DNA of 64,000 bases, taken from the NCBI GenBank assembly GCA_050015175.1, contig JBEKBX010000002.1, positions 118,614 to 182,613 on the forward strand, read 5' to 3'. The position numbers and the translations under genes are program-made. The notes beneath the pieces were generated by a model, which had not been told where the DNA came from, did no database searches, and saw only the letters and a list, made by a program, of their open reading frames with translations. This DNA is from Acidimicrobiales bacterium. GTDB taxonomy: Bacteria; Actinomycetota; Acidimicrobiia; Acidimicrobiales; Bog-793. Positions 1-64,000 of the stretch are shown in pieces. Position 1 is the first letter of the stretch, and the number at the start of each line of letters is the position of its first letter.

Positions 1-122
1 CGGAAAGTCGGCTCGTCATTGGCGTCGAGCGCCGCCACCAGCTTCTTGTCGAGCTCCTCCAGCGCGGCGACCTGGCTCTCCTGGAGCTCGTACTGGCCTT
101 CTCCGAGAATGCGCACGATCAT
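1..122 (-). CDS. PspA-associated small protein (PspAA-like), N-terminal part only; runs off the left edge
   Basis: Reverse-strand reading from the ATG at 122 gives MIVRILGEGQYELQESQVAALEELDKKLVAALDANDEPTF. This resembles the conserved N-terminus of the small protein that follows pspA in actinobacterial psp loci. Its ATG overlaps the pspA stop (ATGA at 119-122). It is absent from the ORF track because no stop lies inside the window. Confidence 0.5.
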   Translation of the reverse strand, partial: MIVRILGEGQYELQESQVAALEELDKKLVAALDANDEPTF

Positions 123-967
123 GACGCACTTCCCGCATCGTCGAGGGAGAACGGGTCGGCCGGTGCGGTGGGTGCTCCCGTGGCCGGCTCGTCGTGCACG
201 AGCTCGCCGTCGACCGGCTCGTCGGCGGCCGCGTTGCCGGTGCCGAGCTCGCCGCTCGGTGCGGCCGCCGGTGGATTGAGCTCGGACTTCATCTGAGCGA
301 GCTGAAGTTGCACGTCGCTCGAGGCGGCCGCCTTGTCGAGCTCAGCCTGGATCGGGTCCGAGGACCCGGACAGGTCCGTGAGCGTCCCGGAGGCGAGGAG
401 CTCGTCGACCGCGCCCGCCCGTGCCTGCATCTGCGCGATCTTGTCCTGGGCCCGTTGCATGGCGAGTCCCGTGTCGCTCATCGACTCCGAGATCCCCGAG
501 ACGGCTTCGCCGATGCGTGTCTGTGCCTGAGCCGCCGTGTAGGAGGCTTTCAGCGTCTCCTTCTGGGTGCGGAAGGCCTCGACGCGCGCCTGGAGCTGCT
601 GGGTGGTCGCCTCGAGGCGCTCCTGCTGTTGTGCCAACTGCTCGTGCTGGGTCTTCAGGCCCTCGAGCTGCGTGGCGATCCCGGACCGCCGGGTGAGAGC
701 CTGGGTGGCCAGGTCCTCGCGGTTTTGCGCCAGTGCCTGGCGGGCCTGGGCCTGCAGCTTGGCGGCGGCCTGCTGCAGTTGCTGGGCCTGCAGCTCGATG
801 CGCTTCTTGGCTGTCGCGACGTCGGCCAGGCCCCGCTTTACCTGTTGCAGCTGCTCGATCTGCTTCTCATAGGAGAGATCGAGCGTTTCGCGGGGATCTT
901 CCGCTTTGTCTAAGACCTTGTTTGCCTTGGCCTGGACGATGTTCGTCAGGCGCTTCATCACACCCAT
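119..967 (-). CDS. pspA: PspA/IM30 family membrane-stress protein
   Basis: Track ORF 119..1120 trimmed to the ATG at 967 (MGVMKRLTNIVQAKANKVLDKAEDPRETLDLSYEKQIEQLQ), a typical PspA N-terminus. It is followed by a long Q/A/L-rich coiled coil and an acidic P/A/G-rich tail. The upstream 51 codons are not protein-like. Confidence 0.85.
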   Translation of the reverse strand: MGVMKRLTNIVQAKANKVLDKAEDPRETLDLSYEKQIEQLQQVKRGLADVATAKKRIELQAQQLQQAAAKLQAQARQALAQNREDLATQALTRRSGIATQLEGLKTQHEQLAQQQERLEATTQQLQARVEAFRTQKETLKASYTAAQAQTRIGEAVSGISESMSDTGLAMQRAQDKIAQMQARAGAVDELLASGTLTDLSGSSDPIQAELDKAAASSDVQLQLAQMKSELNPPAAAPSGELGTGNAAADEPVDGELVHDEPATGAPTAPADPFSLDDAGSAS

Positions 968-1046
968 TTGCGCTCCCTTGACAGTCTTGTCCTCAGCATA
1001 GGCGGGTCGAAGGCTCCAGCTCGCCGCGCCACTAGGGTGGCCAGCC

Positions 1047-1916
1047 ATGGACGACCAGCTCTGCATCCTGAGCGTGCACGCGCATCCCGACGACGAGGCG
1101 TCCAAGGGCGCCGGGACCATCGCGAAGTATCACGCCGCAGGTGTTCACACGGTTCTTGTGACCTGCACGGGCGGTGAGGAAGGCGACATCCTCAACCCCA
1201 TCATGGACACCCCTGAGGTAAGAGCCGACATCGCCGGGGTCCGTCGCCGCGAGCTGGACCAGGCCGCCGAGATCATCGGCTACACCGAGGTCGTCCTGCT
1301 CGGCTACCGCGACTCGGGCATGCCGGGCTCGAAGGCGAACTCGGACCCGCGTGCCTTCGCCGCCCACCCGCTCGACGAGACCGTCGAGCGCCTCGTCGCC
1401 GAGATCCGCAGGGTACGCCCGCAGGTGATCATCACCTACGGCGACGACCGCGATCGCTACCCTCACCCCGACCACATCCGGGTGCACGAGATATCTGTGG
1501 CGGCCTTCGACGCCGCAGGCGACGAGGCGGCCTTCCCTGGCGCGGGGGAGCCGTATCAGCCTTTGAAGATGTACTTCACGGTCTGGTCCCACGCGCGGAT
1601 CGTGGCCACGCATGCCAAGTTCCTCGAGCTCGGCATGGAATCGCCCTTCGACGAGAGCTGGCTGGAACGCCCCAGTGACGACGACAAGATCACGACGTCG
1701 ATCGACCTGACGGGCTTCGAGGACGTCCGCCGGCTGGCGCTCTTGGCGCACGCTACACAGGTCGACCCGACTTCGAAGTACTGGTTCGGGCTACCTCCCG
1801 AGATAATGAGGACGATCCATCCCCAGGACGACTACATCCTGGCGCGCAGCCTCGTCGGCACGGACCTTCCCGAGGACGATCTGTTCGCAGGGGTGCGGCA
1901 CCCGGCGAGCCGGTAG
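1047..1916 (+). CDS. mca: Mycothiol S-conjugate amidase (LmbE/PIG-L deacetylase family)
   Basis: 289 aa with VHAHPDDEASKGAG, TGGEEGDILNP, YPHPDHIRVHE and AHATQVDP. It resembles mycobacterial Mca end to end. The Mca versus MshB call rests on length and the C-terminal region. Confidence 0.85.
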   Translation: MDDQLCILSVHAHPDDEASKGAGTIAKYHAAGVHTVLVTCTGGEEGDILNPIMDTPEVRADIAGVRRRELDQAAEIIGYTEVVLLGYRDSGMPGSKANSDPRAFAAHPLDETVERLVAEIRRVRPQVIITYGDDRDRYPHPDHIRVHEISVAAFDAAGDEAAFPGAGEPYQPLKMYFTVWSHARIVATHAKFLELGMESPFDESWLERPSDDDKITTSIDLTGFEDVRRLALLAHATQVDPTSKYWFGLPPEIMRTIHPQDDYILARSLVGTDLPEDDLFAGVRHPASR

Positions 1917-1989
1917 CATCCGCCCGCGGCAAGGATGTAAGCACACGCGGTGCCGGCGGAGACGCCACCGGCGTACTGAGGAGGATGAC

Positions 1990-2376
1990 ATGGCCAAGTG
2001 GCTGACCCAGGAGTGGCTCGACGAGGGAAAGAAGCTTGCCGAGGGCCAGCCGGAGCGCCCGGGGGCTTCCGCGAGACTGCAGTACGTCATCACCGGCGGA
2101 CCCGAAGGCGACATCCGCTACTACTGGGTGCTCGAGAACGGGAAGCTCCTCGAATCGCGCCTAGGCGAGCTGCCCGATGCCGAGGTGACCCTCACGGAGA
2201 GCTACGACGACGCCATGCGCATCCAGAAGAACGAGCTCGACGCGAACGCCGCGTTCATGCAGGGACGTGTGAAGGTCACAGGCAACATGGCGAAGCTCAT
2301 GGCGTTGCTGCCGATCACGAACTCGGCGGAGTACAAGCAGCTCCAGCTCGACACCTTGGAGATCACCGAGTTCTGA
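1990..2376 (+). CDS. SCP2 sterol-carrier-like domain protein
   Basis: 128 aa. The segment AAFMQGRVKVTGNMAKLMALLP matches the SCP2 C-terminal signature. Confidence 0.7.
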   Translation: MAKWLTQEWLDEGKKLAEGQPERPGASARLQYVITGGPEGDIRYYWVLENGKLLESRLGELPDAEVTLTESYDDAMRIQKNELDANAAFMQGRVKVTGNMAKLMALLPITNSAEYKQLQLDTLEITEF

Positions 2377-2427
2377 TCCCTCGTCCACGCTTGCGCCGCA
2401 GCGCGGCGTGCGTGCGGGCCGGCACGT

Positions 2428-3342
2428 TCAACGAACGCGCATCAGCTCCCTGAGCGCTCGGTAGCCGAGGAGCTTCACTCCGGTCGCGTCGACCGCTTCG
2501 GCCAGCGCCGCCTTGCTCGCTAGCAGCCCACGGTCGGCCGTGCGCTCCTGCCAGTCGGGCGCCGCGGCCCGGAGCTCGGGCGTGTCGAGTGCCGGCCGCA
2601 GGCAGACCTCGGTTACCCCGGGCTCGAGGGCGCCGAGCAGCCTTGCCAGTTGCGTCTTCAGGTTGGAGTCGTCGGCCTCGGGGACGCCGAAGGCCGGCCG
2701 TCCGGGCGCATGGCCGGCGGGCTCGCCGGTCAGGATGACACGATCGGGTGACACGACCCCGCGCTCGGCGGCCAGGGAGCGGAACGGGAATCCGGCAAGG
2801 CGCTGCGCGCCGGCGTCCGGCAGGCGCAGCGGCAGGCGGAAATCCTCGGCCAGGTCCAGGAAGACGTCGAAGAATTCAGGCTTGAGCTGGACGGCGTCCA
2901 GGTGGGCATCGAGATGGCTCACATCGAATCCCCAGTAGATGGCCCGCTCGAGCTGAGCCCGGCACTCCCGGCGCACCTCGTCGAGATCCGCGTGGTCCCA
3001 GAGGTCGGCCGGCGTCCGCGGGAAGCCTCCGTCTCCGTCGAGAAGGGACGGCGCGTGGGTGATCGGTCCCCAGCGGTACAGATCGTGCTCGGCGTTGAGC
3101 GTGAGACCCACGCCGACGTCTTCTCCCCGGTACTGTGCCGCAGCGCCTCGTGCCCAGGGTGCCGGGACCATCAGCGTCGCAGTCGTGGCGGTTCCGGTAC
3201 GCAGTGCTTCGTATGTGGCGACGTTCCCGGCGTGGAACACTCCCAGCTCGGCACACTTGAGCACGAGCACGCGGTCGTCGGGTCCGTAACCGAGTCGCTC
3301 AACGAGTGCAGTCACCGGATTGACGGTAGCCGCAGTGCGCAT
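2428..3342 (-). CDS. ChbG/YdjC-family carbohydrate deacetylase-like protein
   Basis: Track ORF 2428..3720 trimmed to the ATG at 3342 (305 aa). It shows a YdjC-like layout including FDVSHLDAHLDAVQ. The discarded N-terminal part overlaps the opposite-strand SPFH gene. Confidence 0.7.
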   Translation of the reverse strand: MRTAATVNPVTALVERLGYGPDDRVLVLKCAELGVFHAGNVATYEALRTGTATTATLMVPAPWARGAAAQYRGEDVGVGLTLNAEHDLYRWGPITHAPSLLDGDGGFPRTPADLWDHADLDEVRRECRAQLERAIYWGFDVSHLDAHLDAVQLKPEFFDVFLDLAEDFRLPLRLPDAGAQRLAGFPFRSLAAERGVVSPDRVILTGEPAGHAPGRPAFGVPEADDSNLKTQLARLLGALEPGVTEVCLRPALDTPELRAAAPDWQERTADRGLLASKAALAEAVDATGVKLLGYRALRELMRVR

Positions 3343-3436
3343 GTCAGCCGACAAATGCCAAGCTGAGTTCGCCGAGCCGGAGCGCACAGGACAGACCACC
3401 TGCTCGCACGGACGAGGAAAGTGGCACACTGACGCG

Positions 3437-4393
3437 ATGGTGTTCTCAGGCATTCTGGCCTCGGGCGACCTCGTTGGCGGGATCGTCGCAGGCGTGATCG
3501 TCCTGGCGATCGTGGTGATGATCGTCTCCCGTTCGTTCCTGACGGTGGTGACGGAGTACCAGCGGGCGGTGTTCTTCCGTTTCGGGCGAATCCGTGCGCA
3601 GGCCAAGGGCCCGGGCCTGATCTTCCGCATTCCCGCAGTCGACAGGGTCGTCAAGGTGAACCTCCGGGTCGAAGTCGTCGACATCCCCCCGCAGTCAGCG
3701 ATCACTGCCGACAACGTCACCTTGCAAGTCGATGCTGTCGTCTATTTCCGGGTCGACGACCCCGTCAGGGCCATCGTCGGAGTGGACAACTTCCGGCTTG
3801 CCAGCCAGCGCATCGCCATGACGAGCCTGCGTTCGATCATCGGCCGCCACGAGCTGGACAATCTCCTCGCCCACAGGGAGGACATCAACAACGAGCTCAA
3901 GGCCCAGATCGCGCTGTCGACCCAGGGTTTCGGCGTCGAGGTGCACGAGGTCCAGATCCGCGACATCTCCCTCCCAGGCGAGCTAGTGCGGGCGATGTCC
4001 CGGCAAGCTGAGGCGGAACGGGAGCGCCGGGCCAAGGTGATCGCCGCGACCGGCGAGCTCGAGGCTTCGAGAGAGCTGTCGGAGGCGGCGACGATGCTCG
4101 CTTCTTCCCCGGGTTCGATGCAGCTGCGGTCGCTGCAGACCCTTGCGGAGGTCGCGACCGAGCACAACTCCACGTTGATCTTCCCCATCCCGATCGAGCT
4201 GCTCGAGTTCATGAGGCGGCCCGGCGCGGTCGACGGCGTCAGCCCATTTGCCGTGCCCCCTCCGACTCCGGCCTCGCCGCCCGCGGCCGCAGGGCCCTCC
4301 TTCCCGGCAGCTGTCGCGCCCATTCCGGGTGCCGCCGCGGAGCTCGGTACTCCCGCGCCGGCTGAAGACAGGACGGGCAGCCCGTCGGCCTGA
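3437..4393 (+). CDS. SPFH/band-7 (stomatin-like) membrane protein
   Basis: Trimmed to the ATG at 3437. It has an N-terminal TM helix (GGIVAGVIVLAIVVMIV), an SPFH core (EYQRAVFFRFGR, GPGLIFRIP, RAMSRQAEAERERRAKVI) and a P/A-rich tail. Confidence 0.85.
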   Translation: MVFSGILASGDLVGGIVAGVIVLAIVVMIVSRSFLTVVTEYQRAVFFRFGRIRAQAKGPGLIFRIPAVDRVVKVNLRVEVVDIPPQSAITADNVTLQVDAVVYFRVDDPVRAIVGVDNFRLASQRIAMTSLRSIIGRHELDNLLAHREDINNELKAQIALSTQGFGVEVHEVQIRDISLPGELVRAMSRQAEAERERRAKVIAATGELEASRELSEAATMLASSPGSMQLRSLQTLAEVATEHNSTLIFPIPIELLEFMRRPGAVDGVSPFAVPPPTPASPPAAAGPSFPAAVAPIPGAAAELGTPAPAEDRTGSPSA

Positions 4394-4452
4394 GGCGGAC
4401 GGAGGCGATCGGGTACCGCCCTTTTTTGAGACGAGGTGGTTGGGCGCGGCCC

Positions 4453-5007
4453 TCACGTGCCCGATCGGCGGGCGGGCCTGCGGTCGAGGGGGACGATTCG
4501 CCTGCCCAATCGGCCGAGCGCCAAGCCGATCGCAACGCCCCCGACGACGTCGGAGGCGTGATGGATCTTCGTGTGGATACGGCTGAGTGCCACCACGGTC
4601 GCCAGTGCGTAGTAGGCCGGAGCCAACTTCTCGTCCTCCGCGAGCAGAGTCGCGGCGCAGAACGCGGCAGTGGCGTGGCCGGAAGGGAAGCTCGACGTGA
4701 TGGGCTGGCGGAACGGCAGCGGGTGAGCCTCCATGGGCCTGGGGCGTCGTCTTCGGAACAGGGATTTCACCCCGATATTGACCAGAACCGACTCGATTCC
4801 GGTCGCGACGATGGCGCGCAGTCCTGCACGGGTGTCGCCGGGACGGCCGCGAAGGATCCGCACAAGACCGAGCGCGGTCCAGAGCAGCCCGAAGTCGCCC
4901 AGTGCCGTGGCGGTGTAGAAGAGGCGATCCGCGATCCGGTTGCCGCGCAACTGGGCGAAGGCCTCGTCGACTCGCGCGTCGAGCGATTTGACGAACGGGC
5001 GAATCAA
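4453..5007 (-). CDS. PAP2-family phosphatase
   Basis: 184 aa with a TTG start. It carries the three PAP2 motifs KSLFRRRRP, PSGH and SRIHTKIHHASD. Its start overlaps the upstream gene's stop. Confidence 0.8.
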   Translation of the reverse strand: MIRPFVKSLDARVDEAFAQLRGNRIADRLFYTATALGDFGLLWTALGLVRILRGRPGDTRAGLRAIVATGIESVLVNIGVKSLFRRRRPRPMEAHPLPFRQPITSSFPSGHATAAFCAATLLAEDEKLAPAYYALATVVALSRIHTKIHHASDVVGGVAIGLALGRLGRRIVPLDRRPARRSGT

Positions 5008-5936
5008 GCTGACAAGCTTTCCGCCCCGAGGGTGGCGGCCTCCAACGCCGGAGAGCCGGGCTTCGTCAACGGGACCGCTGCGATTTCGGCTGTGCCCAGC
5101 TCTGACGCCGCCAGAGTTGGGTCACCTCCGAAGGAGGGGCAGTAAGCCTGGTAGGCGCAGAAACGACACAGGCTCGACGGGTTGGGCCGGAAATCGCACT
5201 CCCTGCACGCCCGTTCGATGGCTGACCACACGCCGAGAGCCCGCTGGCGCGTGCCGCGCATTGCCTGATCTGTCGGTGCCGCCGAGATGACGATCCGGTC
5301 ACGCAGGTAGAGGAGACGGACGACCGATGGCCGTCTTCCCAGTTCGGCCTCGCACATGAGGGCGTACATTTGCACCCCGCTCAAGCGTGACCTGGACTGC
5401 TCGGTGCGCGGAGCGCGTCCGGTCTTGTAGTCGACGACCGCCAGGCTGCCGTCTTCCAGCTCGTCGAGGCGGTCGATGATGCCCCGCACCGTGACACCGT
5501 CGAGCTCCGTGCTCAGGTTCAGCTCGAGCCCGATCGCGTTCACGCCGTCCGGGTCCTCGAGCTCGAGGTAGCGGTCCACGAGCACACGCGCGTCTACAAG
5601 GAAGGCGATTGTCTCGGCCTCGTCGAGCTTGAGTCCCGCGAGCTCGTCGCCGTCCTGCAGCTCCCGCCAGGCTGCATCCAGGGTCTGCTGCGCCGCGGCC
5701 CTGCTCCGCGAGCCACGGGGGCGCTCGGTGAAGAGCAGCTCTAGCGCACGATGGACGAGCGTGCCTTTGAGCGCCGCAGGTGACGGCGGCTCCGGCAGGC
5801 GCTCGACGACCGAGAACCGGAACGCGAGCGGGCAATTCGTGAAGGCCGTGATCTTCGACGGAGAAAGTGTGCTCGGAAGCGGTAAGTCGGTGACCGGAGA
5901 GACCATTGCTGCCAGGCTACGCCGGGGGTGGGTCAA
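5004..5936 (-). CDS. RecB-family PD-(D/E)XK nuclease with a Cas4-like Cys cluster
   Basis: 310 aa. GIIDRLDELEDGSLAVVDYKTG is a D..(D/E)xK nuclease core. It has an N-terminal Cys (FTNCPLAF) plus C-terminal CRFCAYQAYC (CxxCx5C). The start may instead be the ATG at 5906. Confidence 0.7.
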   Translation of the reverse strand: MTHPRRSLAAMVSPVTDLPLPSTLSPSKITAFTNCPLAFRFSVVERLPEPPSPAALKGTLVHRALELLFTERPRGSRSRAAAQQTLDAAWRELQDGDELAGLKLDEAETIAFLVDARVLVDRYLELEDPDGVNAIGLELNLSTELDGVTVRGIIDRLDELEDGSLAVVDYKTGRAPRTEQSRSRLSGVQMYALMCEAELGRRPSVVRLLYLRDRIVISAAPTDQAMRGTRQRALGVWSAIERACRECDFRPNPSSLCRFCAYQAYCPSFGGDPTLAASELGTAEIAAVPLTKPGSPALEAATLGAESLSA

Positions 5937-6765
5937 GAGTTCGGATCACCGAGCTGGCGACGACGGACGGCTGCTCGAGCGGTCCGAAATGCCCGAGCCC
6001 GGGGACGACCTCGAGGCGGGCATCCGCGAGACGTGCCTCAAGCGGCTTGAGGGCGGCCGGGCCGAAGCTGTTGGTCTCGGCGCCGCATGCGAGCACGACG
6101 GGGCAGCCGACCGCGGCGAGTCGGGAGAAGGCCGGATGGCGCAAGCCGTTCTCGTACATGAGCGCCTCGTTCTCGCGCCTGCACCGGAGCCGGACACAGC
6201 CGTCGGGCAGGTCTTCGAAGCCGAATTCAACGTAGGCGGCAAGCGCCTCGGGGTGAAGTACGTTGAGAGGGGGCTTCGACGCGTAGTTGGCATAGGCCTC
6301 CTCCCGGGAGGCAAAGACCTCCCGACGTTGCCTGGCTCCCCGCGCGAGCGCTTCGGACGCTTTCGATGCCAGCGGGTCGTCGGAGCCGAACACGACCGGC
6401 TCGAAGCAGTACAGGGCCGAGAAGGTACCGGGACGCGCCTCCTCGGCCAACAGGAGGGCGGTGCCGCCGCAGGAATGGCCGATGCCCAGGGGCCCCTCGA
6501 GCCCGAACGAGTCGACGGCGGTCAGGACGTCAGTCCCGAAACCGACCCAGTCGAAGTCCAGGTCCGGTGGCACTCCGGACTCGCCGTGGCCACGCAGATC
6601 CAGTGCAAGGCAGTGGAGACGGGCTCCGAGACCACGTGCCAGCGGGCCGAGCACGTGAGCGTGGAAGCCGGTCGCGTGTACGAGCAGGGCAGGCGGCCCG
6701 TCACCTCCGAGGTCGTGCAGGGCAACGGCTACGCCATCGGGGGTCGTGGCTCGGGCGGGCTGCAC
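5917..6765 (-). CDS. Alpha/beta hydrolase
   Basis: 282 aa with the oxyanion HATGFH region, LDLRGHGES, and the nucleophile elbow GIGHSCGG. Confidence 0.8.
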   Translation of the reverse strand: MQPARATTPDGVAVALHDLGGDGPPALLVHATGFHAHVLGPLARGLGARLHCLALDLRGHGESGVPPDLDFDWVGFGTDVLTAVDSFGLEGPLGIGHSCGGTALLLAEEARPGTFSALYCFEPVVFGSDDPLASKASEALARGARQRREVFASREEAYANYASKPPLNVLHPEALAAYVEFGFEDLPDGCVRLRCRRENEALMYENGLRHPAFSRLAAVGCPVVLACGAETNSFGPAALKPLEARLADARLEVVPGLGHFGPLEQPSVVASSVIRTLDPPPA

Positions 6766-6838
6766 TGGGCTGCAGGCTAACCACTGGCGCCTGGCGCGAT
6801 GGCGACCAAGGCGACGGAGCGGCTAGAAAGAGCGAACT

Positions 6839-7441
6839 GTGCAGCACCTTCTCTCGTCCTGGGGCTATCTCGCGCTCCTGCTTCTGACCTTCGCCGAAGC
6901 GGCCTGCGTGCCGATCCCCTCCGAGGTGACGCTTGGCTACGCCGGGTACCTGGCCTCGACCGGCAGGCTCGACGTCGCGGCGGTGATCGTTCTCGCCGTC
7001 TGCGGAGAGCTCCTCGGCTCGTTCGTGGGCTGGTCCATCGGCCGCTTCGGCGGGCGTCCCCTCGTGGAGAAGTTGGGCCGCTACGTCCTGCTCACGAGCT
7101 CCGACCTGGACCGGACGGAACTCTGGTTCCGCAAGCGCGGTGAGCCGGCGGTCTTCTTCGGGCGCATCCTGCCCGTGGTGCGCACCTTCATATCGATCCC
7201 CGCCGGGATCGCGGAGATGGGCCTCGTGCGTTTCGGCGCGGCCACGTTGTCGGGAAGCGCCATCTGGTGCACGGCGATCGCCCTGGTCGGCTACGAGCTG
7301 GGCGGGGAGTGGACCAGGATCACCAAGGGCTTCAGTGCCGCGGGTTACGCGCTCGTCGCCCTCGTGGTCGTCGTGATCGTCGCCTTCGTCCTGCACCGCT
7401 ACGCAGCTGTGCGCCGCGAACGTGCCACGACCCGCCACTAG
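6839..7441 (+). CDS. DedA/SNARE-associated family membrane protein
   Basis: 200 aa with FAEAACVPIPSEV, FFGRILPVVRTFISIPAG and multiple TM segments. Confidence 0.85.
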   Translation: MQHLLSSWGYLALLLLTFAEAACVPIPSEVTLGYAGYLASTGRLDVAAVIVLAVCGELLGSFVGWSIGRFGGRPLVEKLGRYVLLTSSDLDRTELWFRKRGEPAVFFGRILPVVRTFISIPAGIAEMGLVRFGAATLSGSAIWCTAIALVGYELGGEWTRITKGFSAAGYALVALVVVVIVAFVLHRYAAVRRERATTRH

Positions 7442-7471
7442 CTGCGGTCCGGCAGTCCGACCGGGCTGAGC

Positions 7472-8545
7472 TCAGGCCTTAGGGCAGCGAGCCGCCGAAG
7501 CCTGCCCGGAGTTGGGGCTGACCTCGAGGCACGACTCGTCGACCGCCACGAAGTCCTTCGCCGGGATCTGCTTCATCATGTCGATGAGGGTGATCGGCCA
7601 CTGCGGGAAGGCGCTTCCCTGGAAGTACCAGTTGCTGCCGTTGTCGGCGAGTATCAGTCCGTAGTGCTGCATGGCCGTGATGATCACCGCTAGTTGACCG
7701 CAGTACGGTGACCCGGCTTTGCAGATGTCGGAGGCGCTGAAGCTGGCGCTCAACCGGAAACGTGCCCCCATGGGGGGATAGTCCGCACCGCAGGACCCGG
7801 CCTCGTGGCGAGCCGGCCAGATGTAGGCGTCGTCGGTGCACTCGGCCGTGAAGCGGATCGCGTGGTCGACCTTGCCGGCGAGCACCTCCTGGTACTTGAT
7901 GAGACCGGGCAGGATCGGGAGGCCGGCCGCATCGGCCGAGGTCCAGCTCGGCGGGCGGAGGGCGTTCGAGTTCAGGTTCCAGATGGCGCCCGAGCCGGCC
8001 GTGGAGGCCGTCTTGGACACGTAGTGCGCGTCCCATAGTTCGTACAGGACGCAGGTCGTCGGGTCGACCATGATGGCGTGCCGGTCTCCCGAGGCGTTGA
8101 GGCCTCCCTCGATCGGCGTGGTCGGGCCGAACGGGTAGGGGCCCCTGTCGCTCTCGTCGGCGTACTCGAAGCTCAGGTGGATGAAGGCCTGCGTCTCGGG
8201 GTTGATGACCGTCCACGGGATCCCATATGGGTAGCCGCCTTCATCGGGACCGAAGTCGGGATGGAGGTTCGTCGTGGAGGCGGCCATGTTCGCCATCCAG
8301 GTCGCGCTGTTCTTATTGACCGGAAGCTTGGAGATGTCCGTGTTCCAGACGTTGTTCGCTGGGAACATCTGGCAGTTCGGCGCGCCGGGCACGGCCGGCC
8401 CCTTTGGCGAGGTCGCCCGCGGGACGGCCGCCGCTCTGGCCGAGGAGGGCGCGATCGGGGCGCTCGCGAGGATCACGGGGAGGCAGGCGATGACGGCCAC
8501 CTGTCCCAGGTGGGTGTGCAGGCGCGATCGACCGAAGTAGTCCAT
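7472..8545 (-). CDS. Secreted conserved protein of unknown function
   Basis: 357 aa with an N-terminal signal-like segment (VAVIACLPVILASAPIAPSSARAAA). The mature part is Cys-containing and W/Y/P-rich (NCQMFPANNVWNTDISKLP, GDRHAIMVDPTTCVLYELWDA). I recognise no family. Confidence 0.6.
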   Translation of the reverse strand: MDYFGRSRLHTHLGQVAVIACLPVILASAPIAPSSARAAAVPRATSPKGPAVPGAPNCQMFPANNVWNTDISKLPVNKNSATWMANMAASTTNLHPDFGPDEGGYPYGIPWTVINPETQAFIHLSFEYADESDRGPYPFGPTTPIEGGLNASGDRHAIMVDPTTCVLYELWDAHYVSKTASTAGSGAIWNLNSNALRPPSWTSADAAGLPILPGLIKYQEVLAGKVDHAIRFTAECTDDAYIWPARHEAGSCGADYPPMGARFRLSASFSASDICKAGSPYCGQLAVIITAMQHYGLILADNGSNWYFQGSAFPQWPITLIDMMKQIPAKDFVAVDESCLEVSPNSGQASAARCPKA

Positions 8546-8638
8546 CTTCGGAGTATCGGCCCTCCCGGTGTCGCCTTGAGCCCTTCTTGCGGGTTCGGCC
8601 GCAGAGCCCTACGGTCAGCCCGAAGGAGGGATCCGACG

Positions 8639-9442
8639 ATGGACGAATTCGAGAAACTGACCGAGCAGGGAGCCGGCCCCCTCGCTCACCTCCTGGAGGA
8701 GGCTGTCGGGCTGGCCCGCCAGGCCGGCGAGCTCACGCTCGGCTACTTCCACTCGGCCGCTCTCGACGTCGAGCAGAAGAGTGACGGGTCGCCCGTGACC
8801 CAGGCTGATCGCCAAGCCGAGCGGCTCATCCGCGAGGAGCTCCAGCGGCGGCACCCTGGCGACGGGATCCTCGGGGAGGAGGAGGACGAGAAGCCAAGCG
8901 AGACCGGACGTCGGTGGATCGTCGACCCGATCGACGGCACACTGGCTTTCACGCACGGCGTGGGCCTGTACTCGAACCTGCTGGCCCTCGAGGACGAGCA
9001 AGGCATCGCCGTGGGCGTGATCAACGTGCCCGCTCTCGGCGAGACCGTTTACGCGGCGCGAGGGCTGGGCTGTTATTGCAACGGCGTACCTGCCCGGGTG
9101 AGCGAGTGCGATGAGCTCGCTGAGAGCTACCTGACCACGAGCAGCTTCGGCGAGTGGGACGAGACCGTGCTGCTGCGGGTGAGACGATCCGGTCTCGCAC
9201 TTCGCACTTGGGGCGACGGCTACGGCTACGCCCTGGTCGCGACCGGGAGGCTGGACGCGATGGCCGACTCATGGGCGCAGCCTTACGACATCGCCGCGAT
9301 GCCCGTGATCATCTCGGAGGCGGGCGGGCGGTTCACGGACTGGAGTGGTGCGCCGGGGTTCGAGGGCGGCTCCGGGCTCGCGACCAACGGGCGCATCCAC
9401 GATGCGCTCTTGAAGCTCTTGGGCAGCTCTCCCGGGCGATGA
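8639..9442 (+). CDS. Inositol-monophosphatase family phosphatase (HisN-like)
   Basis: Track ORF 8078..9442 trimmed to the ATG at 8639, which sits behind GAAGGAGGG. It has the IMPase motifs GEEE and WIVDPIDGT plus a C-terminal WD..A region. Confidence 0.75.
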   Translation: MDEFEKLTEQGAGPLAHLLEEAVGLARQAGELTLGYFHSAALDVEQKSDGSPVTQADRQAERLIREELQRRHPGDGILGEEEDEKPSETGRRWIVDPIDGTLAFTHGVGLYSNLLALEDEQGIAVGVINVPALGETVYAARGLGCYCNGVPARVSECDELAESYLTTSSFGEWDETVLLRVRRSGLALRTWGDGYGYALVATGRLDAMADSWAQPYDIAAMPVIISEAGGRFTDWSGAPGFEGGSGLATNGRIHDALLKLLGSSPGR

Positions 9443-9482
9443 AGGAGACGTCCGAGGTGATTCGCGGCCGTGAGGCAGTGCG

Positions 9483-10664
9483 ATGAGGCCCCTTGTCGGA
9501 TCGCTGCTCGTCCGTGGCATCGGGGTGCTGGTCACCAACAAACCCGAGCTCGGATCAGGGCCGCTCGGCGTGATGCGCGATGTCGACCTCGTCGTCGAGG
9601 ACGGCACGGTGGTCTGGATCGGAAGCGCCGGGAGCCCACCGGCAGCCGACGAGGTGCTGGAGGCCGCCGGCCGGTGCGTGGTGCCCGGCTTCGTGGACTC
9701 GCACACGCATCTCGTCTTCGCCGGCGACCGGTCGGAGGAGTTCACGGCGAGGATGGCGGGAACCCGCTACAACGCCGGGGGGATAGCGGCCACCGTCGCA
9801 GCCACGCGGTCGGCCCCTTCGAGCCTGCTCACGGAGACGGCTGCCAGGCTCAAGCGGGAGGCCGAGACTCAGGGCACGACGACTCTCGAGACCAAGTCGG
9901 GTTACGGCCTGACGGTCTACGACGAGTCGCGATGTCTCGAAGTCGCCGGGACGGTCGCAGAGGAGGTCACCTACCTCGGCGCGCACGTCGTGGCACCTGA
10001 GTTCCGCGGGCGGGATGAGGACTACGTCGCACTCGTCACCGGCGCGATGCTCGACGCCTGCGCACCGAAGGCCCGGTGGTGCGACGTCTTCTGCGAGAAG
10101 GGGGCCTTCGGCCCCGAGGCCGCCCGGGAGATCCTGCAGGCCGGCCTTGACCGCGGGCTGGGCCTTCGCGTGCACGCGAACCAGCTGTCTCACGGTGCCG
10201 GCGTCCAGCTCGCCGTCGAGATGGGCGCGGCTTCGGCTGACCACTGCACTCATCTCGACGGGGCGGACGTCGACGCGCTTGCCGGATCAGACACTGTGGC
10301 GACCCTTCTTCCCGGGGCCGAGTTCTCCACGCGCTCGCCGTACCCCGACGCGCGCCGCCTGCTCGACTCCGGCGTGACGGTCGCGCTCGCGACCGACTGC
10401 AACCCAGGAACCAGCTACACGACGAGCATGCCGTTCGTCATCGCCCTCGCCGTGCGCGAGATGCACATGACGCCCGACGAGGCGTTGTTTGCCGCCACCG
10501 CCGGAGGTGCACGTGCCCTTCGGCGTGACGACCTCGGCGTCCTCGCTCCCGGGTTCCGCGGCGACCTCGTCGTGTTGGACGCCCCGAGCGCCGCCCATCT
10601 CGCCTACCGTCCCGGCGTCAACCTCGTCGCCGCCGTGGTCCGCGCGGGCCTGCTGTTGGGATAG
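9483..10664 (+). CDS. hutI: Imidazolonepropionase
   Basis: 393 aa with [27 protein letters not shown] and ATDCNPGTS, collinear with HutI. Confidence 0.9.
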
Positions 10665-10767
10665 GGGGCAAGCCCCGGTGCACAGCCGGAGGACGGGAGC
10701 GCCGGGCGGCGGGCACCTGCGACCCGATGGGGGGCCGGTGGTCCTCTCGGCTTAAGCTGCGCAGACT

Positions 10768-11370
10768 GTGATCGATGCGGACGAGTCGCGCGCGCCGGCG
10801 CCGCCGGCGGACACCACGGCGTCCGTGCACAAGCGGGGCTGGCGACGCCAGGCGCTCGAATGGGCTCTGGTCGTACTGGTCGCGGTGCTCGTCGCGGGGG
10901 GGCTACGGGCGTTCGTGGTGCAGTCGTTCTACGTGCCCACCGGCTCGATGTTGCCGACGCTTCAGATCGGGGACCGGATACTCGTCGCGAAGATCGGCTA
11001 CACGATCCATCGCGGTGACATCGTCGTGTTCCGTCGTCCGCCGGCAGACACCGACACCGCGGACGCCGATCTCGTGAAACGGGTCATCGGGTTGCCCGGG
11101 GAGACGATCTCGTCGGTTCGGGGCACGGTGCTCATCGACGGGAGGCCCCTTGCCGAGCCTTGGCTGCCGAAACTGGTCGGGTCGTGCGCGGAGACGGCGG
11201 AGAACATCGCGACGACCAGGATCCCTCCCGACCACTACTTCATGATGGGTGACTGCCGCGGGAACTCCCTCGACAGCCGGGCCTGGGGAACCTTGCCGGC
11301 CTCGTACATCGTCGGGAAGGTCGAGGTCATCATTTGGCGCTTCGGCCATCCCTACCTCCACTTCTTCTGA
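10768..11370 (+). CDS. lepB: Signal peptidase I
   Basis: 200 aa with a GTG start, a TM anchor, the catalytic Ser box PTGSMLPTL, KRVIGLPGE and GDCRGNSLDSR. Confidence 0.9.
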   Translation: MIDADESRAPAPPADTTASVHKRGWRRQALEWALVVLVAVLVAGGLRAFVVQSFYVPTGSMLPTLQIGDRILVAKIGYTIHRGDIVVFRRPPADTDTADADLVKRVIGLPGETISSVRGTVLIDGRPLAEPWLPKLVGSCAETAENIATTRIPPDHYFMMGDCRGNSLDSRAWGTLPASYIVGKVEVIIWRFGHPYLHFF

Positions 11371-11470
11371 GGCATTTCATCTCAAGGTCCGCGATCACCG
11401 GCCTCGTCCCGCAAAGCCCTTTCGCTCGGGTCGTCCTGGTCGTAGCGTGTGTGTCGGGTCCTCGGGTGTA

Positions 11471-11600
11471 AGCCCTTATCCAAGAGCCGGGCTCGAGGGT
11501 GAAAACCGGTCACGCTGGCAGGTCTTCAGACCGCAGGTGTCGTTCCCTCCCTGGGACGCTCCCGAGGGCCCGCTCAAGACAGTGACACCCCCGGAGGGCT
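11471..11600 (+). promoter_or_regulatory. Candidate c-di-AMP (ydaO/yuaA-class) riboswitch in the leader of the CHAP hydrolase gene
   Basis: A closing stem pairs AGCCCU (11471-11476) with AGGGCU (11595-11600). Inside, in the ydaO order, lie UAUCC, GAGCCGGG, GGGUGAAAAC, the hairpin GGUC-UUCA-GACC (11521-11532), and CCCGAGGGCCCG...GACAGUGAC...CCGGAGGGC. These resemble the conserved AAUCC, GGGGUGAAUC and CCCG..CCCGACAGCUAAC..CCGGAGGC blocks I recall. The comparison was by eye only. Confidence 0.45.
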
Positions 11601-11621
11601 ATGGCGCGCAAGAGTTGATGG

Positions 11622-12401
11622 GTGCCGGCGAGCCCCGACCTGCCGTGGCCGTCGGCCATTCGGGAGCAGGACGTGCCCGCGGCGCTGAGCCCGTCGGGCC
11701 AGCGGCGCGATCGTGTCGTCGCGATCGCCCGCCGGCGCCGGGCACGCGCGGCCGCGGTACGCAGGAGACGCCTCGTGCTCGCGCTCGTAGCAGTCGTCGC
11801 GCTTGTCACCGCGACGGTCCTTTTCACCGGCAAGGCCGGGTCGAAGCTGTCCCCGCAACGCGCCCTGATCGTCGCGCTCGCCACCAGCCAGCTCGGCTAC
11901 AAGACCGATCCGCCGGACACCTACTGCAACCGCTTCAGTGCCTACTGGCACGCCGGGGCCACCGATTGCCCCAGTTCGAACCGGGACGAGCAATGGTGCG
12001 CCGACTTTGCCGCGTGGGTCTGGCGACAGGCCGGTGTCCGCTTCGTCTACGGCCTTGGCCCGGACGACCTGAACGCCGCCTCGGTGAGCTTCTATGTGTG
12101 GGGGGTCGCGCACCACACCTGGCACCCGGTCGGTTCGGGGTATGTGCCCCAACCCGGGGACGTCGCGGTCTACGGGCTCGACACCCAGACCCTGCAGGCC
12201 CAGCACGTGGCTGTCGTCACCGGCTACTCACCGGGCGCGAGAGGCCCGGACGTCGTGAACGGTGACGGCGAGCGGACCGGCTTCAGCGTCGTCGAGTCGG
12301 GCAGCGACCAGTACAAGTCCGATATCACGGGCAACGGCGGACAGCTCGCGGGCTATGTCTCGCCTCCTCCCGTGCCCGTGTCCCATCGCCGCCGGGAATG
12401 A
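11622..12401 (+). CDS. Membrane-anchored CHAP-domain peptidoglycan amidase/peptidase
   Basis: 259 aa with a GTG start (position uncertain), an Arg-rich segment and a TM helix. The CHAP domain has the catalytic Cys context EQWCADFAAWVW and the His context QAQHVAVVTG. Confidence 0.7.
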   Translation: MPASPDLPWPSAIREQDVPAALSPSGQRRDRVVAIARRRRARAAAVRRRRLVLALVAVVALVTATVLFTGKAGSKLSPQRALIVALATSQLGYKTDPPDTYCNRFSAYWHAGATDCPSSNRDEQWCADFAAWVWRQAGVRFVYGLGPDDLNAASVSFYVWGVAHHTWHPVGSGYVPQPGDVAVYGLDTQTLQAQHVAVVTGYSPGARGPDVVNGDGERTGFSVVESGSDQYKSDITGNGGQLAGYVSPPPVPVSHRRRE

Positions 12402-12440
12402 GTCGCCCGACGGGTTGATAGGGATCGGACGGCACCGCGG

Positions 12441-14327
12441 TCAGAGAATCCGCTTGCCCGTCTCCGAGGTGTCGTGGCCGCCAAGAGCTCGTAGCGAAGC
12501 CCGGAAGTCTCTCGAGGACAGGAGCTCGAAGAACGGGGCGAGCAGTGGCTCCTCGAGCGAGGAGGCGTTGAGCACGAGATCGAACGGCTCACGCCTGACA
12601 GGGACAAAGCCGAGCCCGAACGCACGGGCGGCCGTGAGCACGCCGAGCGCGCAATCAGCGCGTCCCGCAGCAACCGAGGCGGCGACCGCCAGATGCGTCC
12701 GTCCCTCCCGTTGGTAGCCGAGGATCGACCCCGGCGCGATGCCCGAGCGAGCAAGCTCGTAGTCGAGAAGGGCGCGTGTGCCCGAGCCTGGCTGGCGGTT
12801 CACGTACCGGAGCCCGTCGCGCACCAGGTCCTCGACGCCGCGTAGGCCGAGCGGGTTGCCGGGCGCGACGATGAGGCCCTGTTCCCGAACGGCGAGGCGC
12901 ACAACGGCGATGTCGCGCCCCGGGAGCACCCGATCCAGGTAGGCAAGGGTGTACTCGCCCGACTCGGGGTCGAGCAGATGTGATCCGGCGAGATGGCAGA
13001 GCCCGTCGCGCAGCGCCATGAGACCATCCAGCGAGCCGACCTCGGTTAGCGCAAGTGTCAGCCGCGCGTCTCTGCTGCGCAGGCAGGAGGCCGCGAGGTC
13101 CAGCGCCGCGTCACCCGAGCCGACCACCACGATGGTGCTCTCGATTGCGGCAGCCTGTCTGAGGAGCCGGACCTCCACCTCGGCGCCCGCTTCAGGGCCC
13201 TCCTCACCCGCAGGTATCCGCAGGAGCCCGTCGGCTCTCACTAGCGAGGTGAGCACGCCCGCGCCGCGAGCAAGCGGTGTCGCCACGAGCCGGCCGCCGA
13301 CCCGGCCCAGACGGACCCGCACCCACTCGTCCACGTCCAGGGGTGAGGCGATCGTGCGGGCGACCCGCGCACCGGCAGTCGGACGCGCTCTTTCCACCGT
13401 GCCCTCGAGCCGCGCGAGCAATGGCGCCGCGAACAGCTCGAAACTCAGCGCTGCCGATACCGGATATCCGGGCGCTCCCAGCACCGGTGTGGAGCCGATC
13501 GCACCGAGGACGACAGGGTGCCCTGGCCTGACGGCCACACCGTGCACGGCGAGAAGACCAAGACGCTCGATCACCTCCACCGTGTAGTCGTCGCGACCAG
13601 CGCTCGCTCCGGCGATGACCACCAGCAGGTCGCACGCCCCCGCGGCCTCGAGAGCCGCACGGCCGATGCCGTCGGGGTCGTCGGGCTCGATCGGGAGCAC
13701 GATCGCCTCACAGCCGATCTCGTTTGCCAGTGCGGCGAGCATGAGCGAGTTCGTGTCGTAGAGCTGGCCCCCTGTGATGTCGGAGCCGATGGGTCGTATC
13801 TCGTCGCCGGTCGGCAGCACTGCCACGACAGGCTTGCGCCGCACCGGTACCTCGGTGACGCCGGCGGCGCCGCAGGCGGCGACGTCGGCGGCGCGCAATC
13901 GGTGACCCTCGAAAAGGAGGAGCTCACCCGCTACGACGTCCTCGCCGATCGACCTCACGTTCTCGTAGGGCATGACGGCGGCCCGGAGCTCGGCGCATCC
14001 ACCCGTGAACCCGACGTGCTCGCGCATCACCACGGCGTCGAAAGGGTCGGGAAGGGGATCCCCGGTGTCGACGACCTCGTAGGAGCCCGGGGGGATCAGA
14101 ACCGGTGCAGACTGACTGGCATCGGTCGTGTCCGATGCCAGCACGGCGATGCCGTCCATTGCCGAAGCCTCGAAGGGGGGCGACGACCGCAGGGCCCAGA
14201 CCGTTCGAGCCGTGACCCGGCCGACAGCCTCGGCAAGAGGAACCAGCACCTCTTCAACTCTTTCGGGGCACGACGCGTTCGCGCACACGCGCTGCCAGAC
14301 TTCGAGCGCTTCGGCTACTTGAGTCAT
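12441..14327 (-). CDS. moeA: Molybdopterin molybdotransferase MoeA fused to a periplasmic-binding-protein-like C-terminal domain
   Basis: Track ORF trimmed to the ATG at 14327 (628 aa). The MoeA core has SPPFEASAMDGIAV and TGDEIRP. The C-terminal ~200 aa are PBP/LysR-substrate-like. ATGA overlap with mobA (14324-14327). Confidence 0.85.
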   Translation of the reverse strand: MTQVAEALEVWQRVCANASCPERVEEVLVPLAEAVGRVTARTVWALRSSPPFEASAMDGIAVLASDTTDASQSAPVLIPPGSYEVVDTGDPLPDPFDAVVMREHVGFTGGCAELRAAVMPYENVRSIGEDVVAGELLLFEGHRLRAADVAACGAAGVTEVPVRRKPVVAVLPTGDEIRPIGSDITGGQLYDTNSLMLAALANEIGCEAIVLPIEPDDPDGIGRAALEAAGACDLLVVIAGASAGRDDYTVEVIERLGLLAVHGVAVRPGHPVVLGAIGSTPVLGAPGYPVSAALSFELFAAPLLARLEGTVERARPTAGARVARTIASPLDVDEWVRVRLGRVGGRLVATPLARGAGVLTSLVRADGLLRIPAGEEGPEAGAEVEVRLLRQAAAIESTIVVVGSGDAALDLAASCLRSRDARLTLALTEVGSLDGLMALRDGLCHLAGSHLLDPESGEYTLAYLDRVLPGRDIAVVRLAVREQGLIVAPGNPLGLRGVEDLVRDGLRYVNRQPGSGTRALLDYELARSGIAPGSILGYQREGRTHLAVAASVAAGRADCALGVLTAARAFGLGFVPVRREPFDLVLNASSLEEPLLAPFFELLSSRDFRASLRALGGHDTSETGKRIL

Positions 14328-15214
14328 GTGCGTTTCTCCGCGCCGAAAAACGAGACCACGTCCCCTTCGGCGAGGGGTTCCTCTGGGTCCTGGCTGACCC
14401 GGGCCCCGTTCAACGTCGCGACGAGATGAGAGCCGAGCGCCCCACCGATTGCCGCGGCGGCGGCTCCGAGCGTCGCCGCCCGGACCGTGACCGTCTCGGG
14501 AAGACCGGCACGGATGACGGTGCCGGACCCTGTCCAGGCACCCGGAATGGCCCCTCGTCCGGGCCACTCGACGCGGACCGCGGGAGCGGGGCGAACCACC
14601 GCGTCCTGGTACTCACGGCGATCGTTCAGGTTCGTCACCGACTCGAGTCCCGGGTCGAAACGTGCCAGGTCCCCGTCTGCGAGCAGGGCCGTCTCGTCGA
14701 GCTCGCTCCAGTGACACGCGTCGAGCAGGGACGAGACCGAGAGCCGATCGGAGTCCAAGAGGCTCCGGACGGCGGGCGCCAGGCTGACCCGATAAGCGGA
14801 CGAGAGCGGCTGACGGAACCCGCGGACGAAAGGGACGCACGCGTCGGCACCGTCGCCGAGCCCGCTCACGACGCGCCGGACGAAGGCCGGATGGAGAAAG
14901 GGAACGTCCGCCGACGACACGTACGCGATCTCGCCACGACCCGCCAGCGCCTCCAGACCGGTGCGGAGACCGCCGAGCGGACCTCGGCCTTCCTCGAGAT
15001 CGTCGAGCACCTCGAAGACGTCCGGCAGCGAGGGGAGCGACTGGCCCCGGGAACGGACGAGCACGACAGGACCCCCCACGCCACGGGCGACGATCCCCGC
15101 GATGCGACGCACGAGCGTGGAACCGTGCCACTCGAGGCTGGGCTTGGGAGATCCCATCCGCGACGAGCGACCCCCGACAAGGACGATTCCGGCACTGCGG
15201 TTCAGGTGAGACAA
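14324..15214 (-). CDS. mobA: Molybdenum cofactor guanylyltransferase MobA with a ~90-aa C-terminal beta-grasp-like extension
   Basis: 296 aa with N-terminal IVLVGGRSSRMGSPK (the LAGGxxxRMG type). The C-terminal part (TVTVRAATLG...LVATLNGARVSQDPEEPLAEGDVVSFFG) looks MoaD/ThiS-like but lacks a terminal Gly-Gly. Confidence 0.8.
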   Translation of the reverse strand: MSHLNRSAGIVLVGGRSSRMGSPKPSLEWHGSTLVRRIAGIVARGVGGPVVLVRSRGQSLPSLPDVFEVLDDLEEGRGPLGGLRTGLEALAGRGEIAYVSSADVPFLHPAFVRRVVSGLGDGADACVPFVRGFRQPLSSAYRVSLAPAVRSLLDSDRLSVSSLLDACHWSELDETALLADGDLARFDPGLESVTNLNDRREYQDAVVRPAPAVRVEWPGRGAIPGAWTGSGTVIRAGLPETVTVRAATLGAAAAAIGGALGSHLVATLNGARVSQDPEEPLAEGDVVSFFGAEKRT

Positions 15215-15262
15215 GGTCCCCTCGGGTCCAGCGCCGCCGCTTTGCCCTCAGCGGGTGCATGT

Positions 15263-15514
15263 TCAATCGGTGGCGTGCGTATCTCCTGGCTCCGTGAGCT
15301 CGTCGGCGAGGCGCCGGGCGATCGCGAGGGCGTCGAGTATCGAGACCCCCGAGCGCGCCGCGAGGTAGCAAGTGACGGGCGCCGCCTTACGCTCGGACGC
15401 GTGCGCACTGATTCCCGCGAGCGCGAGGAGGTTCTCGACGTCCTCGTCGGTGATGGGCGGCGCCCCCAACTCTGCTGCGTAACGATCCAACCAACCACGG
15501 GTGTCGAGTGCCAT
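15263..15514 (-). CDS. Small DUF6457-like protein commonly adjacent to mobA
   Basis: Track ORF 15263..15691 trimmed to the ATG at 15514 (83 aa; MALDTRGWLDRYAAELGAPPITDEDVENLLALAGISAH). The family call is from memory of mobA neighbourhoods. Confidence 0.5.
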   Translation of the reverse strand: MALDTRGWLDRYAAELGAPPITDEDVENLLALAGISAHASERKAAPVTCYLAARSGVSILDALAIARRLADELTEPGDTHATD

Positions 15515-17648
15515 GGGTGCCGAGCGTAGCGAGACCGCGCGCGTTCCGCCCTCGGCGCGGGTCGTGAGGGTGCCTCTCGCGATGGGCAAGAGCCCGAGCG
15601 CCGTCCTGCGGGCCGCTGGCGGCGATTCCCGGCCGTTCGCGCTCTTCGGCTCGTGGTCGGGCGGGCGTGCGCTGGTCGGCTCCGACCCCATCCTCGTCGT
15701 CGAGGACGCTCATGACCCCTTCGCCCTGCTCGACGTGCAACCCGAGATCGCCGCCGTCATGCCCGGCGCGACTGGGGGTGGTTGGGTCGGGTACCTCGGT
15801 TACGGCCTCGGACGACTCGTCGAACGGCTCCCCCCCCAGCCTCCGCGTCCCGTACCGGTGGCAAGCTCGATACTCGGCTTCTACGACCACTTGGTTGTGT
15901 GTGACGACTCGGGCAATTGGTGGTTCGAAGCCCTCTGGTCCGACGAGCAGTCGGAACGGCTTGAGTCACGCCTCAAGGAATGGCGACGCCGCGCCGGTGA
16001 GCCTGAGGCAGTGCCCGGCAGGCACGAATGCGGGACCTTTGCCTTGAGGCCAGTGGCTGAGAAACATCTTGTTTCGGTGTCGCGTGCGATCGAGCACATC
16101 CGTTCGGGCGACGTGTTCCAGGTCAACGTCTGTGCTCGGCTCGAGGCCGGGTTCTCCGGCGACCCGCTCGAGCTCTTCTGCACCGGTGCGGACCGTCTGG
16201 CACCCCGCTATGGCGCTTTCCTGGGGCACCCTTCGATCGCGGTTGCGAGCTTCTCGCCTGAGCTGTTTCTCGAGCGTACGGGCCGCGCAGTGCGCAGCTC
16301 GCCCATCAAGGGAACGGTCCGACGTCAGCCTTGGTCCGCGGGCGAGCGTGAGCAGTTGCTCGGCTCGGGCAAGGACAGGGCGGAGAACCTGATGATCGTC
16401 GATCTCGTGCGCAACGATTTCGGGCGCGTATGCCGCTACGGAAGCGTCGCAGTGCCAGAGCTGTGGAGGGCTGAGGAGCACCCGGGCGTATGGCATCTCG
16501 TTTCTGACGTGACAGGCGAGCTGTGCGACGGCGTGCCCGACTCGGAGCTGCTGCGGGCCACATTTCCTCCAGGTTCTGTCACGGGCGCGCCGAAGGTCCG
16601 GGCGATGGAGCTCATAAGCGTGCTGGAGGGAACCGCTCGCGAGGTCTATACCGGCGCGGTCGGGATCGCGAGCCCCCTGACAGGTCTCGAGCTGAACGTC
16701 GCGATCCGCACGTTCGAACTCTCAGGCGGGCAGGCCTGGCTCGGTATCGGGGGCGGCGTCGTGGCCGACTCGGACCCCGATCGCGAGTTAGAGGAATGCT
16801 TCGACAAGGCGCGGCCGTTGCTAGAGGCTGTCGGAGCTGATCTCGGGCCCGTCTGGCCGCGTGGTGCGACGAGTGCGCCGCCGGCCGTGTGGGCACAAGA
16901 GGCCCCGATTCATGTCGATCCCGCGGCGGGTGTTTTCGAGACGATTCTCGTCATCGACGGCAGGCCCGTGGAACTCGAGTCGCACCTCGGTCGGCTGGCC
17001 GCGAGCGTCTCGGGCCTTTACCGATCCCGGATCTCGACCCGCCTCGGCACACAGGTGACGGAGACCGCTCGCGGCAGGCCAGGTGCCCAGCGCCTCCGCG
17101 TCCGCGTATACCCCTCGTCGACAGGGGGTCTGGGCACCGAGATCTCCGTACTGGCGGCCCCGGAGGCGTTCTCCGGCTCGTGCGGATCTCTTGCTGCCCT
17201 GGTCCCGTCCGTCGTCGAGAACGGCCTCGGCGGGCACAAGTGGCACGATCGCAGCCTTCTGACGGGTCTACGCGAATCGCTCGGTCTCTCGCGGCACGAG
17301 CAGCTCCTCATCGTCGATGTGGACGGTGCCGTGCTCGAGACCGAGCGCGCCAACGTCTTCGCGGTCTTAGGGGGTGTCGTCCGAACGCCACCGGCCGACG
17401 GGCGCATCCTCGCGGGGACGACTCGTGAGGTTGTGATCCGCCTCGCGACGCTCGAGGGACTCGAGGTGTCGGACGACCCCATCGCGCTCGGCGAGCTCGA
17501 ATCGGCGGAGGAGGTCTTCGTGACCAGCTCGATCCGAGGCCTTTGCGGGGTCGACGAGCTGACCGGGAGCCGGTCCTTCGAGGCCGGCCCGATCGGTGCG
17601 CGGCTCGCGAAGGCCCTTTGGGCGTGGTGGAACGGCGTTGTCCACTAG
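15501..17648 (+). CDS. pabB: Aminodeoxychorismate synthase component I fused to aminodeoxychorismate lyase (PabB-PabC)
   Basis: 715 aa. The chorismate-binding core has SPELFL, PPGSVTGAPK and AIRT. The C-terminal ~250 aa are a class IV aminotransferase fold (GVFETILVIDGRPVELESHLGRL, ANVF). The start is uncertain: GTG 15501, ATG 15513 or ATG 15582. Confidence 0.85.
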   Translation: MSSAMGAERSETARVPPSARVVRVPLAMGKSPSAVLRAAGGDSRPFALFGSWSGGRALVGSDPILVVEDAHDPFALLDVQPEIAAVMPGATGGGWVGYLGYGLGRLVERLPPQPPRPVPVASSILGFYDHLVVCDDSGNWWFEALWSDEQSERLESRLKEWRRRAGEPEAVPGRHECGTFALRPVAEKHLVSVSRAIEHIRSGDVFQVNVCARLEAGFSGDPLELFCTGADRLAPRYGAFLGHPSIAVASFSPELFLERTGRAVRSSPIKGTVRRQPWSAGEREQLLGSGKDRAENLMIVDLVRNDFGRVCRYGSVAVPELWRAEEHPGVWHLVSDVTGELCDGVPDSELLRATFPPGSVTGAPKVRAMELISVLEGTAREVYTGAVGIASPLTGLELNVAIRTFELSGGQAWLGIGGGVVADSDPDRELEECFDKARPLLEAVGADLGPVWPRGATSAPPAVWAQEAPIHVDPAAGVFETILVIDGRPVELESHLGRLAASVSGLYRSRISTRLGTQVTETARGRPGAQRLRVRVYPSSTGGLGTEISVLAAPEAFSGSCGSLAALVPSVVENGLGGHKWHDRSLLTGLRESLGLSRHEQLLIVDVDGAVLETERANVFAVLGGVVRTPPADGRILAGTTREVVIRLATLEGLEVSDDPIALGELESAEEVFVTSSIRGLCGVDELTGSRSFEAGPIGARLAKALWAWWNGVVH

Positions 17649-17730
17649 CGCACGAGCATTTCTCCCGAGGTTGCGCGCGACCGTTGACGCCAGCTTGGCA
17701 GCGCCAACCACAGCGGTGTACAACTCTGCC

Positions 17731-19101
17731 ATGGCCATTTCATCGGTGTACCCGGCGACGGGCGAGACTCTCAAGACTTTCGAGCCTTACGACGAGGCGG
17801 AGGTGGAGCGAAGGCTCGCCCTTGCAGACAGCGCTTTTCGCGCCTACCGCCGGACTAGTTTCGACGAGCGCGCAAGGCTCGTGCGTGCGATGGCGGACGT
17901 GCTCGAGGCGGACCAGGCGACGATCGCCGAGATGATGACCCTCGAGATGGGAAAGCCCGTCGTCCAGGCCCGTAGCGAGGTGACCAAGTGTGTGGGCGTG
18001 CTGCGCTACTACGCCGAGCACGCCGCGGCCATGCTCGCCGACGAGCCCGTTGCCGGCACGGCGGCCAAGAGAGGCTCATACATCAAGTACCAGCCGGTCG
18101 GCCCGGTTCTGGCCGTGATGCCTTGGAACTTCCCGCTCTGGCAGGTCATCAGGTTCGCCGCCCCGGCGTTCATGGTGGGCAACGTCGCTTTGCTGAAGCA
18201 CGCCTCCAACGTGCCCCAGACGGCGCTCATCATCGAGGACGCGGCTCGTCGGGCGGGCTTCCCAGAAGGTGTCTTCCAGACCCTCCTCATCGGCGGTGAC
18301 CGTGTGCAGCCGATCTTGGAGGACGACCGGGTCGCCGCTGCCACTTTGACCGGCAGCGAGGGCGCCGGTCGCTCGGTCGCGTCCATCGCCGGCAACGTGA
18401 TCAAGAAGACGGTGCTCGAGCTCGGTGGCGCCGACCCGTTCATCGTGATGCCGTCGGCCGACCTGGACCGGGCGATCGAGGTCGGCGTGTGGGCTCGTGT
18501 CCAGAACAACGGTCAGAGCTGCATCGCGGCCAAGCGCTTCATCGTGCACGAGTCGATCGCCGATGAGTACTTCGAGCGTTACGCAGAGGCGATGTCCAAG
18601 CTCGTCGTAGGCGACCCCCTCGACGAGGCGACCCAGGTCGGTCCACTTGCCACCGCGCAAGGGCGCGACGAAGTGAACGAGCAGATCCAAGACGCGTTGT
18701 CCAAGGGTGCCAAGGCCATCTGCGGCGGTGGGACGACGGACGGCCCGGGATGGTTCGTCCAGCCGACGGCCCTTACCGAGCTCACGCCGGACATGCGTGT
18801 CTACCGCGACGAGGTCTTCGGGCCCGTGGCGTCGTTGTTCCGGGTGGGCGACATCGACGAGGCGATCGCGCTCGCCAACGACACGAGCTTCGGCCTCAGC
18901 TCGAGCGTCTGGACCGAGGACCCGGTCGAGCAGGCGCGTTTCGCCGAGGATCTCGAGTCGGGCATGGTCTACGTCAATGCCATGACGATCTCGTATTTCG
19001 ACCTCCCCTTCGGCGGTGTCAAGCGCTCCGGTTACGGCCGGGAGCTCTCACCAGCAGGCATCCGGGAGTTCACCAACATAAAGACCGTCTTCAGCGACTG
19101 A
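17731..19101 (+). CDS. NAD(P)-dependent succinate-semialdehyde dehydrogenase-like aldehyde dehydrogenase
   Basis: Track ORF trimmed to the ATG at 17731 (456 aa; MAISSVYPATGETLKTFEPY). It has the ALDH motifs PWNFP, ELGG and NNGQSCIAAKR. Confidence 0.8.
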   Translation: MAISSVYPATGETLKTFEPYDEAEVERRLALADSAFRAYRRTSFDERARLVRAMADVLEADQATIAEMMTLEMGKPVVQARSEVTKCVGVLRYYAEHAAAMLADEPVAGTAAKRGSYIKYQPVGPVLAVMPWNFPLWQVIRFAAPAFMVGNVALLKHASNVPQTALIIEDAARRAGFPEGVFQTLLIGGDRVQPILEDDRVAAATLTGSEGAGRSVASIAGNVIKKTVLELGGADPFIVMPSADLDRAIEVGVWARVQNNGQSCIAAKRFIVHESIADEYFERYAEAMSKLVVGDPLDEATQVGPLATAQGRDEVNEQIQDALSKGAKAICGGGTTDGPGWFVQPTALTELTPDMRVYRDEVFGPVASLFRVGDIDEAIALANDTSFGLSSSVWTEDPVEQARFAEDLESGMVYVNAMTISYFDLPFGGVKRSGYGRELSPAGIREFTNIKTVFSD

Positions 19102-19126
19102 GCTGCGACTCCGGCCGCCCGGCGCG

Positions 19127-19150
19127 GTGCCGGGCGCGCCCGGCACTTTT
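19127..19150 (+). terminator. Rho-independent terminator after the aldehyde dehydrogenase gene
   Basis: GTGCCGGGCG/CGCCCGGCAC GC-rich palindrome directly followed by TTTT, 26 nt after the stop. Confidence 0.6.
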
Positions 19151-19257
19151 CCTGGTATGCCCGAGCGGCTTCCGGTGCAGGCGGCGACGCGTCCGAAGCG
19201 CTCGTGGCTCTCGTCCCACCTGAAGCCGCCACAATCGCCCGGCTCACAGAGACGGCA

Positions 19258-19303
19258 ATCCCCACGCGGGATCGGCGTGCTGCGAGCCGCCCCGCGTGGG
19301 GAT
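19258..19303 (-). terminator. Hairpin downstream of the SBP gene (candidate terminator)
   Basis: 13-bp arms ATCCCCACGCGGG / CCCGCGTGGGGAT with a 20-nt loop, about 25 nt past the SBP stop. There is no clear U-tract. Confidence 0.35.
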
Positions 19304-19327
19304 CGTGCTGTCAGATCAGGGTTGGGT

Positions 19328-21049
19328 TCAGCCGACGGATGCGTTCCAGAGGAAGAACTGGCTGAGGGCCGTCGGGTAGACGCCCGTCACGTTCTTCCGG
19401 GTCGCAGCCAGGTAGTTGTAGAAGTAGGGGTAGATGATCGGCGTCTCGTCGAGCAGCAGGAGCTCTATCTGCTTGGCGACGCTCCTCTGGCTGGGAAGGT
19501 TGGTCGCAGCAACGTACTCCTGGGCCAGTTTGTCGTAGGCGGGGTCGTTGAAGCGGGCGGCGTTCCAGGCGCCGGCGCCTGTCGCTTTGTTGAAGGTCAT
19601 CAACGGTGCGTTGAGGAACAGGTTCGGCGTCGACCGGTTGCCGTAGTCCACCATGCTCATCTCGCCGTCGAGCCAGTCCGAGGTTCCGTACACGGCGGAG
19701 CCGTAGTACTTGTCCGGCTGCTCGATCGTGAGGCTGATGTCGACCCCGATCTCCTTGGCCCAGGTCTTGATGAACTGTGCCAGTTCCGGCATCTCCTGGC
19801 GCTGCTCGGTGATGAGCGGCGTGCTGAAGCCCCTGGCGTAGCCGGCCTTAGCGAGCAGCTGCTTGGCCATCGCGATGTTCTGGGCGCGCTGGGGAACCGC
19901 CGGCGGGCCGACCGTTGCCGGGAAGCAAGGGGCAAACGGGCTGTCGTTGCCGATGTCGGCGTAACCCTTGAACAGCGAGCTCACGAGCTGGGGACGGTTG
20001 AGCGTGAGAGCGATCGCCTGGCGGACCAGGTTGCTCTTGAACGGACCGGTGTCGCAACGCATCGAGAGCTCGCGGTGCCCCGAGCCCTTCAGCTTGATGA
20101 TGTTGTACGCGCCGGTCAACAGCTGTGGGCTCGTCGAGACGAAGAACTGGTCCAGACAGTCGATCTCGTTGGCCACGAGAGCGTTCGCCATCGGTTCCTC
20201 GGCGGCGTAGAAGGTCCACTGCACTTCGCTCGAAATCGCCGGTTTCCCCCAGTAGTACGGGTTGCGGACGAAGGTCGCTCCCACGTTCGTGGTGTAGCTC
20301 TGCATCATGTAATGCCCCGTACCGACCCACTGCGATGGGTAGTTGGAGTAGTCGAAGCCGTTCGGGACCACGATCATGTTGTAGTTGTCGGACGAGACTG
20401 CATCGAGGAAGGCTCCGTCGGCGGTCTCGAGGTGGAAGGCGATCGTGCCGTCGTCCACCTTCACCACGCCATCGGGAACCAAAAGCCCGCCGAACACCGA
20501 GAGAGCGCTTCCGCCGCTCTTCGGGTTGCACTGGGTCTTGAAGCTGTAGACGACGTCGTCGACGGTCATGTCGTTGCCGTTGTTGTACTTGACGCCCTGG
20601 CGGATCTTGAAGGTCCAGACGTCTGCCTTGGCGTTGGGGGTCCAGCTCGTGGCAAGCCATGGCAAGTAACCGAGCGCCTGGTCCGCTTCCACGAGGAACT
20701 CACCGACGTTGCCGAGGAGCTCGAGGCCGCCCTCGTCGGCGATCGTGAGCGGGTTGATGGCGCCGGCCGGCGTGATGATGCCCGCCCTTATCGTGCCGCC
20801 CGACGCAGCCCGCGCGCGGGAGACCGCAGACGCCCGTGGCCGCACACCCGGCAGGCCCTTGGCCTCGAGAATGCCACCGAGGAGCGGCAGCGAGAGGCCG
20901 AATGCCGTGCCTTTCTTGAGGAAGTCCCTCCGGGACAGCCTCCCGGCGACGAACTCGTCGATGATGTGCTCTTGGATCGGGCCCCGACCACGTCGGAGGT
21001 TGTCGAGCCGTTCGTGATTGACTTCTCTACCGTTGTCGTTGACGTCCAT
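19328..21049 (-). CDS. ABC transporter substrate-binding protein, family 5 (peptide/nickel/opine type), Tat signal
   Basis: 573 aa with the twin-arginine signal SRRDFLKKGTAFGLSLPLLGG. The body length and composition are DppA/OppA-like. Confidence 0.85.
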   Translation of the reverse strand: MDVNDNGREVNHERLDNLRRGRGPIQEHIIDEFVAGRLSRRDFLKKGTAFGLSLPLLGGILEAKGLPGVRPRASAVSRARAASGGTIRAGIITPAGAINPLTIADEGGLELLGNVGEFLVEADQALGYLPWLATSWTPNAKADVWTFKIRQGVKYNNGNDMTVDDVVYSFKTQCNPKSGGSALSVFGGLLVPDGVVKVDDGTIAFHLETADGAFLDAVSSDNYNMIVVPNGFDYSNYPSQWVGTGHYMMQSYTTNVGATFVRNPYYWGKPAISSEVQWTFYAAEEPMANALVANEIDCLDQFFVSTSPQLLTGAYNIIKLKGSGHRELSMRCDTGPFKSNLVRQAIALTLNRPQLVSSLFKGYADIGNDSPFAPCFPATVGPPAVPQRAQNIAMAKQLLAKAGYARGFSTPLITEQRQEMPELAQFIKTWAKEIGVDISLTIEQPDKYYGSAVYGTSDWLDGEMSMVDYGNRSTPNLFLNAPLMTFNKATGAGAWNAARFNDPAYDKLAQEYVAATNLPSQRSVAKQIELLLLDETPIIYPYFYNYLAATRKNVTGVYPTALSQFFLWNASVG

Positions 21050-21080
21050 GCGCCAACCCCCTTTGTCGTCCCTCGCGCAA

Positions 21081-21104
21081 GCGAGTCTTGTCTAACATAC
21101 TGGA
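21081..21104. promoter_or_regulatory. Candidate operator (copy 1 of the shared CGAGTCTTGT motif) in the SBP/iclR divergent region
   Basis: CGAGTCTTGT (21081-21090) followed by GGAC 10 nt later. The identical 10-mer recurs at 22073-22082. Confidence 0.25.
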
Positions 21105-21242
21105 CAGACGTTCAGCTACCTGCTTCTGGTACGATACTCAGCCAGACGAGCACGCGCCAGAGTCGAGCGGCGCACCCAGAGCGTAGGCACTTGCAGGTGA
21201 TCCGAGCGCCCTTCTGTGCAGATGCGAGGAGAGGAGGCATCA

Positions 21243-22058
21243 GTGGAGAAGCTCGACATCCGCACGCCGTCGACCGCTCCCGCGGTCGTGACGGCGATTC
21301 GGGCTCTCGATGCCCTCACGAGCCTTCAGGGCTCCGCGACGCTCGACGAGCTCACTCGGGCGCTCGACGAGCCTCGAAGCTCGGTGCACCGGATTCTCAA
21401 CACTCTTGTCGAGAACGAGCTCCTGCAAAGGCAGGGGCAGCGAGGCGGCTACCGGATGGGGCCGAAGGTAATGAAGTGGGGCTCGACCTTCTTGCGGGCC
21501 GTCAACCTCATCGACGAGTTCCGTGTCGTCGCATCACCCATCGTGGCCCGCGTCAACGAGACGATGCAGCTGGCAGTCCTCGATTGGCCCGACGTCGTGT
21601 TCGTGGCGTACCTGGACTCGAAGCGCCCCGTCAGGCTTGCCACCTATGTCGGCCGCCGACTCCCGGCGCACGCAACAGCCGCGGGCAAAGTGCTGCTCGC
21701 GTTCTCCGGTACCTGCGTTGTCGACCGGTATCGCGACTACGAGATGCAGAAGCTGACACCGAGGACGGTGACGTCGGTTGAAGAGTTCGAGCGTCAGCTC
21801 ATGAGGGTTCGGCGTCGAGGCTGGGCCGAGGCGAGCCAGGAAGCCTCGGAGAACCTGACGTGTCTCGCCGCTCCGGTTCACGGCCACGATGGCCGGGTCG
21901 TGGCTGCGATGACTTTCTGTGTGCCAGAACCCTCGCTGAAACTGGCATGTCGACAGGAGCTCTCGCGTGAGCTCCTTGACGGGTGCAGCGAGCTGTCCCG
22001 CCAGATCGGCGCGGACGACCCTTGCCGTTCCTCCGCAGTGGCTCAAAGCCGCGCGTGA
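21243..22058 (+). CDS. IclR-family transcriptional regulator
   Basis: Winged HTH (LDELTRALDEPRSSVHRILNTLVENELLQR) plus an IclR effector domain. GTG 21243 behind GGAGAGGAGG is preferred over ATG 21216. Confidence 0.85.
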   Translation: MEKLDIRTPSTAPAVVTAIRALDALTSLQGSATLDELTRALDEPRSSVHRILNTLVENELLQRQGQRGGYRMGPKVMKWGSTFLRAVNLIDEFRVVASPIVARVNETMQLAVLDWPDVVFVAYLDSKRPVRLATYVGRRLPAHATAAGKVLLAFSGTCVVDRYRDYEMQKLTPRTVTSVEEFERQLMRVRRRGWAEASQEASENLTCLAAPVHGHDGRVVAAMTFCVPEPSLKLACRQELSRELLDGCSELSRQIGADDPCRSSAVAQSRA

Positions 22059-22072
22059 CCAAGCCGCCGCGC

Positions 22073-22094
22073 CGAGTCTTGTTATGGTCGGGAC
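22073..22094. promoter_or_regulatory. Candidate operator (copy 2 of CGAGTCTTGT) upstream of the ADH gene
   Basis: CGAGTCTTGT at 22073-22082 followed by GGAC 8 nt later, within the 219-nt iclR-adh intergenic region. Confidence 0.25.
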
Positions 22095-22277
22095 TGTTCC
22101 GCGCAGCGCTCGGTGCCGACGCGACTGTCAGCCAAGTGACACCATTTATCGCCTCGCCGCAGCAGTGTTGTGTTGGGAAGCTGCGGATTCGACCGGTCAA
22201 GGGGTCGATGGTTACACTCCGCTAGAGAACCGTGTGGATAGACATCCAGCCGGTGAGACATCATGGAGGTGCCTTAC

Positions 22278-23405
22278 GTGAGCACTGCTATCGAGACACT
22301 CGCGGCTGTACTCGAAACGCCGGGCAAGGACTTCGTCGTTGAGAAGGTGCAGCTGGCGGCACCAGGTCCGACGGAGGTCCTGGTTCGCATAGAAGCGAGC
22401 GGTGTGTGTCACAGCGACTGGAACGCCGCGTCGGGCGCTTCGGCGACGCCGACCCCGGTGGTGCTCGGTCACGAGGGCGCCGGCGTGGTGGAAGCTGTCG
22501 GCGCCGCCGTCACGCGGCTATCCCTCGGTGACAAAGTCGTGCTGTCGTGGTTGCCGACCTGTGGGATTTGCCCCGCCTGCTTGAGGGGGGACCTCTCGTT
22601 GTGTGCCAGCGCCGGGAGCGAGATGAGCCGGGGATGCCTGCCGAGTGGCGAGACTCGCCTGTCGAGGAACTCCTCGCCCATCTACCACTACGCGTATCTG
22701 TCCACCTTCGCCCGTCACGCCGTCGTAGACGAACGGTCCTGCGTCGTGCTCCCCGTCGATGCCGATCTCGAGGCTGCCTGTCTCGTCGGTTGTGCCGTGA
22801 CGACCGGAGTCGGCGCCGTCTTCAACAAGGCGAAGATCGAGCCGGGTTCGTCCGTCATCGTCTTCGGATGTGGCGGAGTGGGCCTCTCTGCCCTCATGGC
22901 GGCCCGGTTCATGGGTGCCGGGACGATCATCGCCGTCGATCCGGTTGCCTCAAAACGCGACCTCGCCACCGAGCTCGGTGCAACGGCAACCCTCGACGGG
23001 AGGGACGCCAATCTCGTCGAGCAGCTGCGCGAGTTGTGCGGGGGAGGCGCCGATTACGCCTTCGAGGCGGCCGGGTTGCCATCGTTGGCCGCGATCGCTT
23101 TTGACGCCATACGCCCAGGCGGCATGGTCGTGCTGGTCGGCGTGCCCGCCGACGGCGAGCTGGTCTCCTTCCCCGGCAACGTGCTCGTGCGCTCGGAGAA
23201 GATCGTGACCGGAACGTTCTACGGTTCGGCGCGCCCCCCGCTCGACATGCCGTTGATCATGCGCCTGTACGCAGAAGGCAGGTTCCCGCTCGACCGTTTC
23301 ATCACCGAGCGGTACCCGCTCGAGCAGATAAACGAGGCCTTTGCCGCGATGCTCGAGGGCCGGGTCGTGCGTGCCGTTCTCAAGCCGTGGGAAGGAGGCG
23401 CTTGA
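22278..23405 (+). CDS. Zn-dependent alcohol dehydrogenase, class III-like
   Basis: GVCHSDW, VLGHEGAGVVE, the structural-Zn Cys cluster CGICPACLRGDLSLC, and the Rossmann motif VFGCGGVG. GTG 22278 behind GGAGG is preferred over ATG 22263. Confidence 0.85.
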   Translation: MSTAIETLAAVLETPGKDFVVEKVQLAAPGPTEVLVRIEASGVCHSDWNAASGASATPTPVVLGHEGAGVVEAVGAAVTRLSLGDKVVLSWLPTCGICPACLRGDLSLCASAGSEMSRGCLPSGETRLSRNSSPIYHYAYLSTFARHAVVDERSCVVLPVDADLEAACLVGCAVTTGVGAVFNKAKIEPGSSVIVFGCGGVGLSALMAARFMGAGTIIAVDPVASKRDLATELGATATLDGRDANLVEQLRELCGGGADYAFEAAGLPSLAAIAFDAIRPGGMVVLVGVPADGELVSFPGNVLVRSEKIVTGTFYGSARPPLDMPLIMRLYAEGRFPLDRFITERYPLEQINEAFAAMLEGRVVRAVLKPWEGGA

Positions 23406-23466
23406 TCATCGGGACGCGCCCTTCGTCGCGATCGCACAACCCGGCGTGCCGGCCGTGCCGCCCACG

Positions 23467-23778
23467 ATGTTCGTGAACAAGGCGGCGCTCACAGGGCCGG
23501 CACACGGGAACATGACGTGGGGCCCCGTCCAGGGAGTTGCGCAATGTGTCGGCGAGGCGCTCGAACGAGCGCTTATCGACAGCGGCGATGTCGACAACCT
23601 CGTCTTGACTGCGACTGTGTGGGTCAACTCGAATGCCGACGATGAAGCAGAGGTCTTCTGTAACAATCAGGTCGCCACGCTCGAAGCACTGCGCAAAGGT
23701 GCGCACGGGCTCCCCGCGGCGTCTGAGTGCGTCAGTGCCGCGCGATCACCGTTCAACCCCTTGTTCAGGCCGGCTTGA
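23467..23778 (+). CDS. Hypothetical small protein (weak call)
   Basis: 103 aa from the ATG at 23467. Third-codon positions are G/C-biased in this frame and the sequence looks protein-like (QCVGEALERALIDSGDVDNLVLTATVWVNSNADDEAEVF). I recognise no family, and a competing antisense ORF exists (23380..23706). Confidence 0.3.
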   Translation: MFVNKAALTGPAHGNMTWGPVQGVAQCVGEALERALIDSGDVDNLVLTATVWVNSNADDEAEVFCNNQVATLEALRKGAHGLPAASECVSAARSPFNPLFRPA

Positions 23779-23962
23779 GGGTCGCCCCGGCCGATCCCAG
23801 AGGCAGAGCGATGACCGGGCGGCCTGAGGGTCAGGAGTCCCCGACGGGTTGCGACTCCATTGAGGCAGCAGTCAACGGCCATCGTCGTCCGTGTGCGTCA
23901 AGCCGAGGGGAAAGCGACTCAGGCAGAACACAAGGAGTCAGGAAGGAACAGGCGGTAGCGAT

Positions 23963-24739
23963 ATGAAGATCAGCGAGTTCTCGATGGACTTGTTCTCACT
24001 GAAGGGCAGGACCGCCATCGTGACGGGAGGCAACACCGGCCTCGGTCAGGCCTTTGCACTGGCCCTCGCCAAGGCGGGAGCAAACGTCTTCATCCCGTCC
24101 GTCATGGACGACGGCGGTGAGACACGCCGGCTTGTCGAGGCCGAGGGGCAGAAGGCCGAGATCCTCACCATCGACATCACCGGGGACGGCGCTCCGAAGG
24201 CGGTCGTCGACGGCTGTGCTGCGAGCTTTGGAACCGTGGACATCGTGGTGAACTCCGCCGGAATCTGCAATATCGCATCGGTCGACAACTTCGGCCGCAG
24301 CGAGTGGGATCCGATGATCGCTCTCAATCTGACGGCTGCCTTCGAGCTCAGCTACGAGGCGTCCAAGCTCATGGTGGCGCAACGCTCGGGCAAGATCATC
24401 AACATCGCCTCGCTGTTCTCTTTTCTCGGTGGCCAGTGGTCGCCGGCCTATGCCGCCACCAAGCACGGGCTCGCTGGTTTCACCAAGGCGTACTGCGATG
24501 AGCTGGCCCAGTACAACGTGCAGGTGAACGCGATCGCGCCGGGCTACTACGCGACGGCAATCACCGAGACCACCCGGTCCAACCCGGAGACCAACCAGCG
24601 GGTGCTCGACCACATTCCAGCCGGCCGTTGGGGCGATGCAGCCGATCTGATGGGCGCCACGGTCTTCTTGGCAAGTCGGGCCTCTGACTACGTGAACGGT
24701 CACGTTCTGGTCGTCGACGGCGGCTACCTCGTCCGGTGA
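23963..24739 (+). CDS. Short-chain dehydrogenase, KduD (2-dehydro-3-deoxy-D-gluconate 5-dehydrogenase)-like
   Basis: Trimmed to the ATG at 23963 behind GGAAGGA. It has TGGNTGLGQ, NSAG, YAATKHG, IPAGRWG and ASDYVNGHVLVVDGGYLVR, collinear with E. coli KduD as I recall it. Confidence 0.85.
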   Translation: MKISEFSMDLFSLKGRTAIVTGGNTGLGQAFALALAKAGANVFIPSVMDDGGETRRLVEAEGQKAEILTIDITGDGAPKAVVDGCAASFGTVDIVVNSAGICNIASVDNFGRSEWDPMIALNLTAAFELSYEASKLMVAQRSGKIINIASLFSFLGGQWSPAYAATKHGLAGFTKAYCDELAQYNVQVNAIAPGYYATAITETTRSNPETNQRVLDHIPAGRWGDAADLMGATVFLASRASDYVNGHVLVVDGGYLVR

Positions 24740-24778
24740 CAGCACCGGGGACAACGTTCGACGGAGGAGAATAGGTTC

Positions 24779-26239
24779 ATGGTGCAATCACGTTCGGATC
24801 TGGATCGCGAGGCGATCCGGCAAGGGCTGACCGAGATCGTCGGCCAGGACCAGGTATGCGTCGACGAAGACAAGCTGAAGGCGTCGAGTGTCGACAGGTT
24901 CAAGAAATACACGGCTGTCAACGGGATCTTCACCGGTCCCATCCCGGCCGCCGTCGTGTCGGTGACCTCGACCGAAGAGGTTGCGAAGGTCCTTCGTTTC
25001 GCGAACGACCATCTGGTCAACGTGGTACCGCGCACCGGGATCACCTCGACCGAAGGTGGGCTCGAGACGATAGTGGAGGACACGATCGTCGTTGACGGCT
25101 CGCCGATGAACAAGATCGTCCATATCGACCCGGTGAACATGATGGCCACGGCCCAGTGTGGCGTGTGTCTCGAGGTGCTGGAGGACGCCGTCCGGTTGCA
25201 GGGCCTCACGACGGGCCACTCACCTCAATCGAAGCCCTTGGCGCAGATGGGAGGCCTCACCGCCACCCGCTCGACCGGGCAGTTGTCGACGCTGTACGGC
25301 GGGATAGAGGACATGGTCGTCGGGCTCGAGGCCGTCTTCCCGGACGGCACTGTCTGCCGGGTAAAGAACGTGCCACGCAGGGCGGTGGGGCCCGACATCA
25401 GGCACATCATCATCGGCAACGAAGGTGCCCTGTGCTTCATCACCGAGGTCACGCTGAGGCTGTACCGCTACAGGCCGGAGAACAACCAGTACAGGGGATT
25501 CCTGGTCGACAACATCGACGACGGGATATCGGCGATCCGTGAGGTCGTGACCGACGGGTTCCGCCCATCGGTGTGTCGCGTGTACTCCGAAGAGGACGCT
25601 CACCAGCATTTCGCCGACTTCCACCAGGACAAGTGCGTCTTGATCTTCATCTGCGAAGGCCCGGAGGCGATCGTCGCCGCCACCGTTGCGGAGATCGACC
25701 GCGTAGTTGCCGGATACCACCACGAGGTCGTGGACCCCGAGCGGATCGCGCAGTGGTTCAGCAATCTGAACTGGGGCATGGACAAGATCATCGCCGAACA
25801 GGAGTGGATGCTCCGGGAGCACAACCTCGGCTACACGACCGAGATCTCTGCCAATTGGTCAGACATTGGTGCCATCTACAAGGACGCGATGCGCCGTATC
25901 CGCACCGAGTATCCCTACGCAGGCGACCTCACGATGCTGGGGGCGCACTCGTCGCACAGCTACCAGACCGGCACCAACCTGTACTTCGTCTACGACTACA
26001 ACATCGACTGCGAACCGACCGAAGAGATCACGAAGTACCACATTCCGATCAACGCGATCATCGTGGAGGAGGCCCTCAGACACCGGGGCTCAATGGTCCA
26101 CCATCACGGAATCGGGAAGTACCGGACCGACTGGACCGAGCAAGAGCACGGCAGCGCCTACTACATGTTGCGCACGCTCAAGCAAGCCTTCGACCCGAAC
26201 GGCGTCATGAACAAGGGCACGATCTTCAAGGCCCAGTGA
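24779..26239 (+). CDS. FAD-binding PCMH-type oxidoreductase (GlcD / alkyl-DHAP-synthase-like)
   Basis: 486 aa. The FAD_binding_4 pattern is PAAVVSVTSTEEVAKVLRFANDHLVNVVPRTGITSTEGG, with a C-terminal FAD-oxidase_C-like half. Confidence 0.85.
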   Translation: MVQSRSDLDREAIRQGLTEIVGQDQVCVDEDKLKASSVDRFKKYTAVNGIFTGPIPAAVVSVTSTEEVAKVLRFANDHLVNVVPRTGITSTEGGLETIVEDTIVVDGSPMNKIVHIDPVNMMATAQCGVCLEVLEDAVRLQGLTTGHSPQSKPLAQMGGLTATRSTGQLSTLYGGIEDMVVGLEAVFPDGTVCRVKNVPRRAVGPDIRHIIIGNEGALCFITEVTLRLYRYRPENNQYRGFLVDNIDDGISAIREVVTDGFRPSVCRVYSEEDAHQHFADFHQDKCVLIFICEGPEAIVAATVAEIDRVVAGYHHEVVDPERIAQWFSNLNWGMDKIIAEQEWMLREHNLGYTTEISANWSDIGAIYKDAMRRIRTEYPYAGDLTMLGAHSSHSYQTGTNLYFVYDYNIDCEPTEEITKYHIPINAIIVEEALRHRGSMVHHHGIGKYRTDWTEQEHGSAYYMLRTLKQAFDPNGVMNKGTIFKAQ

Positions 26240-26267
26240 ACCTCGTCCGCGGCCTTTGGAGGCAGGA

Positions 26268-27695
26268 GTGAAGCGCTACCTGATCGGCATAGACAACGGG
26301 TCCCAGAGCACGAAGGTGTCTGTGTTCGACGAGCGTGGCACCGTGGTGTGCGAGGGGCGCCAGGCCCTCCGGCCAAATGACACGCCGCAGCCCGGCGTGG
26401 TGGAACACCCGGACGACGATCTCTGGTTCTCCATTGGCGAGGCGAGCCGCCAGGCCATGGCGGCGTTCCCGGGGGATGTCGCGGACATAGTCGGCGTGGG
26501 CCTGTGCACGATCCGTTTCTGCAGGGCGCTCCTCAAGGCCGACGGGACATTGGCCACTCCGGTGATGAGCTGGATGGACCGAAGAGTTTCCCGGCCCTAT
26601 GAGCACATCGACCCGAACGTGCGCTATGTGACGACGTCGTCGGGGTACATCAGCCACAGGATGACCGGTGAGTTCAAGGACACTGCCGCCAACTACGCGG
26701 GTGTGTGGCCGTTCAACGCGGACCGCTGGGAGTGGTTGCGCGACGACGAGGGCTTCTCGGACTACCAGGTGCCGCGCCAGATGCTCTTCGAGTTGCTGAT
26801 GCCGGGTGAGGTGCTGGGCTGCGTGACGCCCGAGGCGTCTCGTCACACCGGGATCCCGGCGGGGCTGCCAGTTGTCGCGACTTCCAACGACAAGGCCGTC
26901 GAGGCCCTCGGGTGCGGCCTGCGCTCGCCCGACACTCTCCTCGTCTCGTTGGGCACGTACACCGCGAGCATGACGACAGGAGAGCGCAACATACCGGACG
27001 CCAAGAGCTTCTGGTCCAATTTCGCCTCCATTCCGCATCAGTACCTGTACGAGAGCTACGGCATCCGCAGGGGCATGTGGACGGTCAGTTGGTGGCGGGA
27101 CCTGCTCGGCGAGGAGGCGAGGTCGGCAGCGGAGCGACAGGGACTGGGGGTCGAGCAGTATCTCGACCTCGAGGCAGAGAAGGTGCCACCCGGCTCGAAC
27201 GGCCTCATGGTGGTCCTCGACTGGCTCGCGCCGACGGAAGCCCCGTTCAAGAAAGGCTCGATCGTCGGCTTCGACGTCCGGCACGACCGGTTCCACATCT
27301 ACAGGGCCATACTCGAGGGAATCGCCCTGACGATCTACCGGTGTGGCACGGCGATGGGGGAAGAGACGGGGGAGATCTACAACCGGATAGTCGTCTCGGG
27401 CGGGGGATCGAACTCGGACGTGTTCATGCACATCTTCGCCGACGTCTTCGGGGTCCCGGCTGTTCGCAGCAAGATGAACAACGCCGCGGGGCTGGGCTCA
27501 GCGATCTGCGCCGCTGTCGGGCAGGGCGTTTACGGCTCGTGGGACGAAGCCATCGACAACATGGTGTCCTGGGAGCCGCCCTTCGCCCCGAACGCCAAGA
27601 ATCATGACCTGTACTTGCGGATGGCGGCTGTCTACGACGAGGTCCCGAGCCTCACGGACAAGATCTTCGAACGGTCCTACGAGATCTTCGGCTGA
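26268..27695 (+). CDS. FGGY-family carbohydrate kinase
   Basis: N-terminal YLIGIDNGSQSTKVSVFD plus FGGY N and C domains. GTG 26268 behind GGAGGCAGGA is preferred over TTG 26256. The 3-prime end overlaps the convergent ABC ATPase gene by 19 nt. Confidence 0.85.
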   Translation: MKRYLIGIDNGSQSTKVSVFDERGTVVCEGRQALRPNDTPQPGVVEHPDDDLWFSIGEASRQAMAAFPGDVADIVGVGLCTIRFCRALLKADGTLATPVMSWMDRRVSRPYEHIDPNVRYVTTSSGYISHRMTGEFKDTAANYAGVWPFNADRWEWLRDDEGFSDYQVPRQMLFELLMPGEVLGCVTPEASRHTGIPAGLPVVATSNDKAVEALGCGLRSPDTLLVSLGTYTASMTTGERNIPDAKSFWSNFASIPHQYLYESYGIRRGMWTVSWWRDLLGEEARSAAERQGLGVEQYLDLEAEKVPPGSNGLMVVLDWLAPTEAPFKKGSIVGFDVRHDRFHIYRAILEGIALTIYRCGTAMGEETGEIYNRIVVSGGGSNSDVFMHIFADVFGVPAVRSKMNNAAGLGSAICAAVGQGVYGSWDEAIDNMVSWEPPFAPNAKNHDLYLRMAAVYDEVPSLTDKIFERSYEIFG

Positions 27696-29761
27696 CCGGC
27701 TGTCTGGTCGGCGACCTCCGTTTGCGAGCTTCTCAGTTCGCCGATGGGGATGTGGCAACGCATCATGTGACCCGGCTCGACCTCGACGAGCGCGGGCTCG
27801 GTGGACTCGCACAACCCGTTCGCGAGGCGTCGCGGACAGCGCGTGTGGAACACGCACCCCGACGGCGAGTGCGCGGCGCTCGGGATCTCGCCCGTGAGCC
27901 GGATCCGCTCGCGGGACGTCCCGTCCAGGCTCGGCACCGCCGAGAGCAACGACTCGGTGTAAGGGTGATGGGGACCAGAGAAGACCGTCTCCGCCGACCC
28001 GTACTCCATCACGCGGCCCAGATAGAGCACCGCGATGCTGTCAGAGAGGTAGCGCACGACACCAAGATCGTGCGAGATGAAGACATAGGTGACTCGCTCA
28101 CGGCTTTGCAGGTCGGCGAGGAGATTGAGGATTGCCGCTTGCACAGAGACGTCGAGCGCCGAGGTCGGCTCGTCGCACACGAGGACCCGCGGAGACCCCG
28201 CGAAAGCGCGGGCGATGGCGACCCGTTGCTTGAGCCCCCCGGAGAGCTGGTAGGGGCGCAAGGGCAGGTGGCGCTCCTCCATGCGCACGGAGCGGACGAT
28301 CTCGAGAAGTCGTTGCTCGCACGCTTGGCCGGAGAGCCCGGCCAGCTTCTTGAGCGCCCTCGTGACGATGTGGCGCACGCTGTGGCGTCGGTTCAGCGCG
28401 GAGTCCGGGTTCTGGAAGATGATCTGCATCGCCTGCAACTGCTTGCGGTCGCGCTTGGTGCACTCGGGAGCGAGCGGCGAGCCTTCCAACTGGATGACGG
28501 ATCCCTCGTCGGGCACGCTCAGGCCGAGCAGCACGCGCGCGAGCGTCGTCTTGCCGGACCCCGACTCGCCGACGAGCCCGAGGGTCTCGCCTGGCTTGAG
28601 GTCGAGGTCGACACCCACGACGGCACGCACGTGCTCGCCGCGGACGTGGAACGTCTTCGACACGCCGCGCAAGCGGATCACCGGCTCTTCGCCCGGGTCG
28701 GGGATCTGCAGCTTGACGTCCTCCGGGGTTGCCCTGGGCAGCTCGGGCGCTCGTTCGTGGTAGTGACAGCGAGAGGTGCGTCCTGCGGCCACGTCGTACA
28801 TCGGCGGCGTCTCCTCGAGGCAACGCTGGTCCGCGATCGCACAACGCTTGGCGAAGATGCAGCCGACCTGGATCTCGCCCGGCCCGGGAAGGAAGCCCGG
28901 GATGGTGTCGAGGCGGCCGTGGTCCTTGCGCTGGCCGCGACGAGGCACGCAGCGCAGCAGCCCTACGGTGTAGGGGTGCCTGGGGTCGTCGAAGACCTCC
29001 CGTGCAGGACCCTGTTCTACGATCTCACCGGCGTACATGACCCCGACCCGGTCGCACATCTTCGCGATCACCGCGAGGTTGTGGCTGATGAAGAGCACTG
29101 AGGTCTGGAACTGTTGGCGCAGCGACGACACGAGGTCGAGGACCTCGGCCTCCACCGTGGCGTCGAGCGCGGTCGTGGGCTCGTCGAGTATGAGCAGCGA
29201 GGGCTCGGAGGCGAGCGCCATGGCGATCATGACTCGTTGCAGCATCCCGCCCGACAGCTGATGCGGGTAGGAGCGCAACACGCGCCCAGGATCCGCGATC
29301 TGCACGACGCGCAGCAGCTCCTCGGCGCGCGCCAAGGCTTCGGGCCTCCTTGTTCCGGCGATCTCGTACACCTCGGCCACCTGACGTCCCACCCGGAGCG
29401 ACGGGTTGAGGGCACGGCCGGGCTCTTGGTACACCATCGAGATCGTGCGAGCGCGGAACTTGCGCAGGGCGCGTTTGTCCATCTCGGAGGGGTCCTGCCC
29501 GTTGACCACGACCGTGCCCCCGCTGAGTCGACCGTTGCGCGGCAGGTAACGAGTGATGGCGAGGGCGGTGGTGGACTTGCCGCAGCCCGACTCGCCGACG
29601 AGCCCGAACGACTCCTGCCGTCCGATGCTGAACGAGACGTCGCGGAGAGCCAGTCGATCCTTGCCCCGCACTCGGTAGGCCACGTCGAGGTGGCTCACCT
29701 CGAGGGTCATGGGTGGTCTCTCCACCGTGGCGGCCTGGTCGGACGACGTTGTAAGGGTCAT
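27677..29761 (-). CDS. ABC transporter ATP-binding protein, fused double NBD (DppD-DppF type)
   Basis: Two Walker A sites ([18 protein letters not shown]) and two signatures ([16 protein letters not shown]). The ATG at 29761 overlaps the permease stop (ATGA); the ATG at 29710 is an alternative start. Confidence 0.9.
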
Positions 29762-30690
29762 TGGATCAGCACCGTCTCGATCGCGTCGCCGATGAGGTTT
29801 ATCGCGATGATGAGCGAAGCGATCGCGAGCGCCGGGAAGAGCGTCTCCCACCAGTAGCCGGCGGCGAGGTAATTGGAGTTGACGGCGATGTCGGCGCCCC
29901 AGTCCGGCGTGGGCAGCTGCACGCCGAAGCCGAGGAACGACAGCGTTGCGATCGTGAAGATGGCGTAGCCCAACCGGACGGTGAACTCAACGAGTATCGG
30001 GCCGAGCACGTTCGGGAGGATCTCGACGTACATGACGTGCAGGACGCTCTCGTCGCGTAACCGGGCCGCCGCGAGGTAGTCGAGCTCACGCTCCTGCAGG
30101 ACTGCGGTACGCACCGTCCTCGCGATGATCAGGGAGAAGACGAAGCCGATGACGACGATCAGAGTGAGCGTGCTGGGGCCGACTGCGACGACGAAGAGAA
30201 AGGCCACGATGACGATCGGAAGCGAAAGCGCCGCGTCCACGATCCTGCCGACGATCATGTCGAAGGCACCACGGAGGTAGCCCTGTGCAAGGCCGATCGT
30301 CGTTCCGACAACCGTGCCCAAGAGCGTGGCGAGAGGGGCGATCTCGAGGATGTCGCGGGCGCCGACGATCACACGGGACAACACGTCCTCGCCGACGTCG
30401 TTCGTCCCGAACCAGTGGGCGGCCGACGGCGCGAGCTGGGTGCTCAGAATGTTCGCCCCCGTCGCGTTGTAGGGAGCGAACGAGGGCCCGAAGATGGCGC
30501 AGACGATCCACCAGAGGAGGATGAGCGCGCCGATGATGAACGTCTTTGAGCGGACGAGCTGGTGAAGCTGCTCGCGGCGGACCTGCACGACGGACACATC
30601 GAGTGCGCCTGCGGCGCCGGCGGACGCGTCGGCCAGGGTTGCAGCCCCTCCGGCCACGGTAGGCGCGAGTGGGTCGATGGCCGCCGTCAT
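29758..30690 (-). CDS. ABC transporter permease (DppC-like)
   Basis: Track ORF trimmed to the ATG at 30690 (310 aa). It is polytopic with a BPD_transp_1-type layout. ATGA overlaps at both ends. Confidence 0.9.
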   Translation of the reverse strand: MTAAIDPLAPTVAGGAATLADASAGAAGALDVSVVQVRREQLHQLVRSKTFIIGALILLWWIVCAIFGPSFAPYNATGANILSTQLAPSAAHWFGTNDVGEDVLSRVIVGARDILEIAPLATLLGTVVGTTIGLAQGYLRGAFDMIVGRIVDAALSLPIVIVAFLFVVAVGPSTLTLIVVIGFVFSLIIARTVRTAVLQERELDYLAAARLRDESVLHVMYVEILPNVLGPILVEFTVRLGYAIFTIATLSFLGFGVQLPTPDWGADIAVNSNYLAAGYWWETLFPALAIASLIIAINLIGDAIETVLIQ

Positions 30691-31640
30691 TCCGCGTTCC
30701 CCAGCCTGATCCGCGGGTTCAACACCGTGTAGAGGATGTCGGCGATGAGCGTCGCGGCGAGGTAGACGATGCCGATGAAGAGAACTCCCGCTTCGAGAGT
30801 CGGGAAGTCCTTGTCGTTGGCGGCGTTGATGATCAAGGTGCCGATACCCGGGTAGACGAAGAGCTTCTCGACCACGACGAGCCCGCCGATGAGGTAACCG
30901 GTCTGTGTAGCGATGACCGTGATGGTTGGAAGCAACGAGTTGCGAAGCACGTGCCGCCGGATCACCACCCATCGGGGCAGCCCCTTCAAGGTGGCTGTGC
31001 GGACGTAATCGGAGTCGAGCGCCTCGATCGTGCCGGCCCGGGCCATTCGGGCTATGTAGCCGAAGAGGATGAACACGAGCGGGATGGCAGGCAGGATCAG
31101 GTACTTCAGCTGGACGAAGAACGACGAGCCGGGTGGAGCGTTGGCCGAGACCGGCAACAGCTTGAAGCCGAGGGCGAACACGACGATCAGAACGACGCCG
31201 GAGACGAACTCGGGCACCGTCGAGAGAGAGAGGCTCGTCGTGCTGATCAGACGGTCCACGAAGCTCCCTCGGTTGAGCGCCGCGATGATCCCGCCGAGGA
31301 TGCTGAGGGGTACGACTATGACGAAGGCGAAGGCCGCGAGCTTGAGGGAGCGACCGATGTACGGGAAGATGAAGGAGCTGACCGGTGCCTGTTGCTGGTA
31401 GGAGGTCCCGAGGTTGCCGTGCAGGATACCGGTGGCCCAGCTCCAGTACTGAACGAGGAGCGGCCGGTCGACTCCGAGCTTGTGGTCGAGCGTGATCACA
31501 GCCTGTTGCGAGGCGAAGGGTCCGAGGATGGCTCTGCCTGCGTTACCGGGGAGCACCTGACCGGCGAAGAAGATGATCATGCTCAAGAGCACGAGCGTGA
31601 TCAACGCCAAGCCGACACGCTTCAACACGTACAGCGGCAA
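30687..31640 (-). CDS. ABC transporter permease (DppB-like)
   Basis: 317 aa with a TTG start behind GGGAGGAGGG. The N-terminus MPLYVLKRVGLALITLVLLSMIIF is typical of DppB/OppB. Confidence 0.9.
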   Translation of the reverse strand: MPLYVLKRVGLALITLVLLSMIIFFAGQVLPGNAGRAILGPFASQQAVITLDHKLGVDRPLLVQYWSWATGILHGNLGTSYQQQAPVSSFIFPYIGRSLKLAAFAFVIVVPLSILGGIIAALNRGSFVDRLISTTSLSLSTVPEFVSGVVLIVVFALGFKLLPVSANAPPGSSFFVQLKYLILPAIPLVFILFGYIARMARAGTIEALDSDYVRTATLKGLPRWVVIRRHVLRNSLLPTITVIATQTGYLIGGLVVVEKLFVYPGIGTLIINAANDKDFPTLEAGVLFIGIVYLAATLIADILYTVLNPRIRLGNAE

Positions 31641-31702
31641 CTGTGCCCTCCTCCCGTATCACATCCCGGCCTGGGCCAACACGGTCAAGTCGAGACTGGA
31701 GG

Positions 31703-31717
31703 TTAACCGGAGGTTAA
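31703..31717. promoter_or_regulatory. TTAAC-N5-GTTAA palindrome (T-N11-A type) embedded in the direct repeat GGAGGTTAA-CC-GGAGGTTAA
   Basis: Perfect 5-bp inverted arms in an otherwise GC-rich divergent intergenic region (31641-31980). A third GGTTAAC lies at 31860-31866. Confidence 0.3.
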
Positions 31718-31980
31718 TCAGAGCCAGAAGCTAGCAGGGCAACCGTCTATTCGCCTTTCGCGTAGGGTTCAGCGCTTGTTGCCCGGTTTCGGGCGGCACG
31801 GATCGAAGGACAGGCCTGCGAATCCGAGGAGCCGAGTCTTGGGCGGCGAAGGCCTCGACGGTTAACATGGCGAGCCATGCGCGCGGCCCGACGTCGACAC
31901 GATGCCCGCGCTCACGCCAACCCCGGCGGCAGCTCAAGCACGCGTCGCCGAGAACGGCGGTCACCTCGGTTGGCCACGAG

Positions 31981-33354
31981 ATGCCCGCAGTAGACCTCTC
32001 CATCCTCGGGCGGGTCGTCAACGGCGTCAGCGCGCCGGTTCGCGGCGAGATCCGCGTTGCCGGGGGTCGCATCGTCGAGGTGCGCGAAGGCGAGCCTGCT
32101 TCCCTGTCGGCCACAAGGCTGATCGACGTCGGAACTGCCTATCTGCTCCCCGGCGGGATCGACTGCCACGTCCATTCGGGCAGCACCACGGCCGAGGGGA
32201 TCCGGGCTCTCACCGCGGCGGCGGCGGCCGGCGGCGTGACCACCGTGATCGACATGCCCTACGACGTGGCAGCACCGGTCGTGAGCCCGGAGATATTGGC
32301 CGCCAAACGCGCCAAGGTCCTGGCTGAAGCGCTTGTCGACGTGGCCCTCTTGGGCACGGTGCGCCCCGGGACCGGTGGCGTCGACGTCGGTCCGCTCGTC
32401 GAGGCCGGCGCGGTGGGCTTCAAACTCTCGCTGTTCGGCACTGACCCCCACCGGTTCCCGCGCATTCCAGACGACCAGTTCCTCGAAGTCCTCGCCGCGA
32501 TCCACGAGCACGGCAGCGTCGCGTGCGTGCACGCCGAGAACGAGGAGATAATCAAGCCCCTTCTGGCACGTGCCCGTGAATCGGGCGATGCCTCCCCGAT
32601 TGACCACTGCCGCTCGCGCCCGCCGGTGAGCGAGACCCAGGCGGTGCTGACGGCGCTCGAGTACGCCAGGGAGACAAAGGCTCCTCTCCACTTGTGCCAC
32701 CTGAGCCTCGCCCGCTCGGTGGACCTCGCCCGTTCGTATGCCGCAGAGGGCCTGCGGGTGAGCACGGAGACGTGCCCGCACTACCTGTGCTTCTCCGAGG
32801 ACGACATGGAGCGCCAACGTGGTCGCCTGAAGATAAACCCGCCCTTGCGCCCGGCCACCGAGGTGGCCCGGCTCTGGGAGCGTCTGTCGGGAGGGGGGAT
32901 CGACGTGGTTGCCTCGGACCATGCGCCCTGGCCACTGTCGGAAAAGACGCGACCGGCGATCTTCGACAATCACTCCGGGGCCCCGGGCACCGAGACACTT
33001 GTCACGGTGCTGGCTGCCGGGCTCCTCGACCGGGGCCAGGACCTCAACACGCTCCCGCACCTCGTTGCAGCGGCGCCCGCGCGTATCTTCGGGATCTCGC
33101 ACGTGAAAGGCTCTCTCATGCCCGGCATGGACGCCGACATCATGGCCTTCGACCCGGGCAGGCCATTCACCCTCGATGAGCGCCAACTGCACTCGAACGC
33201 GGGCTGGAGCCCTTATCACGGGATGGCTTTTCCCGGGCGGGTCATCCTAACGGTCTCGCGTGGAGAGGTGGTCTGGGACGGGTCGCAGCTCCACGGATCG
33301 CCGGGTCGCGGCCGTGTCGTGGAGCGTCCCCGGGGGGCACCACAAGGTGGCTGA
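31981..33354 (+). CDS. Cyclic amidohydrolase (hydantoinase/allantoinase/dihydroorotase family); candidate hydantoin-5-propionate hydrolase
   Basis: Trimmed to the ATG at 31981 (457 aa). It has LLPGGIDCHVH, GFKLSLFG, VHAENEE and VASDHAPW. Confidence 0.85.
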   Translation: MPAVDLSILGRVVNGVSAPVRGEIRVAGGRIVEVREGEPASLSATRLIDVGTAYLLPGGIDCHVHSGSTTAEGIRALTAAAAAGGVTTVIDMPYDVAAPVVSPEILAAKRAKVLAEALVDVALLGTVRPGTGGVDVGPLVEAGAVGFKLSLFGTDPHRFPRIPDDQFLEVLAAIHEHGSVACVHAENEEIIKPLLARARESGDASPIDHCRSRPPVSETQAVLTALEYARETKAPLHLCHLSLARSVDLARSYAAEGLRVSTETCPHYLCFSEDDMERQRGRLKINPPLRPATEVARLWERLSGGGIDVVASDHAPWPLSEKTRPAIFDNHSGAPGTETLVTVLAAGLLDRGQDLNTLPHLVAAAPARIFGISHVKGSLMPGMDADIMAFDPGRPFTLDERQLHSNAGWSPYHGMAFPGRVILTVSRGEVVWDGSQLHGSPGRGRVVERPRGAPQGG

Positions 33355-35005
33355 TCCGGACAGGCCCGCCGAGGTCACAGCTCAGCGCGGCCCTCTGCTC
33401 CGCTGCCGGGGGTGGCGCCAGGAGGGGCTTCTCCGGATGCTCGAGAACGTGCTGGAGATCGGCGAGCGTCCCGAAGACCTGGTCGTCTACGCGGCGCGTG
33501 GCAAGGCAGCCCGGGACTGGGAGTCGTACTCGAGGATCGTTCTGTCGCTCAAACGCCTCGGCGAGGACGAGACGCTCGTGGTGCAGTCCGGAAAGCCAGT
33601 CGCCGTCTTCCCCAGTTCGCCTGACGCCCCTCTCGTCGTGATGGCCTGCGGCAACGTGGTCGGCCACTACGCGACCGCGGAGTACTTCGACGAGTTGTGC
33701 GACCGCGGCCTCATCATGTGGGGCGGCCTGACTGCCGGAGACTGGCAGTACATCGGTTTCCAGGGCGTTCTCCAGGGCGTCTACGAACTCCTGCAGGCAG
33801 TTGCGAGGGACCATTTCGGCGGTTCGCTCGCCGGGAGGTTCGTCCTCACGGCCGGCCTCGGTGGCATGGGATCGGCGCAACCTCTCGCCATCTCGTTGGC
33901 GGGGGGCACTGGCATCGTGGTCGAGGTCGACCCGGACAAGTGCGCCCGCGCCCAGGCCCGCGGTCACCTCGCGTCGGTGACCGACGATGTGGAAGAGGCG
34001 CTCGCGTTTGCCGGCGACAGGGATGCGGGCAGGGTCATCGGACTCGTCGGCAACGCGGCGTCCGTCTACGAGGAGCTTTGCGACAGCGGCGTCGTGCCCG
34101 ACGTCGTCACCGACCTCACGGCCGCGCACGACGCGGTCTTCGGTTACTGCCCGGTCGACTACTCGCTCGAGGAGTGGAAAGCCGTTCGCGAGCTGGACCC
34201 GGCAGCCGTCGCAGACAGGGCGCGTCGTTCCATGGCCCTCCAGGTCCGGGCGATGCTGAAACTGAAGGCGCGCGGTGCCGTCGTTTTCGAGGACGGCAAC
34301 AACCTGCGCGTGCAGGCCGCCGCCGCCGGAGTCAGTGAAGCCTTCGAGATCGACGGGTTCGCGGAGAGGTACCTGAGGCCGCTGTTCTGCCGGGGAATCG
34401 GGCCGTTCCGCTGGTTGGCCCTGAGCGGTGAGCCCTCCGACCTCGCCGAGCTCGACAGCCTCGTGTGCGAGATGTCCTTCCGTCCCGAGGTGGAGTCCTG
34501 GATCTCACTCGCCCGGGAACACGTGGCGATGCAGGGACTGCCGGCACGGAGCTGCTGGCTCGGCCACGGGGAGCGTTCCAGGTTCGCCGTGGCCGTGAAC
34601 GGGCTTGTCCGGGACGGGCGGCTCGGCGGGCCGGTCGCCTTCACCCGGGACCACTTCGACTCGGGCGGGATGACCCATCCGCACATCGGGACCGAGGCGA
34701 TGGCGGACGGGTCGGATGCCATCTCCGACTGGCCGATACTCGACGCCCTCTTGTTAGCGGCCTCGGGCGCCGATCTCGTCGCAGTACACGCCGGAGGTGC
34801 AGGTTACGCGGGCTACATACAGTCGGCTGGCGTCACGATCGTCGCCGACGGCAGCGCGGGGGCGGGCGAGCGCCTCCGTCGCGGGCTCGACGCCGACAGC
34901 GGGCTCGGCGTTTTGCGCTATGCGGACGCCGGGTACGCCGATGCAGTGTCTGTGGCCGGCAGCGCCGGCCTCGGGCTCGGCCTTGAGCGGGAGGAGAAGA
35001 GATGA
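33347..35005 (+). CDS. Divergent urocanase-family hydratase; candidate thiourocanate hydratase
   Basis: GTG 33347 overlaps the upstream stop (GTGGCTGA). It is collinear with HutU (VQSGKPVAVF, GLGGMGSAQP, PLFCRGIGPFRW, GLPARSCWLG). It is altered at several blocks that are conserved in the canonical copy at 49264. Confidence 0.85.
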   Translation: MADPDRPAEVTAQRGPLLRCRGWRQEGLLRMLENVLEIGERPEDLVVYAARGKAARDWESYSRIVLSLKRLGEDETLVVQSGKPVAVFPSSPDAPLVVMACGNVVGHYATAEYFDELCDRGLIMWGGLTAGDWQYIGFQGVLQGVYELLQAVARDHFGGSLAGRFVLTAGLGGMGSAQPLAISLAGGTGIVVEVDPDKCARAQARGHLASVTDDVEEALAFAGDRDAGRVIGLVGNAASVYEELCDSGVVPDVVTDLTAAHDAVFGYCPVDYSLEEWKAVRELDPAAVADRARRSMALQVRAMLKLKARGAVVFEDGNNLRVQAAAAGVSEAFEIDGFAERYLRPLFCRGIGPFRWLALSGEPSDLAELDSLVCEMSFRPEVESWISLAREHVAMQGLPARSCWLGHGERSRFAVAVNGLVRDGRLGGPVAFTRDHFDSGGMTHPHIGTEAMADGSDAISDWPILDALLLAASGADLVAVHAGGAGYAGYIQSAGVTIVADGSAGAGERLRRGLDADSGLGVLRYADAGYADAVSVAGSAGLGLGLEREEKR

Positions 35006-36087
35006 CACGAGAGCTGACCGGAGACGACGCCCTCAACGCCGTGTGGGGCGGGTCGCTGCTGGCTTGCGGCGGAGGAGGATGGGTCGACCACGGCATGATG
35101 ATGGGCGAGCTCGCCACGCGGGTCGGCCGCCCTGTCCTCTGCTCGCCCGATGAGATAGCCGACTCTGATCTCGTCGTCACGGTCACCGCCATTGGCGCGC
35201 CGGCGTCGCCGAGCAGAGAGATCCGCCCGCTCGACTACGTGCGGGCGCTGCAGCTGGTGGCAGGTGAGACGGACCGCCCGGTCGTGGCAGTGATGACGGC
35301 CCAGAACGGCTCGTCGACAACGCTGAACGGCTGGATCCAGTCCGCCGTCCTCGGCGTGCGGGTGCTTGACGCCGCGGGAGACGTACGGGCGCATCCGACC
35401 GGCAAGCTCGGCGCGATGGGCCTTACCACCCGAGCCGGCTACGAGACCGTGCAGGCAGTCGCCGGCGGGAACCGTGAACTGAGCGGCGGCCTCGAGGTGG
35501 TCGTTCGTGGCCAGGTGATTGCGACCTCCGACGTCTTGCGCGATGTGTGCGTGCGCGCCGGCGGCTTCATCGCCGCGGCCCGTCATCCCGTGGAGGCGTC
35601 CTACGTGAAGCAACATGCCGCCCTCGGCGCCATCAGCTACGCCTTGTCGCTCGGGTCGGCCATGCGTGCCGCGCCTGACGCCGCGGCCGTCATCGACGCG
35701 GCGATCGCCGCGACCGGCGGAAGGGTCGTCGCAAGCGGTCCCGTCCGCGAGGTCGACCCGCTCCGGACCGCGGGCGGCTTCGACCACGGTTCGTTGTCGA
35801 TCGGCGGGTACGTCGTGCGATACCTGAACGAGTACATGACCGTGGACCTCGAGGGCTTGCGCGTCGCCACCTACCCCGACGTCATCGCCACCTTGTCGCT
35901 CGAGGACGGGCGGCCGATCTCAATTGCCGAGATGACCGAGGGCCGCGAGGCGGCGCTGTTCGTCGTTGACCAGTCCCTGTTGCCGCTCTCCTCCAGCACA
36001 CGCGACCGGTTCGCGCTCGAGGAGGTCGAGAAGATCATGGGTATCTCGCTGATCGGGCACGGGGTGCCCGCGACTCGGCCGTCGTGA
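35002..36087 (+). CDS. DUF917-family protein; candidate thiohydantoin desulfurase
   Basis: 361 aa with ATGA overlap to the upstream gene. N-terminal LNAVWGGSLLACGGGGW plus a two-domain DUF917-like layout. The family call is from memory. Confidence 0.75.
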   Translation: MTRELTGDDALNAVWGGSLLACGGGGWVDHGMMMGELATRVGRPVLCSPDEIADSDLVVTVTAIGAPASPSREIRPLDYVRALQLVAGETDRPVVAVMTAQNGSSTTLNGWIQSAVLGVRVLDAAGDVRAHPTGKLGAMGLTTRAGYETVQAVAGGNRELSGGLEVVVRGQVIATSDVLRDVCVRAGGFIAAARHPVEASYVKQHAALGAISYALSLGSAMRAAPDAAAVIDAAIAATGGRVVASGPVREVDPLRTAGGFDHGSLSIGGYVVRYLNEYMTVDLEGLRVATYPDVIATLSLEDGRPISIAEMTEGREAALFVVDQSLLPLSSSTRDRFALEEVEKIMGISLIGHGVPATRPS

Positions 36088-37355
36088 GCCGACTGCCGTC
36101 GCCTCACCTCGGGCGAGTCTCGGACGACTTCGAGACCCTCGCATCATACCGGGACCCGGAGGCCCCGGGCTGGACGCGTCGTGTCTTCTCCGGCTTCGAC
36201 AGTGCCGGGAGAGCCTGGGTCGCCGGGAGGATGGAGGAGGCGGGCCTGACAGTCGAGACCGACGCGGCGGCCAACCTCATCGGGAGATTGCCCGGCACCG
36301 CTTCGTTGCCCGGCGCGATCGTGACCGGTTCGCACACCGACACCGTGCACGGAGGGGGCCGTTTCGACGGCATCGTCGGGGTGCTCGGCGCCCTCGAGGC
36401 GGTCCGCTGCCTGCGCGAGGCACGGACCGAGCTCGAGCACGACCTCATCGTGGTCGACTTTCTCGGTGAGGAGCCGAACGACTTCGGCTTGAGCTGCGTG
36501 GGAAGCCGCGCGATATCCGGCGCGCTCGACGAGGGTCACCTCGCTCTTGTGGGCCCGGAGGGGCTCAGTCTCGCCGAGGCGCTCGCGGCCTGCGGCGGGC
36601 GACCGTCCGCGCTCGAAGGCGCGCGCTGGCCGAACGGCCTGCACTGCTACGTCGAGCTGCACATAGAGCAGGGCCCGGTGCTCGAAGCCGCACGGGGCCC
36701 GATAGGAGTGGTGACAGGCATCGTCGGCATCCACCGGCTCCTTGCGAGCATCGTCGGGCAGCCGGATCATGCCGGCACAACCCCGATGAGCCTCCGCCGG
36801 GATGCGCTCCTGGGAGCGGCAGAGGCTGCGCTCGCCATAGAGAGGCTCGCCGAGGGAGGTGTGGCGACGACGGGCCGTCTCGAGATCCGGCCCGGCGCCC
36901 ACAACGTGGTACCCGGAGAGGCCGACCTGTGGGCCGAGGCGCGAAGTGCCGACGAGGAATGGCTGGACGACTTCGGGCGCAGGGTCACCGAAGAGATCAG
37001 TGCCATCGGCGCCCGGCGGCACCTCGGCACGACCCTCAGCTGGATCTCGCGCGAGCGTCCAGTGACGGTCACGGACTGGGTGGCGGCCGCCATCGGGGAG
37101 GCGGCACGGTCTTTCGGGATCGAGCCCCTCAACATTCCGAGCGGCGCCGGTCACGACGCGTCCCACATGGCGCGTCTTGGTCCGATGGGCATGGTTTTCG
37201 TGCCGTCCCGGGCCGGGCGGAGCCACTGCCCGGAGGAGTGGACGGACCTGGAGGATATCGGTCGTGGCATCGCCGTCCTAGCGGAGACGTTGGTAATTTG
37301 TGATCACCGAGAGGAGGCGCGCCAGGGGAGGCGGCGCCGCGGGTCAGATGACTGA
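36084..37355 (+). CDS. M20-family N-carbamoyl-L-amino-acid / allantoate amidohydrolase
   Basis: 423 aa with GTGA overlap to the upstream gene. It has TGSHTDTVHGGGRFDGIVGV, ELHIEQGPVLE, PDHAGTTPM and SGAGHDA. Confidence 0.85.
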   Translation: MSRLPSPHLGRVSDDFETLASYRDPEAPGWTRRVFSGFDSAGRAWVAGRMEEAGLTVETDAAANLIGRLPGTASLPGAIVTGSHTDTVHGGGRFDGIVGVLGALEAVRCLREARTELEHDLIVVDFLGEEPNDFGLSCVGSRAISGALDEGHLALVGPEGLSLAEALAACGGRPSALEGARWPNGLHCYVELHIEQGPVLEAARGPIGVVTGIVGIHRLLASIVGQPDHAGTTPMSLRRDALLGAAEAALAIERLAEGGVATTGRLEIRPGAHNVVPGEADLWAEARSADEEWLDDFGRRVTEEISAIGARRHLGTTLSWISRERPVTVTDWVAAAIGEAARSFGIEPLNIPSGAGHDASHMARLGPMGMVFVPSRAGRSHCPEEWTDLEDIGRGIAVLAETLVICDHREEARQGRRRRGSDD

Positions 37356-38931
37356 GCGACTTGTCGAGCTGACCGGAGACGACCTGAGCGTGCAGGATGT
37401 CGTCGCGGTTGCACGCGGTCGGACCCGGGTCGCTCTTTCCGCCGAAGCGCTCCGGCGGATGCGCCAGGCTCGCGATGTCGTCGACGCGATACTCGCGAGC
37501 GGCGAGCCGGTGTACGGCCTCAATACCGGGCTCGGCTCGTTCGCCCGTTTCCGGATTCCGATCGAGCAGATCAAGCGCTTCTCGTTTGACACCGTGGCCG
37601 ACCTGAGCTCGTCCTACGGCCGGCCGCTGCCCGCTGACGTCGTGCGGGCGATGATGGTGGCCCGGGCGAACGGCATGGCCAAAGCCGGCGTCGGCGTGAG
37701 GTGTGAGCTGGCGCAACTGCTCGTCGAGCTCTTGAACCGGGACGTCGATCCGGTGGTGAGGGAGATCGGCTCGGTCGGCCAGGGCGACCTGTCGGAGATG
37801 TCCGACATCGGCAAGGTGCTGATCGGCATCGGGCACGCCGAGGTCGGCGGCGAGGTGATGAGCGGGCGGGCGGCATTGGCACGAGTCGGGCTGGAGCCGA
37901 TCGAGCTCGCCCCGAAGGAGGCGCTCGCGCTGATCAGCGCCAACGGAGTCACCCTCGGACGGGGCGCCCTCGTGCTGCACGACGTCGCGGACCTCGTCGA
38001 CCTGCTGCAGGCGGCGGCCGCATTGTCGCTCGAGGGCTTCGCAGGCAATCTCTCGATCATCCATCCCGGCACGAGCGAGCTCCAGCCTCAGGTCGGGCCC
38101 AGTACGGCCGCCGACCGGCTGCGCCACATGCTCGAGGGCTCCTACCTGTGGGAACCGGGCGCGGCGCGCAACCTGCAAGATCCGCTTTCGTTCCGCTGCG
38201 TGCCCCGCAGCCACGGTGCGCTCTACGACGCTCTCCACTACTCGCGCTTCAACCTCGAGAGCGAGTTGAACGCGGCCAATGACAATCCGCTCGTGCTCGT
38301 CGGCGAGGGAGTGATCGTCTCGGGCGGCAGCTTCGACGTGGTGGGGCTCGCCATGGCCTTCGACCTGTTGCGCCTCGCCATAGCGAACGCCGTCAAGGGC
38401 ACCAACGAGCGCGTGCAGAAGCTGCTGTGGAACCACTTCAGCGGCCTGCCGAGCGCGCTTGCCTTCGACCAGGGACCCACCAACGGCCTCAAGCCGATGG
38501 GCCGCTGGTGTGCGGCGCTCGCAGCCGAGGCGCGCTCGCTCGCCGGACCCGTGACACTCGACTACGCAGGGCAGGTAGCCGAGGGTGTCGAGGACGACGC
38601 CAGCATGGCCCCGCTCTCGGTGCGCCGGACCCACGAGCTCGTCTCGCTCGTCCACCGCACTGTGGTCTACGAGCTCATAGTGGCCGCCCAGGCGGTCGAC
38701 ATGCGGGAGCGGTGGCCAATTGGGCGCGGGACCACCGTCGTGTACCGGGCCGTGCGCGACCACGTGCCGATGCTGCGCGACGTCCGTGGTTGGGACCCGG
38801 ACATCGAGGGTCTCGTCGAAGCCGTCGCCCAGGGCGAGCTCGGCGCCCGGATAGCCGCCGCGATCGGCGGACGTAAGCAGGAGCCGCGAGTACTGATGGG
38901 GGTGCGCACACCGGACGCGCCCGAGCACTAG
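37348..38931 (+). CDS. HAL/PAL-family ammonia-lyase homologue lacking the MIO-forming Ala-Ser-Gly; candidate ergothionase-type betaine lyase
   Basis: ATG 37348 overlaps the upstream stop (ATGACTGA). It has YGLNTGLGSFA, NDNPLV and QDPLSFRC. The MIO position reads GSVGQGDLSEM instead of GSVGASGDLAPL. Confidence 0.85.
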   Translation: MTERLVELTGDDLSVQDVVAVARGRTRVALSAEALRRMRQARDVVDAILASGEPVYGLNTGLGSFARFRIPIEQIKRFSFDTVADLSSSYGRPLPADVVRAMMVARANGMAKAGVGVRCELAQLLVELLNRDVDPVVREIGSVGQGDLSEMSDIGKVLIGIGHAEVGGEVMSGRAALARVGLEPIELAPKEALALISANGVTLGRGALVLHDVADLVDLLQAAAALSLEGFAGNLSIIHPGTSELQPQVGPSTAADRLRHMLEGSYLWEPGAARNLQDPLSFRCVPRSHGALYDALHYSRFNLESELNAANDNPLVLVGEGVIVSGGSFDVVGLAMAFDLLRLAIANAVKGTNERVQKLLWNHFSGLPSALAFDQGPTNGLKPMGRWCAALAAEARSLAGPVTLDYAGQVAEGVEDDASMAPLSVRRTHELVSLVHRTVVYELIVAAQAVDMRERWPIGRGTTVVYRAVRDHVPMLRDVRGWDPDIEGLVEAVAQGELGARIAAAIGGRKQEPRVLMGVRTPDAPEH

Positions 38932-39004
38932 GGCGCGAGAGAAGGAGGCTCCGGGGCCCCCTTACTCGGGGTCCGCTAGCACCGGGTCGTGGCCGCTCCG
39001 GGCT

Positions 39005-40279
39005 TCAGGTATGCCCGATCTGGACGCCCGGCTCCGGCACCCGGACGTGAAAGGCGAGCCAGCCGATCGCCAGCCCGGTGCCCAGTACGACTTGAGCAAT
39101 GGCGAAGGTCGCGCGCGCACCGAGCGGACCGACGACGGCACCGGCGAGAAGCGGGCTGACGACCGTCGAAAAGGCCCACACGAGGTTGAGCATGCCCATC
39201 ACGACACCGAGTCCCACTCCGGCTCGGTTGGCCCCGGAGGCACCGAGTGGGTACCCGACAGACCACAGGACGGACCGGGCCGCAGCCGTCGCACAGAGCA
39301 TCACGACGACGAAAAGTGGCGCCGCGCTCGCGGTCGCGGGCGACATCACGAGTGCGAGAACGACGCCTGCGCCGAGGATGGTCCGCAGACGCACAGCGCG
39401 CAGACCAGCTCTCTTGGTAACCGCGCTGCCGAGGATGAACACCGCCGCGGCGGCCGAGAACACGATTCCGATCGAGCCCTCGGAGGCGCCGGACTCGTGC
39501 AGCTCGAGTGGCCCGAGCAACGTCACGAGAGCCGCCGAAGCACCGGCAATGCTCACAGCCATCGTCGCTCCCAGGATCCTGAGATCGGATGCAGCCGTGC
39601 GGATGCTGGAGACGACGCCCGTGTGCTCCAACGGGCAGGTGCCTTCAAGGTCGATCGAGGTCAACATCACCGTCACCACGACCATCAGGACGGTGGCGAC
39701 GACGAAAGGTGCCGCGAGACCGAAGTACTGGGCGACGAACCCGGCGAAGGCCGGTCCCGCGATGGAACCGAACCCCGATGCCGTGACGGTTCCGGCGAGT
39801 GACGAATCGTCGCCCGAGGCCCTCGCCAGCCACGTGAGCGCCGCCGTCCACACGATGCCGTAGCCGAGGCCGAAAACGAGGCGGGAAGCGAGCAGCAATG
39901 CGTACGAGGGGGCGAAGGCCTGGCCGAGGGTTGCGAGCACGATGAGCCAACCGGACCACAAGGTCAGCACGCGTGCTCCGAAGTGATCGGAGAGGGCACC
40001 GGCCGGCAGCGAGATGACGAGTGCCGCGACGCCGGTCGCGGCGAGCAACCCTGCCGTTTCCACGCCACCCAGCTGGAAGCGGTGAGCGTAGGAGGGCAAC
40101 AGCGGCGCGATCGCGGACTGGAGCAGCGAGCTGAGTAGGGCGAGGGCGTAGACGAGGCGACGCAGACGGCGAATCCTCGGATCGATCACCCCTGTCTCGT
40201 CAAGTACCGGCGGCCCGGCCGGGTGGCGGTGCCTCCTGGTCATCTGTCGTTGTCCCGCAATGTTCAGGGCCGCCACCAC
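39005..40279 (-). CDS. MFS transporter
   Basis: 424 aa with about 12 predicted TM segments and the MFS loop motif GALSDHFGAR. The start may be the ATG at 40243. Confidence 0.85.
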   Translation of the reverse strand: MVAALNIAGQRQMTRRHRHPAGPPVLDETGVIDPRIRRLRRLVYALALLSSLLQSAIAPLLPSYAHRFQLGGVETAGLLAATGVAALVISLPAGALSDHFGARVLTLWSGWLIVLATLGQAFAPSYALLLASRLVFGLGYGIVWTAALTWLARASGDDSSLAGTVTASGFGSIAGPAFAGFVAQYFGLAAPFVVATVLMVVVTVMLTSIDLEGTCPLEHTGVVSSIRTAASDLRILGATMAVSIAGASAALVTLLGPLELHESGASEGSIGIVFSAAAAVFILGSAVTKRAGLRAVRLRTILGAGVVLALVMSPATASAAPLFVVVMLCATAAARSVLWSVGYPLGASGANRAGVGLGVVMGMLNLVWAFSTVVSPLLAGAVVGPLGARATFAIAQVVLGTGLAIGWLAFHVRVPEPGVQIGHT

Positions 40280-40356
40280 TTACCTATCGGAAGCTGGACA
40301 CTTCATCCTTATATTCATTTTACGACAAGATTGTTCGCAGATAACCTGAATCATTA

Positions 40357-41286
40357 GTGCCAGAACGATCGATTTGGTCGATTGATAAAAGAGTCGACCT
40401 GCGCGAGCTGAGAGCGCTCATCGCCATCGCCGACCTCGGCTCGTTCCGCCGTGCTGCCTCAGAGCTCGGATACACGCAATCGTCGATCTCGCACCAGATC
40501 GCTTCGCTGGAAACTGTGCTCGGCACAGAACTGTTCACCCGGCCTGGGGGCCGTGGTGCGGTGAAGCTCACCGCGAGCGGTGCGGCCGCCTACAGAAGGG
40601 CTCGACGTGCCCTCGGGGAGGTGGAGGCCATCGGTGCCGATGTCGACTCGGCCCGGCGCGGCGAGCGGGCACGGATCCGCGTGGGCGTGTCGCAGACAGC
40701 TGCTGCCGAGCTGATGCCGGTTGCGCTCAGATCGTTTCGCGAGACCCATCCCGACATTGAGGTGGTCCTGAGCGAGGTCGAGGAGATCCAGGCCATCATG
40801 AGCGGGCTGGGGCGCGGACGGTTCGACTTGGCATTCGCCCTCAACCCCGAGCCTGATGAGCGGGCCGAGGCCATTCCACTCCTGGAGGACCCGTGGGTCA
40901 TCCTCACCCGCCGCGACAGCGAGATCGGCGACGTGGAGCACCTCAGTTTCGACCTCATCGACGGAATGGACCTGGTCGCCTGGACTCGCCGCTGGAACAG
41001 CCAGATCGAGCTGGAGGAAGCGTGGCGCCGGCGCGGCATCGCACCGCGCATCGTCTATCGGACCGACGACAACCTTGCCCTCCAGCGCCTCGTCGCCGCC
41101 GGCCTCGGGCACGCTTGCATCGGCCGGCTCGCCGCTCGGCGGGCCATAGACCCGTCACTCACATGGCTCGCTCCGCGCGAACGCCTCACGACGCGCCAGA
41201 TCGCGTTGTGCTACCCGCGGCACCGGGAGATCACCGGCGCCGTGTCCGCGCTGATCTCAGCGATTCGGGCCCACCCGACCGGCTGA
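40357..41286 (+). CDS. LysR-family transcriptional regulator
   Basis: 309 aa with a GTG start, the HTH LRALIAIADLGSFRRAASELGYTQSSISHQIASLE, and a LysR substrate-binding domain. It is divergent from the MFS gene across a 77-nt AT-rich spacer. Confidence 0.9.
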   Translation: MPERSIWSIDKRVDLRELRALIAIADLGSFRRAASELGYTQSSISHQIASLETVLGTELFTRPGGRGAVKLTASGAAAYRRARRALGEVEAIGADVDSARRGERARIRVGVSQTAAAELMPVALRSFRETHPDIEVVLSEVEEIQAIMSGLGRGRFDLAFALNPEPDERAEAIPLLEDPWVILTRRDSEIGDVEHLSFDLIDGMDLVAWTRRWNSQIELEEAWRRRGIAPRIVYRTDDNLALQRLVAAGLGHACIGRLAARRAIDPSLTWLAPRERLTTRQIALCYPRHREITGAVSALISAIRAHPTG

Positions 41287-41296
41287 ACCGGGCCGC

Positions 41297-42517
41297 TCAA
41301 GTGAAGACGTAAGCGTCCGGCTCTTCGAGCTCGGTGTCCAAGCCCGCGAGCTCGATCGCGTCCGGTACCCGGACGGATTCGAACTTGTCCAGGATCTTGA
41401 GGATGACCCAGGTGAGGATGAACGCGTAGGCAGCCACGAGCAGGCCGGCAGCCACCTGCTTGCCGAAGAGCGAGGGATTGCCCTGGACGAGGCCGTTGTG
41501 GCCGGCCAGGTTGACCGATTCGTAGGCGAAGACGCCCACCAGCATCGAACCGAGGAGCCCGCCGATGCCGTGCGCAGCCCAAACATCGAGTGCGTCGTCC
41601 CACTTCATGTGGCGCACCAAGGCGACGGCCGCGTAGCAGATGGATCCGGCGAGCAGACCGATCGCGAAAGACGCCCATGTGGGCACGAAACCGGCGCACG
41701 GCGTCACACAGGCGAGGCCTGCCACCGCTCCCGTGAAGGCTCCCACGATGCTGGGCTTTCCCGTCCTCCACCAGGAGATGGCCAACCACGTGCACATCGC
41801 GACCGACGCGGCGATGTCGGTGTTGACGAAGGCCTGCGCCGCCACGGCGTCGGCCGCGAGCGCCGAGCCGCCGTTGAAGCCGAACCAGCCGAACCAGAGC
41901 AATCCGGTCCCGAGTCCGACGAAGGCCACATTGTGCGGGACCTTCTTCTCGCCCGGTGCGAACTTCCTGGACCCGACGACGAACACCGACGCCAGGGCCG
42001 CAAACCCCGCACTCGTGTGGACGACCATTCCACCGGCGAAGTCCTCGACACCCCAGTGCTGGAGGAACCCGCCACCCCAGATCCAGTGCACTATCGGCAC
42101 GTAGACGAGCAGGCTCCAGACGACCAGGAACTTGAGGTAGCTCTTGAACGCGATCCGGTCGGCGAAGGCACCGGTGATGAGCGCCGGGGTGATGATGGCG
42201 AACATCTCCTGGAAGATGAAGTGTGCCAGAGCGGGGATATGGGGGGCATACGGGCCCGGCGACGCGCCTACTCCTCGCAGTCCTGCCCACGAGAGGTTGC
42301 CTATGACACCTCCGAGGTTGCCGGAGAAGGCGAGGGAGTACCCGACGAGCACCCAGAGCACGGTGACTACTCCCATCGAGATGAAGCTCTGCAGCATTAT
42401 TGTGAGAAAATTCTTTCTTCTCACAAGGCCGCCATAGAAAAACGCCAGGCCTGGTGTCATCACCATGACAAGTGCGGCGCTGATCAGAACAAACCCGGTG
42501 TCACCGTCGTTGATCAC
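41297..42517 (-). CDS. amt: Ammonium transporter
   Basis: 406 aa with a GTG start behind AAAGGAGG. It has TPGLAFFYGGLVR, VEDFAGGMVVHTSAGFAAL and AAHGIGG. Confidence 0.95.
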   Translation of the reverse strand: MINDGDTGFVLISAALVMVMTPGLAFFYGGLVRRKNFLTIMLQSFISMGVVTVLWVLVGYSLAFSGNLGGVIGNLSWAGLRGVGASPGPYAPHIPALAHFIFQEMFAIITPALITGAFADRIAFKSYLKFLVVWSLLVYVPIVHWIWGGGFLQHWGVEDFAGGMVVHTSAGFAALASVFVVGSRKFAPGEKKVPHNVAFVGLGTGLLWFGWFGFNGGSALAADAVAAQAFVNTDIAASVAMCTWLAISWWRTGKPSIVGAFTGAVAGLACVTPCAGFVPTWASFAIGLLAGSICYAAVALVRHMKWDDALDVWAAHGIGGLLGSMLVGVFAYESVNLAGHNGLVQGNPSLFGKQVAAGLLVAAYAFILTWVILKILDKFESVRVPDAIELAGLDTELEEPDAYVFT

Positions 42518-42604
42518 CCAGGCCTCCTTTGGCCGATTCTGCGAACTTCACCGTGCGGTCACATGTTTCGCCATTATGTCGCCCACTTCGCGGCGGTGGC
42601 CAAC

Positions 42605-43087
42605 TTACCTTGTCCGCATCCGCTTGGCCTGCGACCGTGCACTGTGAACAGGACCGCGACGAGCGGCACTGCGACGGGCGGCGCTGCGATGAGCGGCAAT
42701 GCGGTGTGCAGGTTGGCCGCCGGCGCCGCCCGCGATCGGCTTACCGGTGGCGGGGTCGACGCCGTTGCGCCGGCACCATGTTCCGAAGGCTTTATAGCGG
42801 TACGGCGGTGCGTTACGCCAGGAGACCTTGAAGCCGAAACGCTCGCTCAGGGCTCTGTACATGAGGTGCATGCTGATCGTCGCGAATGCGAGGCAGGCGA
42901 AGCCGAACCCGGCCACCGCATAGGCGCATACCCTGGACCAACCCTGGCCGATCAGGAAGAGGACCAGCCACACCGGAGCGGACCAGATGCCGATGGTCGT
43001 GGTCGGCCCCGTAAGAAGGTGAAGGCGTGCGGCCCTGTGCCCGATCCGAGGCGACCACCTCGCAAGGAAGGGGGCTCTTGAGGGCAT
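42605..43087 (-). CDS. Hypothetical small membrane protein with an Arg/Ala-rich repeat tail
   Basis: 160 aa with two hydrophobic segments (VWLVLFLIGQGW, AVAGFGFACLAFATI). It sits directly upstream of amt on the same strand. I recognise no family. Confidence 0.4.
   Translation of the reverse strand: MPSRAPFLARWSPRIGHRAARLHLLTGPTTTIGIWSAPVWLVLFLIGQGWSRVCAYAVAGFGFACLAFATISMHLMYRALSERFGFKVSWRNAPPYRYKAFGTWCRRNGVDPATGKPIAGGAGGQPAHRIAAHRSAARRSAARRGPVHSARSQAKRMRTR
42656..42700. repeat. Imperfect 15-bp tandem repeat x3
   Basis: The units are GCGACGAGCGGCACT, GCGACGGGCGGCGCT and GCGATGAGCGGCAAT. On the minus strand they encode the in-frame AAHRSAARRSAARR tail of the hypothetical protein. Confidence 0.7.
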
Positions 43088-43445
43088 TCGTCTACTTCCT
43101 AAGAGGACCTCGGACCGAGAACGGCGGCGTGGCGACTCTCCAAATCACCCCGCGTCAGTGAAGCACAGCATCATTCTGCCCTGTCGGGCAAGACGTGCTC
43201 GCAATGGTCCGGCTCGTTGCCGGCTCCAGCGGGTGCGGGGCTTCTTGCCCGGCCGGGAGGCGGGCTATGGGCGTTCAGATCCGTGACGCTAGAGTGAAAC
43301 CGACGTCGCGCTACACGACCCCGAGGAGCCTGTTGGTACCTGCTCAAGAGTGATCGAGCGTGCGGGCCATATCGCTTCGACGCCTTCTGGGCGCGGGCCG
43401 CTGGTTCAACACCGAAGTCGATGGTTACCGAAAAGGAGATCTGAC

Positions 43446-45143
43446 ATGGCCATGCCGAGCGACCTTGAGATCGCGCGCCAGGCTCACCTCAAGCCGATTG
43501 CCGAAATCGCGAAGGGTATGGGAATCGAACCGCGGATGCTCGAGCACTACGGCGAGAATGTTGCGAAGATCAAGCTGGACGCTATCGCCGAACTCGCCGA
43601 CCGCCCCAAGGCCAAGTACGTGGTCGTCTCCGCGATCACGCCGACGCCGCTCGGCGAGGGGAAGACGACGACGATCGTGGGGCTCGGCCAAGCCATGCAC
43701 CACATCGGCAAGAGCGCGACGATCTCGATTCGTCAGCCCTCTATGGGTCCCACGTTCGGCATCAAGGGTGGCGCTGCCGGTGGTGGCTACAGCCAGGCCG
43801 TCCCGATGGAATCCTTCAACCTCCACCTGACAGGGGACATGCACGCGGTGACGGCCGCGCACAACATGCTGTCGGCCATGGTCGACAACCACTTGCAAAA
43901 GGGCAACGAGCTCAAGATCGACCTGCACAACATCACTTGGAGACGCGTGCTTGACGTGAACGACCGAGCGCTCCGCAACATCGTGATAGGGCTCGGGACC
44001 AAACAGGACGGCGTCCCGCGCCAGACCGGCTTCGACATCACCGCCGCGTCTGAGGTGATGGCCATCCTCGCGCTGTCGGCGTCCTTAAAGGACATGCGGG
44101 CCCGCCTGGGAAGGATCGTCGTGGGTTACACCGATGACGGCGAGCCGGTGACCTCGGAGGACTTGAAGGGCGCAGGGGCGATGACCGTGATCATGCGCGA
44201 GGCCATCAAGCCGAACCTGCTCCAGACGATCGAGAACACCCCGGTGATAGTGCACGCTGGACCGTTCGGCAACATCGCCCACGGCAACTCGTCGATCGTC
44301 GGTGACTTGATCGGTATCCACACCGGCGACTTTCTCCTCACCGAGGCGGGCTTCGGCGCCGACATGGGAGCAGAGCGCTTCTTCGACATCAAGTGCCGCA
44401 CCTCGGGCCTCAAGCCCGATGCCGCCGTGGTCGTCGCCACGGTGCGCGCACTGAAGGTGCATTCCGGGCGGCACAAGGTCGCAGCCGGGCGCCCGCTGCC
44501 TCCCGCCATCTTGGAGGAGAACCCTGAAGAGGTTCATCTAGGCGGGGCGAACCTGCGCAAGCAGATCGAGAACATCCAGGTCTTCGGCGTCTCGCCTGTC
44601 GTCGCGATCAACGCATTCCCCGGCGACTTCCCCTCTGAGCACGAGGCGGTCCGTGAGATCGCGGCCTCGATGGGAGTCCGAGCGGCGGTGTGCACCAATT
44701 TCGCCGAGGGCGGCAAGGGAGCCACCGAGCTCGCGCAGGCGGTGGTCGAAGCGGCGGACGAACCGAGCGACTTCCGTTTGCTCTACCCGAACGAGGCGAC
44801 GTTGCGCGAGAAGATCGAGACGGTGGCCTCGAAGATCTACGGCGCCGCCGGCGTCGACTACCTGCCGGTCGCGAACCGCCAGATCGACTCCTACGAGAAG
44901 AACGGCTATGGGAACCTTCCGGTCATCATCGCCAAGACGCACCTGTCCTTGTCGTCGGACCCCTCGCTGAAGGGTGCGCCCACTGGGTGGCGCATGCCGG
45001 TGCGAGAGGCGCGTGCCTCGATCGGTGCGGGTTTCGTGTACCTCATCTGTGGCGACATGAGCACGATGCCGGGGTTGTCGACGCACCCGGCGGCCGAGAT
45101 CATCGACATCGACGAGAACGGCGAGATTGTCGGGCTCAGCTGA
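43446..45143 (+). CDS. fhs: Formate--tetrahydrofolate ligase
   Basis: Trimmed to the ATG at 43446 behind AAAGGAGA (565 aa). It has SDLEIARQA, TPTPLGEGKTTT and end-to-end Fhs collinearity. Confidence 0.95.
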   Translation: MAMPSDLEIARQAHLKPIAEIAKGMGIEPRMLEHYGENVAKIKLDAIAELADRPKAKYVVVSAITPTPLGEGKTTTIVGLGQAMHHIGKSATISIRQPSMGPTFGIKGGAAGGGYSQAVPMESFNLHLTGDMHAVTAAHNMLSAMVDNHLQKGNELKIDLHNITWRRVLDVNDRALRNIVIGLGTKQDGVPRQTGFDITAASEVMAILALSASLKDMRARLGRIVVGYTDDGEPVTSEDLKGAGAMTVIMREAIKPNLLQTIENTPVIVHAGPFGNIAHGNSSIVGDLIGIHTGDFLLTEAGFGADMGAERFFDIKCRTSGLKPDAAVVVATVRALKVHSGRHKVAAGRPLPPAILEENPEEVHLGGANLRKQIENIQVFGVSPVVAINAFPGDFPSEHEAVREIAASMGVRAAVCTNFAEGGKGATELAQAVVEAADEPSDFRLLYPNEATLREKIETVASKIYGAAGVDYLPVANRQIDSYEKNGYGNLPVIIAKTHLSLSSDPSLKGAPTGWRMPVREARASIGAGFVYLICGDMSTMPGLSTHPAAEIIDIDENGEIVGLS

Positions 45144-45741
45144 CGCGCCGGCATATCTCGAGGTCGGTCTCGGGAGCTTCCTCGAGCTCGTCTCCGCGGC
45201 CGAGCCGGCGCCTGGCGGCGGGTCGGCCGCAGCCGTAGCCGTCGGGCTGGCCGCGGGACTCTGCGTGATGGCGGCGCGTTTGTCCACGCGGCAGCTGCCG
45301 GACGCGCCGGACCTAGCACTCGCTGCCGCGCGGCTGCGCGATCGTGCCGCTGCACTCTGCCAGGCAGACGCAGAGGCCTACGGACTGGTCGTGTCGGCAT
45401 CCCACGAACCTTGTGGGCCTGACCCCGAGGGTCGCCGGCGCCGGATAGCCGCGGCCCTCTTGGTGGCGACCGACGTTCCATTGCAGGTCGTGGAGACGGG
45501 GGCCGGCGTCGCCGGTCTGGCCGCCAGGATCGCCGAGTACGGGAACCCGAATCTGCTGGGTGACGCCGTCACCGCGGCGTTGCTGGCGGAGTCCGGAGCG
45601 AGGGCGGCGGCCGCTCTCGCGCTGATCAACCTCAAAGGACTGCAGGACGACGACAGGCGGAACCGGATCGCCAAGCTGATCGAGGAGGCCGCAGACAGTG
45701 CCTCCATCGCGCGGCGCCTGTCGGACCAACTCTCGTCCTGA
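45127..45741 (+). CDS. Cyclodeaminase/cyclohydrolase-family protein (FTCD C-terminal domain type)
   Basis: 204 aa. It has PAPGGGSAAAVAVGLAAGLCVMAARL and NLLGDAVTAALLAESGARAA. The TTG start overlaps the fhs end; the start is uncertain. Confidence 0.7.
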   Translation: MSGSADAPAYLEVGLGSFLELVSAAEPAPGGGSAAAVAVGLAAGLCVMAARLSTRQLPDAPDLALAAARLRDRAAALCQADAEAYGLVVSASHEPCGPDPEGRRRRIAAALLVATDVPLQVVETGAGVAGLAARIAEYGNPNLLGDAVTAALLAESGARAAAALALINLKGLQDDDRRNRIAKLIEEAADSASIARRLSDQLSS

Positions 45742-46015
45742 CCGTCTCCTCGACGTCGTCCGTCCAGATGATCTGCCCGACACGGCGACGACCCAACGCC
45801 GCCTCTTTCTCTCGTGCCAAGATGGGATTGTGACCAGGAGAACCACCGCATGAGCCCTGACAACGGGCTCATCCGCGGAGTTGCGCGGCGCCACACAGCG
45901 CTCCGGGCTGCCCGGCGACGGGGTCATCGACGAAGGACCGCGGTTCCTCGCAGTCGACGAGGACGCCCGCCTTGTTTCGCCGCTGTCGGGGTAGCGGCGC
46001 GTTCTGGAGGTCCGA

Positions 46016-47464
46016 ATGAGCTGGTTTGAATGCGTACCCAACTTCTCAGAAGGCCGGGACCAGGCCAAGATCGCCCGCATCGTGGCCGAGGCGCAGAACA
46101 GACCGGGGGTGTCGCTGCTCGATGTCGAGCAGAATGCCGACCACAACCGTTGTGTGGTCACCCTCGTCGGTGAGGGGCCGCCGCTTGTGGAGGCGGTGCT
46201 GCGCATGATGCGGGTGGCGACGACCGTCATCGACCTTACGAGCCACCGGGGCGAGCATCCACGGATGGGCGCCACCGACGTGGTCCCATTCGTGCCGCTC
46301 GGCGAAGCCACCACCGAGCAGGCGATCGACCTCGCCGTCAGCCTGGGCACCCGCGTGTGGGAGGAGCTGCACATTCCGGTTTACCTGTACGGCCAGGCCG
46401 CTCGGCTGCCTGAGCGCCAGGATCTCGCGAAGGTGCGTGCCGGACAGTTCGAGGCCATCCGCGACACGATCGGGACGGACCCTGCCCGGCGCCCGGACAT
46501 CGGCGAGGCACGGGTGCATCCGACGGCGGGCGCGGTGGCGATCGGCGCCCGGCCGGTGCTCATCGCGTACAACGCCTACCTGACTACCCCTGACGTCGCT
46601 GTGGCCAAGCGGGTGGCACGCGCCGTGCGCGCTCGTGACGGAGGCCTGGCGGAGGTCAAGGCGCTGGGCTTCGAGATCCACGAGCGCCAGCGCGCGCAGG
46701 TATCCATGAACCTGACCGACTACCGACGAACGCCGATCCACCGCGCCGTCGAAGCTGTGCGGCGGGAAGCAGCCCGTTTTGGCGTGGGCGTGGAGGAAAC
46801 CGAGGTCGTGGGCCTCGTGCCCGAGGACGCCCTGTTCGACGCGGCTGAGTATTACCTGCAGCTCAACAGCTTCGACCGGGGCACCGTCCTCGAGCGCAAG
46901 GTGCGTGGCGTGCAGCCATCCGGGGAGTCCCTCTCTGATTTCGCCGCCCGGCTCGCCGCGCGGACACCCACCCCCGGAGGTGGGAGCGCGGCCGCCGCGG
47001 CCGGCGCCATGGGGGCCGCCCTCGGGGAGATGGTTGCCGCCTACTCTGCCGGCAAGGACGACGTGACGCTGGACGAGTTTCGGGAGCGGTTCGCCGCCGC
47101 CCGCAGTCGCTTTCTGGGCCTGGTCGAACAGGACGCCCAGGCCTACGCGGACACGGTCACAGCGCGTCGGGCGACCAAGTCCCAGCCCGGGCCCGAGGCG
47201 GAGCAGGCCTGGACGGCCGCCATCCGGCACGCCGCGGATGTCCCGCTCGAAACCGCGCGCCTCGCCTGGAGCTGCGCAGCCGAGCTCCGCGAGCTCGGCG
47301 ACCGGGTACGGCCTGTGATGAAGAGCGACTGGACCACGGCGCTGGCGCTGTTGGATGCGGCGCGGGAGGGCGCTGTTGCCAATGTGGTCATAAACGTCGA
47401 CGACCTGCGGGAGCGGGCGGTCGACATCACTGATCTGGAAGCCGCCATCCGCGAGCTCGTCTAG
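46016..47464 (+). CDS. ftcD: Bifunctional glutamate formimidoyltransferase / formimidoyltetrahydrofolate cyclodeaminase
   Basis: 482 aa. N-terminal ECVPNFSEGRD, HNRCVVTL and HPRMGATDVVPFVP. The C-terminal ~170 aa repeat the cyclodeaminase pattern (PTPGGGSAAAAAGAMGAALGEMV). Confidence 0.9.
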   Translation: MSWFECVPNFSEGRDQAKIARIVAEAQNRPGVSLLDVEQNADHNRCVVTLVGEGPPLVEAVLRMMRVATTVIDLTSHRGEHPRMGATDVVPFVPLGEATTEQAIDLAVSLGTRVWEELHIPVYLYGQAARLPERQDLAKVRAGQFEAIRDTIGTDPARRPDIGEARVHPTAGAVAIGARPVLIAYNAYLTTPDVAVAKRVARAVRARDGGLAEVKALGFEIHERQRAQVSMNLTDYRRTPIHRAVEAVRREAARFGVGVEETEVVGLVPEDALFDAAEYYLQLNSFDRGTVLERKVRGVQPSGESLSDFAARLAARTPTPGGGSAAAAAGAMGAALGEMVAAYSAGKDDVTLDEFRERFAAARSRFLGLVEQDAQAYADTVTARRATKSQPGPEAEQAWTAAIRHAADVPLETARLAWSCAAELRELGDRVRPVMKSDWTTALALLDAAREGAVANVVINVDDLRERAVDITDLEAAIRELV

Positions 47465-47822
47465 CTCGAGCGATGCGACGGAAGAGACAGTTTCGAGAAG
47501 CCTGGGTTGGGCGAGCCGGTTCGTAGGTACAGGCCGTTCCCTTGGAGCCAAACAGCGGCAAAGGTATTCAGTGCTTCGTCACGCCCTGAGTGCCTGCGTT
47601 TGCTTGTGGTCGCGGCCACGATCTGATACAACGAACTCAGCACGCGTGAATTCGTTGGAATCAGTCATATAGCGGCGAAGGTTCCTCGTTCCCAGTAGAG
47701 GTGAGGTGCAGGGGACGCGCCGGACCTTTGACTCCTCACCGGGTGTGGGCACGCGGGCGAAAAGTTGCTTGTCACCGTCTTGCCTATCCGCGTCCAGCGT
47801 CGACGACAGGAGGCGGTGTGTA

Positions 47823-49259
47823 ATGAGCACTCAGCAGACCTACACCAGTAGCTTGCAGATCGAGCACCGCTCGATCGACTATATCCCCGCCTCGGAGAGG
47901 CATGGCACACCGAACCGCCTTTTCTTCATCTGGTTCGGGGCCAACATGCAGATAACTGCGGCTGCGGCGGGGGCGGTCGCTGTGCTGATAGGGCTGTCCT
48001 TGCCCTGGGCGCTGCTCGCCCTGCTGATCGGCAATCTCTTCGGCGTCACGTTCATGGCGGCTCACTCGGCGCAAGGGCCGACATTGGGCATCCCTCAGAT
48101 GATCCAGAGCAGGGCCCAGTTCGGCTTCTACGGCGCGATCGTCCCTCTCGTTCTCGTCTTGTTGATGTACGTCGGATACTTCGCCGCCAGCGCGATCCTC
48201 GGCGGCGCCGCCCTGGCCGCCTGGTGGGGCATCAACACCAAGCTGGCCACTGTCATCGTCTCGCTCATCTGCGCGGTGCTCGCCGTCTACGGCTACCGCA
48301 TGATCCACCAGTACGAGCGATGGGTGAGCCTGGTGAGCGGCCTCGGCTTTGTGTACCTCACGATCCGGCTGCTGACCCTGCACCACATCAGCACGGTCTG
48401 GCACTCCGGGAGCGTGCCCTACGGCACCTTCCTGCTCGCCATCACCGTGGCGGCCACCTGGCAGATCACCTACGCCCCGTACGTCGCCGACTACAGCCGC
48501 TATCTGCCTGAGGACACCAGCAAGGCGGCGACCTTCTGGTGGACAGCGTCGGGTTCGGTGATCGCCTCGTTCTGGCTGATGGGCTTCGGCGCCGTCGGGC
48601 TCGCCGTCGCCCCGAAGCTGTTCAACAACGGGAGCGTGACCTTCTTCACGGGACTCGGCAACAACCACACGGGCTGGCTGATCGCGCTGATCATCATCGG
48701 GGGCATCGTGGCAGCCAACGTGCTGAACCTCTACGGGATGTTCATGTCCGCCACCACGACCATCACAGCGTTGCGCCGGATGCAGGTGCACCGCGGGGCC
48801 CGGACGGTTTTCGTGCTCGTCGCCGCGGTTATCGGCACCGTGATCGCGATCGCGGCGACCTCGAGCTTCCTCACGAACTTCGAGAACTTCATCCTCTTCC
48901 TGGCCTACTTCCTGATCCCGTGGACGGCGATCAACCTGACCGACTTCTACTTCGTGCGCAAGGAGCAGTACGACATCGACTCGATCTTCAGGCCGGACGG
49001 GATCTACGGGCGGGTCGACTGGCGGACGATGGCGGCATACCTGATCGCCATCGGAGTAGAGGTTCCGTTCATGAACACGACCTTCTACGCCGGACCGATG
49101 GTCTCGCACCTCGGGGGCGGAGACATCTCCTGGATCCTCGGACTGATCGTGGCCAGTGGCCTCTATTACGTGCTGCATATCGGTGTGGACGTGATGCCTC
49201 ACGCCAAGTCGGTGGCCCCTTCGCAGCCGGCCGAGGCTGTCGAGTCGGCGGATCGGTGA
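47823..49259 (+). CDS. NCS1-family (purine-cytosine/hydantoin-type) permease
   Basis: Trimmed to the ATG at 47823 behind AGGAGG (478 aa). It has [41 protein letters not shown] and 12 TM segments. Confidence 0.85.
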
Positions 49260-49263
49260 CGCG

Positions 49264-50943
49264 ATGACCAGCGGACCACGCACTGTACGCGCGCCGCACG
49301 GCAGCCAGCTCACATGCAAGGGCTGGCCGCAGGAAGCGGCGATGCGCATGTTGATGAACAACCTCGACCCCGACATCGCCGAGCACCCCGATCAGTTGAT
49401 CGTCTACGGGGGCGGAGGAAAGGCAGCTCGCAACTGGGCCGCCTACGACGCAATCGTGGCGAGCCTGCGGGAGCTCGGGCCCGAGGAGACCCTGCTCGTC
49501 CAGTCCGGCAAGCCGGTGGGCGTCTTCCGGACCCACGAGTGGGCGCCGCGAGTCCTGATCGCGAACGCGAACCTTGTGCCGCAGTGGGCGACCTGGGAGG
49601 AGTTCCGCCGCTTGGACGCCCTCGGGCTGACGATGTTCGGACAGATGACCGCCGGGTCGTGGATATACATAGGGACCCAGGGGATCCTGCAGGGAACCTA
49701 CGAGACCTTCGCCGCAGTTGCAACCAAACGCCACGGCGGCAGTCTCGCCGGCACAATCACCCTCACCGCCGGGCTCGGCGGGATGGGTGGCGCCCAGCCG
49801 ATGGCGGTCACGATGAACGGCGGCGTCGCGTTGTGCGTCGAGGTGGACCCGTCACGGATCCAGCGTCGCTTGGACACCGGCTACCTCGACGTCCTCGCCG
49901 ACGGGGTCGACGACGCGCTCAGCCGGGCCATGGAGGCGAAACGCAACCGGCAGGCGCTGTCGATAGGCATCCTGGGCAACGCCGCCGACGTCGTGCCCCA
50001 CCTGCTCGCGATCGGGGCGGAGATCGACGTAGTGACCGACCAGACCTCGGCGCACGACCCGTTGATGTACGTCCCGAGCGGCGTGAGCGTGGACGAGATG
50101 CCTGACCTCAGGGCCAAGGACCCCGAAGGGCTCACCAAGATGGCACGCGAGTCGATGGTCCGCCACGTCGAGGCGATGATCGGCTTCCTGGACGGAGGGG
50201 CCGAGGTGTTCGACTACGGCAACTCGATCCGCGCCGAGGCGAGGACGGGTGGCTGCGAACGCGCCTTCGACTTCCCCGGTTTCGTTCCCGCGTACGTGCG
50301 ACCGCTCTTTTGTCAGGGCAAGGGCCCGTTCCGGTGGGTCGCGCTGTCCGGCGATCCGCGCGACATCGCCGCTACGGACGAGGCGGTACTCGCCGAGTTC
50401 CCGGACAACGAGTCCCTCGGCCGGTGGATCAAGATGGCAGGCGAACGGGTGCAATTCCAAGGGCTGCCGGCGCGGATCTGCTGGCTCGGGTACGGGGAGC
50501 GCGACCGGCTCGGCTTGCGTTTCAACGACATGGTCGCCCGCGGCACGCTCAAGGCGCCCATCGTCATCGGACGCGACCACCTCGACTGTGGGTCTGTCGC
50601 CTCGCCTTATCGGGAGACCGAGGGCATGTGCGACGGGTCGGACGCGATCGCCGACTGGCCGCTCCTGAACGCCTTGCTGAACACGGCTTCCGGCGCCTCG
50701 TGGGTGTCGATCCACCACGGCGGGGGAGTCGGGATCGGCCGTTCCATTCACGCAGGGCAGGTGACGGTCGCAGACGGTACGGCGCTCGCCGCCGAGAAGC
50801 TGGAACGGGTGCTCACCAACGACCCTGGCAGCGGTGTCATCCGGCACGTCGACGCCGGTTATGTCGAGGCGGAGCAAGTGGCCGCGGCCCATGGGTTGCG
50901 GGTTCCGATGCGCGATCACGGCGAGAAGACGGTGGCGACATGA
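49264..50943 (+). CDS. hutU: Urocanate hydratase (canonical)
   Basis: 559 aa with [62 protein letters not shown] and HHGGGVGIG. It closely matches Pseudomonas HutU as I recall it. Confidence 0.95.
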
Positions 50944-52154
50944 AGCTCACCGATCGGGACACGGAGATGCTTGACGGGGTCGACGGCGAAGGCGTGGCGC
51001 TCGCCATGCAAGTTCTCGTCGCGATCGGCCGGGCGTTCGACGCCGAGCAGATGTGCGACATCTCCCGGGCGCACGTCGCGTTGAGCAACCAGGACGCGGA
51101 CATCTGGTTCGCAGAGCGGCTGGTAGCAGGGGGAGCGGTGTGCCGGATCCCACCTACGGTCAATCCGGGCTTCTGCCTCGAGTTCTTCCGGCACGTCCCC
51201 GGCCTGACGCCTGAGGACATGGAGCCCATGGAGCGCACCGAGGCCGCCTACCGGGCGCTCGGCGCGCAGCTGACCTACGACTGCACGCCTTATCTGCAGG
51301 GCAACGTTCCGCGTTTCGGCGAGGTCACCGCTTACTCGGAGTCGAGCGCCACCCCCTACATGAACTCGGTCTATGGGGCACGCACGAACCGTGAGTCGGC
51401 CCAGTCCGCCTTGTGCGCCGCGGTGACCGGCCGGGTTCCGATCTACGGCCTTCTCCTCGACGAGAACCGCAAGGGACAAGTGCACGTGCACGTCGAGCCG
51501 ATGCTCACCGACGAGTTCGACTATCACCTGCTGGGCTACGCGGTGCCTCGAAAGGCCGGCCTGCAGACCGCCTTCATCCCCGTGTTCACGGGCATCCCTG
51601 CGAACGTGAGCCCGGAGGCGCTCATGAACTTGGGAGCCGAGTTGAACACGGGTGGCAACGTGCCGATGTACCACATCGTCGGGGTCACCCCCGAGGCACC
51701 CACGCTCGAGGCCGCGTTCCACGGCGAGCCTCCCGGCGAGCCCATCGTCATCACCGCCGACGATCTCGCCGAGGAGCAGCAGATGCTTTCCGCGGAGGGC
51801 GGCCCCATCGACTTCGCGCTCCTCGGCTGCCCGCACCTGTCGCTCGGCCAGCTCCGGGCGATAGCCGATCGGATCGGTGGTCGCCAGTTCAAGGTTGAGT
51901 TCTGGGTCATGACGTCGTTCTACGCGAAGGAGCTCGCCGTCCGCATGGGCATTGCCGAGGTGATCGAAAAGGCCGGGGGCCAGCTGGTCCCCGACACTTG
52001 CATCGACCAGGTCGCCTGGAAGCATCTGGCGGGCAAGAAAGGTGTCACCGACTCGCTGAAGGGCGCGTACTACACACAGCGGCGTGACATGGAGTTCGTG
52101 CTGCGCAGCGTGGGTGACTGCGTCGAGGCCGCTATCAAAGGAGATGCGTCATGA
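50940..52154 (+). CDS. Aconitase X catalytic (large) subunit, DUF521
   Basis: Track ORF 50310..52154 trimmed to the ATG at 50940, which overlaps the hutU stop (ATGA). [46 protein letters not shown] is a typical DUF521 N-terminus. Candidate Fe-S Cys residues lie in LLGCPHLS and PDTCID. Confidence 0.85.
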
Positions 52155-52564
52155 CCGCCCGGGAAGTAACCGTCATCGGTTGCCGGGGCGCGGCGCCGGG
52201 CAAGGCGACCGGCCCGGCCGTCGTGTCAACCGACGCCATCTGCTTCTATCTGGTGGACCCACCCACGGGAACCGTCATCGAGTCCGGTCACGCCATCGAG
52301 GGCAGGAGAATCGCCGGGACCGTCCTCGTCTGTCCTGGAGGAAAGGGGAGCTCGGTGGTCCAGGCCGACGGTCTCTACCAGCTTGCCAAGGCCGGCACGG
52401 CACCGGTCGCCGTCGTCGTCGCGGAGTTCGACACCGTGCTCGTGGCGAGCGCCGTGGTCGTCGGCGTTCCACTCGTGCGCTGCGCCCCCGAGGACTTCGC
52501 ACGCATCAGCGACGGTGACGTGCTGGACGTGGACTCCGACCGGGAAGTCGTCACGATCCGGTGA
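52151..52564 (+). CDS. Aconitase X swivel (small) subunit, DUF126
   Basis: 137 aa with ATGA overlap to the upstream gene. It shows the DUF126 pattern GKATGPAVVS, VLVCPGGKGSSVV, GTAPVAVVVAE and GVPLV. Confidence 0.85.
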   Translation: MTAREVTVIGCRGAAPGKATGPAVVSTDAICFYLVDPPTGTVIESGHAIEGRRIAGTVLVCPGGKGSSVVQADGLYQLAKAGTAPVAVVVAEFDTVLVASAVVVGVPLVRCAPEDFARISDGDVLDVDSDREVVTIR

Positions 52565-53862
52565 TCGCCCCCCCGGTCGTACGCTCGCTGCGACGCGGCG
52601 AGGTGGAACTGCCGCGGGTGCGCCTGGTCAGGCAGCTCTTCACCGTGCCACCGCCTGTCGACGTGGCCGCGCGGGTGGTCAGCGAGTGGCACCGGCTCGC
52701 ACCCCGGATCAACCCGACTGCGGGTGCGCAGATCGCGGTGGCCGTCGGCAGCCGGGGCATCGACGGCTTGGCGCCCGCAGTGCGGGCCCTCGTCGCAGAG
52801 TTGCGCTCTGCCGGCTGCGAACCATTCATCGTGCCCGCCATGGGCTCCCACGGAGGTGCGACCGCGTCCGGCCAAACCAAGGTTCTCGCAGGTCTGGGCA
52901 TCACCCCAGAGACGGTAGGGGCCGAAGTCCGAGCGACAATGGACGTGGTGAGCGTCGGCGTTGTGGGCGACGCCCCACTGTGCCTAGACCGGCTCGCCGC
53001 CGAGTCCGACGGCATCGTGGTCGTCAACCGGGTCAAGCCACACACGGACTTCGCCGGGCCGATGGGAAGTGGCTTGTTGAAGATGCTCTGCATAGGGCTG
53101 GGCAACCAGGAGGGCGCCGACCGGCTGCACAGGATGGGCGTGGCCCGGGACCTGGGTGAGGTCGTGCGCGAGGCGGGTGTCGCGATCGTGCAGCGAGTGC
53201 CCGTCCTGTTCGGCGTGGCGATCCTCGAGAATCAGCAGCACCGTGCCTGCGACGTGCGGCTCGTGCCCGGTCCCGACATCGAGTCGGTGGAGCTGGCCCT
53301 CCAAGACGTCGCACGAGAGCTCCTCCCCGGTCTCCCCCTCGACGACATCGACCTCCTGATCATCGACGAGATGGGCAAGGACATTAGCGGCGCGGGACTG
53401 GACCCGAACGTCATCGGCCGTTCTCTCGGGCCCTGGCAGGTCAAGAGGGATCGGCCCCGCATCACGCGGATCTTCGTGCGCGACCTGACCCCTGCCTCGG
53501 AGGGCAACGCCTGCGGTCTCGGCTTCATCGACGTCACGACTCCACAACTCATCGAGAAGGTCGACCTCGAGGTGACCGCCGTGAACGCCATCACGGCATG
53601 TTTCCCGGAGGACATGCGGCTGCCGCTGACCCTGCCGACCGACCGTGACGCGATCGGCGCCATGCTCGACACACTCCGGCCGTTCACGGCAGAGGATCTG
53701 CGCCTGGTGCACATCAAAAGCACACTCGAGGTCGAGCATCTCGTCGTGTCCGAAGGTTGCCTGCCCGCTCTTCAGGGCCGGTCCGACGTGATCATCGAGG
53801 AGGAACCACGATTTTTCGGGTTCGACGAAGACGCCCGACTGGTTTCGCCGCTGCCGGGATAG
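52561..53862 (+). CDS. LarA-like (DUF2088, lactate-racemase N-terminal domain family) protein
   Basis: 433 aa with GTGA overlap to the upstream gene. The layout IAVAVGSRG...FIVPAMGSHGG...VKPHTDFAGPMGSGLLK resembles the LarA_N pattern, but with altered motif residues. Confidence 0.55.
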   Translation: MIAPPVVRSLRRGEVELPRVRLVRQLFTVPPPVDVAARVVSEWHRLAPRINPTAGAQIAVAVGSRGIDGLAPAVRALVAELRSAGCEPFIVPAMGSHGGATASGQTKVLAGLGITPETVGAEVRATMDVVSVGVVGDAPLCLDRLAAESDGIVVVNRVKPHTDFAGPMGSGLLKMLCIGLGNQEGADRLHRMGVARDLGEVVREAGVAIVQRVPVLFGVAILENQQHRACDVRLVPGPDIESVELALQDVARELLPGLPLDDIDLLIIDEMGKDISGAGLDPNVIGRSLGPWQVKRDRPRITRIFVRDLTPASEGNACGLGFIDVTTPQLIEKVDLEVTAVNAITACFPEDMRLPLTLPTDRDAIGAMLDTLRPFTAEDLRLVHIKSTLEVEHLVVSEGCLPALQGRSDVIIEEEPRFFGFDEDARLVSPLPG

Positions 53863-53969
53863 CAGCGTCCTCGGCAGGCTTCCCGAGCGGTTTGCGCGCA
53901 GCGCGCCAGACACTTCTCGAAGCTCTCGACGCCGTGCTCAGGCCGCCCACTGGCACCTCGAGAAGCTAG

Positions 53970-54686
53970 TCAAATGGTGTCCAGGACTTTCCTGAGCGCG
54001 GCGACGACCTTCGCGGGTTCAGGATCCTCCACGACGTAGCGACCGAACACCAAGCCATCAACGGCGGAGCCAAGCTGGCGGACCCGGGCGAGCATGTCGT
54101 CGAGGCCGCCGCGTCTCGCACCGCCCAAGAGCAGCACCGGTATCGACGCGTATTCGGTGACTTCCGGCAGTGTTCCTTCGCTGGGAGGCGGGATCTTGGC
54201 AAGATCGGCACCGGCTTCTGCCGCCCGGCGGATCGACTGGCGGAGGTTGGACGCCGTGTGAACCGCGACTTGCTCGAATCCCCCGGGAACCACCTCAGCC
54301 ATGACAGGCAGGTTCCAGCGATCAGCGTGGACCGCCAAGGCTTCCAGGCAGCGCATCGTGGTAACTTCGAGGTCGGAATACGGGTAGACCTCATATTTCA
54401 AAGCGGATGCGCCGAAAGCGACAGCCTGCTCGACGACCTGCTGCGGCTCTTGGTGATCCTGGCTGACGCTGATCACGACGGCCCGACCGGTGAGGTGGTT
54501 CTCGAAGTGTCGGGCGGTGGACTGCGTCAGCAGGTACGCGTCGACGTCGGCGGACTGCAGGCTGTTCAGGACTCGGCCAGGGTCGGCCAGTGCCGCGACA
54601 TGTATCGCGCGTGGTTGGTCCATCGCGACGATCAACGCCTTTCTCCCCGGCGGGAGCAGGCGATGCAACCTAAGGAGACGGCCCAT
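53970..54686 (-). CDS. Class I aldolase-like protein (DhnA/FbaB/LsrF family)
   Basis: Track ORF trimmed to the ATG at 54686 (238 aa). MGRLLRLHRLLPPGRKALIVAMDQ is a typical family N-terminus, and a candidate Schiff-base Lys lies in GADLAKIPPP. The start is uncertain (alternative ATG at 54719; no clear RBS). Confidence 0.7.
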   Translation of the reverse strand: MGRLLRLHRLLPPGRKALIVAMDQPRAIHVAALADPGRVLNSLQSADVDAYLLTQSTARHFENHLTGRAVVISVSQDHQEPQQVVEQAVAFGASALKYEVYPYSDLEVTTMRCLEALAVHADRWNLPVMAEVVPGGFEQVAVHTASNLRQSIRRAAEAGADLAKIPPPSEGTLPEVTEYASIPVLLLGGARRGGLDDMLARVRQLGSAVDGLVFGRYVVEDPEPAKVVAALRKVLDTI

Positions 54687-55124
54687 GCGCGCTGTGTTAG
54701 CACACCAGCGGCGCCTCATGCTGCATGCCAGCTCGAACGGCCCCGGCCCCGCCAGGTGTCTGCCAGCGTCGTGAACGACCGGCAGCGCCCCTCGAGTCGA
54801 GGAAGGTCCCATCATCCGCTGCAGCCAATTCGGCGACCACCCCGCGCGCGCACCGAAGCCGAGAAGCGACCGGTGCTGCGCGGTAGGAAGCGGTGTCACA
54901 TGATGCAACAGCCGACACCCTCGCGTCGCGGAGATCGGCGATCGACCGTTGCGCGATGGCAGGGACTTCACACGTCGGACCGTTGTTTCCGACTCGCACC
55001 AGATTGGCGGGCGGTACCCCGGGCGTAACGATTATGGGCGCGGCTTGTGGCGACGTGGACAATGCGGGCCGACAGTCACGGGCGTTTTGCCAAGACCCGA
55101 TGTGCCCGCGCCTTGCTATGAGTC

Positions 55125-55159
55125 AAACGCCCGGCCGGTGTGCACCGGCCGGGCGTTTT
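55125..55159. terminator. Bidirectional rho-independent terminator
   Basis: Perfect 16-nt arms AAACGCCCGGCCGGTG / CACCGGCCGGGCGTTT flanked by T/A runs, 21 nt past the SBP stop on the minus strand. Confidence 0.7.
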
Positions 55160-55179
55160 GAGGCAGATCTCTTTAGCTC

Positions 55180-56193
55180 TTAAGCGGAGGTCTTGTAGTA
55201 GTACGCCGAGATCATGGGGTTGCTGGCGTTGGCGGTCGTTGCCACGACGTTCGGCAGGAACACCGACTTCTTGATCAAGGACTTGTGTCCCGTTAGGTAG
55301 TCGTAGGCGTACTGCACGGCCAAAGACCCTTCCTCGGCAGGGTTTTGGATGACCAGGATGTTGATGACGCCCTGCTTGAGCAGGGTGACCTCGGCGGGCT
55401 CGGCGTCGTAGCCGGCCACGAAGACCTTGCCCTTCATCCCGGCGGCGTCGACGCCCTTAGCGGCGCCCTCGGCCGAGTACAGATTGGTGCCGAAGATACC
55501 CACGAGGCCCGGGTGCGAAAGGATGAGGCCCCTCGCCAGAGTTTCTGCAGTGGTCGGGCTGTCCTGGTCGTAGTCCGCGGCTACCACCTTCATGTTGGTG
55601 TACTTCTTCATCTCGAAGAGGAAGCCGGACTGGCGCAGGTCGGTGGTGGACACGCCCTTTTCGACGTTGATGATCGCCACCTGGCCCTTGTCGTGGGAGA
55701 GCTTGGCGATCGCGTCAGCAGCAGCCTCGCCGCCCTGGTAGTTGTCCGAGCTGATGGCCGAGGTCAATATCGAGGTGTCCTTGAGGGTCGTGTCCACCGC
55801 GATCACCGGGATCCCGGCCTTCACATACGAGTCGATCGGGTTGAACAGGGCCACGTCATCGGTCGGTGCGATCAGCAGGGCATCGGGTTTGCTCGCGAGG
55901 ACCGACTTCACCACTGGGATCTGGAGCTCCAGGTTCCAGGTCGTGGCGCCTGCCCAGTTGAGGGTTACCCCAAGCTTCTTGGCCTCTTGGATCGCACCGT
56001 AGTGCATGGTGATGTAGAAGGGGTCAGTGGTGAGACCAGGGATGAGGGTGATCGTGTACTTGCTGGCGGCACCGGCCGCCGTCGCCCCTGTACCCGCCGT
56101 GACGGCGAGCGTCGTGCTCGCCACGAGGCCGAGCACTGCTACCCCGATTGCGGCACGCGACCGCAGGCCACTGAACCAGCGTCTATGGGTCAT
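55180..56193 (-). CDS. Sugar ABC transporter substrate-binding protein (RbsB/PBP type I)
   Basis: 337 aa with a signal/lipoprotein-like N-terminus and Peripla_BP_4-like motifs (DPFYITMHYGAIQEA, GIPVIAVD, SDNYQGG). Confidence 0.9.
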   Translation of the reverse strand: MTHRRWFSGLRSRAAIGVAVLGLVASTTLAVTAGTGATAAGAASKYTITLIPGLTTDPFYITMHYGAIQEAKKLGVTLNWAGATTWNLELQIPVVKSVLASKPDALLIAPTDDVALFNPIDSYVKAGIPVIAVDTTLKDTSILTSAISSDNYQGGEAAADAIAKLSHDKGQVAIINVEKGVSTTDLRQSGFLFEMKKYTNMKVVAADYDQDSPTTAETLARGLILSHPGLVGIFGTNLYSAEGAAKGVDAAGMKGKVFVAGYDAEPAEVTLLKQGVINILVIQNPAEEGSLAVQYAYDYLTGHKSLIKKSVFLPNVVATTANASNPMISAYYYKTSA

Positions 56194-56246
56194 GTGTTTC
56201 CTCCTCTTTCTTTCTCTAGGTATGGGATCAGTCGGGACGTCATGGC

Positions 56247-57314
56247 TCAGCGCTCCGCCAGGCGCAGGCGCACCTGGTCACCCGCAACAGCGGCGACCAC
56301 GATGACGCCGGTGGCCACCTCTTGCCAGCTGCCGCTGACGCCGATCAGCACGAGGCCTGTGACCAACAGGGCGATGATGAAAGTCCCCACCACCGTGCCG
56401 AGCATGTGGCCCCGTCCTCCGAAAAGGCTGGCGCCCCCGATGACGACCGCGGCGATGGCGTTGAGCTCATCGTTCTGACCGGCCAACGGTGAGGCGTCGG
56501 TGAAGTTGGCCATCACCATCATCCCTGCCAGGCCGGCCAGGAGCCCGGATATCGTGTAGACCTTCACAAGGTGGTTGTCGACCCCGATGCCGGCGCGTCG
56601 CGCGCCCATGCCGTTGCTGCCTATCGCGTAGGTGCGCAACCCGAAACGGGTGCGGTGCAGGAGTAGTCCCATGAACGCGCAGCTCAACCCTGCCACCAGC
56701 ACCGGGACGTAGATCCAGCCGCCGATCAAGGTCTGGCCGATGGTGCCGATCTGGGAGGGGAGGTTGATGACCTCGTTGCCACCGTTGATCAACGGGGTCG
56801 CCCCGGCCCCAATGGCGGTCAGGCTACCCAGCGTGACGATGAAGGGGGGCAGCTTTAGCCGGGTGATGAGGTAGCCGTTCACGAAGCCGATGAGCGCCCC
56901 CAACGCCAGGGCGGTCGCGAAACCGGCCACGGTCGTGAGCGTGACGTTCGCGTGCGCGTTGAGAAGACCCTGCATGACCACTCCCGAGACCATGCCCGTG
57001 AAACCGAGCACGGCTCCGTCGGAGAGGTCGATGCCACCGGTGATGATCACGAAGGTCTGGCCGATGGCAAGCAGCAGGAACTCAACTGCATACTGGGAGA
57101 TGTTCAGCCAGCTGGCTCGAGTGAACAGGTCGTGGGAAGGCGAGAGGAACCCGAATACCAGGACCATGATGACGAAGACGCCCAGCATCCAGTAGTCCCC
57201 GAAGCGGTCCACGGCATTGAGCAAGCCTGACCGTTGACTCTCCTCGCCCTCTGGACCAGAACCGTTGGTCGCCGTCCCTGCTGGGGTGAACGCGGAGGGC
57301 AACCTAATCGACAT
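56247..57314 (-). CDS. Sugar ABC transporter permease (RbsC type)
   Basis: 355 aa, polytopic, with a BPD_transp_2-type pattern (TGGIDLSDGA, FGGRG). Confidence 0.9.
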   Translation of the reverse strand: MSIRLPSAFTPAGTATNGSGPEGEESQRSGLLNAVDRFGDYWMLGVFVIMVLVFGFLSPSHDLFTRASWLNISQYAVEFLLLAIGQTFVIITGGIDLSDGAVLGFTGMVSGVVMQGLLNAHANVTLTTVAGFATALALGALIGFVNGYLITRLKLPPFIVTLGSLTAIGAGATPLINGGNEVINLPSQIGTIGQTLIGGWIYVPVLVAGLSCAFMGLLLHRTRFGLRTYAIGSNGMGARRAGIGVDNHLVKVYTISGLLAGLAGMMVMANFTDASPLAGQNDELNAIAAVVIGGASLFGGRGHMLGTVVGTFIIALLVTGLVLIGVSGSWQEVATGVIVVAAVAGDQVRLRLAER

Positions 57315-57343
57315 GAGCCTGTCCCCGCCCCCGACCCAGCGGC

Positions 57344-58162
57344 CTATTCACCCGCATGGCGTTCCGTTCCCAGCGCAGCGCCGGTGATCCAGCTGACCAT
57401 GTCGTCTACGGTCACTTCCGAGCAGCGAAGATCGGCCACGACATGCCCGTGGAACAACACGGCCACCCTGTCAGCGAGCTTGTGCACCTGGGGCAGGTTG
57501 TGGGTGATCAGGAGGATGGGAACGCCGTGCGCTGACACCGAGCGGATCAGCTCTCCCACAGTCTCCTGCTGCTCGACGCCGAGGGCGGCCGTGGGCTCGT
57601 CCATGAGGAGGACTCGCGAGCCCCAGGACACAGCCCGCCCCACCGCGATCGCCTGGCGCTGGCCGCCGGAGAGTCTCCCTGCCAGGGAGTTCACCGAAGC
57701 TATACGGATGTGGGTCCGATCGAGGTCCGCCTCTGCCTCACGGGCCATTCCGCGGCGATCGAGCCAGCCCATTAGGCGGAGAGGTCCTTTCACAGTCTTC
57801 TCGCGGCCGAGGAAGATGTTCTGCCATACGCTCAAGTCGGGTGCGAGTGAGAGATCCTGGTAGACGGTCTCGATACCCGCGCGGCGCGCCTCCAGGGAAG
57901 AGGCGAACGTCACCGGATGGCCGTCCAGCAGGATCGTGCCTGCGTTCGGCTGCAAAGCCCCTGAAAGGATGTTCACAAGGGTCGACTTGCCGGCGCCGTT
58001 GTCGCCTATCAGCCCGACCACTTCACCTTTGTGAACGTCCAGGTCGACACTGCGCAGCGCTTGTATGCTGCCGAAGTGCTTGGCGATGCCCCTGACCGCG
58101 ATGACCGGCGGCCCCGCGTCGGAAGCGACGCTCTCCGGGACCACGCCAGTGGTAAAGCTCAT
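57344..58162 (-). CDS. Sugar ABC transporter ATP-binding protein, single NBD
   Basis: 272 aa with Walker A GDNGAGKST, signature LSGGQRQ and Walker B LLMDEPT. Confidence 0.9.
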   Translation of the reverse strand: MSFTTGVVPESVASDAGPPVIAVRGIAKHFGSIQALRSVDLDVHKGEVVGLIGDNGAGKSTLVNILSGALQPNAGTILLDGHPVTFASSLEARRAGIETVYQDLSLAPDLSVWQNIFLGREKTVKGPLRLMGWLDRRGMAREAEADLDRTHIRIASVNSLAGRLSGGQRQAIAVGRAVSWGSRVLLMDEPTAALGVEQQETVGELIRSVSAHGVPILLITHNLPQVHKLADRVAVLFHGHVVADLRCSEVTVDDMVSWITGAALGTERHAGE

Positions 58163-58214
58163 GCACTCTTCTCCCGTGCGTAAATCTTTCGCAACATTGC
58201 AGGTTTAGGCAACG

Positions 58215-59570
58215 ATGTCAAGGGCCTTTCCCGAGTTGCTGATCGGGATCGACGTCGGAACGACGATGATCAAGGCCGCCGTGGTTGGCCCGGATGGCAG
58301 GGAGATCTCCTGGGGTAATGCGCCCACCCCGTGGCGGCCGGTTCCCACCGGTGCGGAGGTCGATCCAGGCGACCTCTTCGACGCTGCCATGCGGGCGGCG
58401 GGCGAGGCGCTGGACACGGCGCCGGAGGGACGGATCGTTGGAATGGGCATCACCAGCATGGCTGAGACGGTGGTTCTTCTCGGCCAGGACGGTCTCCCGG
58501 CGACCGCGTCGATTGCCTGGCACGACACCCGTGGCTCCGAAGAGGCAGAGCAGCTTGCCGGCGAGCTCGGTCGCGACGCCTTCACCGAGTTCACCGGCCT
58601 GCCCATGTCCGCCATGTGCACTCTTGCCAAGCTGGCCTGGCTTCGCCGCCACGGTGCCCCCCAGATGTACCGGGCGCTCAACGTCGCCGACTGGGTGCTC
58701 CACCGGCTCGGCGCCGAACAGGTCGCCGAAGCCTCCCTCGCCTCACGAACCGGCGCTCTTTGCCTCGTCGGACGAAGCTGGTGGGTGGAGGCCCTGCAGT
58801 CGGCAGGAGCCCCAGAAGGGCTGTTCCCGCCAGTCGTGAGCGCGGGGCAGCTGGTGGGAAGAGCTGAAGGCGTAGTGCCCGCACGGTTGCGGGGAGCGGC
58901 TCTGGCCTCTGCGGGCCACGATCACCTCTGTGTGGCAGCCGGCTCGGGAGCGACCCGGCCCGGGCAGTTGCTCGATTCTTGTGGCACGGCCGAGGCGGTG
59001 GTCAGAGCGGTGGAGCCTCTTCCGGCCCCAGCTCTCCGCCGAGTTGTCGACGCCGGCTTCAGTGCCGGCTGGCACACACTGCCAGGAAAGTACGCCCTCC
59101 TCGGCGGCCAAACACTCGGGCTCACACTGGACCGGGTGCTCGCCTTGCTCGGAGTGGACGGCGGCGAGCCTCTTGCCACCTTGGACCGCCAGGCTCGGGG
59201 AGTACCCGCCGGGTCTCTCCGTCTGGTGCAGGAACACCCGTACTCGGATCCGTCCATCGTGGGCATCGGACCGGGCGCGTCTCCTGCCGCCTTGTGGAGC
59301 GCTGCTCTTGATGCTGTCACCGAAGGAGCTGGACGCCTGGCACAGAACATGGACTCGATCGCCGGGCCCACCGAGGAAGTGATCCTCACCGGAGGTTGGG
59401 TCCGCTGCGCGGGCCTGCGGAGGCGCAAGAGGCAGATGTTTCGCCAGGTGACCTGGCCGGCGTTGGCCGAAGCCGGCGCTCGCGGCGCCGCCCTTTTCGG
59501 CGGGGTCGCCGCAGGCGTGTTCGACGCTCCGGAGGCCTTCCCCCGGCCGGAGGATCGAAAGGAGGACTAG
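58215..59570 (+). CDS. FGGY-family carbohydrate kinase
   Basis: 451 aa with LLIGIDVGTTMIKAAV, WHDTRG and a C-terminal GGW..../ARGAALFGG. It is divergent from the ABC operon across 52 nt. Confidence 0.8.
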   Translation: MSRAFPELLIGIDVGTTMIKAAVVGPDGREISWGNAPTPWRPVPTGAEVDPGDLFDAAMRAAGEALDTAPEGRIVGMGITSMAETVVLLGQDGLPATASIAWHDTRGSEEAEQLAGELGRDAFTEFTGLPMSAMCTLAKLAWLRRHGAPQMYRALNVADWVLHRLGAEQVAEASLASRTGALCLVGRSWWVEALQSAGAPEGLFPPVVSAGQLVGRAEGVVPARLRGAALASAGHDHLCVAAGSGATRPGQLLDSCGTAEAVVRAVEPLPAPALRRVVDAGFSAGWHTLPGKYALLGGQTLGLTLDRVLALLGVDGGEPLATLDRQARGVPAGSLRLVQEHPYSDPSIVGIGPGASPAALWSAALDAVTEGAGRLAQNMDSIAGPTEEVILTGGWVRCAGLRRRKRQMFRQVTWPALAEAGARGAALFGGVAAGVFDAPEAFPRPEDRKED

Positions 59571-59574
59571 ACCG

Positions 59575-60612
59575 GTGCCCATGCAGAAGATCATCAACGA
59601 CCCGAATGCCTTCGTGGACGAGATGCTCGAGGGCGTACTACTGGCACACCCGGACGAGCTGCGGCGAGCGGGGGATACCCGTGTAATCGTCCGGGCCGAC
59701 GCACCCAGGCAAGGCAAGGTGGGGATCGTGACAGGCGGGGGCTCGGGTCACCTCCCGGTCTTCCTGGGCTACGTGGGTTTCGGATTGGCGGACGGAGTGG
59801 CCGTGGGCAATGTCTTCGCCTCACCGTCCTCCGAGCAGATCCTCGAGGCGACCAGGGAGGTCAACGGCAATGCGGGCGTGGTCTATCTCTACGGCAACTA
59901 CTCAGGCGACGTGATGAACTTCGACCTCGCGGGCGAGTTGGCCGAATCCGAGGGGATCGAAATCGCCACGGTGCTAGCTGCAGACGACGTGGCGTCCGCC
60001 CCGAAGGGATCGGAGTCACGTCGTCGGGGCATTGCCGGCATCGCTTTCCTGTACAAGGTGGCAGGGGCACGGGCGGAGGAGGGGGCGACACTTGTCGAGG
60101 TGGTAGCCGCCGCTAACGCGGCCGCTGCCGGGTTGCGTTCCATGGGTGTGGCTTTGTCCTCCTGCGTGCTGCCGGCAGCGGGACAGCCCACATTCAGCCT
60201 TCCCGAAGGGGAGATGGAGATCGGCATGGGTATCCACGGCGAGCCAGGCGTGCGGCGGGGAGTGCTCGAGCCCGCTGAGCGGATCGCCGAGCAGCTTCTC
60301 GGCCACATCGTCGACGACTTGCCTTACCGCCGTGGCGACGAGGTGGCGGTGCTGGTCAACGGGCTCGGGGCAACCCCCAGGGAGGAGCTCTACATACTCT
60401 TCCGATCGGTCAGGGAGATCCTTGGCTCCTGCGGGATCGCCGTGCGTCGGACGTGGGTGGGCGAGTACGCCACCTCGCTGGAGATGGCGGGCGCATCTGT
60501 GTCGTTGCTGCGCCTGGACGACGAGCTGGCCAGACTCCTCGACGCTCCATGCGAGTCCCCCTTCATCGTGAGAAGAGGTGGTGGGCCTTCGCACGATGGA
60601 GGCGGCAGATGA
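59575..60612 (+). CDS. dhaK: Dihydroxyacetone-kinase family, DhaK (substrate-binding) subunit
   Basis: 345 aa with KIINDPNAFVDEMLEG, VTGGGSGHLP, YGNYSGD and GMGIHGEPG. The start is GTG 59575 or ATG 59581. Confidence 0.9.
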   Translation: MPMQKIINDPNAFVDEMLEGVLLAHPDELRRAGDTRVIVRADAPRQGKVGIVTGGGSGHLPVFLGYVGFGLADGVAVGNVFASPSSEQILEATREVNGNAGVVYLYGNYSGDVMNFDLAGELAESEGIEIATVLAADDVASAPKGSESRRRGIAGIAFLYKVAGARAEEGATLVEVVAAANAAAAGLRSMGVALSSCVLPAAGQPTFSLPEGEMEIGMGIHGEPGVRRGVLEPAERIAEQLLGHIVDDLPYRRGDEVAVLVNGLGATPREELYILFRSVREILGSCGIAVRRTWVGEYATSLEMAGASVSLLRLDDELARLLDAPCESPFIVRRGGGPSHDGGGR

Positions 60613-61241
60613 ACCCTGGGAGCCCTGGGTTAGCAGGGTTGCTGGCGGTGGCGGCTGATGCCGTCGCGTCCTCGGCTGCCGAGCTGAACCGCCTGGACGG
60701 CTTTGCCGGCGACGGGGATCTCGGGATCACCATGTCGGCGGCCGCTCGGGCGCTCAGGGGAGTGCTCGGAGGCAACGAGGAGGCGGAGCCCGACAAGCTG
60801 CTTGCCGCCTGTGGCGCCGCGATAGCGCGCGACGCCCCGTCGACCAGCGGCACATTGGTGGCCACCGGGTTCCTGCGCGCCGCCAAGGTGGTGGGGGAAC
60901 CAGGAGGAGATGCCGTCAAGATCCTGGCCAGCGCTTTCGAGGCAGCTAAGGAGGGCATCCAGGCCCGGGGCAAGGCGGCTGTAGGGGATCGGACCATAGT
61001 GGACGGTCTGCAAGCCATCTGTGCCAGTCTGCGGGCTTCCGCTTTCGCGGACCTGAACCTTGTGGAAGCTCTGGGTGCTGCCGCAGAAGCGGCTTCCGCC
61101 GCAGCCGATGCCACCGCCGCGATGGAGCCCAAGATCGGGAGGGCGAGCTGGGTGCCCGACCGCGCCAAAGGGCATCCCGACGCCGGCTGCGCCATGCTCG
61201 CCATCGCTCTGCGAGGGGTGGCGGAGCGCGTCGGCGGCTAG
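60609..61241 (+). CDS. dhaL: Dihydroxyacetone-kinase family, DhaL (nucleotide-binding) subunit
   Basis: Track ORF trimmed to the ATG at 60609, which overlaps the dhaK stop (ATGA). 210 aa with LNRLDGFAGDGDLGITM, PSTSGTL and GDRTIVD. Confidence 0.85.
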   Translation: MNPGSPGLAGLLAVAADAVASSAAELNRLDGFAGDGDLGITMSAAARALRGVLGGNEEAEPDKLLAACGAAIARDAPSTSGTLVATGFLRAAKVVGEPGGDAVKILASAFEAAKEGIQARGKAAVGDRTIVDGLQAICASLRASAFADLNLVEALGAAAEAASAAADATAAMEPKIGRASWVPDRAKGHPDAGCAMLAIALRGVAERVGG

Positions 61242-61246
61242 CGCCC

Positions 61247-61280
61247 CCGCCTGCGGACGCGTGTGCACGCGTCCCGGCGG
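61247..61280. terminator. GC-rich hairpin between the convergent dhaL and URO-D-like genes
   Basis: CCGCC..GGACGCGTG-TG-CACGCGTCC..GGCGG, starting 6 nt after the dhaL stop. There is no strong U-tract. Confidence 0.5.
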
Positions 61281-61334
61281 GTCCAACGTCGGAGACGAAC
61301 CACCAAGACTTTCCGATGCACCAGGGCCGAGCAC

Positions 61335-62396
61335 TCACTCACCTATCTGAACGCTTGTGGCGGGGGATGGCCCGGGTTGGTGCTGAGTCGCGTACCGGAT
61401 CAATGCCCGAAGGTTCTCCGGCGGAGTTCGCGGCGAGACCTCGCAACCTGCACCCACGATGTGGAACGAGCCGCAAGTTTCGTGGCATCTGGCGGCCGCG
61501 GCCTCAACGGCCTCGGGCGTCCCCTCGAGCAGATCTGTGACCGTCGAGACGTTCCCGAGGATCACGCGGTCCGGGCCGAGGCCGGCTCTCGCTGCATCCA
61601 GGTTGGTCGGGAAGTCAAGTTCGTAGATATCGACCGGCAGGGTGGCCATATCAGGGATGAGGCGTGCCACGTTCCCGCACATGTGCTGACGAATGATCAC
61701 CTCGGGGTGAGCGTCGCGGATCGATTGCAGGATACGGCGTTGCCAGGGGAGGACGAGGTCGCGGTAGTGCCGGGGACCGATCATGCTGGCGGCTGCATCG
61801 CTCATGCCGATCGTGTCCGCGCCGGCTTCGATCTGCGCCGCGGCATACGCGATCGCCACTTCCGAGGTGAAGTCCATCAAGTCGTGGACGAAGCTCGGGT
61901 CGTCCACGATGTCGGTCATGATCCTGTTGAGCCCTCGCAGCTCTTGTGCGAGAGCTAGCGGCCCTTCAACCCAACCGACGATCGACGTCTCGCCGCCCAG
62001 CTCTCGAAGGCAGATCTCGATCGAGTGGATCCGGTCTTGCATGCGGCCTTTTCGGTGAGGGTCCGGCACGGTGAACTTGTTCAGCCGAGCCTTGTCCACA
62101 AGCGCCGCCTGTTGTTCGAGGATCGCAGGGCCCTGGTCCTCGAACCACTTGACGCTGCCGTCGCCGGCGATGTCGATCACTTCGCGCGCTGGGTCCGAGC
62201 ACATCAAGACGCAGTCGATGCCGAAGTCCCTGACGACCTTGAGCTGGGCTTCCGCCAGTGTCCCGCCATCTCTGGTGTATTCGATATACGGGACCCCAGC
62301 ATGCCTTGCGGCGAACGTCATGACCATCGGCTGAGCCGGCAGGTGGTCGACTGGCTTTCCCGCAATGACGCCTCGGACTCGGTCGAGTGGACGCAT
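61335..62396 (-). CDS. Uroporphyrinogen-decarboxylase (URO-D) superfamily protein, MtaA/MtbA-like rather than HemE-like
   Basis: 353 aa. The URO-D fold layout is GKPVDHLPAQP...SDP...GADTIGMSDAAASMIGP...HMCGN. It lacks the HemE N-terminal PVWFMRQAGR-type motif. Confidence 0.75.
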   Translation of the reverse strand: MRPLDRVRGVIAGKPVDHLPAQPMVMTFAARHAGVPYIEYTRDGGTLAEAQLKVVRDFGIDCVLMCSDPAREVIDIAGDGSVKWFEDQGPAILEQQAALVDKARLNKFTVPDPHRKGRMQDRIHSIEICLRELGGETSIVGWVEGPLALAQELRGLNRIMTDIVDDPSFVHDLMDFTSEVAIAYAAAQIEAGADTIGMSDAAASMIGPRHYRDLVLPWQRRILQSIRDAHPEVIIRQHMCGNVARLIPDMATLPVDIYELDFPTNLDAARAGLGPDRVILGNVSTVTDLLEGTPEAVEAAAARCHETCGSFHIVGAGCEVSPRTPPENLRALIRYATQHQPGPSPATSVQIGE

Positions 62397-62780
62397 CTTG
62401 AGTCTCCGTTCCTTTTGGCATGCCGCCGTAGAGCATGTCCCCGCTCATCGTCGGAGTCGAGCCGGTCTTGATCCCTCGCAGTCGTAGGCGCTTGCGGAGG
62501 GCCTGCCCGCCTCGATGGTTGCACCGGAAGGTGCCCGTTGCCCTGCCCAGCGCGTTGTCCGGATCACAGTGGGAGCAAGGCGCCACCGCGCACGAGACCG
62601 CTTCGAGGGAGGCTCGATGCTTGGCTTGCCGCGCCGGGGTCTCCCGCAGGCGAGGAGGCAAGCTGGCCACGCTGGTGCACCTCGCGCGCCCGAGCACACC
62701 GGTTGGGCGTGGTCGGTATGGTGCCTTGGGCACGACCGGGACCTCCGAGGGGTTGTCCCGATCGCGTTGGCATGTCGGCG

Positions 62781-62820
62781 CTCACCTTGCCGGCGAGGCC
62801 GCCCACGCCGGCAAGGTGAG
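62781..62820 (-). terminator. Perfect 15-bp-stem hairpin downstream of the second SBP gene
   Basis: CTCACCTTGCCGGCG (62781-62795) / CGCCGGCAAGGTGAG (62806-62820) with a 10-nt loop, 13 nt past the SBP2 stop. There is no clear U-tract on the minus strand. Confidence 0.45.
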
Positions 62821-62833
62821 CCTCTTTGAGTCC

Positions 62834-63847
62834 CTAGATGGAGCTCTTGTAGAAGTACTGGGCAATCTTGGGGTTGCTGGCGTTGGTGGTCGTCGCCACC
62901 ACGTTCGGCAGGTACACCTGCTTGTTGATGAGGGACTTGTGTCCCGTGAGGTAGTCGTAGGCATACTGCACGCCCAAGGCACCTTCCTTGGCGGGATTCT
63001 GGATCACCAGGATGTTGATGACGCCCTGCTTGAGCAGGCTCACCTGGGCGGGTTCGGCGTCGTAACCGGCCACGAAGACCTTGCCCTTCAGCCCGGCGGC
63101 GTCGACACCCTTACCGACGCCTTCGACCGAGTATCCGTTAGTGCCGAAGATCCCTACCAGGTCCGGGTGCGCAAGGATGATGCTTCTCGTCTGCGTCTCT
63201 GCAGTCGTCGCGTTGTCCATGTCGTAGTCCAGGGCTACCAACTTCATGTTGGGGTACTTCTTCATCTCGAAGGCGAATCCGGACTGGCGCAGATCTGTGG
63301 TGGACACGCCTTGTTCGACGCTGACGATCGCCACCTGCCCCTTGTCGTGAGCAAGCTTGGCGAGCGCATCAGCGGCAGCCTCGCCGCCCTGGTAGTTGTC
63401 CGAACTGATCGCCGAGGTCAGTATCGAAGTGTTCTTGAGGGTGTTGTCCACCGCGATAACCGGGATCCCGGCCTTCACGAACTCGTCGATCGGGTTGAAC
63501 AGGGCCACCACGTCGGTCGGGCAAATGACCAAGGCATCGGGCTTGCTTGCGAGCACCGACTTGACCAGAGGGATCTGGACTGAGGGCTCCCACTGGGTGG
63601 CACCAACCCACTTGAGCGTTACCCCAAGCTTCCTGGCCTCCTGGATAGCGCCGTAGTGCATGGTGATGTAGAAGGGATCGACGGTGTTCCCGGGGATCAA
63701 CACGATCGTGTACCTGGTGGCGGTGCCAGCTGTCGCCGCCCCTATACCTGCCGTGACGGCGAGAGTCGTGCTGGCAATGAGGCCGAGCACCACTACCGCG
63801 ATCGCGGCGCGCGTCCGCCCGCCTTTGAGCCAATGTCTATGGATCAT
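62834..63847 (-). CDS. Sugar ABC transporter substrate-binding protein, close paralogue of 55180..56193
   Basis: Track ORF trimmed to the ATG at 63847 (337 aa, the same length as the first SBP). It is collinear with the first SBP, and most residues are identical by visual alignment. Confidence 0.9.
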   Translation of the reverse strand: MIHRHWLKGGRTRAAIAVVVLGLIASTTLAVTAGIGAATAGTATRYTIVLIPGNTVDPFYITMHYGAIQEARKLGVTLKWVGATQWEPSVQIPLVKSVLASKPDALVICPTDVVALFNPIDEFVKAGIPVIAVDNTLKNTSILTSAISSDNYQGGEAAADALAKLAHDKGQVAIVSVEQGVSTTDLRQSGFAFEMKKYPNMKLVALDYDMDNATTAETQTRSIILAHPDLVGIFGTNGYSVEGVGKGVDAAGLKGKVFVAGYDAEPAQVSLLKQGVINILVIQNPAKEGALGVQYAYDYLTGHKSLINKQVYLPNVVATTTNASNPKIAQYFYKSSI

Positions 63848-64000
63848 TCTTCCTCGCAATTTCCCTTTATTGATGCACGGGATGAGTTGGGACGTCATGG
63901 CTTGGGGCTCTGCCAACCGCAATCGCGTTTGGCTGCCCGCCACGGCACTGATAACGATAACGCTGATGTCGAGCTATTGCCAGCGGGACTGACATCGGGA

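Follow-up and report, generated by a model that had tools for sequence, protein, structure and literature searches.

The gene at 37348..38931 (plus strand) of the window, by which we mean the whole 64,000-nucleotide stretch of Acidimicrobiales DNA analysed here, encodes a 527-amino acid protein of the histidine ammonia-lyase (HAL) family (PF00221) that is MIO-less. Judged from its sequence and gene context, this ertA-like product is probably an ergothionase (ErtA), a trimethylamine-lyase with the HAL fold that would work in the cytoplasm and without MIO, and is predicted to act as an ergothioneine trimethylamine-lyase. This makes it a wrongly annotated representative of an enzyme class already known, and no new kind of enzyme. 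The original prediction of a betaine-type lyase resembling ergothionase, as opposed to HutH, is supported by the sequence and fold match to 6S7J, the ergothionase of Treponema denticola (Td), by a hutH score under the cutoff of the model, by the tree and by the operon in which the gene lies.

Results

A HAL-family lyase without the MIO-forming triad

The coding sequence of the lyase starts at the ATG at 37348, giving a 527-residue product that matches an identical public protein (P0001) labelled 'aromatic amino acid ammonia-lyase [Acidimicrobiales bacterium]'. The Pfam model PF00221 covers it end to end (429 bits, profile positions 1-465 of 466), and the hutH equivalog TIGR01225 scores 358.7 bits, under its cutoff of 539.15. 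The family blocks YGLNTGLGSFA, QDPLSFRC and NDNPLV, which were said to be retained, were all found in the translation. The N-terminus, MTERLVELTG, aligns straight to the start of the domain, and a signal peptide is absent.

MIO arises from Ala-Ser-Gly, and ergothionase does not need it because trimethylamine is a better leaving group (bioRxiv 10.64898/2026.04.22.720169, 10.1101/2025.08.13.670108); the background given in the original prediction agrees with these two sources. The MIO site of the window lyase is the loop G141-S-V-G-Q-G-D-L148 (37768..37791, plus strand), for which the HAL counterpart is G-S-V-G-A-S-G-D-L. Its codons are ggc tcg gtc ggc cag ggc gac ctg, in frame with the coding sequence, just as they had been read. 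In a MAFFT alignment the lyase sequence G-SVGQ-GDLSE faces G-SLGASGDLAP of MIO-bearing relatives, which upholds the claim that Ala-Ser-Gly is missing from the loop and that the loop falls short of that of HAL by one residue.

As to an ASG triad hidden by a frameshift or a sequencing error, the other two frames at the loop site do not encode ASG, and one of them has stop codons. At least 24 contigs, assembled independently of one another, carry the identical 527-residue protein; four of them come from four separate ENA assemblies and have the same neighbours. Among 80 related species genomes (the best 80 of at least 324), 76 gave a parsable loop; its length is constant in 76/76, its sequence is GSVGQG in 73/76, and the remaining three read GSVGQS, GSVGQA and GSVGHG, once each. 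Given the ASG-free alternative frames, the end-to-end match to PF00221, the 24 or more contigs and the conserved length, we consider the loop genuine and not an error.

Relationship to ergothionases and histidine ammonia-lyases

A search of PDB sequences returned 6S7J as the top match of the lyase (238 bits), with HALs at 215 bits or less. The predicted structure of the lyase has a pLDDT of 82 overall, but this falls below 50 in three loops of the active site (residues 57-68, 87-89 and 142-146), and the model was therefore used for fold ranking only. In that ranking 6S7J was again the top match (TM 0.93, rmsd 2.8 Å), and HAL 1b8f had a TM of 0.89.

A neighbour-joining (NJ) tree was built, with loop columns removed, from a representative library of homologue clusters. 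The 102 MIO-less homologues, the window lyase and the Td ergothionase among them, were split from the 33 MIO-bearing ones in 100/100 bootstraps. Two separate MIO-less groups, suggested by the leaf order of the midpoint-rooted NJ tree, were overturned by the bootstrap analysis in favour of a single MIO-less clade. In the bootstraps the Lys-type group with the characterised enzyme was defined as a MIO-free group with 85% or more of the Lys-type proteins; it leaves out the clade of the window lyase in 70/100 NJ bootstraps. The nearest outgroup lyase, P0121, is 47% identical to the window lyase. More than 10 different residues are found at the thiolate-binding position across about 100 MIO-less clusters of HAL homologues, which suggests that the family may hold many uncharacterised betaine lyases.

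The window lyase shares with the Td ergothionase (6S7J/6S7Q) the HAL fold, an ASG-free loop of equal length (SSIGEGDI in Td), the catalytic Tyr, the Q-D-P-L-S-F-R-C and D-N-P carboxylate blocks, the ring-binding Glu and a cationic residue at position 384; like most ergothionases, it is also predicted to be cytoplasmic. The two proteins are only about 30% identical, and the window lyase, which comes from an uncultured soil actinomycetote and is known by sequence, has Arg386 for the essential Lys384, Leu86 for His84 and E-D-D for E-D-H. The closest known group also includes the Burkholderia sp. HME13 ergothionase and Shewanella oneidensis SO_3057, and the window lyase differs from the Lys-type ergothionases (Td_ETL, SO_3057) in belonging to a separate subclade from soil Actinomycetota. 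With HutH (TIGR01225; Pseudomonas putida HAL, 1B8F) it has in common the Pfam family, the fold, about 31% identity and an almost identical numbering of Tyr, Gln277 and Arg283. It differs from HutH in having no MIO-forming Ala-Ser-Gly, a shorter loop and a replacement of HAL His83, and its gene is unlinked to hutU or hutI.

Active-site residues

The residue roles given here were taken from bioRxiv 10.64898/2026.04.22.720169 and 10.1101/2025.08.13.670108, which cite the primary papers. Tyr56 (37513..37515; this and the following codons are on the plus strand) corresponds to the Tyr that abstracts the beta-proton (Td Tyr54, HAL Tyr53; bioRxiv 10.64898/2026.04.22.720169) and is invariant in alignment A1. 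The carboxylate-binding Gln and Arg lie in the block Q277-D-P-L-S-F-R283 (38176..38196), which is invariant and identical in the Td ergothionase, and the carboxylate-binding Asn is Asn313 of the D-N-P block (38284..38286). The imidazole-binding Glu opens the triplet Glu415-Asp-Asp (38590..38598), which is E-D-H in HAL and in the Td ergothionase; parsed orthologues have EDH in 61 cases and EDD in 10, EDD being the form of the window lyase subclade. Y56, Q277, R283, N313 and E415 are all kept in the window lyase according to the alignment.

The pocket departs from the characterised enzyme at the ring and thiolate contacts, two exchanges that the original prediction did not mention. Leu86 (37603..37605) aligns with the His that binds the imidazole (Td His84, HAL His83); this column is Gln in 60 and Leu in 7 of 67 parsed orthologues; in a gapless pairwise alignment with P0121, Leu86 faces a His. 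Arg386 (38503..38505) was placed by phmmer and by MAFFT in the column of Td Lys384, the ergothioneine thiolate binder, and is invariant in A1. This column is Arg in 61/61 parsed orthologues and also in P0121. Lys384 is reported to be essential for the Treponema enzyme, and a positive residue at this position separates ergothionases from sulfur-free betaine lyases, which have Asn or Gln (bioRxiv 10.64898/2026.04.22.720169, 10.1101/2025.08.13.670108).

The predicted ertD-B-C-E-A operon

Five genes on the same strand are arranged in the order ertD-B-C-E-A, the lyase gene being the last. The ertD-like gene (31981..33354, plus strand) encodes a predicted hydantoin-5-propionate amidohydrolase, for which NF058538 was the best of 45 amidohydrolase models (421 bits, cutoff 600). 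It is followed after a gap of 82 nt by the ertB-like gene (33437..35005, plus strand; start from gene calls on identical contigs), coding for a urocanase paralogue that is a predicted thiourocanate hydratase (NF058530, 748 bits, cutoff 930). The product of the ertC-like gene (35002..36087, plus strand) is of the thiohydantoin desulfurase family (PF06032/PF20906) and matches NF058529 at full length with 385.5 bits (cutoff 440). ertE (36084..37355, plus strand) encodes a putative N-carbamyl-L-glutamate amidohydrolase of the M20 type, with 530 bits for NF058540, above the cutoff of 520. For all four partner genes the best NCBIfam model is the ergothioneine-pathway one, and only ErtE lies above its cutoff. 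Overlaps join ertB to ertC (4 nt), ertC to ertE (4 nt) and ertE to ertA (8 nt, the ertE stop over the ertA start). A promoter and terminator scan gave no signal above the shuffled expectation.

A five-step bacterial pathway of ergothioneine catabolism, ErtA-E, was reportedly described by Beliaeva, Leisinger and Seebeck in 2021 and by Muramatsu et al. By best-model match (NF058529, NF058530, NF058538, NF058540), its five functions are predicted to be encoded here in one operon; the differences are the order D-B-C-E-A and the scores of ErtB, ErtC and ErtD, which are under the equivalog cutoffs.

The ertB-like product also scored 701 bits with NF058531 (S-methyl thiourocanate hydratase), remaining under the cutoffs of both NF058530 and NF058531, and 651 bits with hutU, whose cutoff of 375 it passes. 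Its top PDB match was 7ned (611 bits), ahead of canonical urocanases (541 or less) and 8q9u/8q9v (493). We take 7ned to be a thiourocanate hydratase; its depositors' title says 'urocanate hydratase'. The second urocanase of the window, at 49264-50943, has the reverse pattern, with 902 bits for hutU and a preference for canonical urocanase structures. The ertC-like product scored 265 bits with the S-methyl variant model, and a PDB sequence search found no solved homologue of it. P0121 heads an operon lyase-ErtB-ErtC-ErtD-ErtE-MFS, in which ErtC, ErtD and ErtE are above the NCBIfam equivalog cutoffs.

Genes flanking the operon

Divergent from the operon lies an Opp/Dpp-type ABC importer (27677..31640, minus strand; Pfam and gene calls), a candidate uptake system that includes two permeases (30687-31640 and 29758-30690, minus strand) and a fused double ATPase (27677-29710, minus strand). 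In 45 of the 80 species loci (the best 80 of at least 324), oppB/oppC homologues lie 10 kb or less from the lyase. On the other side, an MFS candidate transporter (39005..40243, minus strand; PF07690) is convergent with ertA; an MFS gene adjoining the lyase is kept only in Acidimicrobiales, in 10/80 loci among the best 80 of at least 324. An MFS family common to the ertA locus and the P0121 operon was considered and rejected, as the two MFS proteins are unrelated by sequence, and we therefore claim no common transporter family. These neighbours, an Opp-type ABC importer and an MFS protein, differ from the known EgtU-type transport. A LysR-family gene (40357..41286, plus strand; PF00126 and PF03466) encodes a candidate regulator of the cluster and co-occurs in 10/80 loci (the best 80 of at least 324).

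Further away, the window includes hutI (9483-10664), ftcD (46016-47464) and hutU, the canonical urocanase at 49264-50943. It had been claimed that no canonical hutH is present in the window, and a tblastn search of the window with the lyase bears this out, the lyase matching itself only (next E = 0.11). A scan for ASGD[LI] peptides in six frames of the window found only one, in an unrelated context.

Distribution of the lyase and its partners

Members of the clade with Arg386 and Gln or Leu86 are encoded by at least 324 species-level genomes. Uncultured organisms account for all of the best 80, most of them soil Actinomycetota MAGs. Among the loci of these 80 species, the lyase is linked to ErtD in 72, to ErtB in 70, to ErtC in 66 and to an ErtE-like gene in 55. 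The linkage extends over Acidimicrobiales, Thermoleophilia/Gaiellales, Solirubrobacterales and Pseudonocardia. The linked loci are of two arrangements, and in Solirubrobacterales the lyase gene is divergently transcribed.

Other pocket types were looked up for context. P0131, of a Lys/Arg type, adjoins OpuAC and BCCT betaine transporters and not ert genes; P0123, P0151 and P0170 are on contigs too short to be informative. A search of a plasmid collection for annotated ert clusters returned mostly hutH, and neither of the two MIO-less-like plasmid matches that were inspected was annotated or lay beside Ert genes.

Discussion

The scheme that we infer, both for the substrate and for every catalytic activity, is as follows. 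Ergothioneine would be bound by ErtA, with its carboxylate held by Gln277, Arg283 and Asn313, its ring contacted by Glu415 and Arg386 perhaps in the thiolate-binding role of the Treponema Lys384. Tyr56 would take the beta-proton, and the quaternary trimethylammonium would depart without an electrophilic cofactor, giving trimethylamine and thiourocanate. Thiourocanate would be hydrated by ErtB, and ErtC would take off the sulfur as H2S to give hydantoin-5-propionate. ErtD would open the ring to N-carbamyl-glutamate, from which ErtE would free glutamate, CO2 and NH3.

Since the clade lies outside the Lys384 group and the window lyase carries Arg386 and Leu86, the identity of the substrate, ergothioneine or a close analogue, rests on context. 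It is possible, at a probability well below that of a typical ergothionase, that the clade with Arg386 and Gln or Leu86 is a distinct MIO-less branch. It would read the 2-thioimidazole ring differently from the Treponema enzyme, or use another histidine-derived betaine (selenoneine, S-methyl-ergothioneine or hercynine), with previously unrecognised uptake systems, namely the Opp-type ABC importer and the MFS protein.

More specifically, the lyase might act on a 2-substituted analogue of ergothioneine, such as S-methyl-ergothioneine, ergothioneine sulfonate or selenoneine, in which case Arg386 and Leu86 would mirror the other C2 substituent and the downstream enzymes would take the matching urocanate analogue. 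The changed ring and thiolate contacts would fit such a substrate, as would the ErtB scores, in which the S-methyl model (701) is close to the thiourocanate model (748) and both are under their cutoffs; a report of an ergothioneine-sulfonate pathway appears in the reference list of PMC13405746. We nevertheless regard this as improbable. ErtC favours the thiohydantoin desulfurase model over the S-methyl one (385 against 265 bits), and the best solved relative of ErtB is 7ned (611) and not 8q9u/8q9v (493). In the operon of the Arg-type sister P0121, the ergothioneine-pathway cutoffs are exceeded by ErtC, ErtD and ErtE, and a cation at 384 suits a thiolate more than a thioether.

Slightly less probable still is a hercynine (histidine betaine) trimethylamine-lyase that would deliver urocanate to HutU, HutI and FtcD and so stand in for the missing HutH. 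The window does hold hutU, hutI and ftcD without hutH, a MIO-less hercynine lyase of the same family exists (bioRxiv 10.1101/2025.08.13.670108), and the loss of the imidazole-binding His makes the mode of ring binding uncertain; the absence of hutH, however, refers to the 64-kb window and not to the whole genome. It is the operon context, not considered in the original prediction, that decides between ergothioneine and hercynine: the lyase gene overlaps ertE and shares its operon with ErtB-, ErtC-, ErtD- and ErtE-like genes and not with hutU, and the desulfurase ErtC would be idle on a sulfur-free substrate. Swoo_3913, the histidine betaine trimethylammonia-lyase of Shewanella woodyi, and SO_3299, an N-pi-methyl-histidine-betaine lyase, are likewise MIO-less members of the family, but these known hercynine and N-pi-methyl-hercynine lyases have a neutral Asn or Gln at 384, periplasmic signal peptides and a coupling to flavocytochromes, namely respiratory urocanate-type reductases (bioRxiv 10.64898/2026.04.22.720169, 10.1101/2025.08.13.670108). 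The window lyase, in contrast, has Arg, no signal peptide, no reductase nearby and a hydrolytic catabolic operon.

A decayed or catalytically dead HAL from which the cofactor motif has been lost, or else an artefact of assembly, would agree with the public names 'histidine ammonia-lyase' and 'aromatic amino acid ammonia-lyase' but is highly improbable, given the intact full-length frame, the identical sequence in many independent assemblies, the 102 MIO-less homologue clusters of a representative library, the relatives in at least 324 species genomes that share the loop length and keep the catalytic residues, and the conserved gene linkage.

The novelty is low, and was rated too high in the original prediction, as ergothionase and its structure, its mechanism without MIO and the pathway of five steps have already been published; the chemistry is established and its understanding is unchanged. 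The exchanges of Lys to Arg and of His to Leu or Gln offer a natural experiment for finding out which residues of the pocket matter. The protein and about 2,000 detectable relatives are publicly named 'histidine ammonia-lyase' or 'aromatic amino acid ammonia-lyase', an annotation that the ert context corrects. A recent survey restricted ergothionase to a few genera, as BLAST yields only HAL-like names (PMC13405746). In fact, a full predicted ert operon that includes a MIO-less lyase is widespread among the uncultured Acidimicrobiales, Thermoleophilia and Solirubrobacterales of soils. Actinomycetota and fungi make ergothioneine in soils, and the present distribution suggests that ergothioneine may be a common source of nitrogen, carbon and sulfur there, and a source of trimethylamine.

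Loop and family placement of the lyase

The ertA-like lyase gene (37348–38931, + strand, ATG at 37348) encodes 527 amino acids; its reading frame has a strong third-position GC bias (0.87) in a window of 66.7% G+C. Pfam PF00221 matches the product end to end (429 bits), and the identical public protein, P0001, is named [quoted passage not shown]. Codons 141–148 (ggc tcg gtc ggc cag ggc gac ctg, 37768–37791, + strand) read GSVGQGDL exactly as in the original prediction, and the family blocks that it described as retained, YGLNTGLGSFA, QDPLSFRC and NDNPLV, were all found. A MAFFT alignment of 144 sequences bore out a loop that is one residue short and without Ala-Ser-Gly (ASG), from which the electrophilic cofactor MIO forms: the lyase has G-SVGQ-GDLSE and its MIO-bearing relatives G-SLGASGDLAP. 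In the sequence alignment with the ergothionase of Treponema denticola (Td), the loop SSIGEGDI pairs gaplessly with GSVGQGDL. Loop length is constant in 76 of 76 orthologues parsed from 80 related species genomes, and 73 have GSVGQG. A frameshift or sequencing error hiding an ASG triad was ruled out, and the other two frames contain none.

When 1.84 billion cluster representatives were scanned in full with phmmer, 9,508 relatives came up at E up to 0.001; only two of these clusters share at least 50% identity with the lyase, and the next shares 45%. The family tree set comprised 136 near-full-length representatives, the Td ergothionase and one histidine ammonia-lyase (HAL); the ASG triad is missing in 102 of them. 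In neighbour-joining trees computed with the loop columns deleted, all 102 fell on the same side of one split in 100/100 bootstraps, and the lyase is therefore a member of a MIO-less lineage independently of the motif itself.

Among all PDB sequences the best match was the Td ergothionase 6s7j (238 bits), histidine ammonia-lyases reaching at most 215 bits. The AlphaFold2 model (mean pLDDT 82, below 50 in active-site loops 57–68, 87–89 and 142–146) also had 6s7j as its top structural match (TM 0.93, rmsd 2.8 Å), ahead of P. putida HAL (TM 0.89). The NCBIfam hutH equivalog scored 359 bits, below its cutoff of 539, and no ergothionase model was among the NCBIfam matches, which explains the generic public names.

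The predicted ert operon

Four genes lie immediately upstream on the same strand. Their best NCBIfam matches are hydantoin-5-propionate amidohydrolase for the ertD-like gene (31981–33354; NF058538, 421 bits, cutoff 600), thiourocanate hydratase for the ertB-like gene (33437–35005; NF058530, 748 bits, cutoff 930), thiohydantoin desulfurase for the ertC-like gene (35002–36087; NF058529, 385.5 bits, cutoff 440) and N-carbamyl-L-glutamate amidohydrolase for ertE (36084–37355; NF058540, 530 bits, cutoff 520). In the published five-step pathway (Beliaeva et al. 2021, as cited in PMC12922746), these four functions come after ergothionase. Between ertD and the called start of ertB lies a gap of 82 nt, and the following genes overlap (ertB/ertC and ertC/ertE by 4 nt, ertE/ertA by 8 nt).

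The ertB-like protein scored 701 bits on the S-methyl variant model and 651 on hutU, and the ertC-like protein 265 bits on its S-methyl variant. In the PDB the ertB-like paralogue matched 7ned (611 bits; canonical urocanases at most 541), which was deposited under the name "urocanate hydratase" only and which we take to be a structure of thiourocanate hydratase. The second urocanase, the canonical hutU (49264–50943, + strand, TIGR01228), gave 902 bits for hutU versus 668 for the thiourocanate model; canonical urocanases were its best PDB matches (831 bits) and 7ned the lowest bacterial one (570 bits). It serves as an internal control within the window, with model and PDB preferences reversed relative to the operon paralogue.

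A scan with one genome per species found a relative of the lyase in 324 genomes. The best 80 of the 324 are all Actinomycetota MAGs (Acidimicrobiales, Gaiellales/Thermoleophilia, Solirubrobacterales, Pseudonocardia and Rubrobacter), and within 10 kb of the lyase they carry homologues of ErtD (72/80 loci), ErtB (70/80), ErtC (66/80) and ErtE (ErtE-like, 55/80). There are two arrangements: co-directional D-B-C-E-A in Acidimicrobiales, and a lyase gene divergent from the other genes in Solirubrobacterales and Thermoleophilia. The lyase gene lies in a conserved operon with predicted ergothioneine-pathway hydrolases.

Pocket residues

The lyase has the HAL fold, lacks the MIO precursor and keeps the general-base Tyr together with the ligands for carboxylate and ring: Tyr56, Gln277, Arg283, Asn313 and Glu415 are conserved. 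At the column of the thiolate binder, Td Lys384, it has Arg386, as do 61/61 parsed orthologues. Lys occupies this column in 41 proteins including the Td ergothionase, a group that excludes the lyase's clade in 70/100 replicates. In the ring-binding His column (Td His84, HAL His83) the lyase has Leu86, most of its clade having Gln; an alignment without gaps (47% identity) sets Leu86 opposite the His of P0121, the nearest outgroup cluster. After the ring-binding Glu, the lyase and 10 of 73 parsed orthologues read E-D-D (Asp417, 38596–38598), E-D-H being near-universal elsewhere. In the few sequences inspected directly, Leu86 pairs with E-D-D in the lyase and with E-D-E in its closest relative, P0010.

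P0121 has Arg at position 384 like the lyase, but His at position 84. Its operon (lyase-urocanase-S-Me-THD-amidohydrolase-M20-MFS, lyase first) exceeds the equivalog cutoffs for ErtC (447 vs 440), ErtD (766 vs 600) and ErtE (555 vs 520); its ErtB scores 899 bits (cutoff 930), and 808 bits to 7ned. Here, then, an Arg-type lyase is part of an ert operon meeting NCBI's own criteria, so that Arg386 could plausibly replace Lys384 in function.

Proposed function

Ergothioneine is probably the physiological substrate. The lyase would bind it with the thiolate paired to Arg386, Tyr56 would abstract the beta-proton, and trimethylamine would depart unaided by an electrophile, since quaternary ammonium groups leave readily in themselves (bioRxiv 10.1101/2025.08.13.670108). 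The resulting thiourocanate would be hydrated by ErtB, desulfurised by ErtC, opened at the ring by ErtD and decarbamoylated to glutamate by ErtE.

The differing pocket, together with the closeness of ErtB's two model scores, could also fit a 2-substituted analogue such as S-methyl-ergothioneine, ergothioneine sulfonate or selenoneine; this is unlikely, since both ErtC and the order of the PDB matches point to the plain thione pathway.

A tblastn search with the lyase protein matched only the lyase itself, so the 64-kb window contains no second HAL-family gene, and canonical hutH is absent as predicted. The presence of hutU, hutI (9483–10664, + strand, TIGR01224, 363 bits) and ftcD (glutamate formimidoyltransferase-cyclodeaminase, 46016–47464, + strand) without hutH would suit a hercynine lyase standing in for HutH. 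Arguments against this reading, which we consider slightly less probable still, are the operon structure, the presence of a desulfurase and the positively charged residue at position 384; lyases of sulfur-free betaines have Asn (Swoo_3913, hercynine) or Gln (SO_3299, N-pi-methyl-hercynine) there (bioRxiv 10.64898/2026.04.22.720169, 10.1101/2025.08.13.670108). A dead enzyme or an artefact, which the conservation data contradict, is extremely improbable; the identical protein is called on at least 24 contigs, and at four of these places, each in its own ENA assembly, the neighbours are the same.

Other genes of the window and related contigs

The canonical histidine-utilisation genes are dispersed over the window, hutH not being among them; their urocanate may come from a hutH elsewhere in the genome or from a betaine lyase. 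Beside them lie genes for a formate-THF ligase (43350–45143), an FchA-like cyclohydrolase (45127–45741) and an NCS1 permease (47706–49259), all on the + strand; in related loci of Acidimicrobiales no more than ~10 kb separates the ftcD/FTHFS block from the ert operon. Directly 3' of hutU, 50940–53862 (+ strand) encodes an aconitase-X (AcnX, PF04412) large subunit, a DUF126 small subunit (52151–52564, + strand) and a predicted nickel-pincer-cofactor (LarA-like) isomerase of "group 22" (NF052515, 460 bits); the three together resemble dehydratase and racemase modules of the hydroxyproline type.

Divergent from ertD is an Opp/Dpp-type ABC importer (27677–31640, − strand) that consists of two permeases and one fused double ATPase; in 45/80 species loci, permease homologues occur no further than 10 kb from the lyase. 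No binding-protein gene adjoins it; the sole family-5 solute-binding protein of the window (19328–21049, − strand) is ~6.6 kb away. The ergothioneine importer known from bacteria, EgtU, belongs to another type (OpuA-like), and the importer of the window could thus be an unrecognised uptake system.

An Amt ammonium transporter gene (41297–42517, − strand) adjoins the LysR regulator downstream of ertA. Its product is 529 aa on the otherwise near-identical contig L001 (13965–15554) and 406 aa elsewhere, which suggests an assembly or strain difference at the 5' end; any tie to the ammonia or trimethylamine that the pathway would release is speculative.

The 12-kb contig L089, which carries the Lys/Arg-type MIO-less lyase P0131, has two PF00221 lyase genes and no ert genes. 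The first is within an operon for an OpuAC-type betaine ABC transporter that also encodes an ornithine cyclodeaminase, and the second adjoins a BCCT betaine transporter. This context fits betaine substrates and points to a different downstream route.

Implications

Ergothionase activity, its gene, MIO-free mechanism and crystal structure and the full pathway are already published, and NCBIfam models exist for ErtB, ErtC, ErtD and ErtE. The new elements are modest: a mis-annotated actinobacterial clade of predicted ergothionases with an Arg / Leu-or-Gln pocket, and a wide spread in soil MAGs that contradicts a recent claim, drawn from database names, that ergothionase is rare (PMC13405746). Across the MIO-less clade (102 of 136 near-full-length clusters) the residue at the Td Lys384 column varies: Lys (41), Arg (14), Tyr (12), His (10), Ile (7), Val (4) and others. 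Since most of these pocket types match no characterised enzyme, many betaine or other MIO-independent lyases may still await assignment among the MIO-less clusters.

Follow-up and report, generated by a model that had tools for sequence, protein, structure and literature searches.

Background

In the canonical Hut pathway HutH, HutU and HutI act in turn and are followed by FtcD or by HutF/HutG, and clusters that hold hutU without hutH are also normal in some actinobacteria (Streptomyces). In classical Pseudomonas biochemistry, imidazole-lactate is oxidised to imidazole-pyruvate, which is then transaminated to histidine. Another related scheme is the Stickland reductive branch for aryl amino acids, where an aminotransferase, a D-2-hydroxyacid dehydrogenase (D-2-HADH) and a 2-hydroxyacyl-CoA dehydratase lead to an enoate; the known dehydrations of aryl-lactates need CoA activation and radical chemistry.

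Aconitase X (AcnX) and LarA homologs (LarAHs), like NCS1 permeases, are part of no described hut pathway, and we found no description of a link between AcnX or LarA and histidine catabolism in the literature searched. Both characterised AcnX enzymes, which act on cis-3-hydroxy-L-proline or mevalonate-5-phosphate, abstract the C2 proton of their substrate and eliminate its 3-hydroxyl (PMC8184944). The usual neighbours of group 22 LarAHs are IlvD/Edd dehydratases, SDRs, TRAP transporters and sugar kinases (Desguin 2020), and LarAHs are known that epimerise 2,3-dihydroxybutyrate and aldonates (PMC11770544; PMC7583248).

Organization of the operon

The 64-kb stretch of DNA analysed here, referred to as the window, contains five + strand genes at 47823-53862 that form one translationally coupled operon. 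These genes, and the other hut and one-carbon genes of the window, are as follows.

9483-10664, + strand: hutI, imidazolonepropionase (TIGR01224, 362.8 bits, cutoff 298)
43350-45143, + strand: formate-tetrahydrofolate ligase, Fhs (PF01268, 836 bits)
45127-45741, + strand: stand-alone cyclodeaminase-domain protein (PF04961, 114 bits)
46016-47464, + strand: FtcD, glutamate formimidoyltransferase fused to a cyclodeaminase domain (TIGR02024, 368 bits; FTCD_N, FTCD and FTCD_C)
47823-49259, + strand: NCS1-family permease, 478 aa (PF02133, 199 bits)
49264-50943, + strand: hutU, canonical urocanate hydratase, 559 aa (TIGR01228, 902 bits, cutoff 375)
50940-52154, + strand: AcnX large (catalytic) subunit, 404 aa (PF04412, 413 bits)
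52151-52564, + strand: AcnX small (swivel) subunit, 137 aa (PF01989, 84 bits)
52561-53862, + strand: LarA homolog of group 22 (LarAH22), 433 aa (NF052515, 459.5 bits, cutoff 400)

The NCS1 reading frame starts at the ATG at 47823, 9 nt downstream of an AGGAGG (47808-47813), and stops at the TGA at 49257-49259, leaving a gap of 4 nt before the hutU ATG at 49264. From there each stop overlaps the next start: hutU and AcnX large share the ATGA at 50940-50943, the two AcnX subunits share the ATGA at 52151-52154, and AcnX small shares the GTGA at 52561-52564 with the LarAH, whose frame ends at 53862. The GTG start is supported by a database protein of 433 aa that is 100% identical over its full length. 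The gene order, the 4-nt gap and the three overlaps are in every coordinate those of the first-pass annotation. That annotation had also considered that an internal terminator might separate hutU from the genes behind it; the overlaps leave no room for one, and a scan of the + strand within 47300-54200, which is weak evidence for an actinobacterium, showed no terminator-like or sigma-70-like sites. No Rfam family reached its gathering score anywhere in the 64-kb window.

The description of hutU as canonical was borne out, as its product also matches the Geobacillus urocanase 1x87 over its full length with 830 bits and scores under the cutoffs for thiourocanate hydratase and S-methyl-thiourocanate hydratase. 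Among NCBIfam families, the NCS1 permease weakly matches the ncs1 subfamily and the CytX hydroxymethylpyrimidine transporter, and homologs at 45-46% identity adjoin LarAH22 in locus L083 and AcnX in locus L126. FtcD, which carries out a lower hut step, is encoded immediately upstream of the operon on the same strand, and the Fhs and stand-alone cyclodeaminase genes before it (43350-45741) handle the one-carbon unit that FtcD releases; the same trio is found upstream in L115 and L116. The hutI gene, which bridges the HutU and FtcD steps, is unlinked, lying 37 kb upstream of the operon, and its product is 38% identical over the full length to HutI of the Sporolactobacillus locus L090. Since hutU is canonical and hutI, FtcD, cyclodeaminase and Fhs genes are all present, the window covers every step from urocanate to glutamate. 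The first-pass annotation had described the operon correctly and left this hutI unconnected to it, together with a second, thiourocanate-hydratase-like urocanase paralog that the window also holds. The locus differs from the canonical pathway in that the operon has no canonical hutH linked to it within the window; the sole HAL-family gene there (37300-38931) falls short of its cutoff (359 against 539) and is part of an ergothioneine-type cluster.

Aconitase X

Residues of AcnX were assigned by alignment to the structures 7cnr and 7cnp. By this alignment C115, C297 and C354 serve as Type-II Fe-S ligands in the large subunit, which also keeps the core residues E134, S135, S136, K374 and Y378, the Glu-Ser-Ser and Lys/Tyr set that grips the substrate carboxylate and hydroxyl. 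In the small subunit the aligned counterpart of the general-base serine (Tk S62, At S70) is S67. The protein would thus share with the characterised Type-II enzymes the two-subunit layout, a [4Fe-4S]-type ligand set and the catalytic core. It differs from them in being bacterial and in its predicted specificity determinants: the aspartate that binds the proline nitrogen (At-D203) falls in an alignment gap, and the phosphate loop G48-V49-S50 of the T. kodakarensis enzyme, the closest solved structure, is deleted. The segment equivalent to this loop instead carries a motif that is invariant in the subfamily (R43, H45-Q51, A53, D54, W56, F57). AcnX therefore appears to have neither set of specificity residues, that for cis-3-hydroxyproline or that for mevalonate-5-phosphate. 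Its genomic context likewise consists of hut and 2-hydroxy-acid enzyme genes, and not of isoprenoid or hydroxyproline genes.

The LarA homolog

The fifth protein belongs to the NCBIfam family 'nickel pincer cofactor-dependent isomerase, group 22' (NF052515). It had earlier been labelled DUF2088; the assignment to the LarA family holds, while at the Pfam level the label is only weakly true, the Lar_N match being sub-threshold (19.5 against 23.3). Its AlphaFold model (pLDDT 75) has LarA-family proteins as all of its top 18 PDB fold matches, although it is very distant from characterised LarAs, with 12-18% identity in the fold alignments. The motifs GSRG, AMGSHGG and KPHTDF...SGLLK...H are common to this protein and the group 22 members from Desguin 2020, and its residues R65, H97, H161, K174 and H190 correspond to the R-H-H-K-H signature of the group. 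It is probably an NPN-dependent 2-hydroxy-acid racemase or epimerase. The first-pass annotation had noted an altered LarA motif and held the use of the cofactor to be open. The motif is the normal signature of group 22, and as this group keeps its catalytic and cofactor-binding residues, and a homolog at 67% identity is flanked by larE-larB-larC, cofactor use is much less open than it had seemed. The absence of larB, larC and larE from the window stands, nothing similar being present among its annotated ORFs (a few short ORFs are unannotated).

Relatives of the LarAH at 69-70% identity (L083, L172) are encoded in clusters of an FMN-dependent L-2-hydroxyacid dehydrogenase (FMN_dh), HAL, NCS1 and LarAH. 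Imidazole-lactate is the only simple substrate that would link these enzymes, by way of imidazole-pyruvate and histidine. At 60-63% identity the homologs adjoin LutBC, and more distant ones adjoin D-2-HADH, FAD oxidases and TRAP transporters. While the LarAH of the window is paired with AcnX and HutU, the IlvD/Edd-type context reported for group 22 was also seen in 4 of 80 loci.

Conservation and recurrence

The order NCS1-HutU-AcnX large-AcnX small-LarAH22 is kept in all of the longer contigs of the window clade, down to a LarAH identity of 76%, with FtcD either upstream or, as in the sister contigs L081, L082 and L162, directly downstream of LarAH22. For recurrence outside the clade, 48 dereplicated loci of the AcnX subfamily and 80 control loci were compared. 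HutU, HutI, HutF-like or FtcD genes were found in 17 of the 48; HutU or FtcD was present in 14/48 against 0/80 of the controls (Fisher p = 3e-7). HutU itself occurs in 11/48, hutH is rare (3/48), and in 37 of the 48 the AcnX neighbour is a LarA-family protein, a D-2-HADH or a HisD paralog. The architectures vary. Sporolactobacillus L090 and L094, L098, L104, L125 and L127 encode M20, HutF-like, AcnX, D-2-HADH, SBP, HutU and HutI; L099 and L102 encode LarAH, AcnX, SBP, HutD, RpiR, M20, HutF, HutU and HutI; and L146, with HutU, Fhs, AcnX, LarAH, a transporter and FtcD nearby, has the gene set of the window again, rearranged and at 39-53% identity. That this AcnX subfamily lies near hut genes and genes of 2-hydroxy-acid enzymes is thus a conserved and recurrent feature, and the earlier concern that the hutU-AcnX adjacency might be unique to one genome was not realised. 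Against this, SDR, Zn-ADH, a HisD paralog and a sugar-type ABC transporter are encoded at the AcnX loci nearest the window clade, which lack HutU and have HutI and FtcD in two cases only. In about two thirds of the loci outside the clade no hut gene is within reach, and many of these have TRAP transporters and GntR regulators only.

A possible entry branch to histidine utilisation

We propose, with a probability of about 0.45, that the operon adds an entry branch to histidine utilisation in which AcnX dehydrates imidazole-lactate to urocanate for HutU. The NCS1 permease would import a 2-hydroxy carboxylic acid that carries an imidazole, with imidazole-lactate the likeliest candidate; the LarAH, with its nickel-pincer cofactor, would interconvert the C2 enantiomers; and the heterodimeric AcnX, as a [4Fe-4S]-type hydro-lyase, would dehydrate the substrate to urocanate. 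HutU would then hydrate urocanate to imidazolone-propionate, and the unlinked HutI with the adjacent FtcD, cyclodeaminase and Fhs would complete the route to glutamate, ammonia and formate. From the recurrence of the same gene combination beside histidine-degradation genes in distant bacteria, a feeder route is the most likely function. We infer which substrate is used, which way the flow runs and that AcnX eliminates the 2-hydroxyl. Translational coupling, conservation in the clade, independent architectures, the FMN_dh-HAL-NCS1-LarAH clusters and the residues of AcnX and of the LarAH cofactor site also argue for this reading. The feeder for an imidazole hydroxy-acid suggested by the first-pass annotation thus gains support from its context, while its chemistry is still only deduced.

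The proposed nutrient is that of the Pseudomonas imidazole-lactate route, which the L083 and L172 clusters resemble with a racemase added. The window operon differs in having neither a hydroxy-acid dehydrogenase nor HAL, and since its dehydratase is coupled to HutU, a direct step from imidazole-lactate to urocanate is implied. The Stickland branch follows the same logic from 2-oxo acid through D-2-hydroxy acid to alpha,beta-unsaturated acid, and the pairing of AcnX with D-2-HADH in the Firmicute-type clusters recalls it; however, there is no CoA-transferase, activator or radical dehydratase here, so that an aconitase-type Fe-S hydro-lyase would have to dehydrate the free acid. Because the characterised AcnX enzymes eliminate a 3-hydroxyl with the C2 proton, dehydration of a 2-hydroxy acid would be unprecedented for the family. 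Imidazole-lactate would have to lose its hydroxyl from C2, and its C3 proton is not alpha to a carboxylate; this counts against the proposed branch, as do the non-clade loci without HutU or any hut gene.

The main rival, which we consider unlikely, keeps the canonical AcnX chemistry. AcnX would act on an imidazole-bearing 2,3-dihydroxy acid, such as imidazole-glycerate, or on a beta-hydroxy-histidine-like compound to give the enol of imidazole-pyruvate, LarAH22 would be the C2 epimerase that provides the right diastereomer, and transamination to histidine and a HAL encoded elsewhere would lead to HutU. The conserved catalytic core and the known epimerisation of 2,3-dihydroxybutyrate and aldonates suit this reading. 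The literature neighbours of group 22 point to 2,3-dihydroxy or sugar acids, the tie to IlvD/Edd dehydratases having an analogous epimerase-plus-dehydratase logic, and the genes at the nearest non-clade AcnX loci fit a polyol being oxidised to an acid that is then dehydrated. Aminotransferase or HAL-like genes also adjoin AcnX in L105, L122, L123, L126, L139, L144, L149, L152, L153, L155 and L165. Yet this reading requires at least a transaminase and a HAL that the operon lacks, while the gene that is translationally coupled to AcnX is HutU, and hutH is rarer than HutU in the dereplicated loci. The FMN_dh-HAL-NCS1-LarAH clusters suit a plain 2-hydroxy acid, a D-2-HADH in the position of the LarAH would demand an odd 3-hydroxy-2-oxo substrate, and we know of no environment in which imidazole-glycerate is a nutrient.

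It is also rather improbable that AcnX and LarAH22 act on a non-imidazole hydroxy acid (for example a sugar acid, or a dicarboxylate of the malate or tartrate type), with the co-transcription of hutU being regulatory or historical, or the permease carrying two substrates. Many loci of the subfamily have no hut gene and just a LarA or D-2-HADH gene with TRAP transporters and a GntR regulator, and the group 22 context in the literature is sugar-acid-like. Sugar genes for a DeoC-like aldolase, a ribose-type ABC transporter, an FGGY kinase and Dak1 form a convergent cluster right behind the operon, but this cluster is on the opposite strand and missing from the sister loci, and no sugar genes surround the AcnX and LarAH that stand between HutU and FtcD in L081, L082 and L162. 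The enrichment of hut genes beside the subfamily in several unrelated architectures, and the HutD, HutP, HutI and HutF-like genes within the same operons as AcnX, also argue against it. An activity of the characterised AcnX enzymes is highly improbable: family membership and the closest solved structure would favour it, but NF051439 scores 231 against a cutoff of 700, and the annotated neighbourhoods contain no hydroxyproline or mevalonate pathway genes. The aligned residues bear equally on the earlier caveat that AcnX might prove to be a cis-3-hydroxyproline dehydratase, those specific to that activity being missing. We give just as little credence to AcnX and LarAH22 acting after HutU, as a substitute for imidazolonepropionase or to repair or epimerise imidazolone-propionate. 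The operon does lack hutI while FtcD, the step after HutI, is adjacent; however, the window has its canonical hutI, hutI and AcnX occur together in the Firmicute-type clusters, aconitase chemistry is not amide hydrolysis, and imidazolone-propionate is not a 2-hydroxy acid. If AcnX does dehydrate imidazole-lactate to urocanate, the operon marks an undescribed entry of an imidazole hydroxy-acid into histidine breakdown.

Organization of the operon and the hut genes of the window

The block at 47823-53862 carries five genes on one strand:

47823-49259, forward strand: NCS1 permease, with AGGAGG 9 nt 5' of its ATG
49264-50943, forward strand: hutU, starting 4 nt past the permease stop
50940-52154, forward strand: large subunit of aconitase X (AcnX; DUF521), ATGA overlap with the hutU stop
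52151-52564, forward strand: small subunit of AcnX (DUF126), ATGA overlap with the large subunit gene
52561-53862, forward strand: LarA homolog, GTGA overlap with the small subunit gene

We re-checked these coordinates, and the five reading frames lie where the first-pass annotation had placed them. Overlaps of 4 nt at three junctions in a row are typical of translationally coupled genes, so it is justified to treat the block as one operon in which hutU and AcnX are predicted to be translationally coupled. A scan for consensus promoters and terminators found no such site on the forward strand inside the block. In the whole window, which has a G+C content of 66.7%, no Rfam family reaches its gathering score, and a riboswitch or other RNA element 5' of the permease was dropped as a candidate for that reason. 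The permease matches PF02133 over profile positions 1-440 of 440 (199 bits) and falls under every NCBIfam equivalog cutoff.

The hutU product matches TIGR01228 (EC 4.2.1.49) over its full length with 902 bits against a cutoff of 375, its three urocanase domains (PF17391, PF01175 and PF17392) match end to end, and it aligns over its full length with Geobacillus urocanase 1x87 (830 bits). It misses the cutoffs for thiourocanate hydratase (668 versus 930) and S-methyl-thiourocanate hydratase (708 versus 880), and is 48% identical to a second, thiourocanate-hydratase-like urocanase paralog of the window. Judged by these profile matches, hutU encodes a canonical urocanate hydratase. The gene for the following step of the pathway stands apart from the operon:

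9483-10664, forward strand: hutI, canonical (TIGR01224, 363 bits versus a cutoff of 298), alone, 37 kb from hutU

Directly 5' of the operon, on the same strand, are genes for formate-THF ligase, a cyclodeaminase-domain protein, and glutamate formimidoyltransferase (FtcD) fused to a cyclodeaminase domain; since hutI is also there, the route from urocanate to glutamate is complete within the window. A role for AcnX and the LarA homolog downstream of HutU is very improbable given the presence of hutI, and their use as a HutI replacement was rejected, as the window has a hutI of its own and the Firmicute-type clusters described below include one too. The cyclodeaminase C-terminal domain of FtcD occurs twice, side by side, once free-standing (45127-45741) and once fused to FtcD (46016-47464, forward strand), with formate-THF ligase just 5'. 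A 454-aa ORF whose C-terminal half resembles HisN histidinol-phosphatase (240 bits versus 275) precedes hutI (8078-10664, forward strand).

Other gene clusters of the window

A second histidine-derivative operon, similar to those of ergothioneine catabolism, occupies 31867-38931 on the forward strand and includes:

within 31867-38931, forward strand: ErtD-like hydantoin-5-propionate amidohydrolase
within 31867-38931, forward strand: second urocanase paralog, closest to thiourocanate hydratase (748 bits, cutoff 930)
within 31867-38931, forward strand: thiohydantoin-desulfurase-like gene (385, cutoff 440)
within 31867-38931, forward strand: ErtE (530, cutoff 520)
37300-38931, forward strand: divergent lyase of the histidine ammonia-lyase (HAL) family, last gene of the operon (hutH model 359, cutoff 539)

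From its gene content this looks like an operon for ergothioneine-type catabolism, and since most of its members score under the equivalog cutoffs, it may act on a related thio-histidine or betaine. Its lyase gene, well under the hutH cutoff, is the sole HAL-family gene of the window, which has no canonical hutH, and there is no HAL gene in the hutU operon. In a classical hut operon (hutHUI...) hutH adjoins hutU, whereas here the nearest HAL-family gene belongs to another operon. An unlinked hutH is also found in Streptomyces.

A sugar-type cluster (53970-60612) converges on the hutU operon and encodes a DeoC/LacD-family aldolase (ADH-synthase-like), a ribose-type ABC transporter, an FGGY kinase and a Dak1 domain protein. 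The aldolase is kept 3' of the operon in part of the window clade, the contigs that keep the same operon (L107, L112, L114, L115 and L117), and FtcD takes its place in L081 and L162. Another hydroxy-acid or sugar-acid cluster, at 21216-27695, consists of an IclR regulator, a Zn-ADH, a KduD-like SDR, a GlcD-like FAD oxidase and an FGGY kinase, and adjoins a Dpp/Opp-type ABC transporter (19328-21049; 27677-31640). The window also encodes two fusion proteins, one of MoeA with a PBP-like domain (12441-14567, reverse strand) and one of a chorismate-binding (PabB-like) domain with a class IV aminotransferase (PabC-like) domain (15501-17648, forward strand).

Aconitase X

The AcnX subunits match PF04412 (large subunit, 413 bits, cutoff 31.5) and PF01989 (small subunit, 84 bits, cutoff 27), and 496 of 600 pattern-matched metagenome stretches encode a relative of this two-subunit subfamily. 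We mapped residues by pairwise HMM alignments to 7cnr (Thermococcus kodakarensis, Tk) and 7cnp (Agrobacterium tumefaciens, At), read against PMC8184944; the pocket comparison consists of these pairwise sequence alignments only. The large subunit aligns with the Type-II cysteine set (C115, C297 and C354), the equivalent of At-C510 being absent, and this set points to a [4Fe-4S]-type cluster. Also kept are Glu-Ser-Ser (E134, S135, S136) and Lys/Tyr (K374, Y378), through which AcnX binds the carboxylate and the hydroxyl to be lost (PMC8184944), and S67 of the small subunit aligns with the general-base serine (Tk S62, At S70).

The specificity residues differ from those of both characterised enzymes. 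On the equivalog for the cis-3-hydroxyproline enzyme the window protein scores 231 bits against a cutoff of 700; at the positions by which that enzyme holds the ring nitrogen of its substrate, Asp203, which binds the proline nitrogen, is replaced by a gap and Thr72 by Val69. Compared with 7cnr, the large subunit has a three-residue deletion exactly at Gly48-Val49-Ser50, the phosphate loop of the archaeal mevalonate-5-phosphate dehydratase (AcnX Type II), and the same segment bears a subfamily-invariant motif (R43, H45-Q51, A53, D54, W56, F57). As the cis-3-hydroxyproline Asp and the mevalonate-5-phosphate loop are both missing, the window AcnX is predicted to have a third specificity, distinct from both characterised activities, and with these residues against it the view that it simply has one of the two known activities hardly seems credible.

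The LarA homolog of group 22

The last gene of the operon encodes a protein 100% identical to an NCBI protein from an Acidimicrobiales MAG. It matches NF052515 ('NPN isomerase group 22') with 459.5 bits against a cutoff of 400, hence LarAH22, and falls under the Pfam Lar_N threshold (19.5 bits). A sequence search against the PDB gave a sole, marginal match (4nar, E = 0.6), so a fold search was needed to confirm the homology. A Foldseek search with the AlphaFold model (pLDDT 75.2, pTM 0.77) places LarA, Mar or LarA-like structures in all of its first 18 PDB positions (E 9e-11 to 5e-7, probability 1.0); their TM-scores are only ~0.45, which would fit a differing domain orientation.

LarA has two catalytic histidines, an NPN-tethering lysine and a histidine that completes nickel coordination (PMC12611868). 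In the supplement of Desguin 2020, group 22 comprises 20 proteins, given as of 'unknown function', which retain an R, H, H, K, H signature for catalysis and cofactor binding, and LarE is linked to 30% of the members (Desguin 2020). In the window protein the motifs GSRG, AMGSHGG and KPHTDF...SGLLK...H yield R65, H97, H161, K174 and H190, of which H97 (AMGSHGG), H161 (KPH), K174 (SGLLK) and H190 are invariant in our alignment A1; signature and motifs match those of the group 22 proteins Rxyl_2987 and Bcoa_1745, by a motif-based mapping that draws on no solved complex. No annotated ORF of the window resembles LarB, LarC or LarE. Contig L173 (4413-9350) has a larE-like gene (a faint match), larB (AIRC) and larC (Ni_insertion) directly 5' of a 67% LarAH22 homolog. 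The first-pass annotation had regarded the LarA motif as altered and cofactor use as open, a concern largely answered by the motif being the normal group 22 signature and by these larE/B/C-type genes, and the window protein likely uses the nickel-pincer cofactor. In L173 a GFO/IDH/MocA oxidoreductase and a GntR regulator come next after the 67% homolog.

Gene neighbourhoods of LarAH22 and AcnX

More than 7,600 database clusters match the LarAH22 query at E <= 1e-5, a number that includes more distant LarA relatives. At 76-100% LarAH identity the same operon is kept, and FtcD lies directly 3' of LarAH22 in L081 and L082 and also in L162, a locus found from the AcnX side; an unannotated 421-aa gene after LarAH22 in L171 may be FtcD too. 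At 69-70% the cluster consists of an FMN-dependent L-2-hydroxyacid dehydrogenase (FMN_dh), HAL (near-canonical hutH, 533 bits), NCS1 and LarAH, with AcnX absent. One gene per contig is broken in these clusters, the FMN dehydrogenase in L083 (5698-6820) and L084 and NCS1 in L172 (6450-7892), which reflects either decaying genes or assembly frameshifts. At 60-63% LutBC lactate-utilisation genes and aminotransferases are nearby. The HAL-containing clusters of the closest LarAH relatives point to imidazole-lactate as a candidate substrate.

A scan of GTDB species genomes by LarAH22 alignment gave 80 genomes of many phyla at 38-59% identity (L001-L080). HutU, AcnX and FtcD were found near LarAH in 0 of these 80 loci, which we reused as a negative control, so the hut link is carried by AcnX and not by LarAH group 22 overall. 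The commonest neighbours in this set are D-2-hydroxyacid dehydrogenase (D-2-HADH, 15 loci), Fe-ADH (12), TRAP transporters (7), IclR (7), FAD oxidases (5) and IlvD/Edd dehydratases (4). Across all these identity levels the profile, on gene content, is that of a 2-hydroxy-acid racemase or epimerase serving stereospecific downstream enzymes.

AcnX relatives are 82-93% identical in Acidimicrobiales, and the next are at 58-68%, mostly Bacillota where the source is named (Pelotomaculum, Desulfotomaculum, Sporolactobacillus, Propionispora, Ethanoligenens and Thermoanaerobacterium). A metagenome scan added 80 AcnX loci, and dereplication at 90% AcnX identity left 52 groups, 4 of the window clade and 48 others. 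HutU or FtcD lies near AcnX in 14 of the 48 non-clade groups versus 0 of the 80 control loci (Fisher p = 2.8e-7), any hut gene (HutU, HutI, HutF-like or FtcD) in 17, HAL in 3, and a LarA-family protein, D-2-HADH or HisD paralog in 37; as many metagenomic loci are short, these counts are lower bounds.

The adjacency of hutU and AcnX, which would have counted against the first-pass interpretation had it been unique to this genome, clearly recurs elsewhere, in several unrelated architectures. L090 (Sporolactobacillus spathodeae) and likewise L094, L098, L104, L125 and L127 have M20, HutF-like, AcnX, D-2-HADH, SsuA-type binding protein, HutU and HutI, and L099 and L102 have LarAH, AcnX, binding protein, HutD, RpiR, M20, HutF-like, HutU and HutI (gene labels for the high-GC loci L096 and L099 come from tblastn). 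In L146 HutU, Fhs, AcnX, LarAH and a transporter, with FtcD nearby, repeat the window gene set at 39-53% identity in another order. A further type has SDR, Zn-ADH, GntR, AcnX, HisD paralog and a sugar-type ABC transporter, followed in L091 and L092 by HutI and FtcD, and L126 combines SDR, Zn-ADH, HisD paralog, NCS1, AcnX, a regulator, HutP, an amino-acid permease and HAL. L149, whose contig bears the label of a human gut metagenome assembly, has a related AcnX and HAL-like genes and none of the searched hut genes.

In L123 (3114-20944), L149 and L152 the two AcnX subunit genes are followed by a second, divergent AcnX-like gene at 29-31% identity (PF04412, 316 bits in L123), and in L123 the neighbours are a HAL-like lyase (34%), a BCCT betaine-type transporter, an Ldh_2 dehydrogenase, a molybdenum hydroxylase, HutU and HutI; these clusters may serve a pathway for a betaine-type histidine derivative. 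The AcnX/D-2-HADH hut cluster of L104 has a family III CoA-transferase and an acyl-CoA dehydrogenase between hutI and hutU (9939-12284), which could be an extra feeder from imidazole-propionate to urocanate via a CoA ester.

A possible pathway and its alternatives

AcnX most often occurs in the context of the hut steps that start at urocanate, in most cases with hutH missing, and its neighbour almost always makes or inverts a 2-hydroxy acid, being a LarA-type racemase, a D-2-HADH (from a 2-oxo acid) or a HisD paralog, a type of enzyme that converts 1,2-diols into 2-hydroxy acids. A classical imidazole-lactate route is known from Pseudomonas. The simplest reading is a route by which imidazole-lactate would be imported by NCS1, its enantiomers equilibrated by LarAH22, and one of them dehydrated by AcnX to urocanate, which HutU would hydrate before HutI, FtcD and Fhs finish the breakdown. 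Our data establish what the genes are, that they are coupled and how often they lie together, whereas we infer the substrate, the direction of the reaction and the regiochemistry of water loss. More generally, heterodimeric bacterial AcnX would dehydrate imidazole-lactate directly to urocanate, independently of CoA, with LarAH22 or D-2-HADH supplying the enantiomer, as a hutH-independent entry in at least Actinomycetota and Bacillota. We put this forward tentatively, at a probability of about 0.35.

Chemistry is where this reading is weakest. In both characterised AcnX enzymes it is the C2 proton and the C3 hydroxyl that leave (PMC8184944), whereas from imidazole-lactate the C2 hydroxyl would have to go, along with a C3 proton lacking activation by any carboxylate. 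Canonical AcnX chemistry would be retained if the substrate were a 2,3-dihydroxy acid such as imidazole-glycerate, converted to imidazole-pyruvate and then through histidine and HAL to the substrate of HutU. Group 22 is reportedly associated with IlvD/Edd dehydratases, polyol-type genes surround the AcnX loci nearest the window clade, and some AcnX loci have aminotransferase and HAL neighbours, all of which would suit such a substrate; however, the enzymes it requires are missing from the operon and the FMN_dh-HAL-NCS1-LarAH clusters are left unexplained, and we consider it rather doubtful. That AcnX and LarAH22 act on a substrate unrelated to imidazole would agree with the roughly two-thirds of non-clade AcnX loci that have no hut gene within reach. 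For the window clade this seems unlikely, since hut genes are enriched near AcnX and since L081 and L162 have AcnX and LarAH placed between HutU and FtcD.

In the literature searched we found no paper that links AcnX/DUF521 with urocanate or histidine, or imidazole-lactate with a dehydratase, the matches being metabolomics papers only; the LarA papers, including a later LarA survey, do not mention aconitase or urocanate. The finding is a new and still hypothetical version of a known pathway, assembled from known enzyme families whose specificities here are unassigned. Imidazole-propionate and other imidazole metabolites are medically relevant. For the bacterial two-subunit AcnX subfamily and LarA group 22, two sizeable groups to which no function has yet been assigned, the operon and its relatives offer a concrete and cheap test, with imidazole-lactate as substrate and the UV absorbance of urocanate as readout. 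If the 2,3-dihydroxy acid were the true substrate, it would still be a new substrate class for AcnX. If instead the direct dehydration of imidazole-lactate is correct, it would provide a third AcnX activity, the first function assigned to LarAH group 22, and a hutH-independent entry to histidine catabolism for imidazole-lactate or imidazole-pyruvate. It would also add to the aconitase superfamily an alpha-hydroxyl elimination beside a heteroaromatic ring on a free acid, a type of elimination otherwise known, to our knowledge, only from radical CoA-dependent dehydratases.
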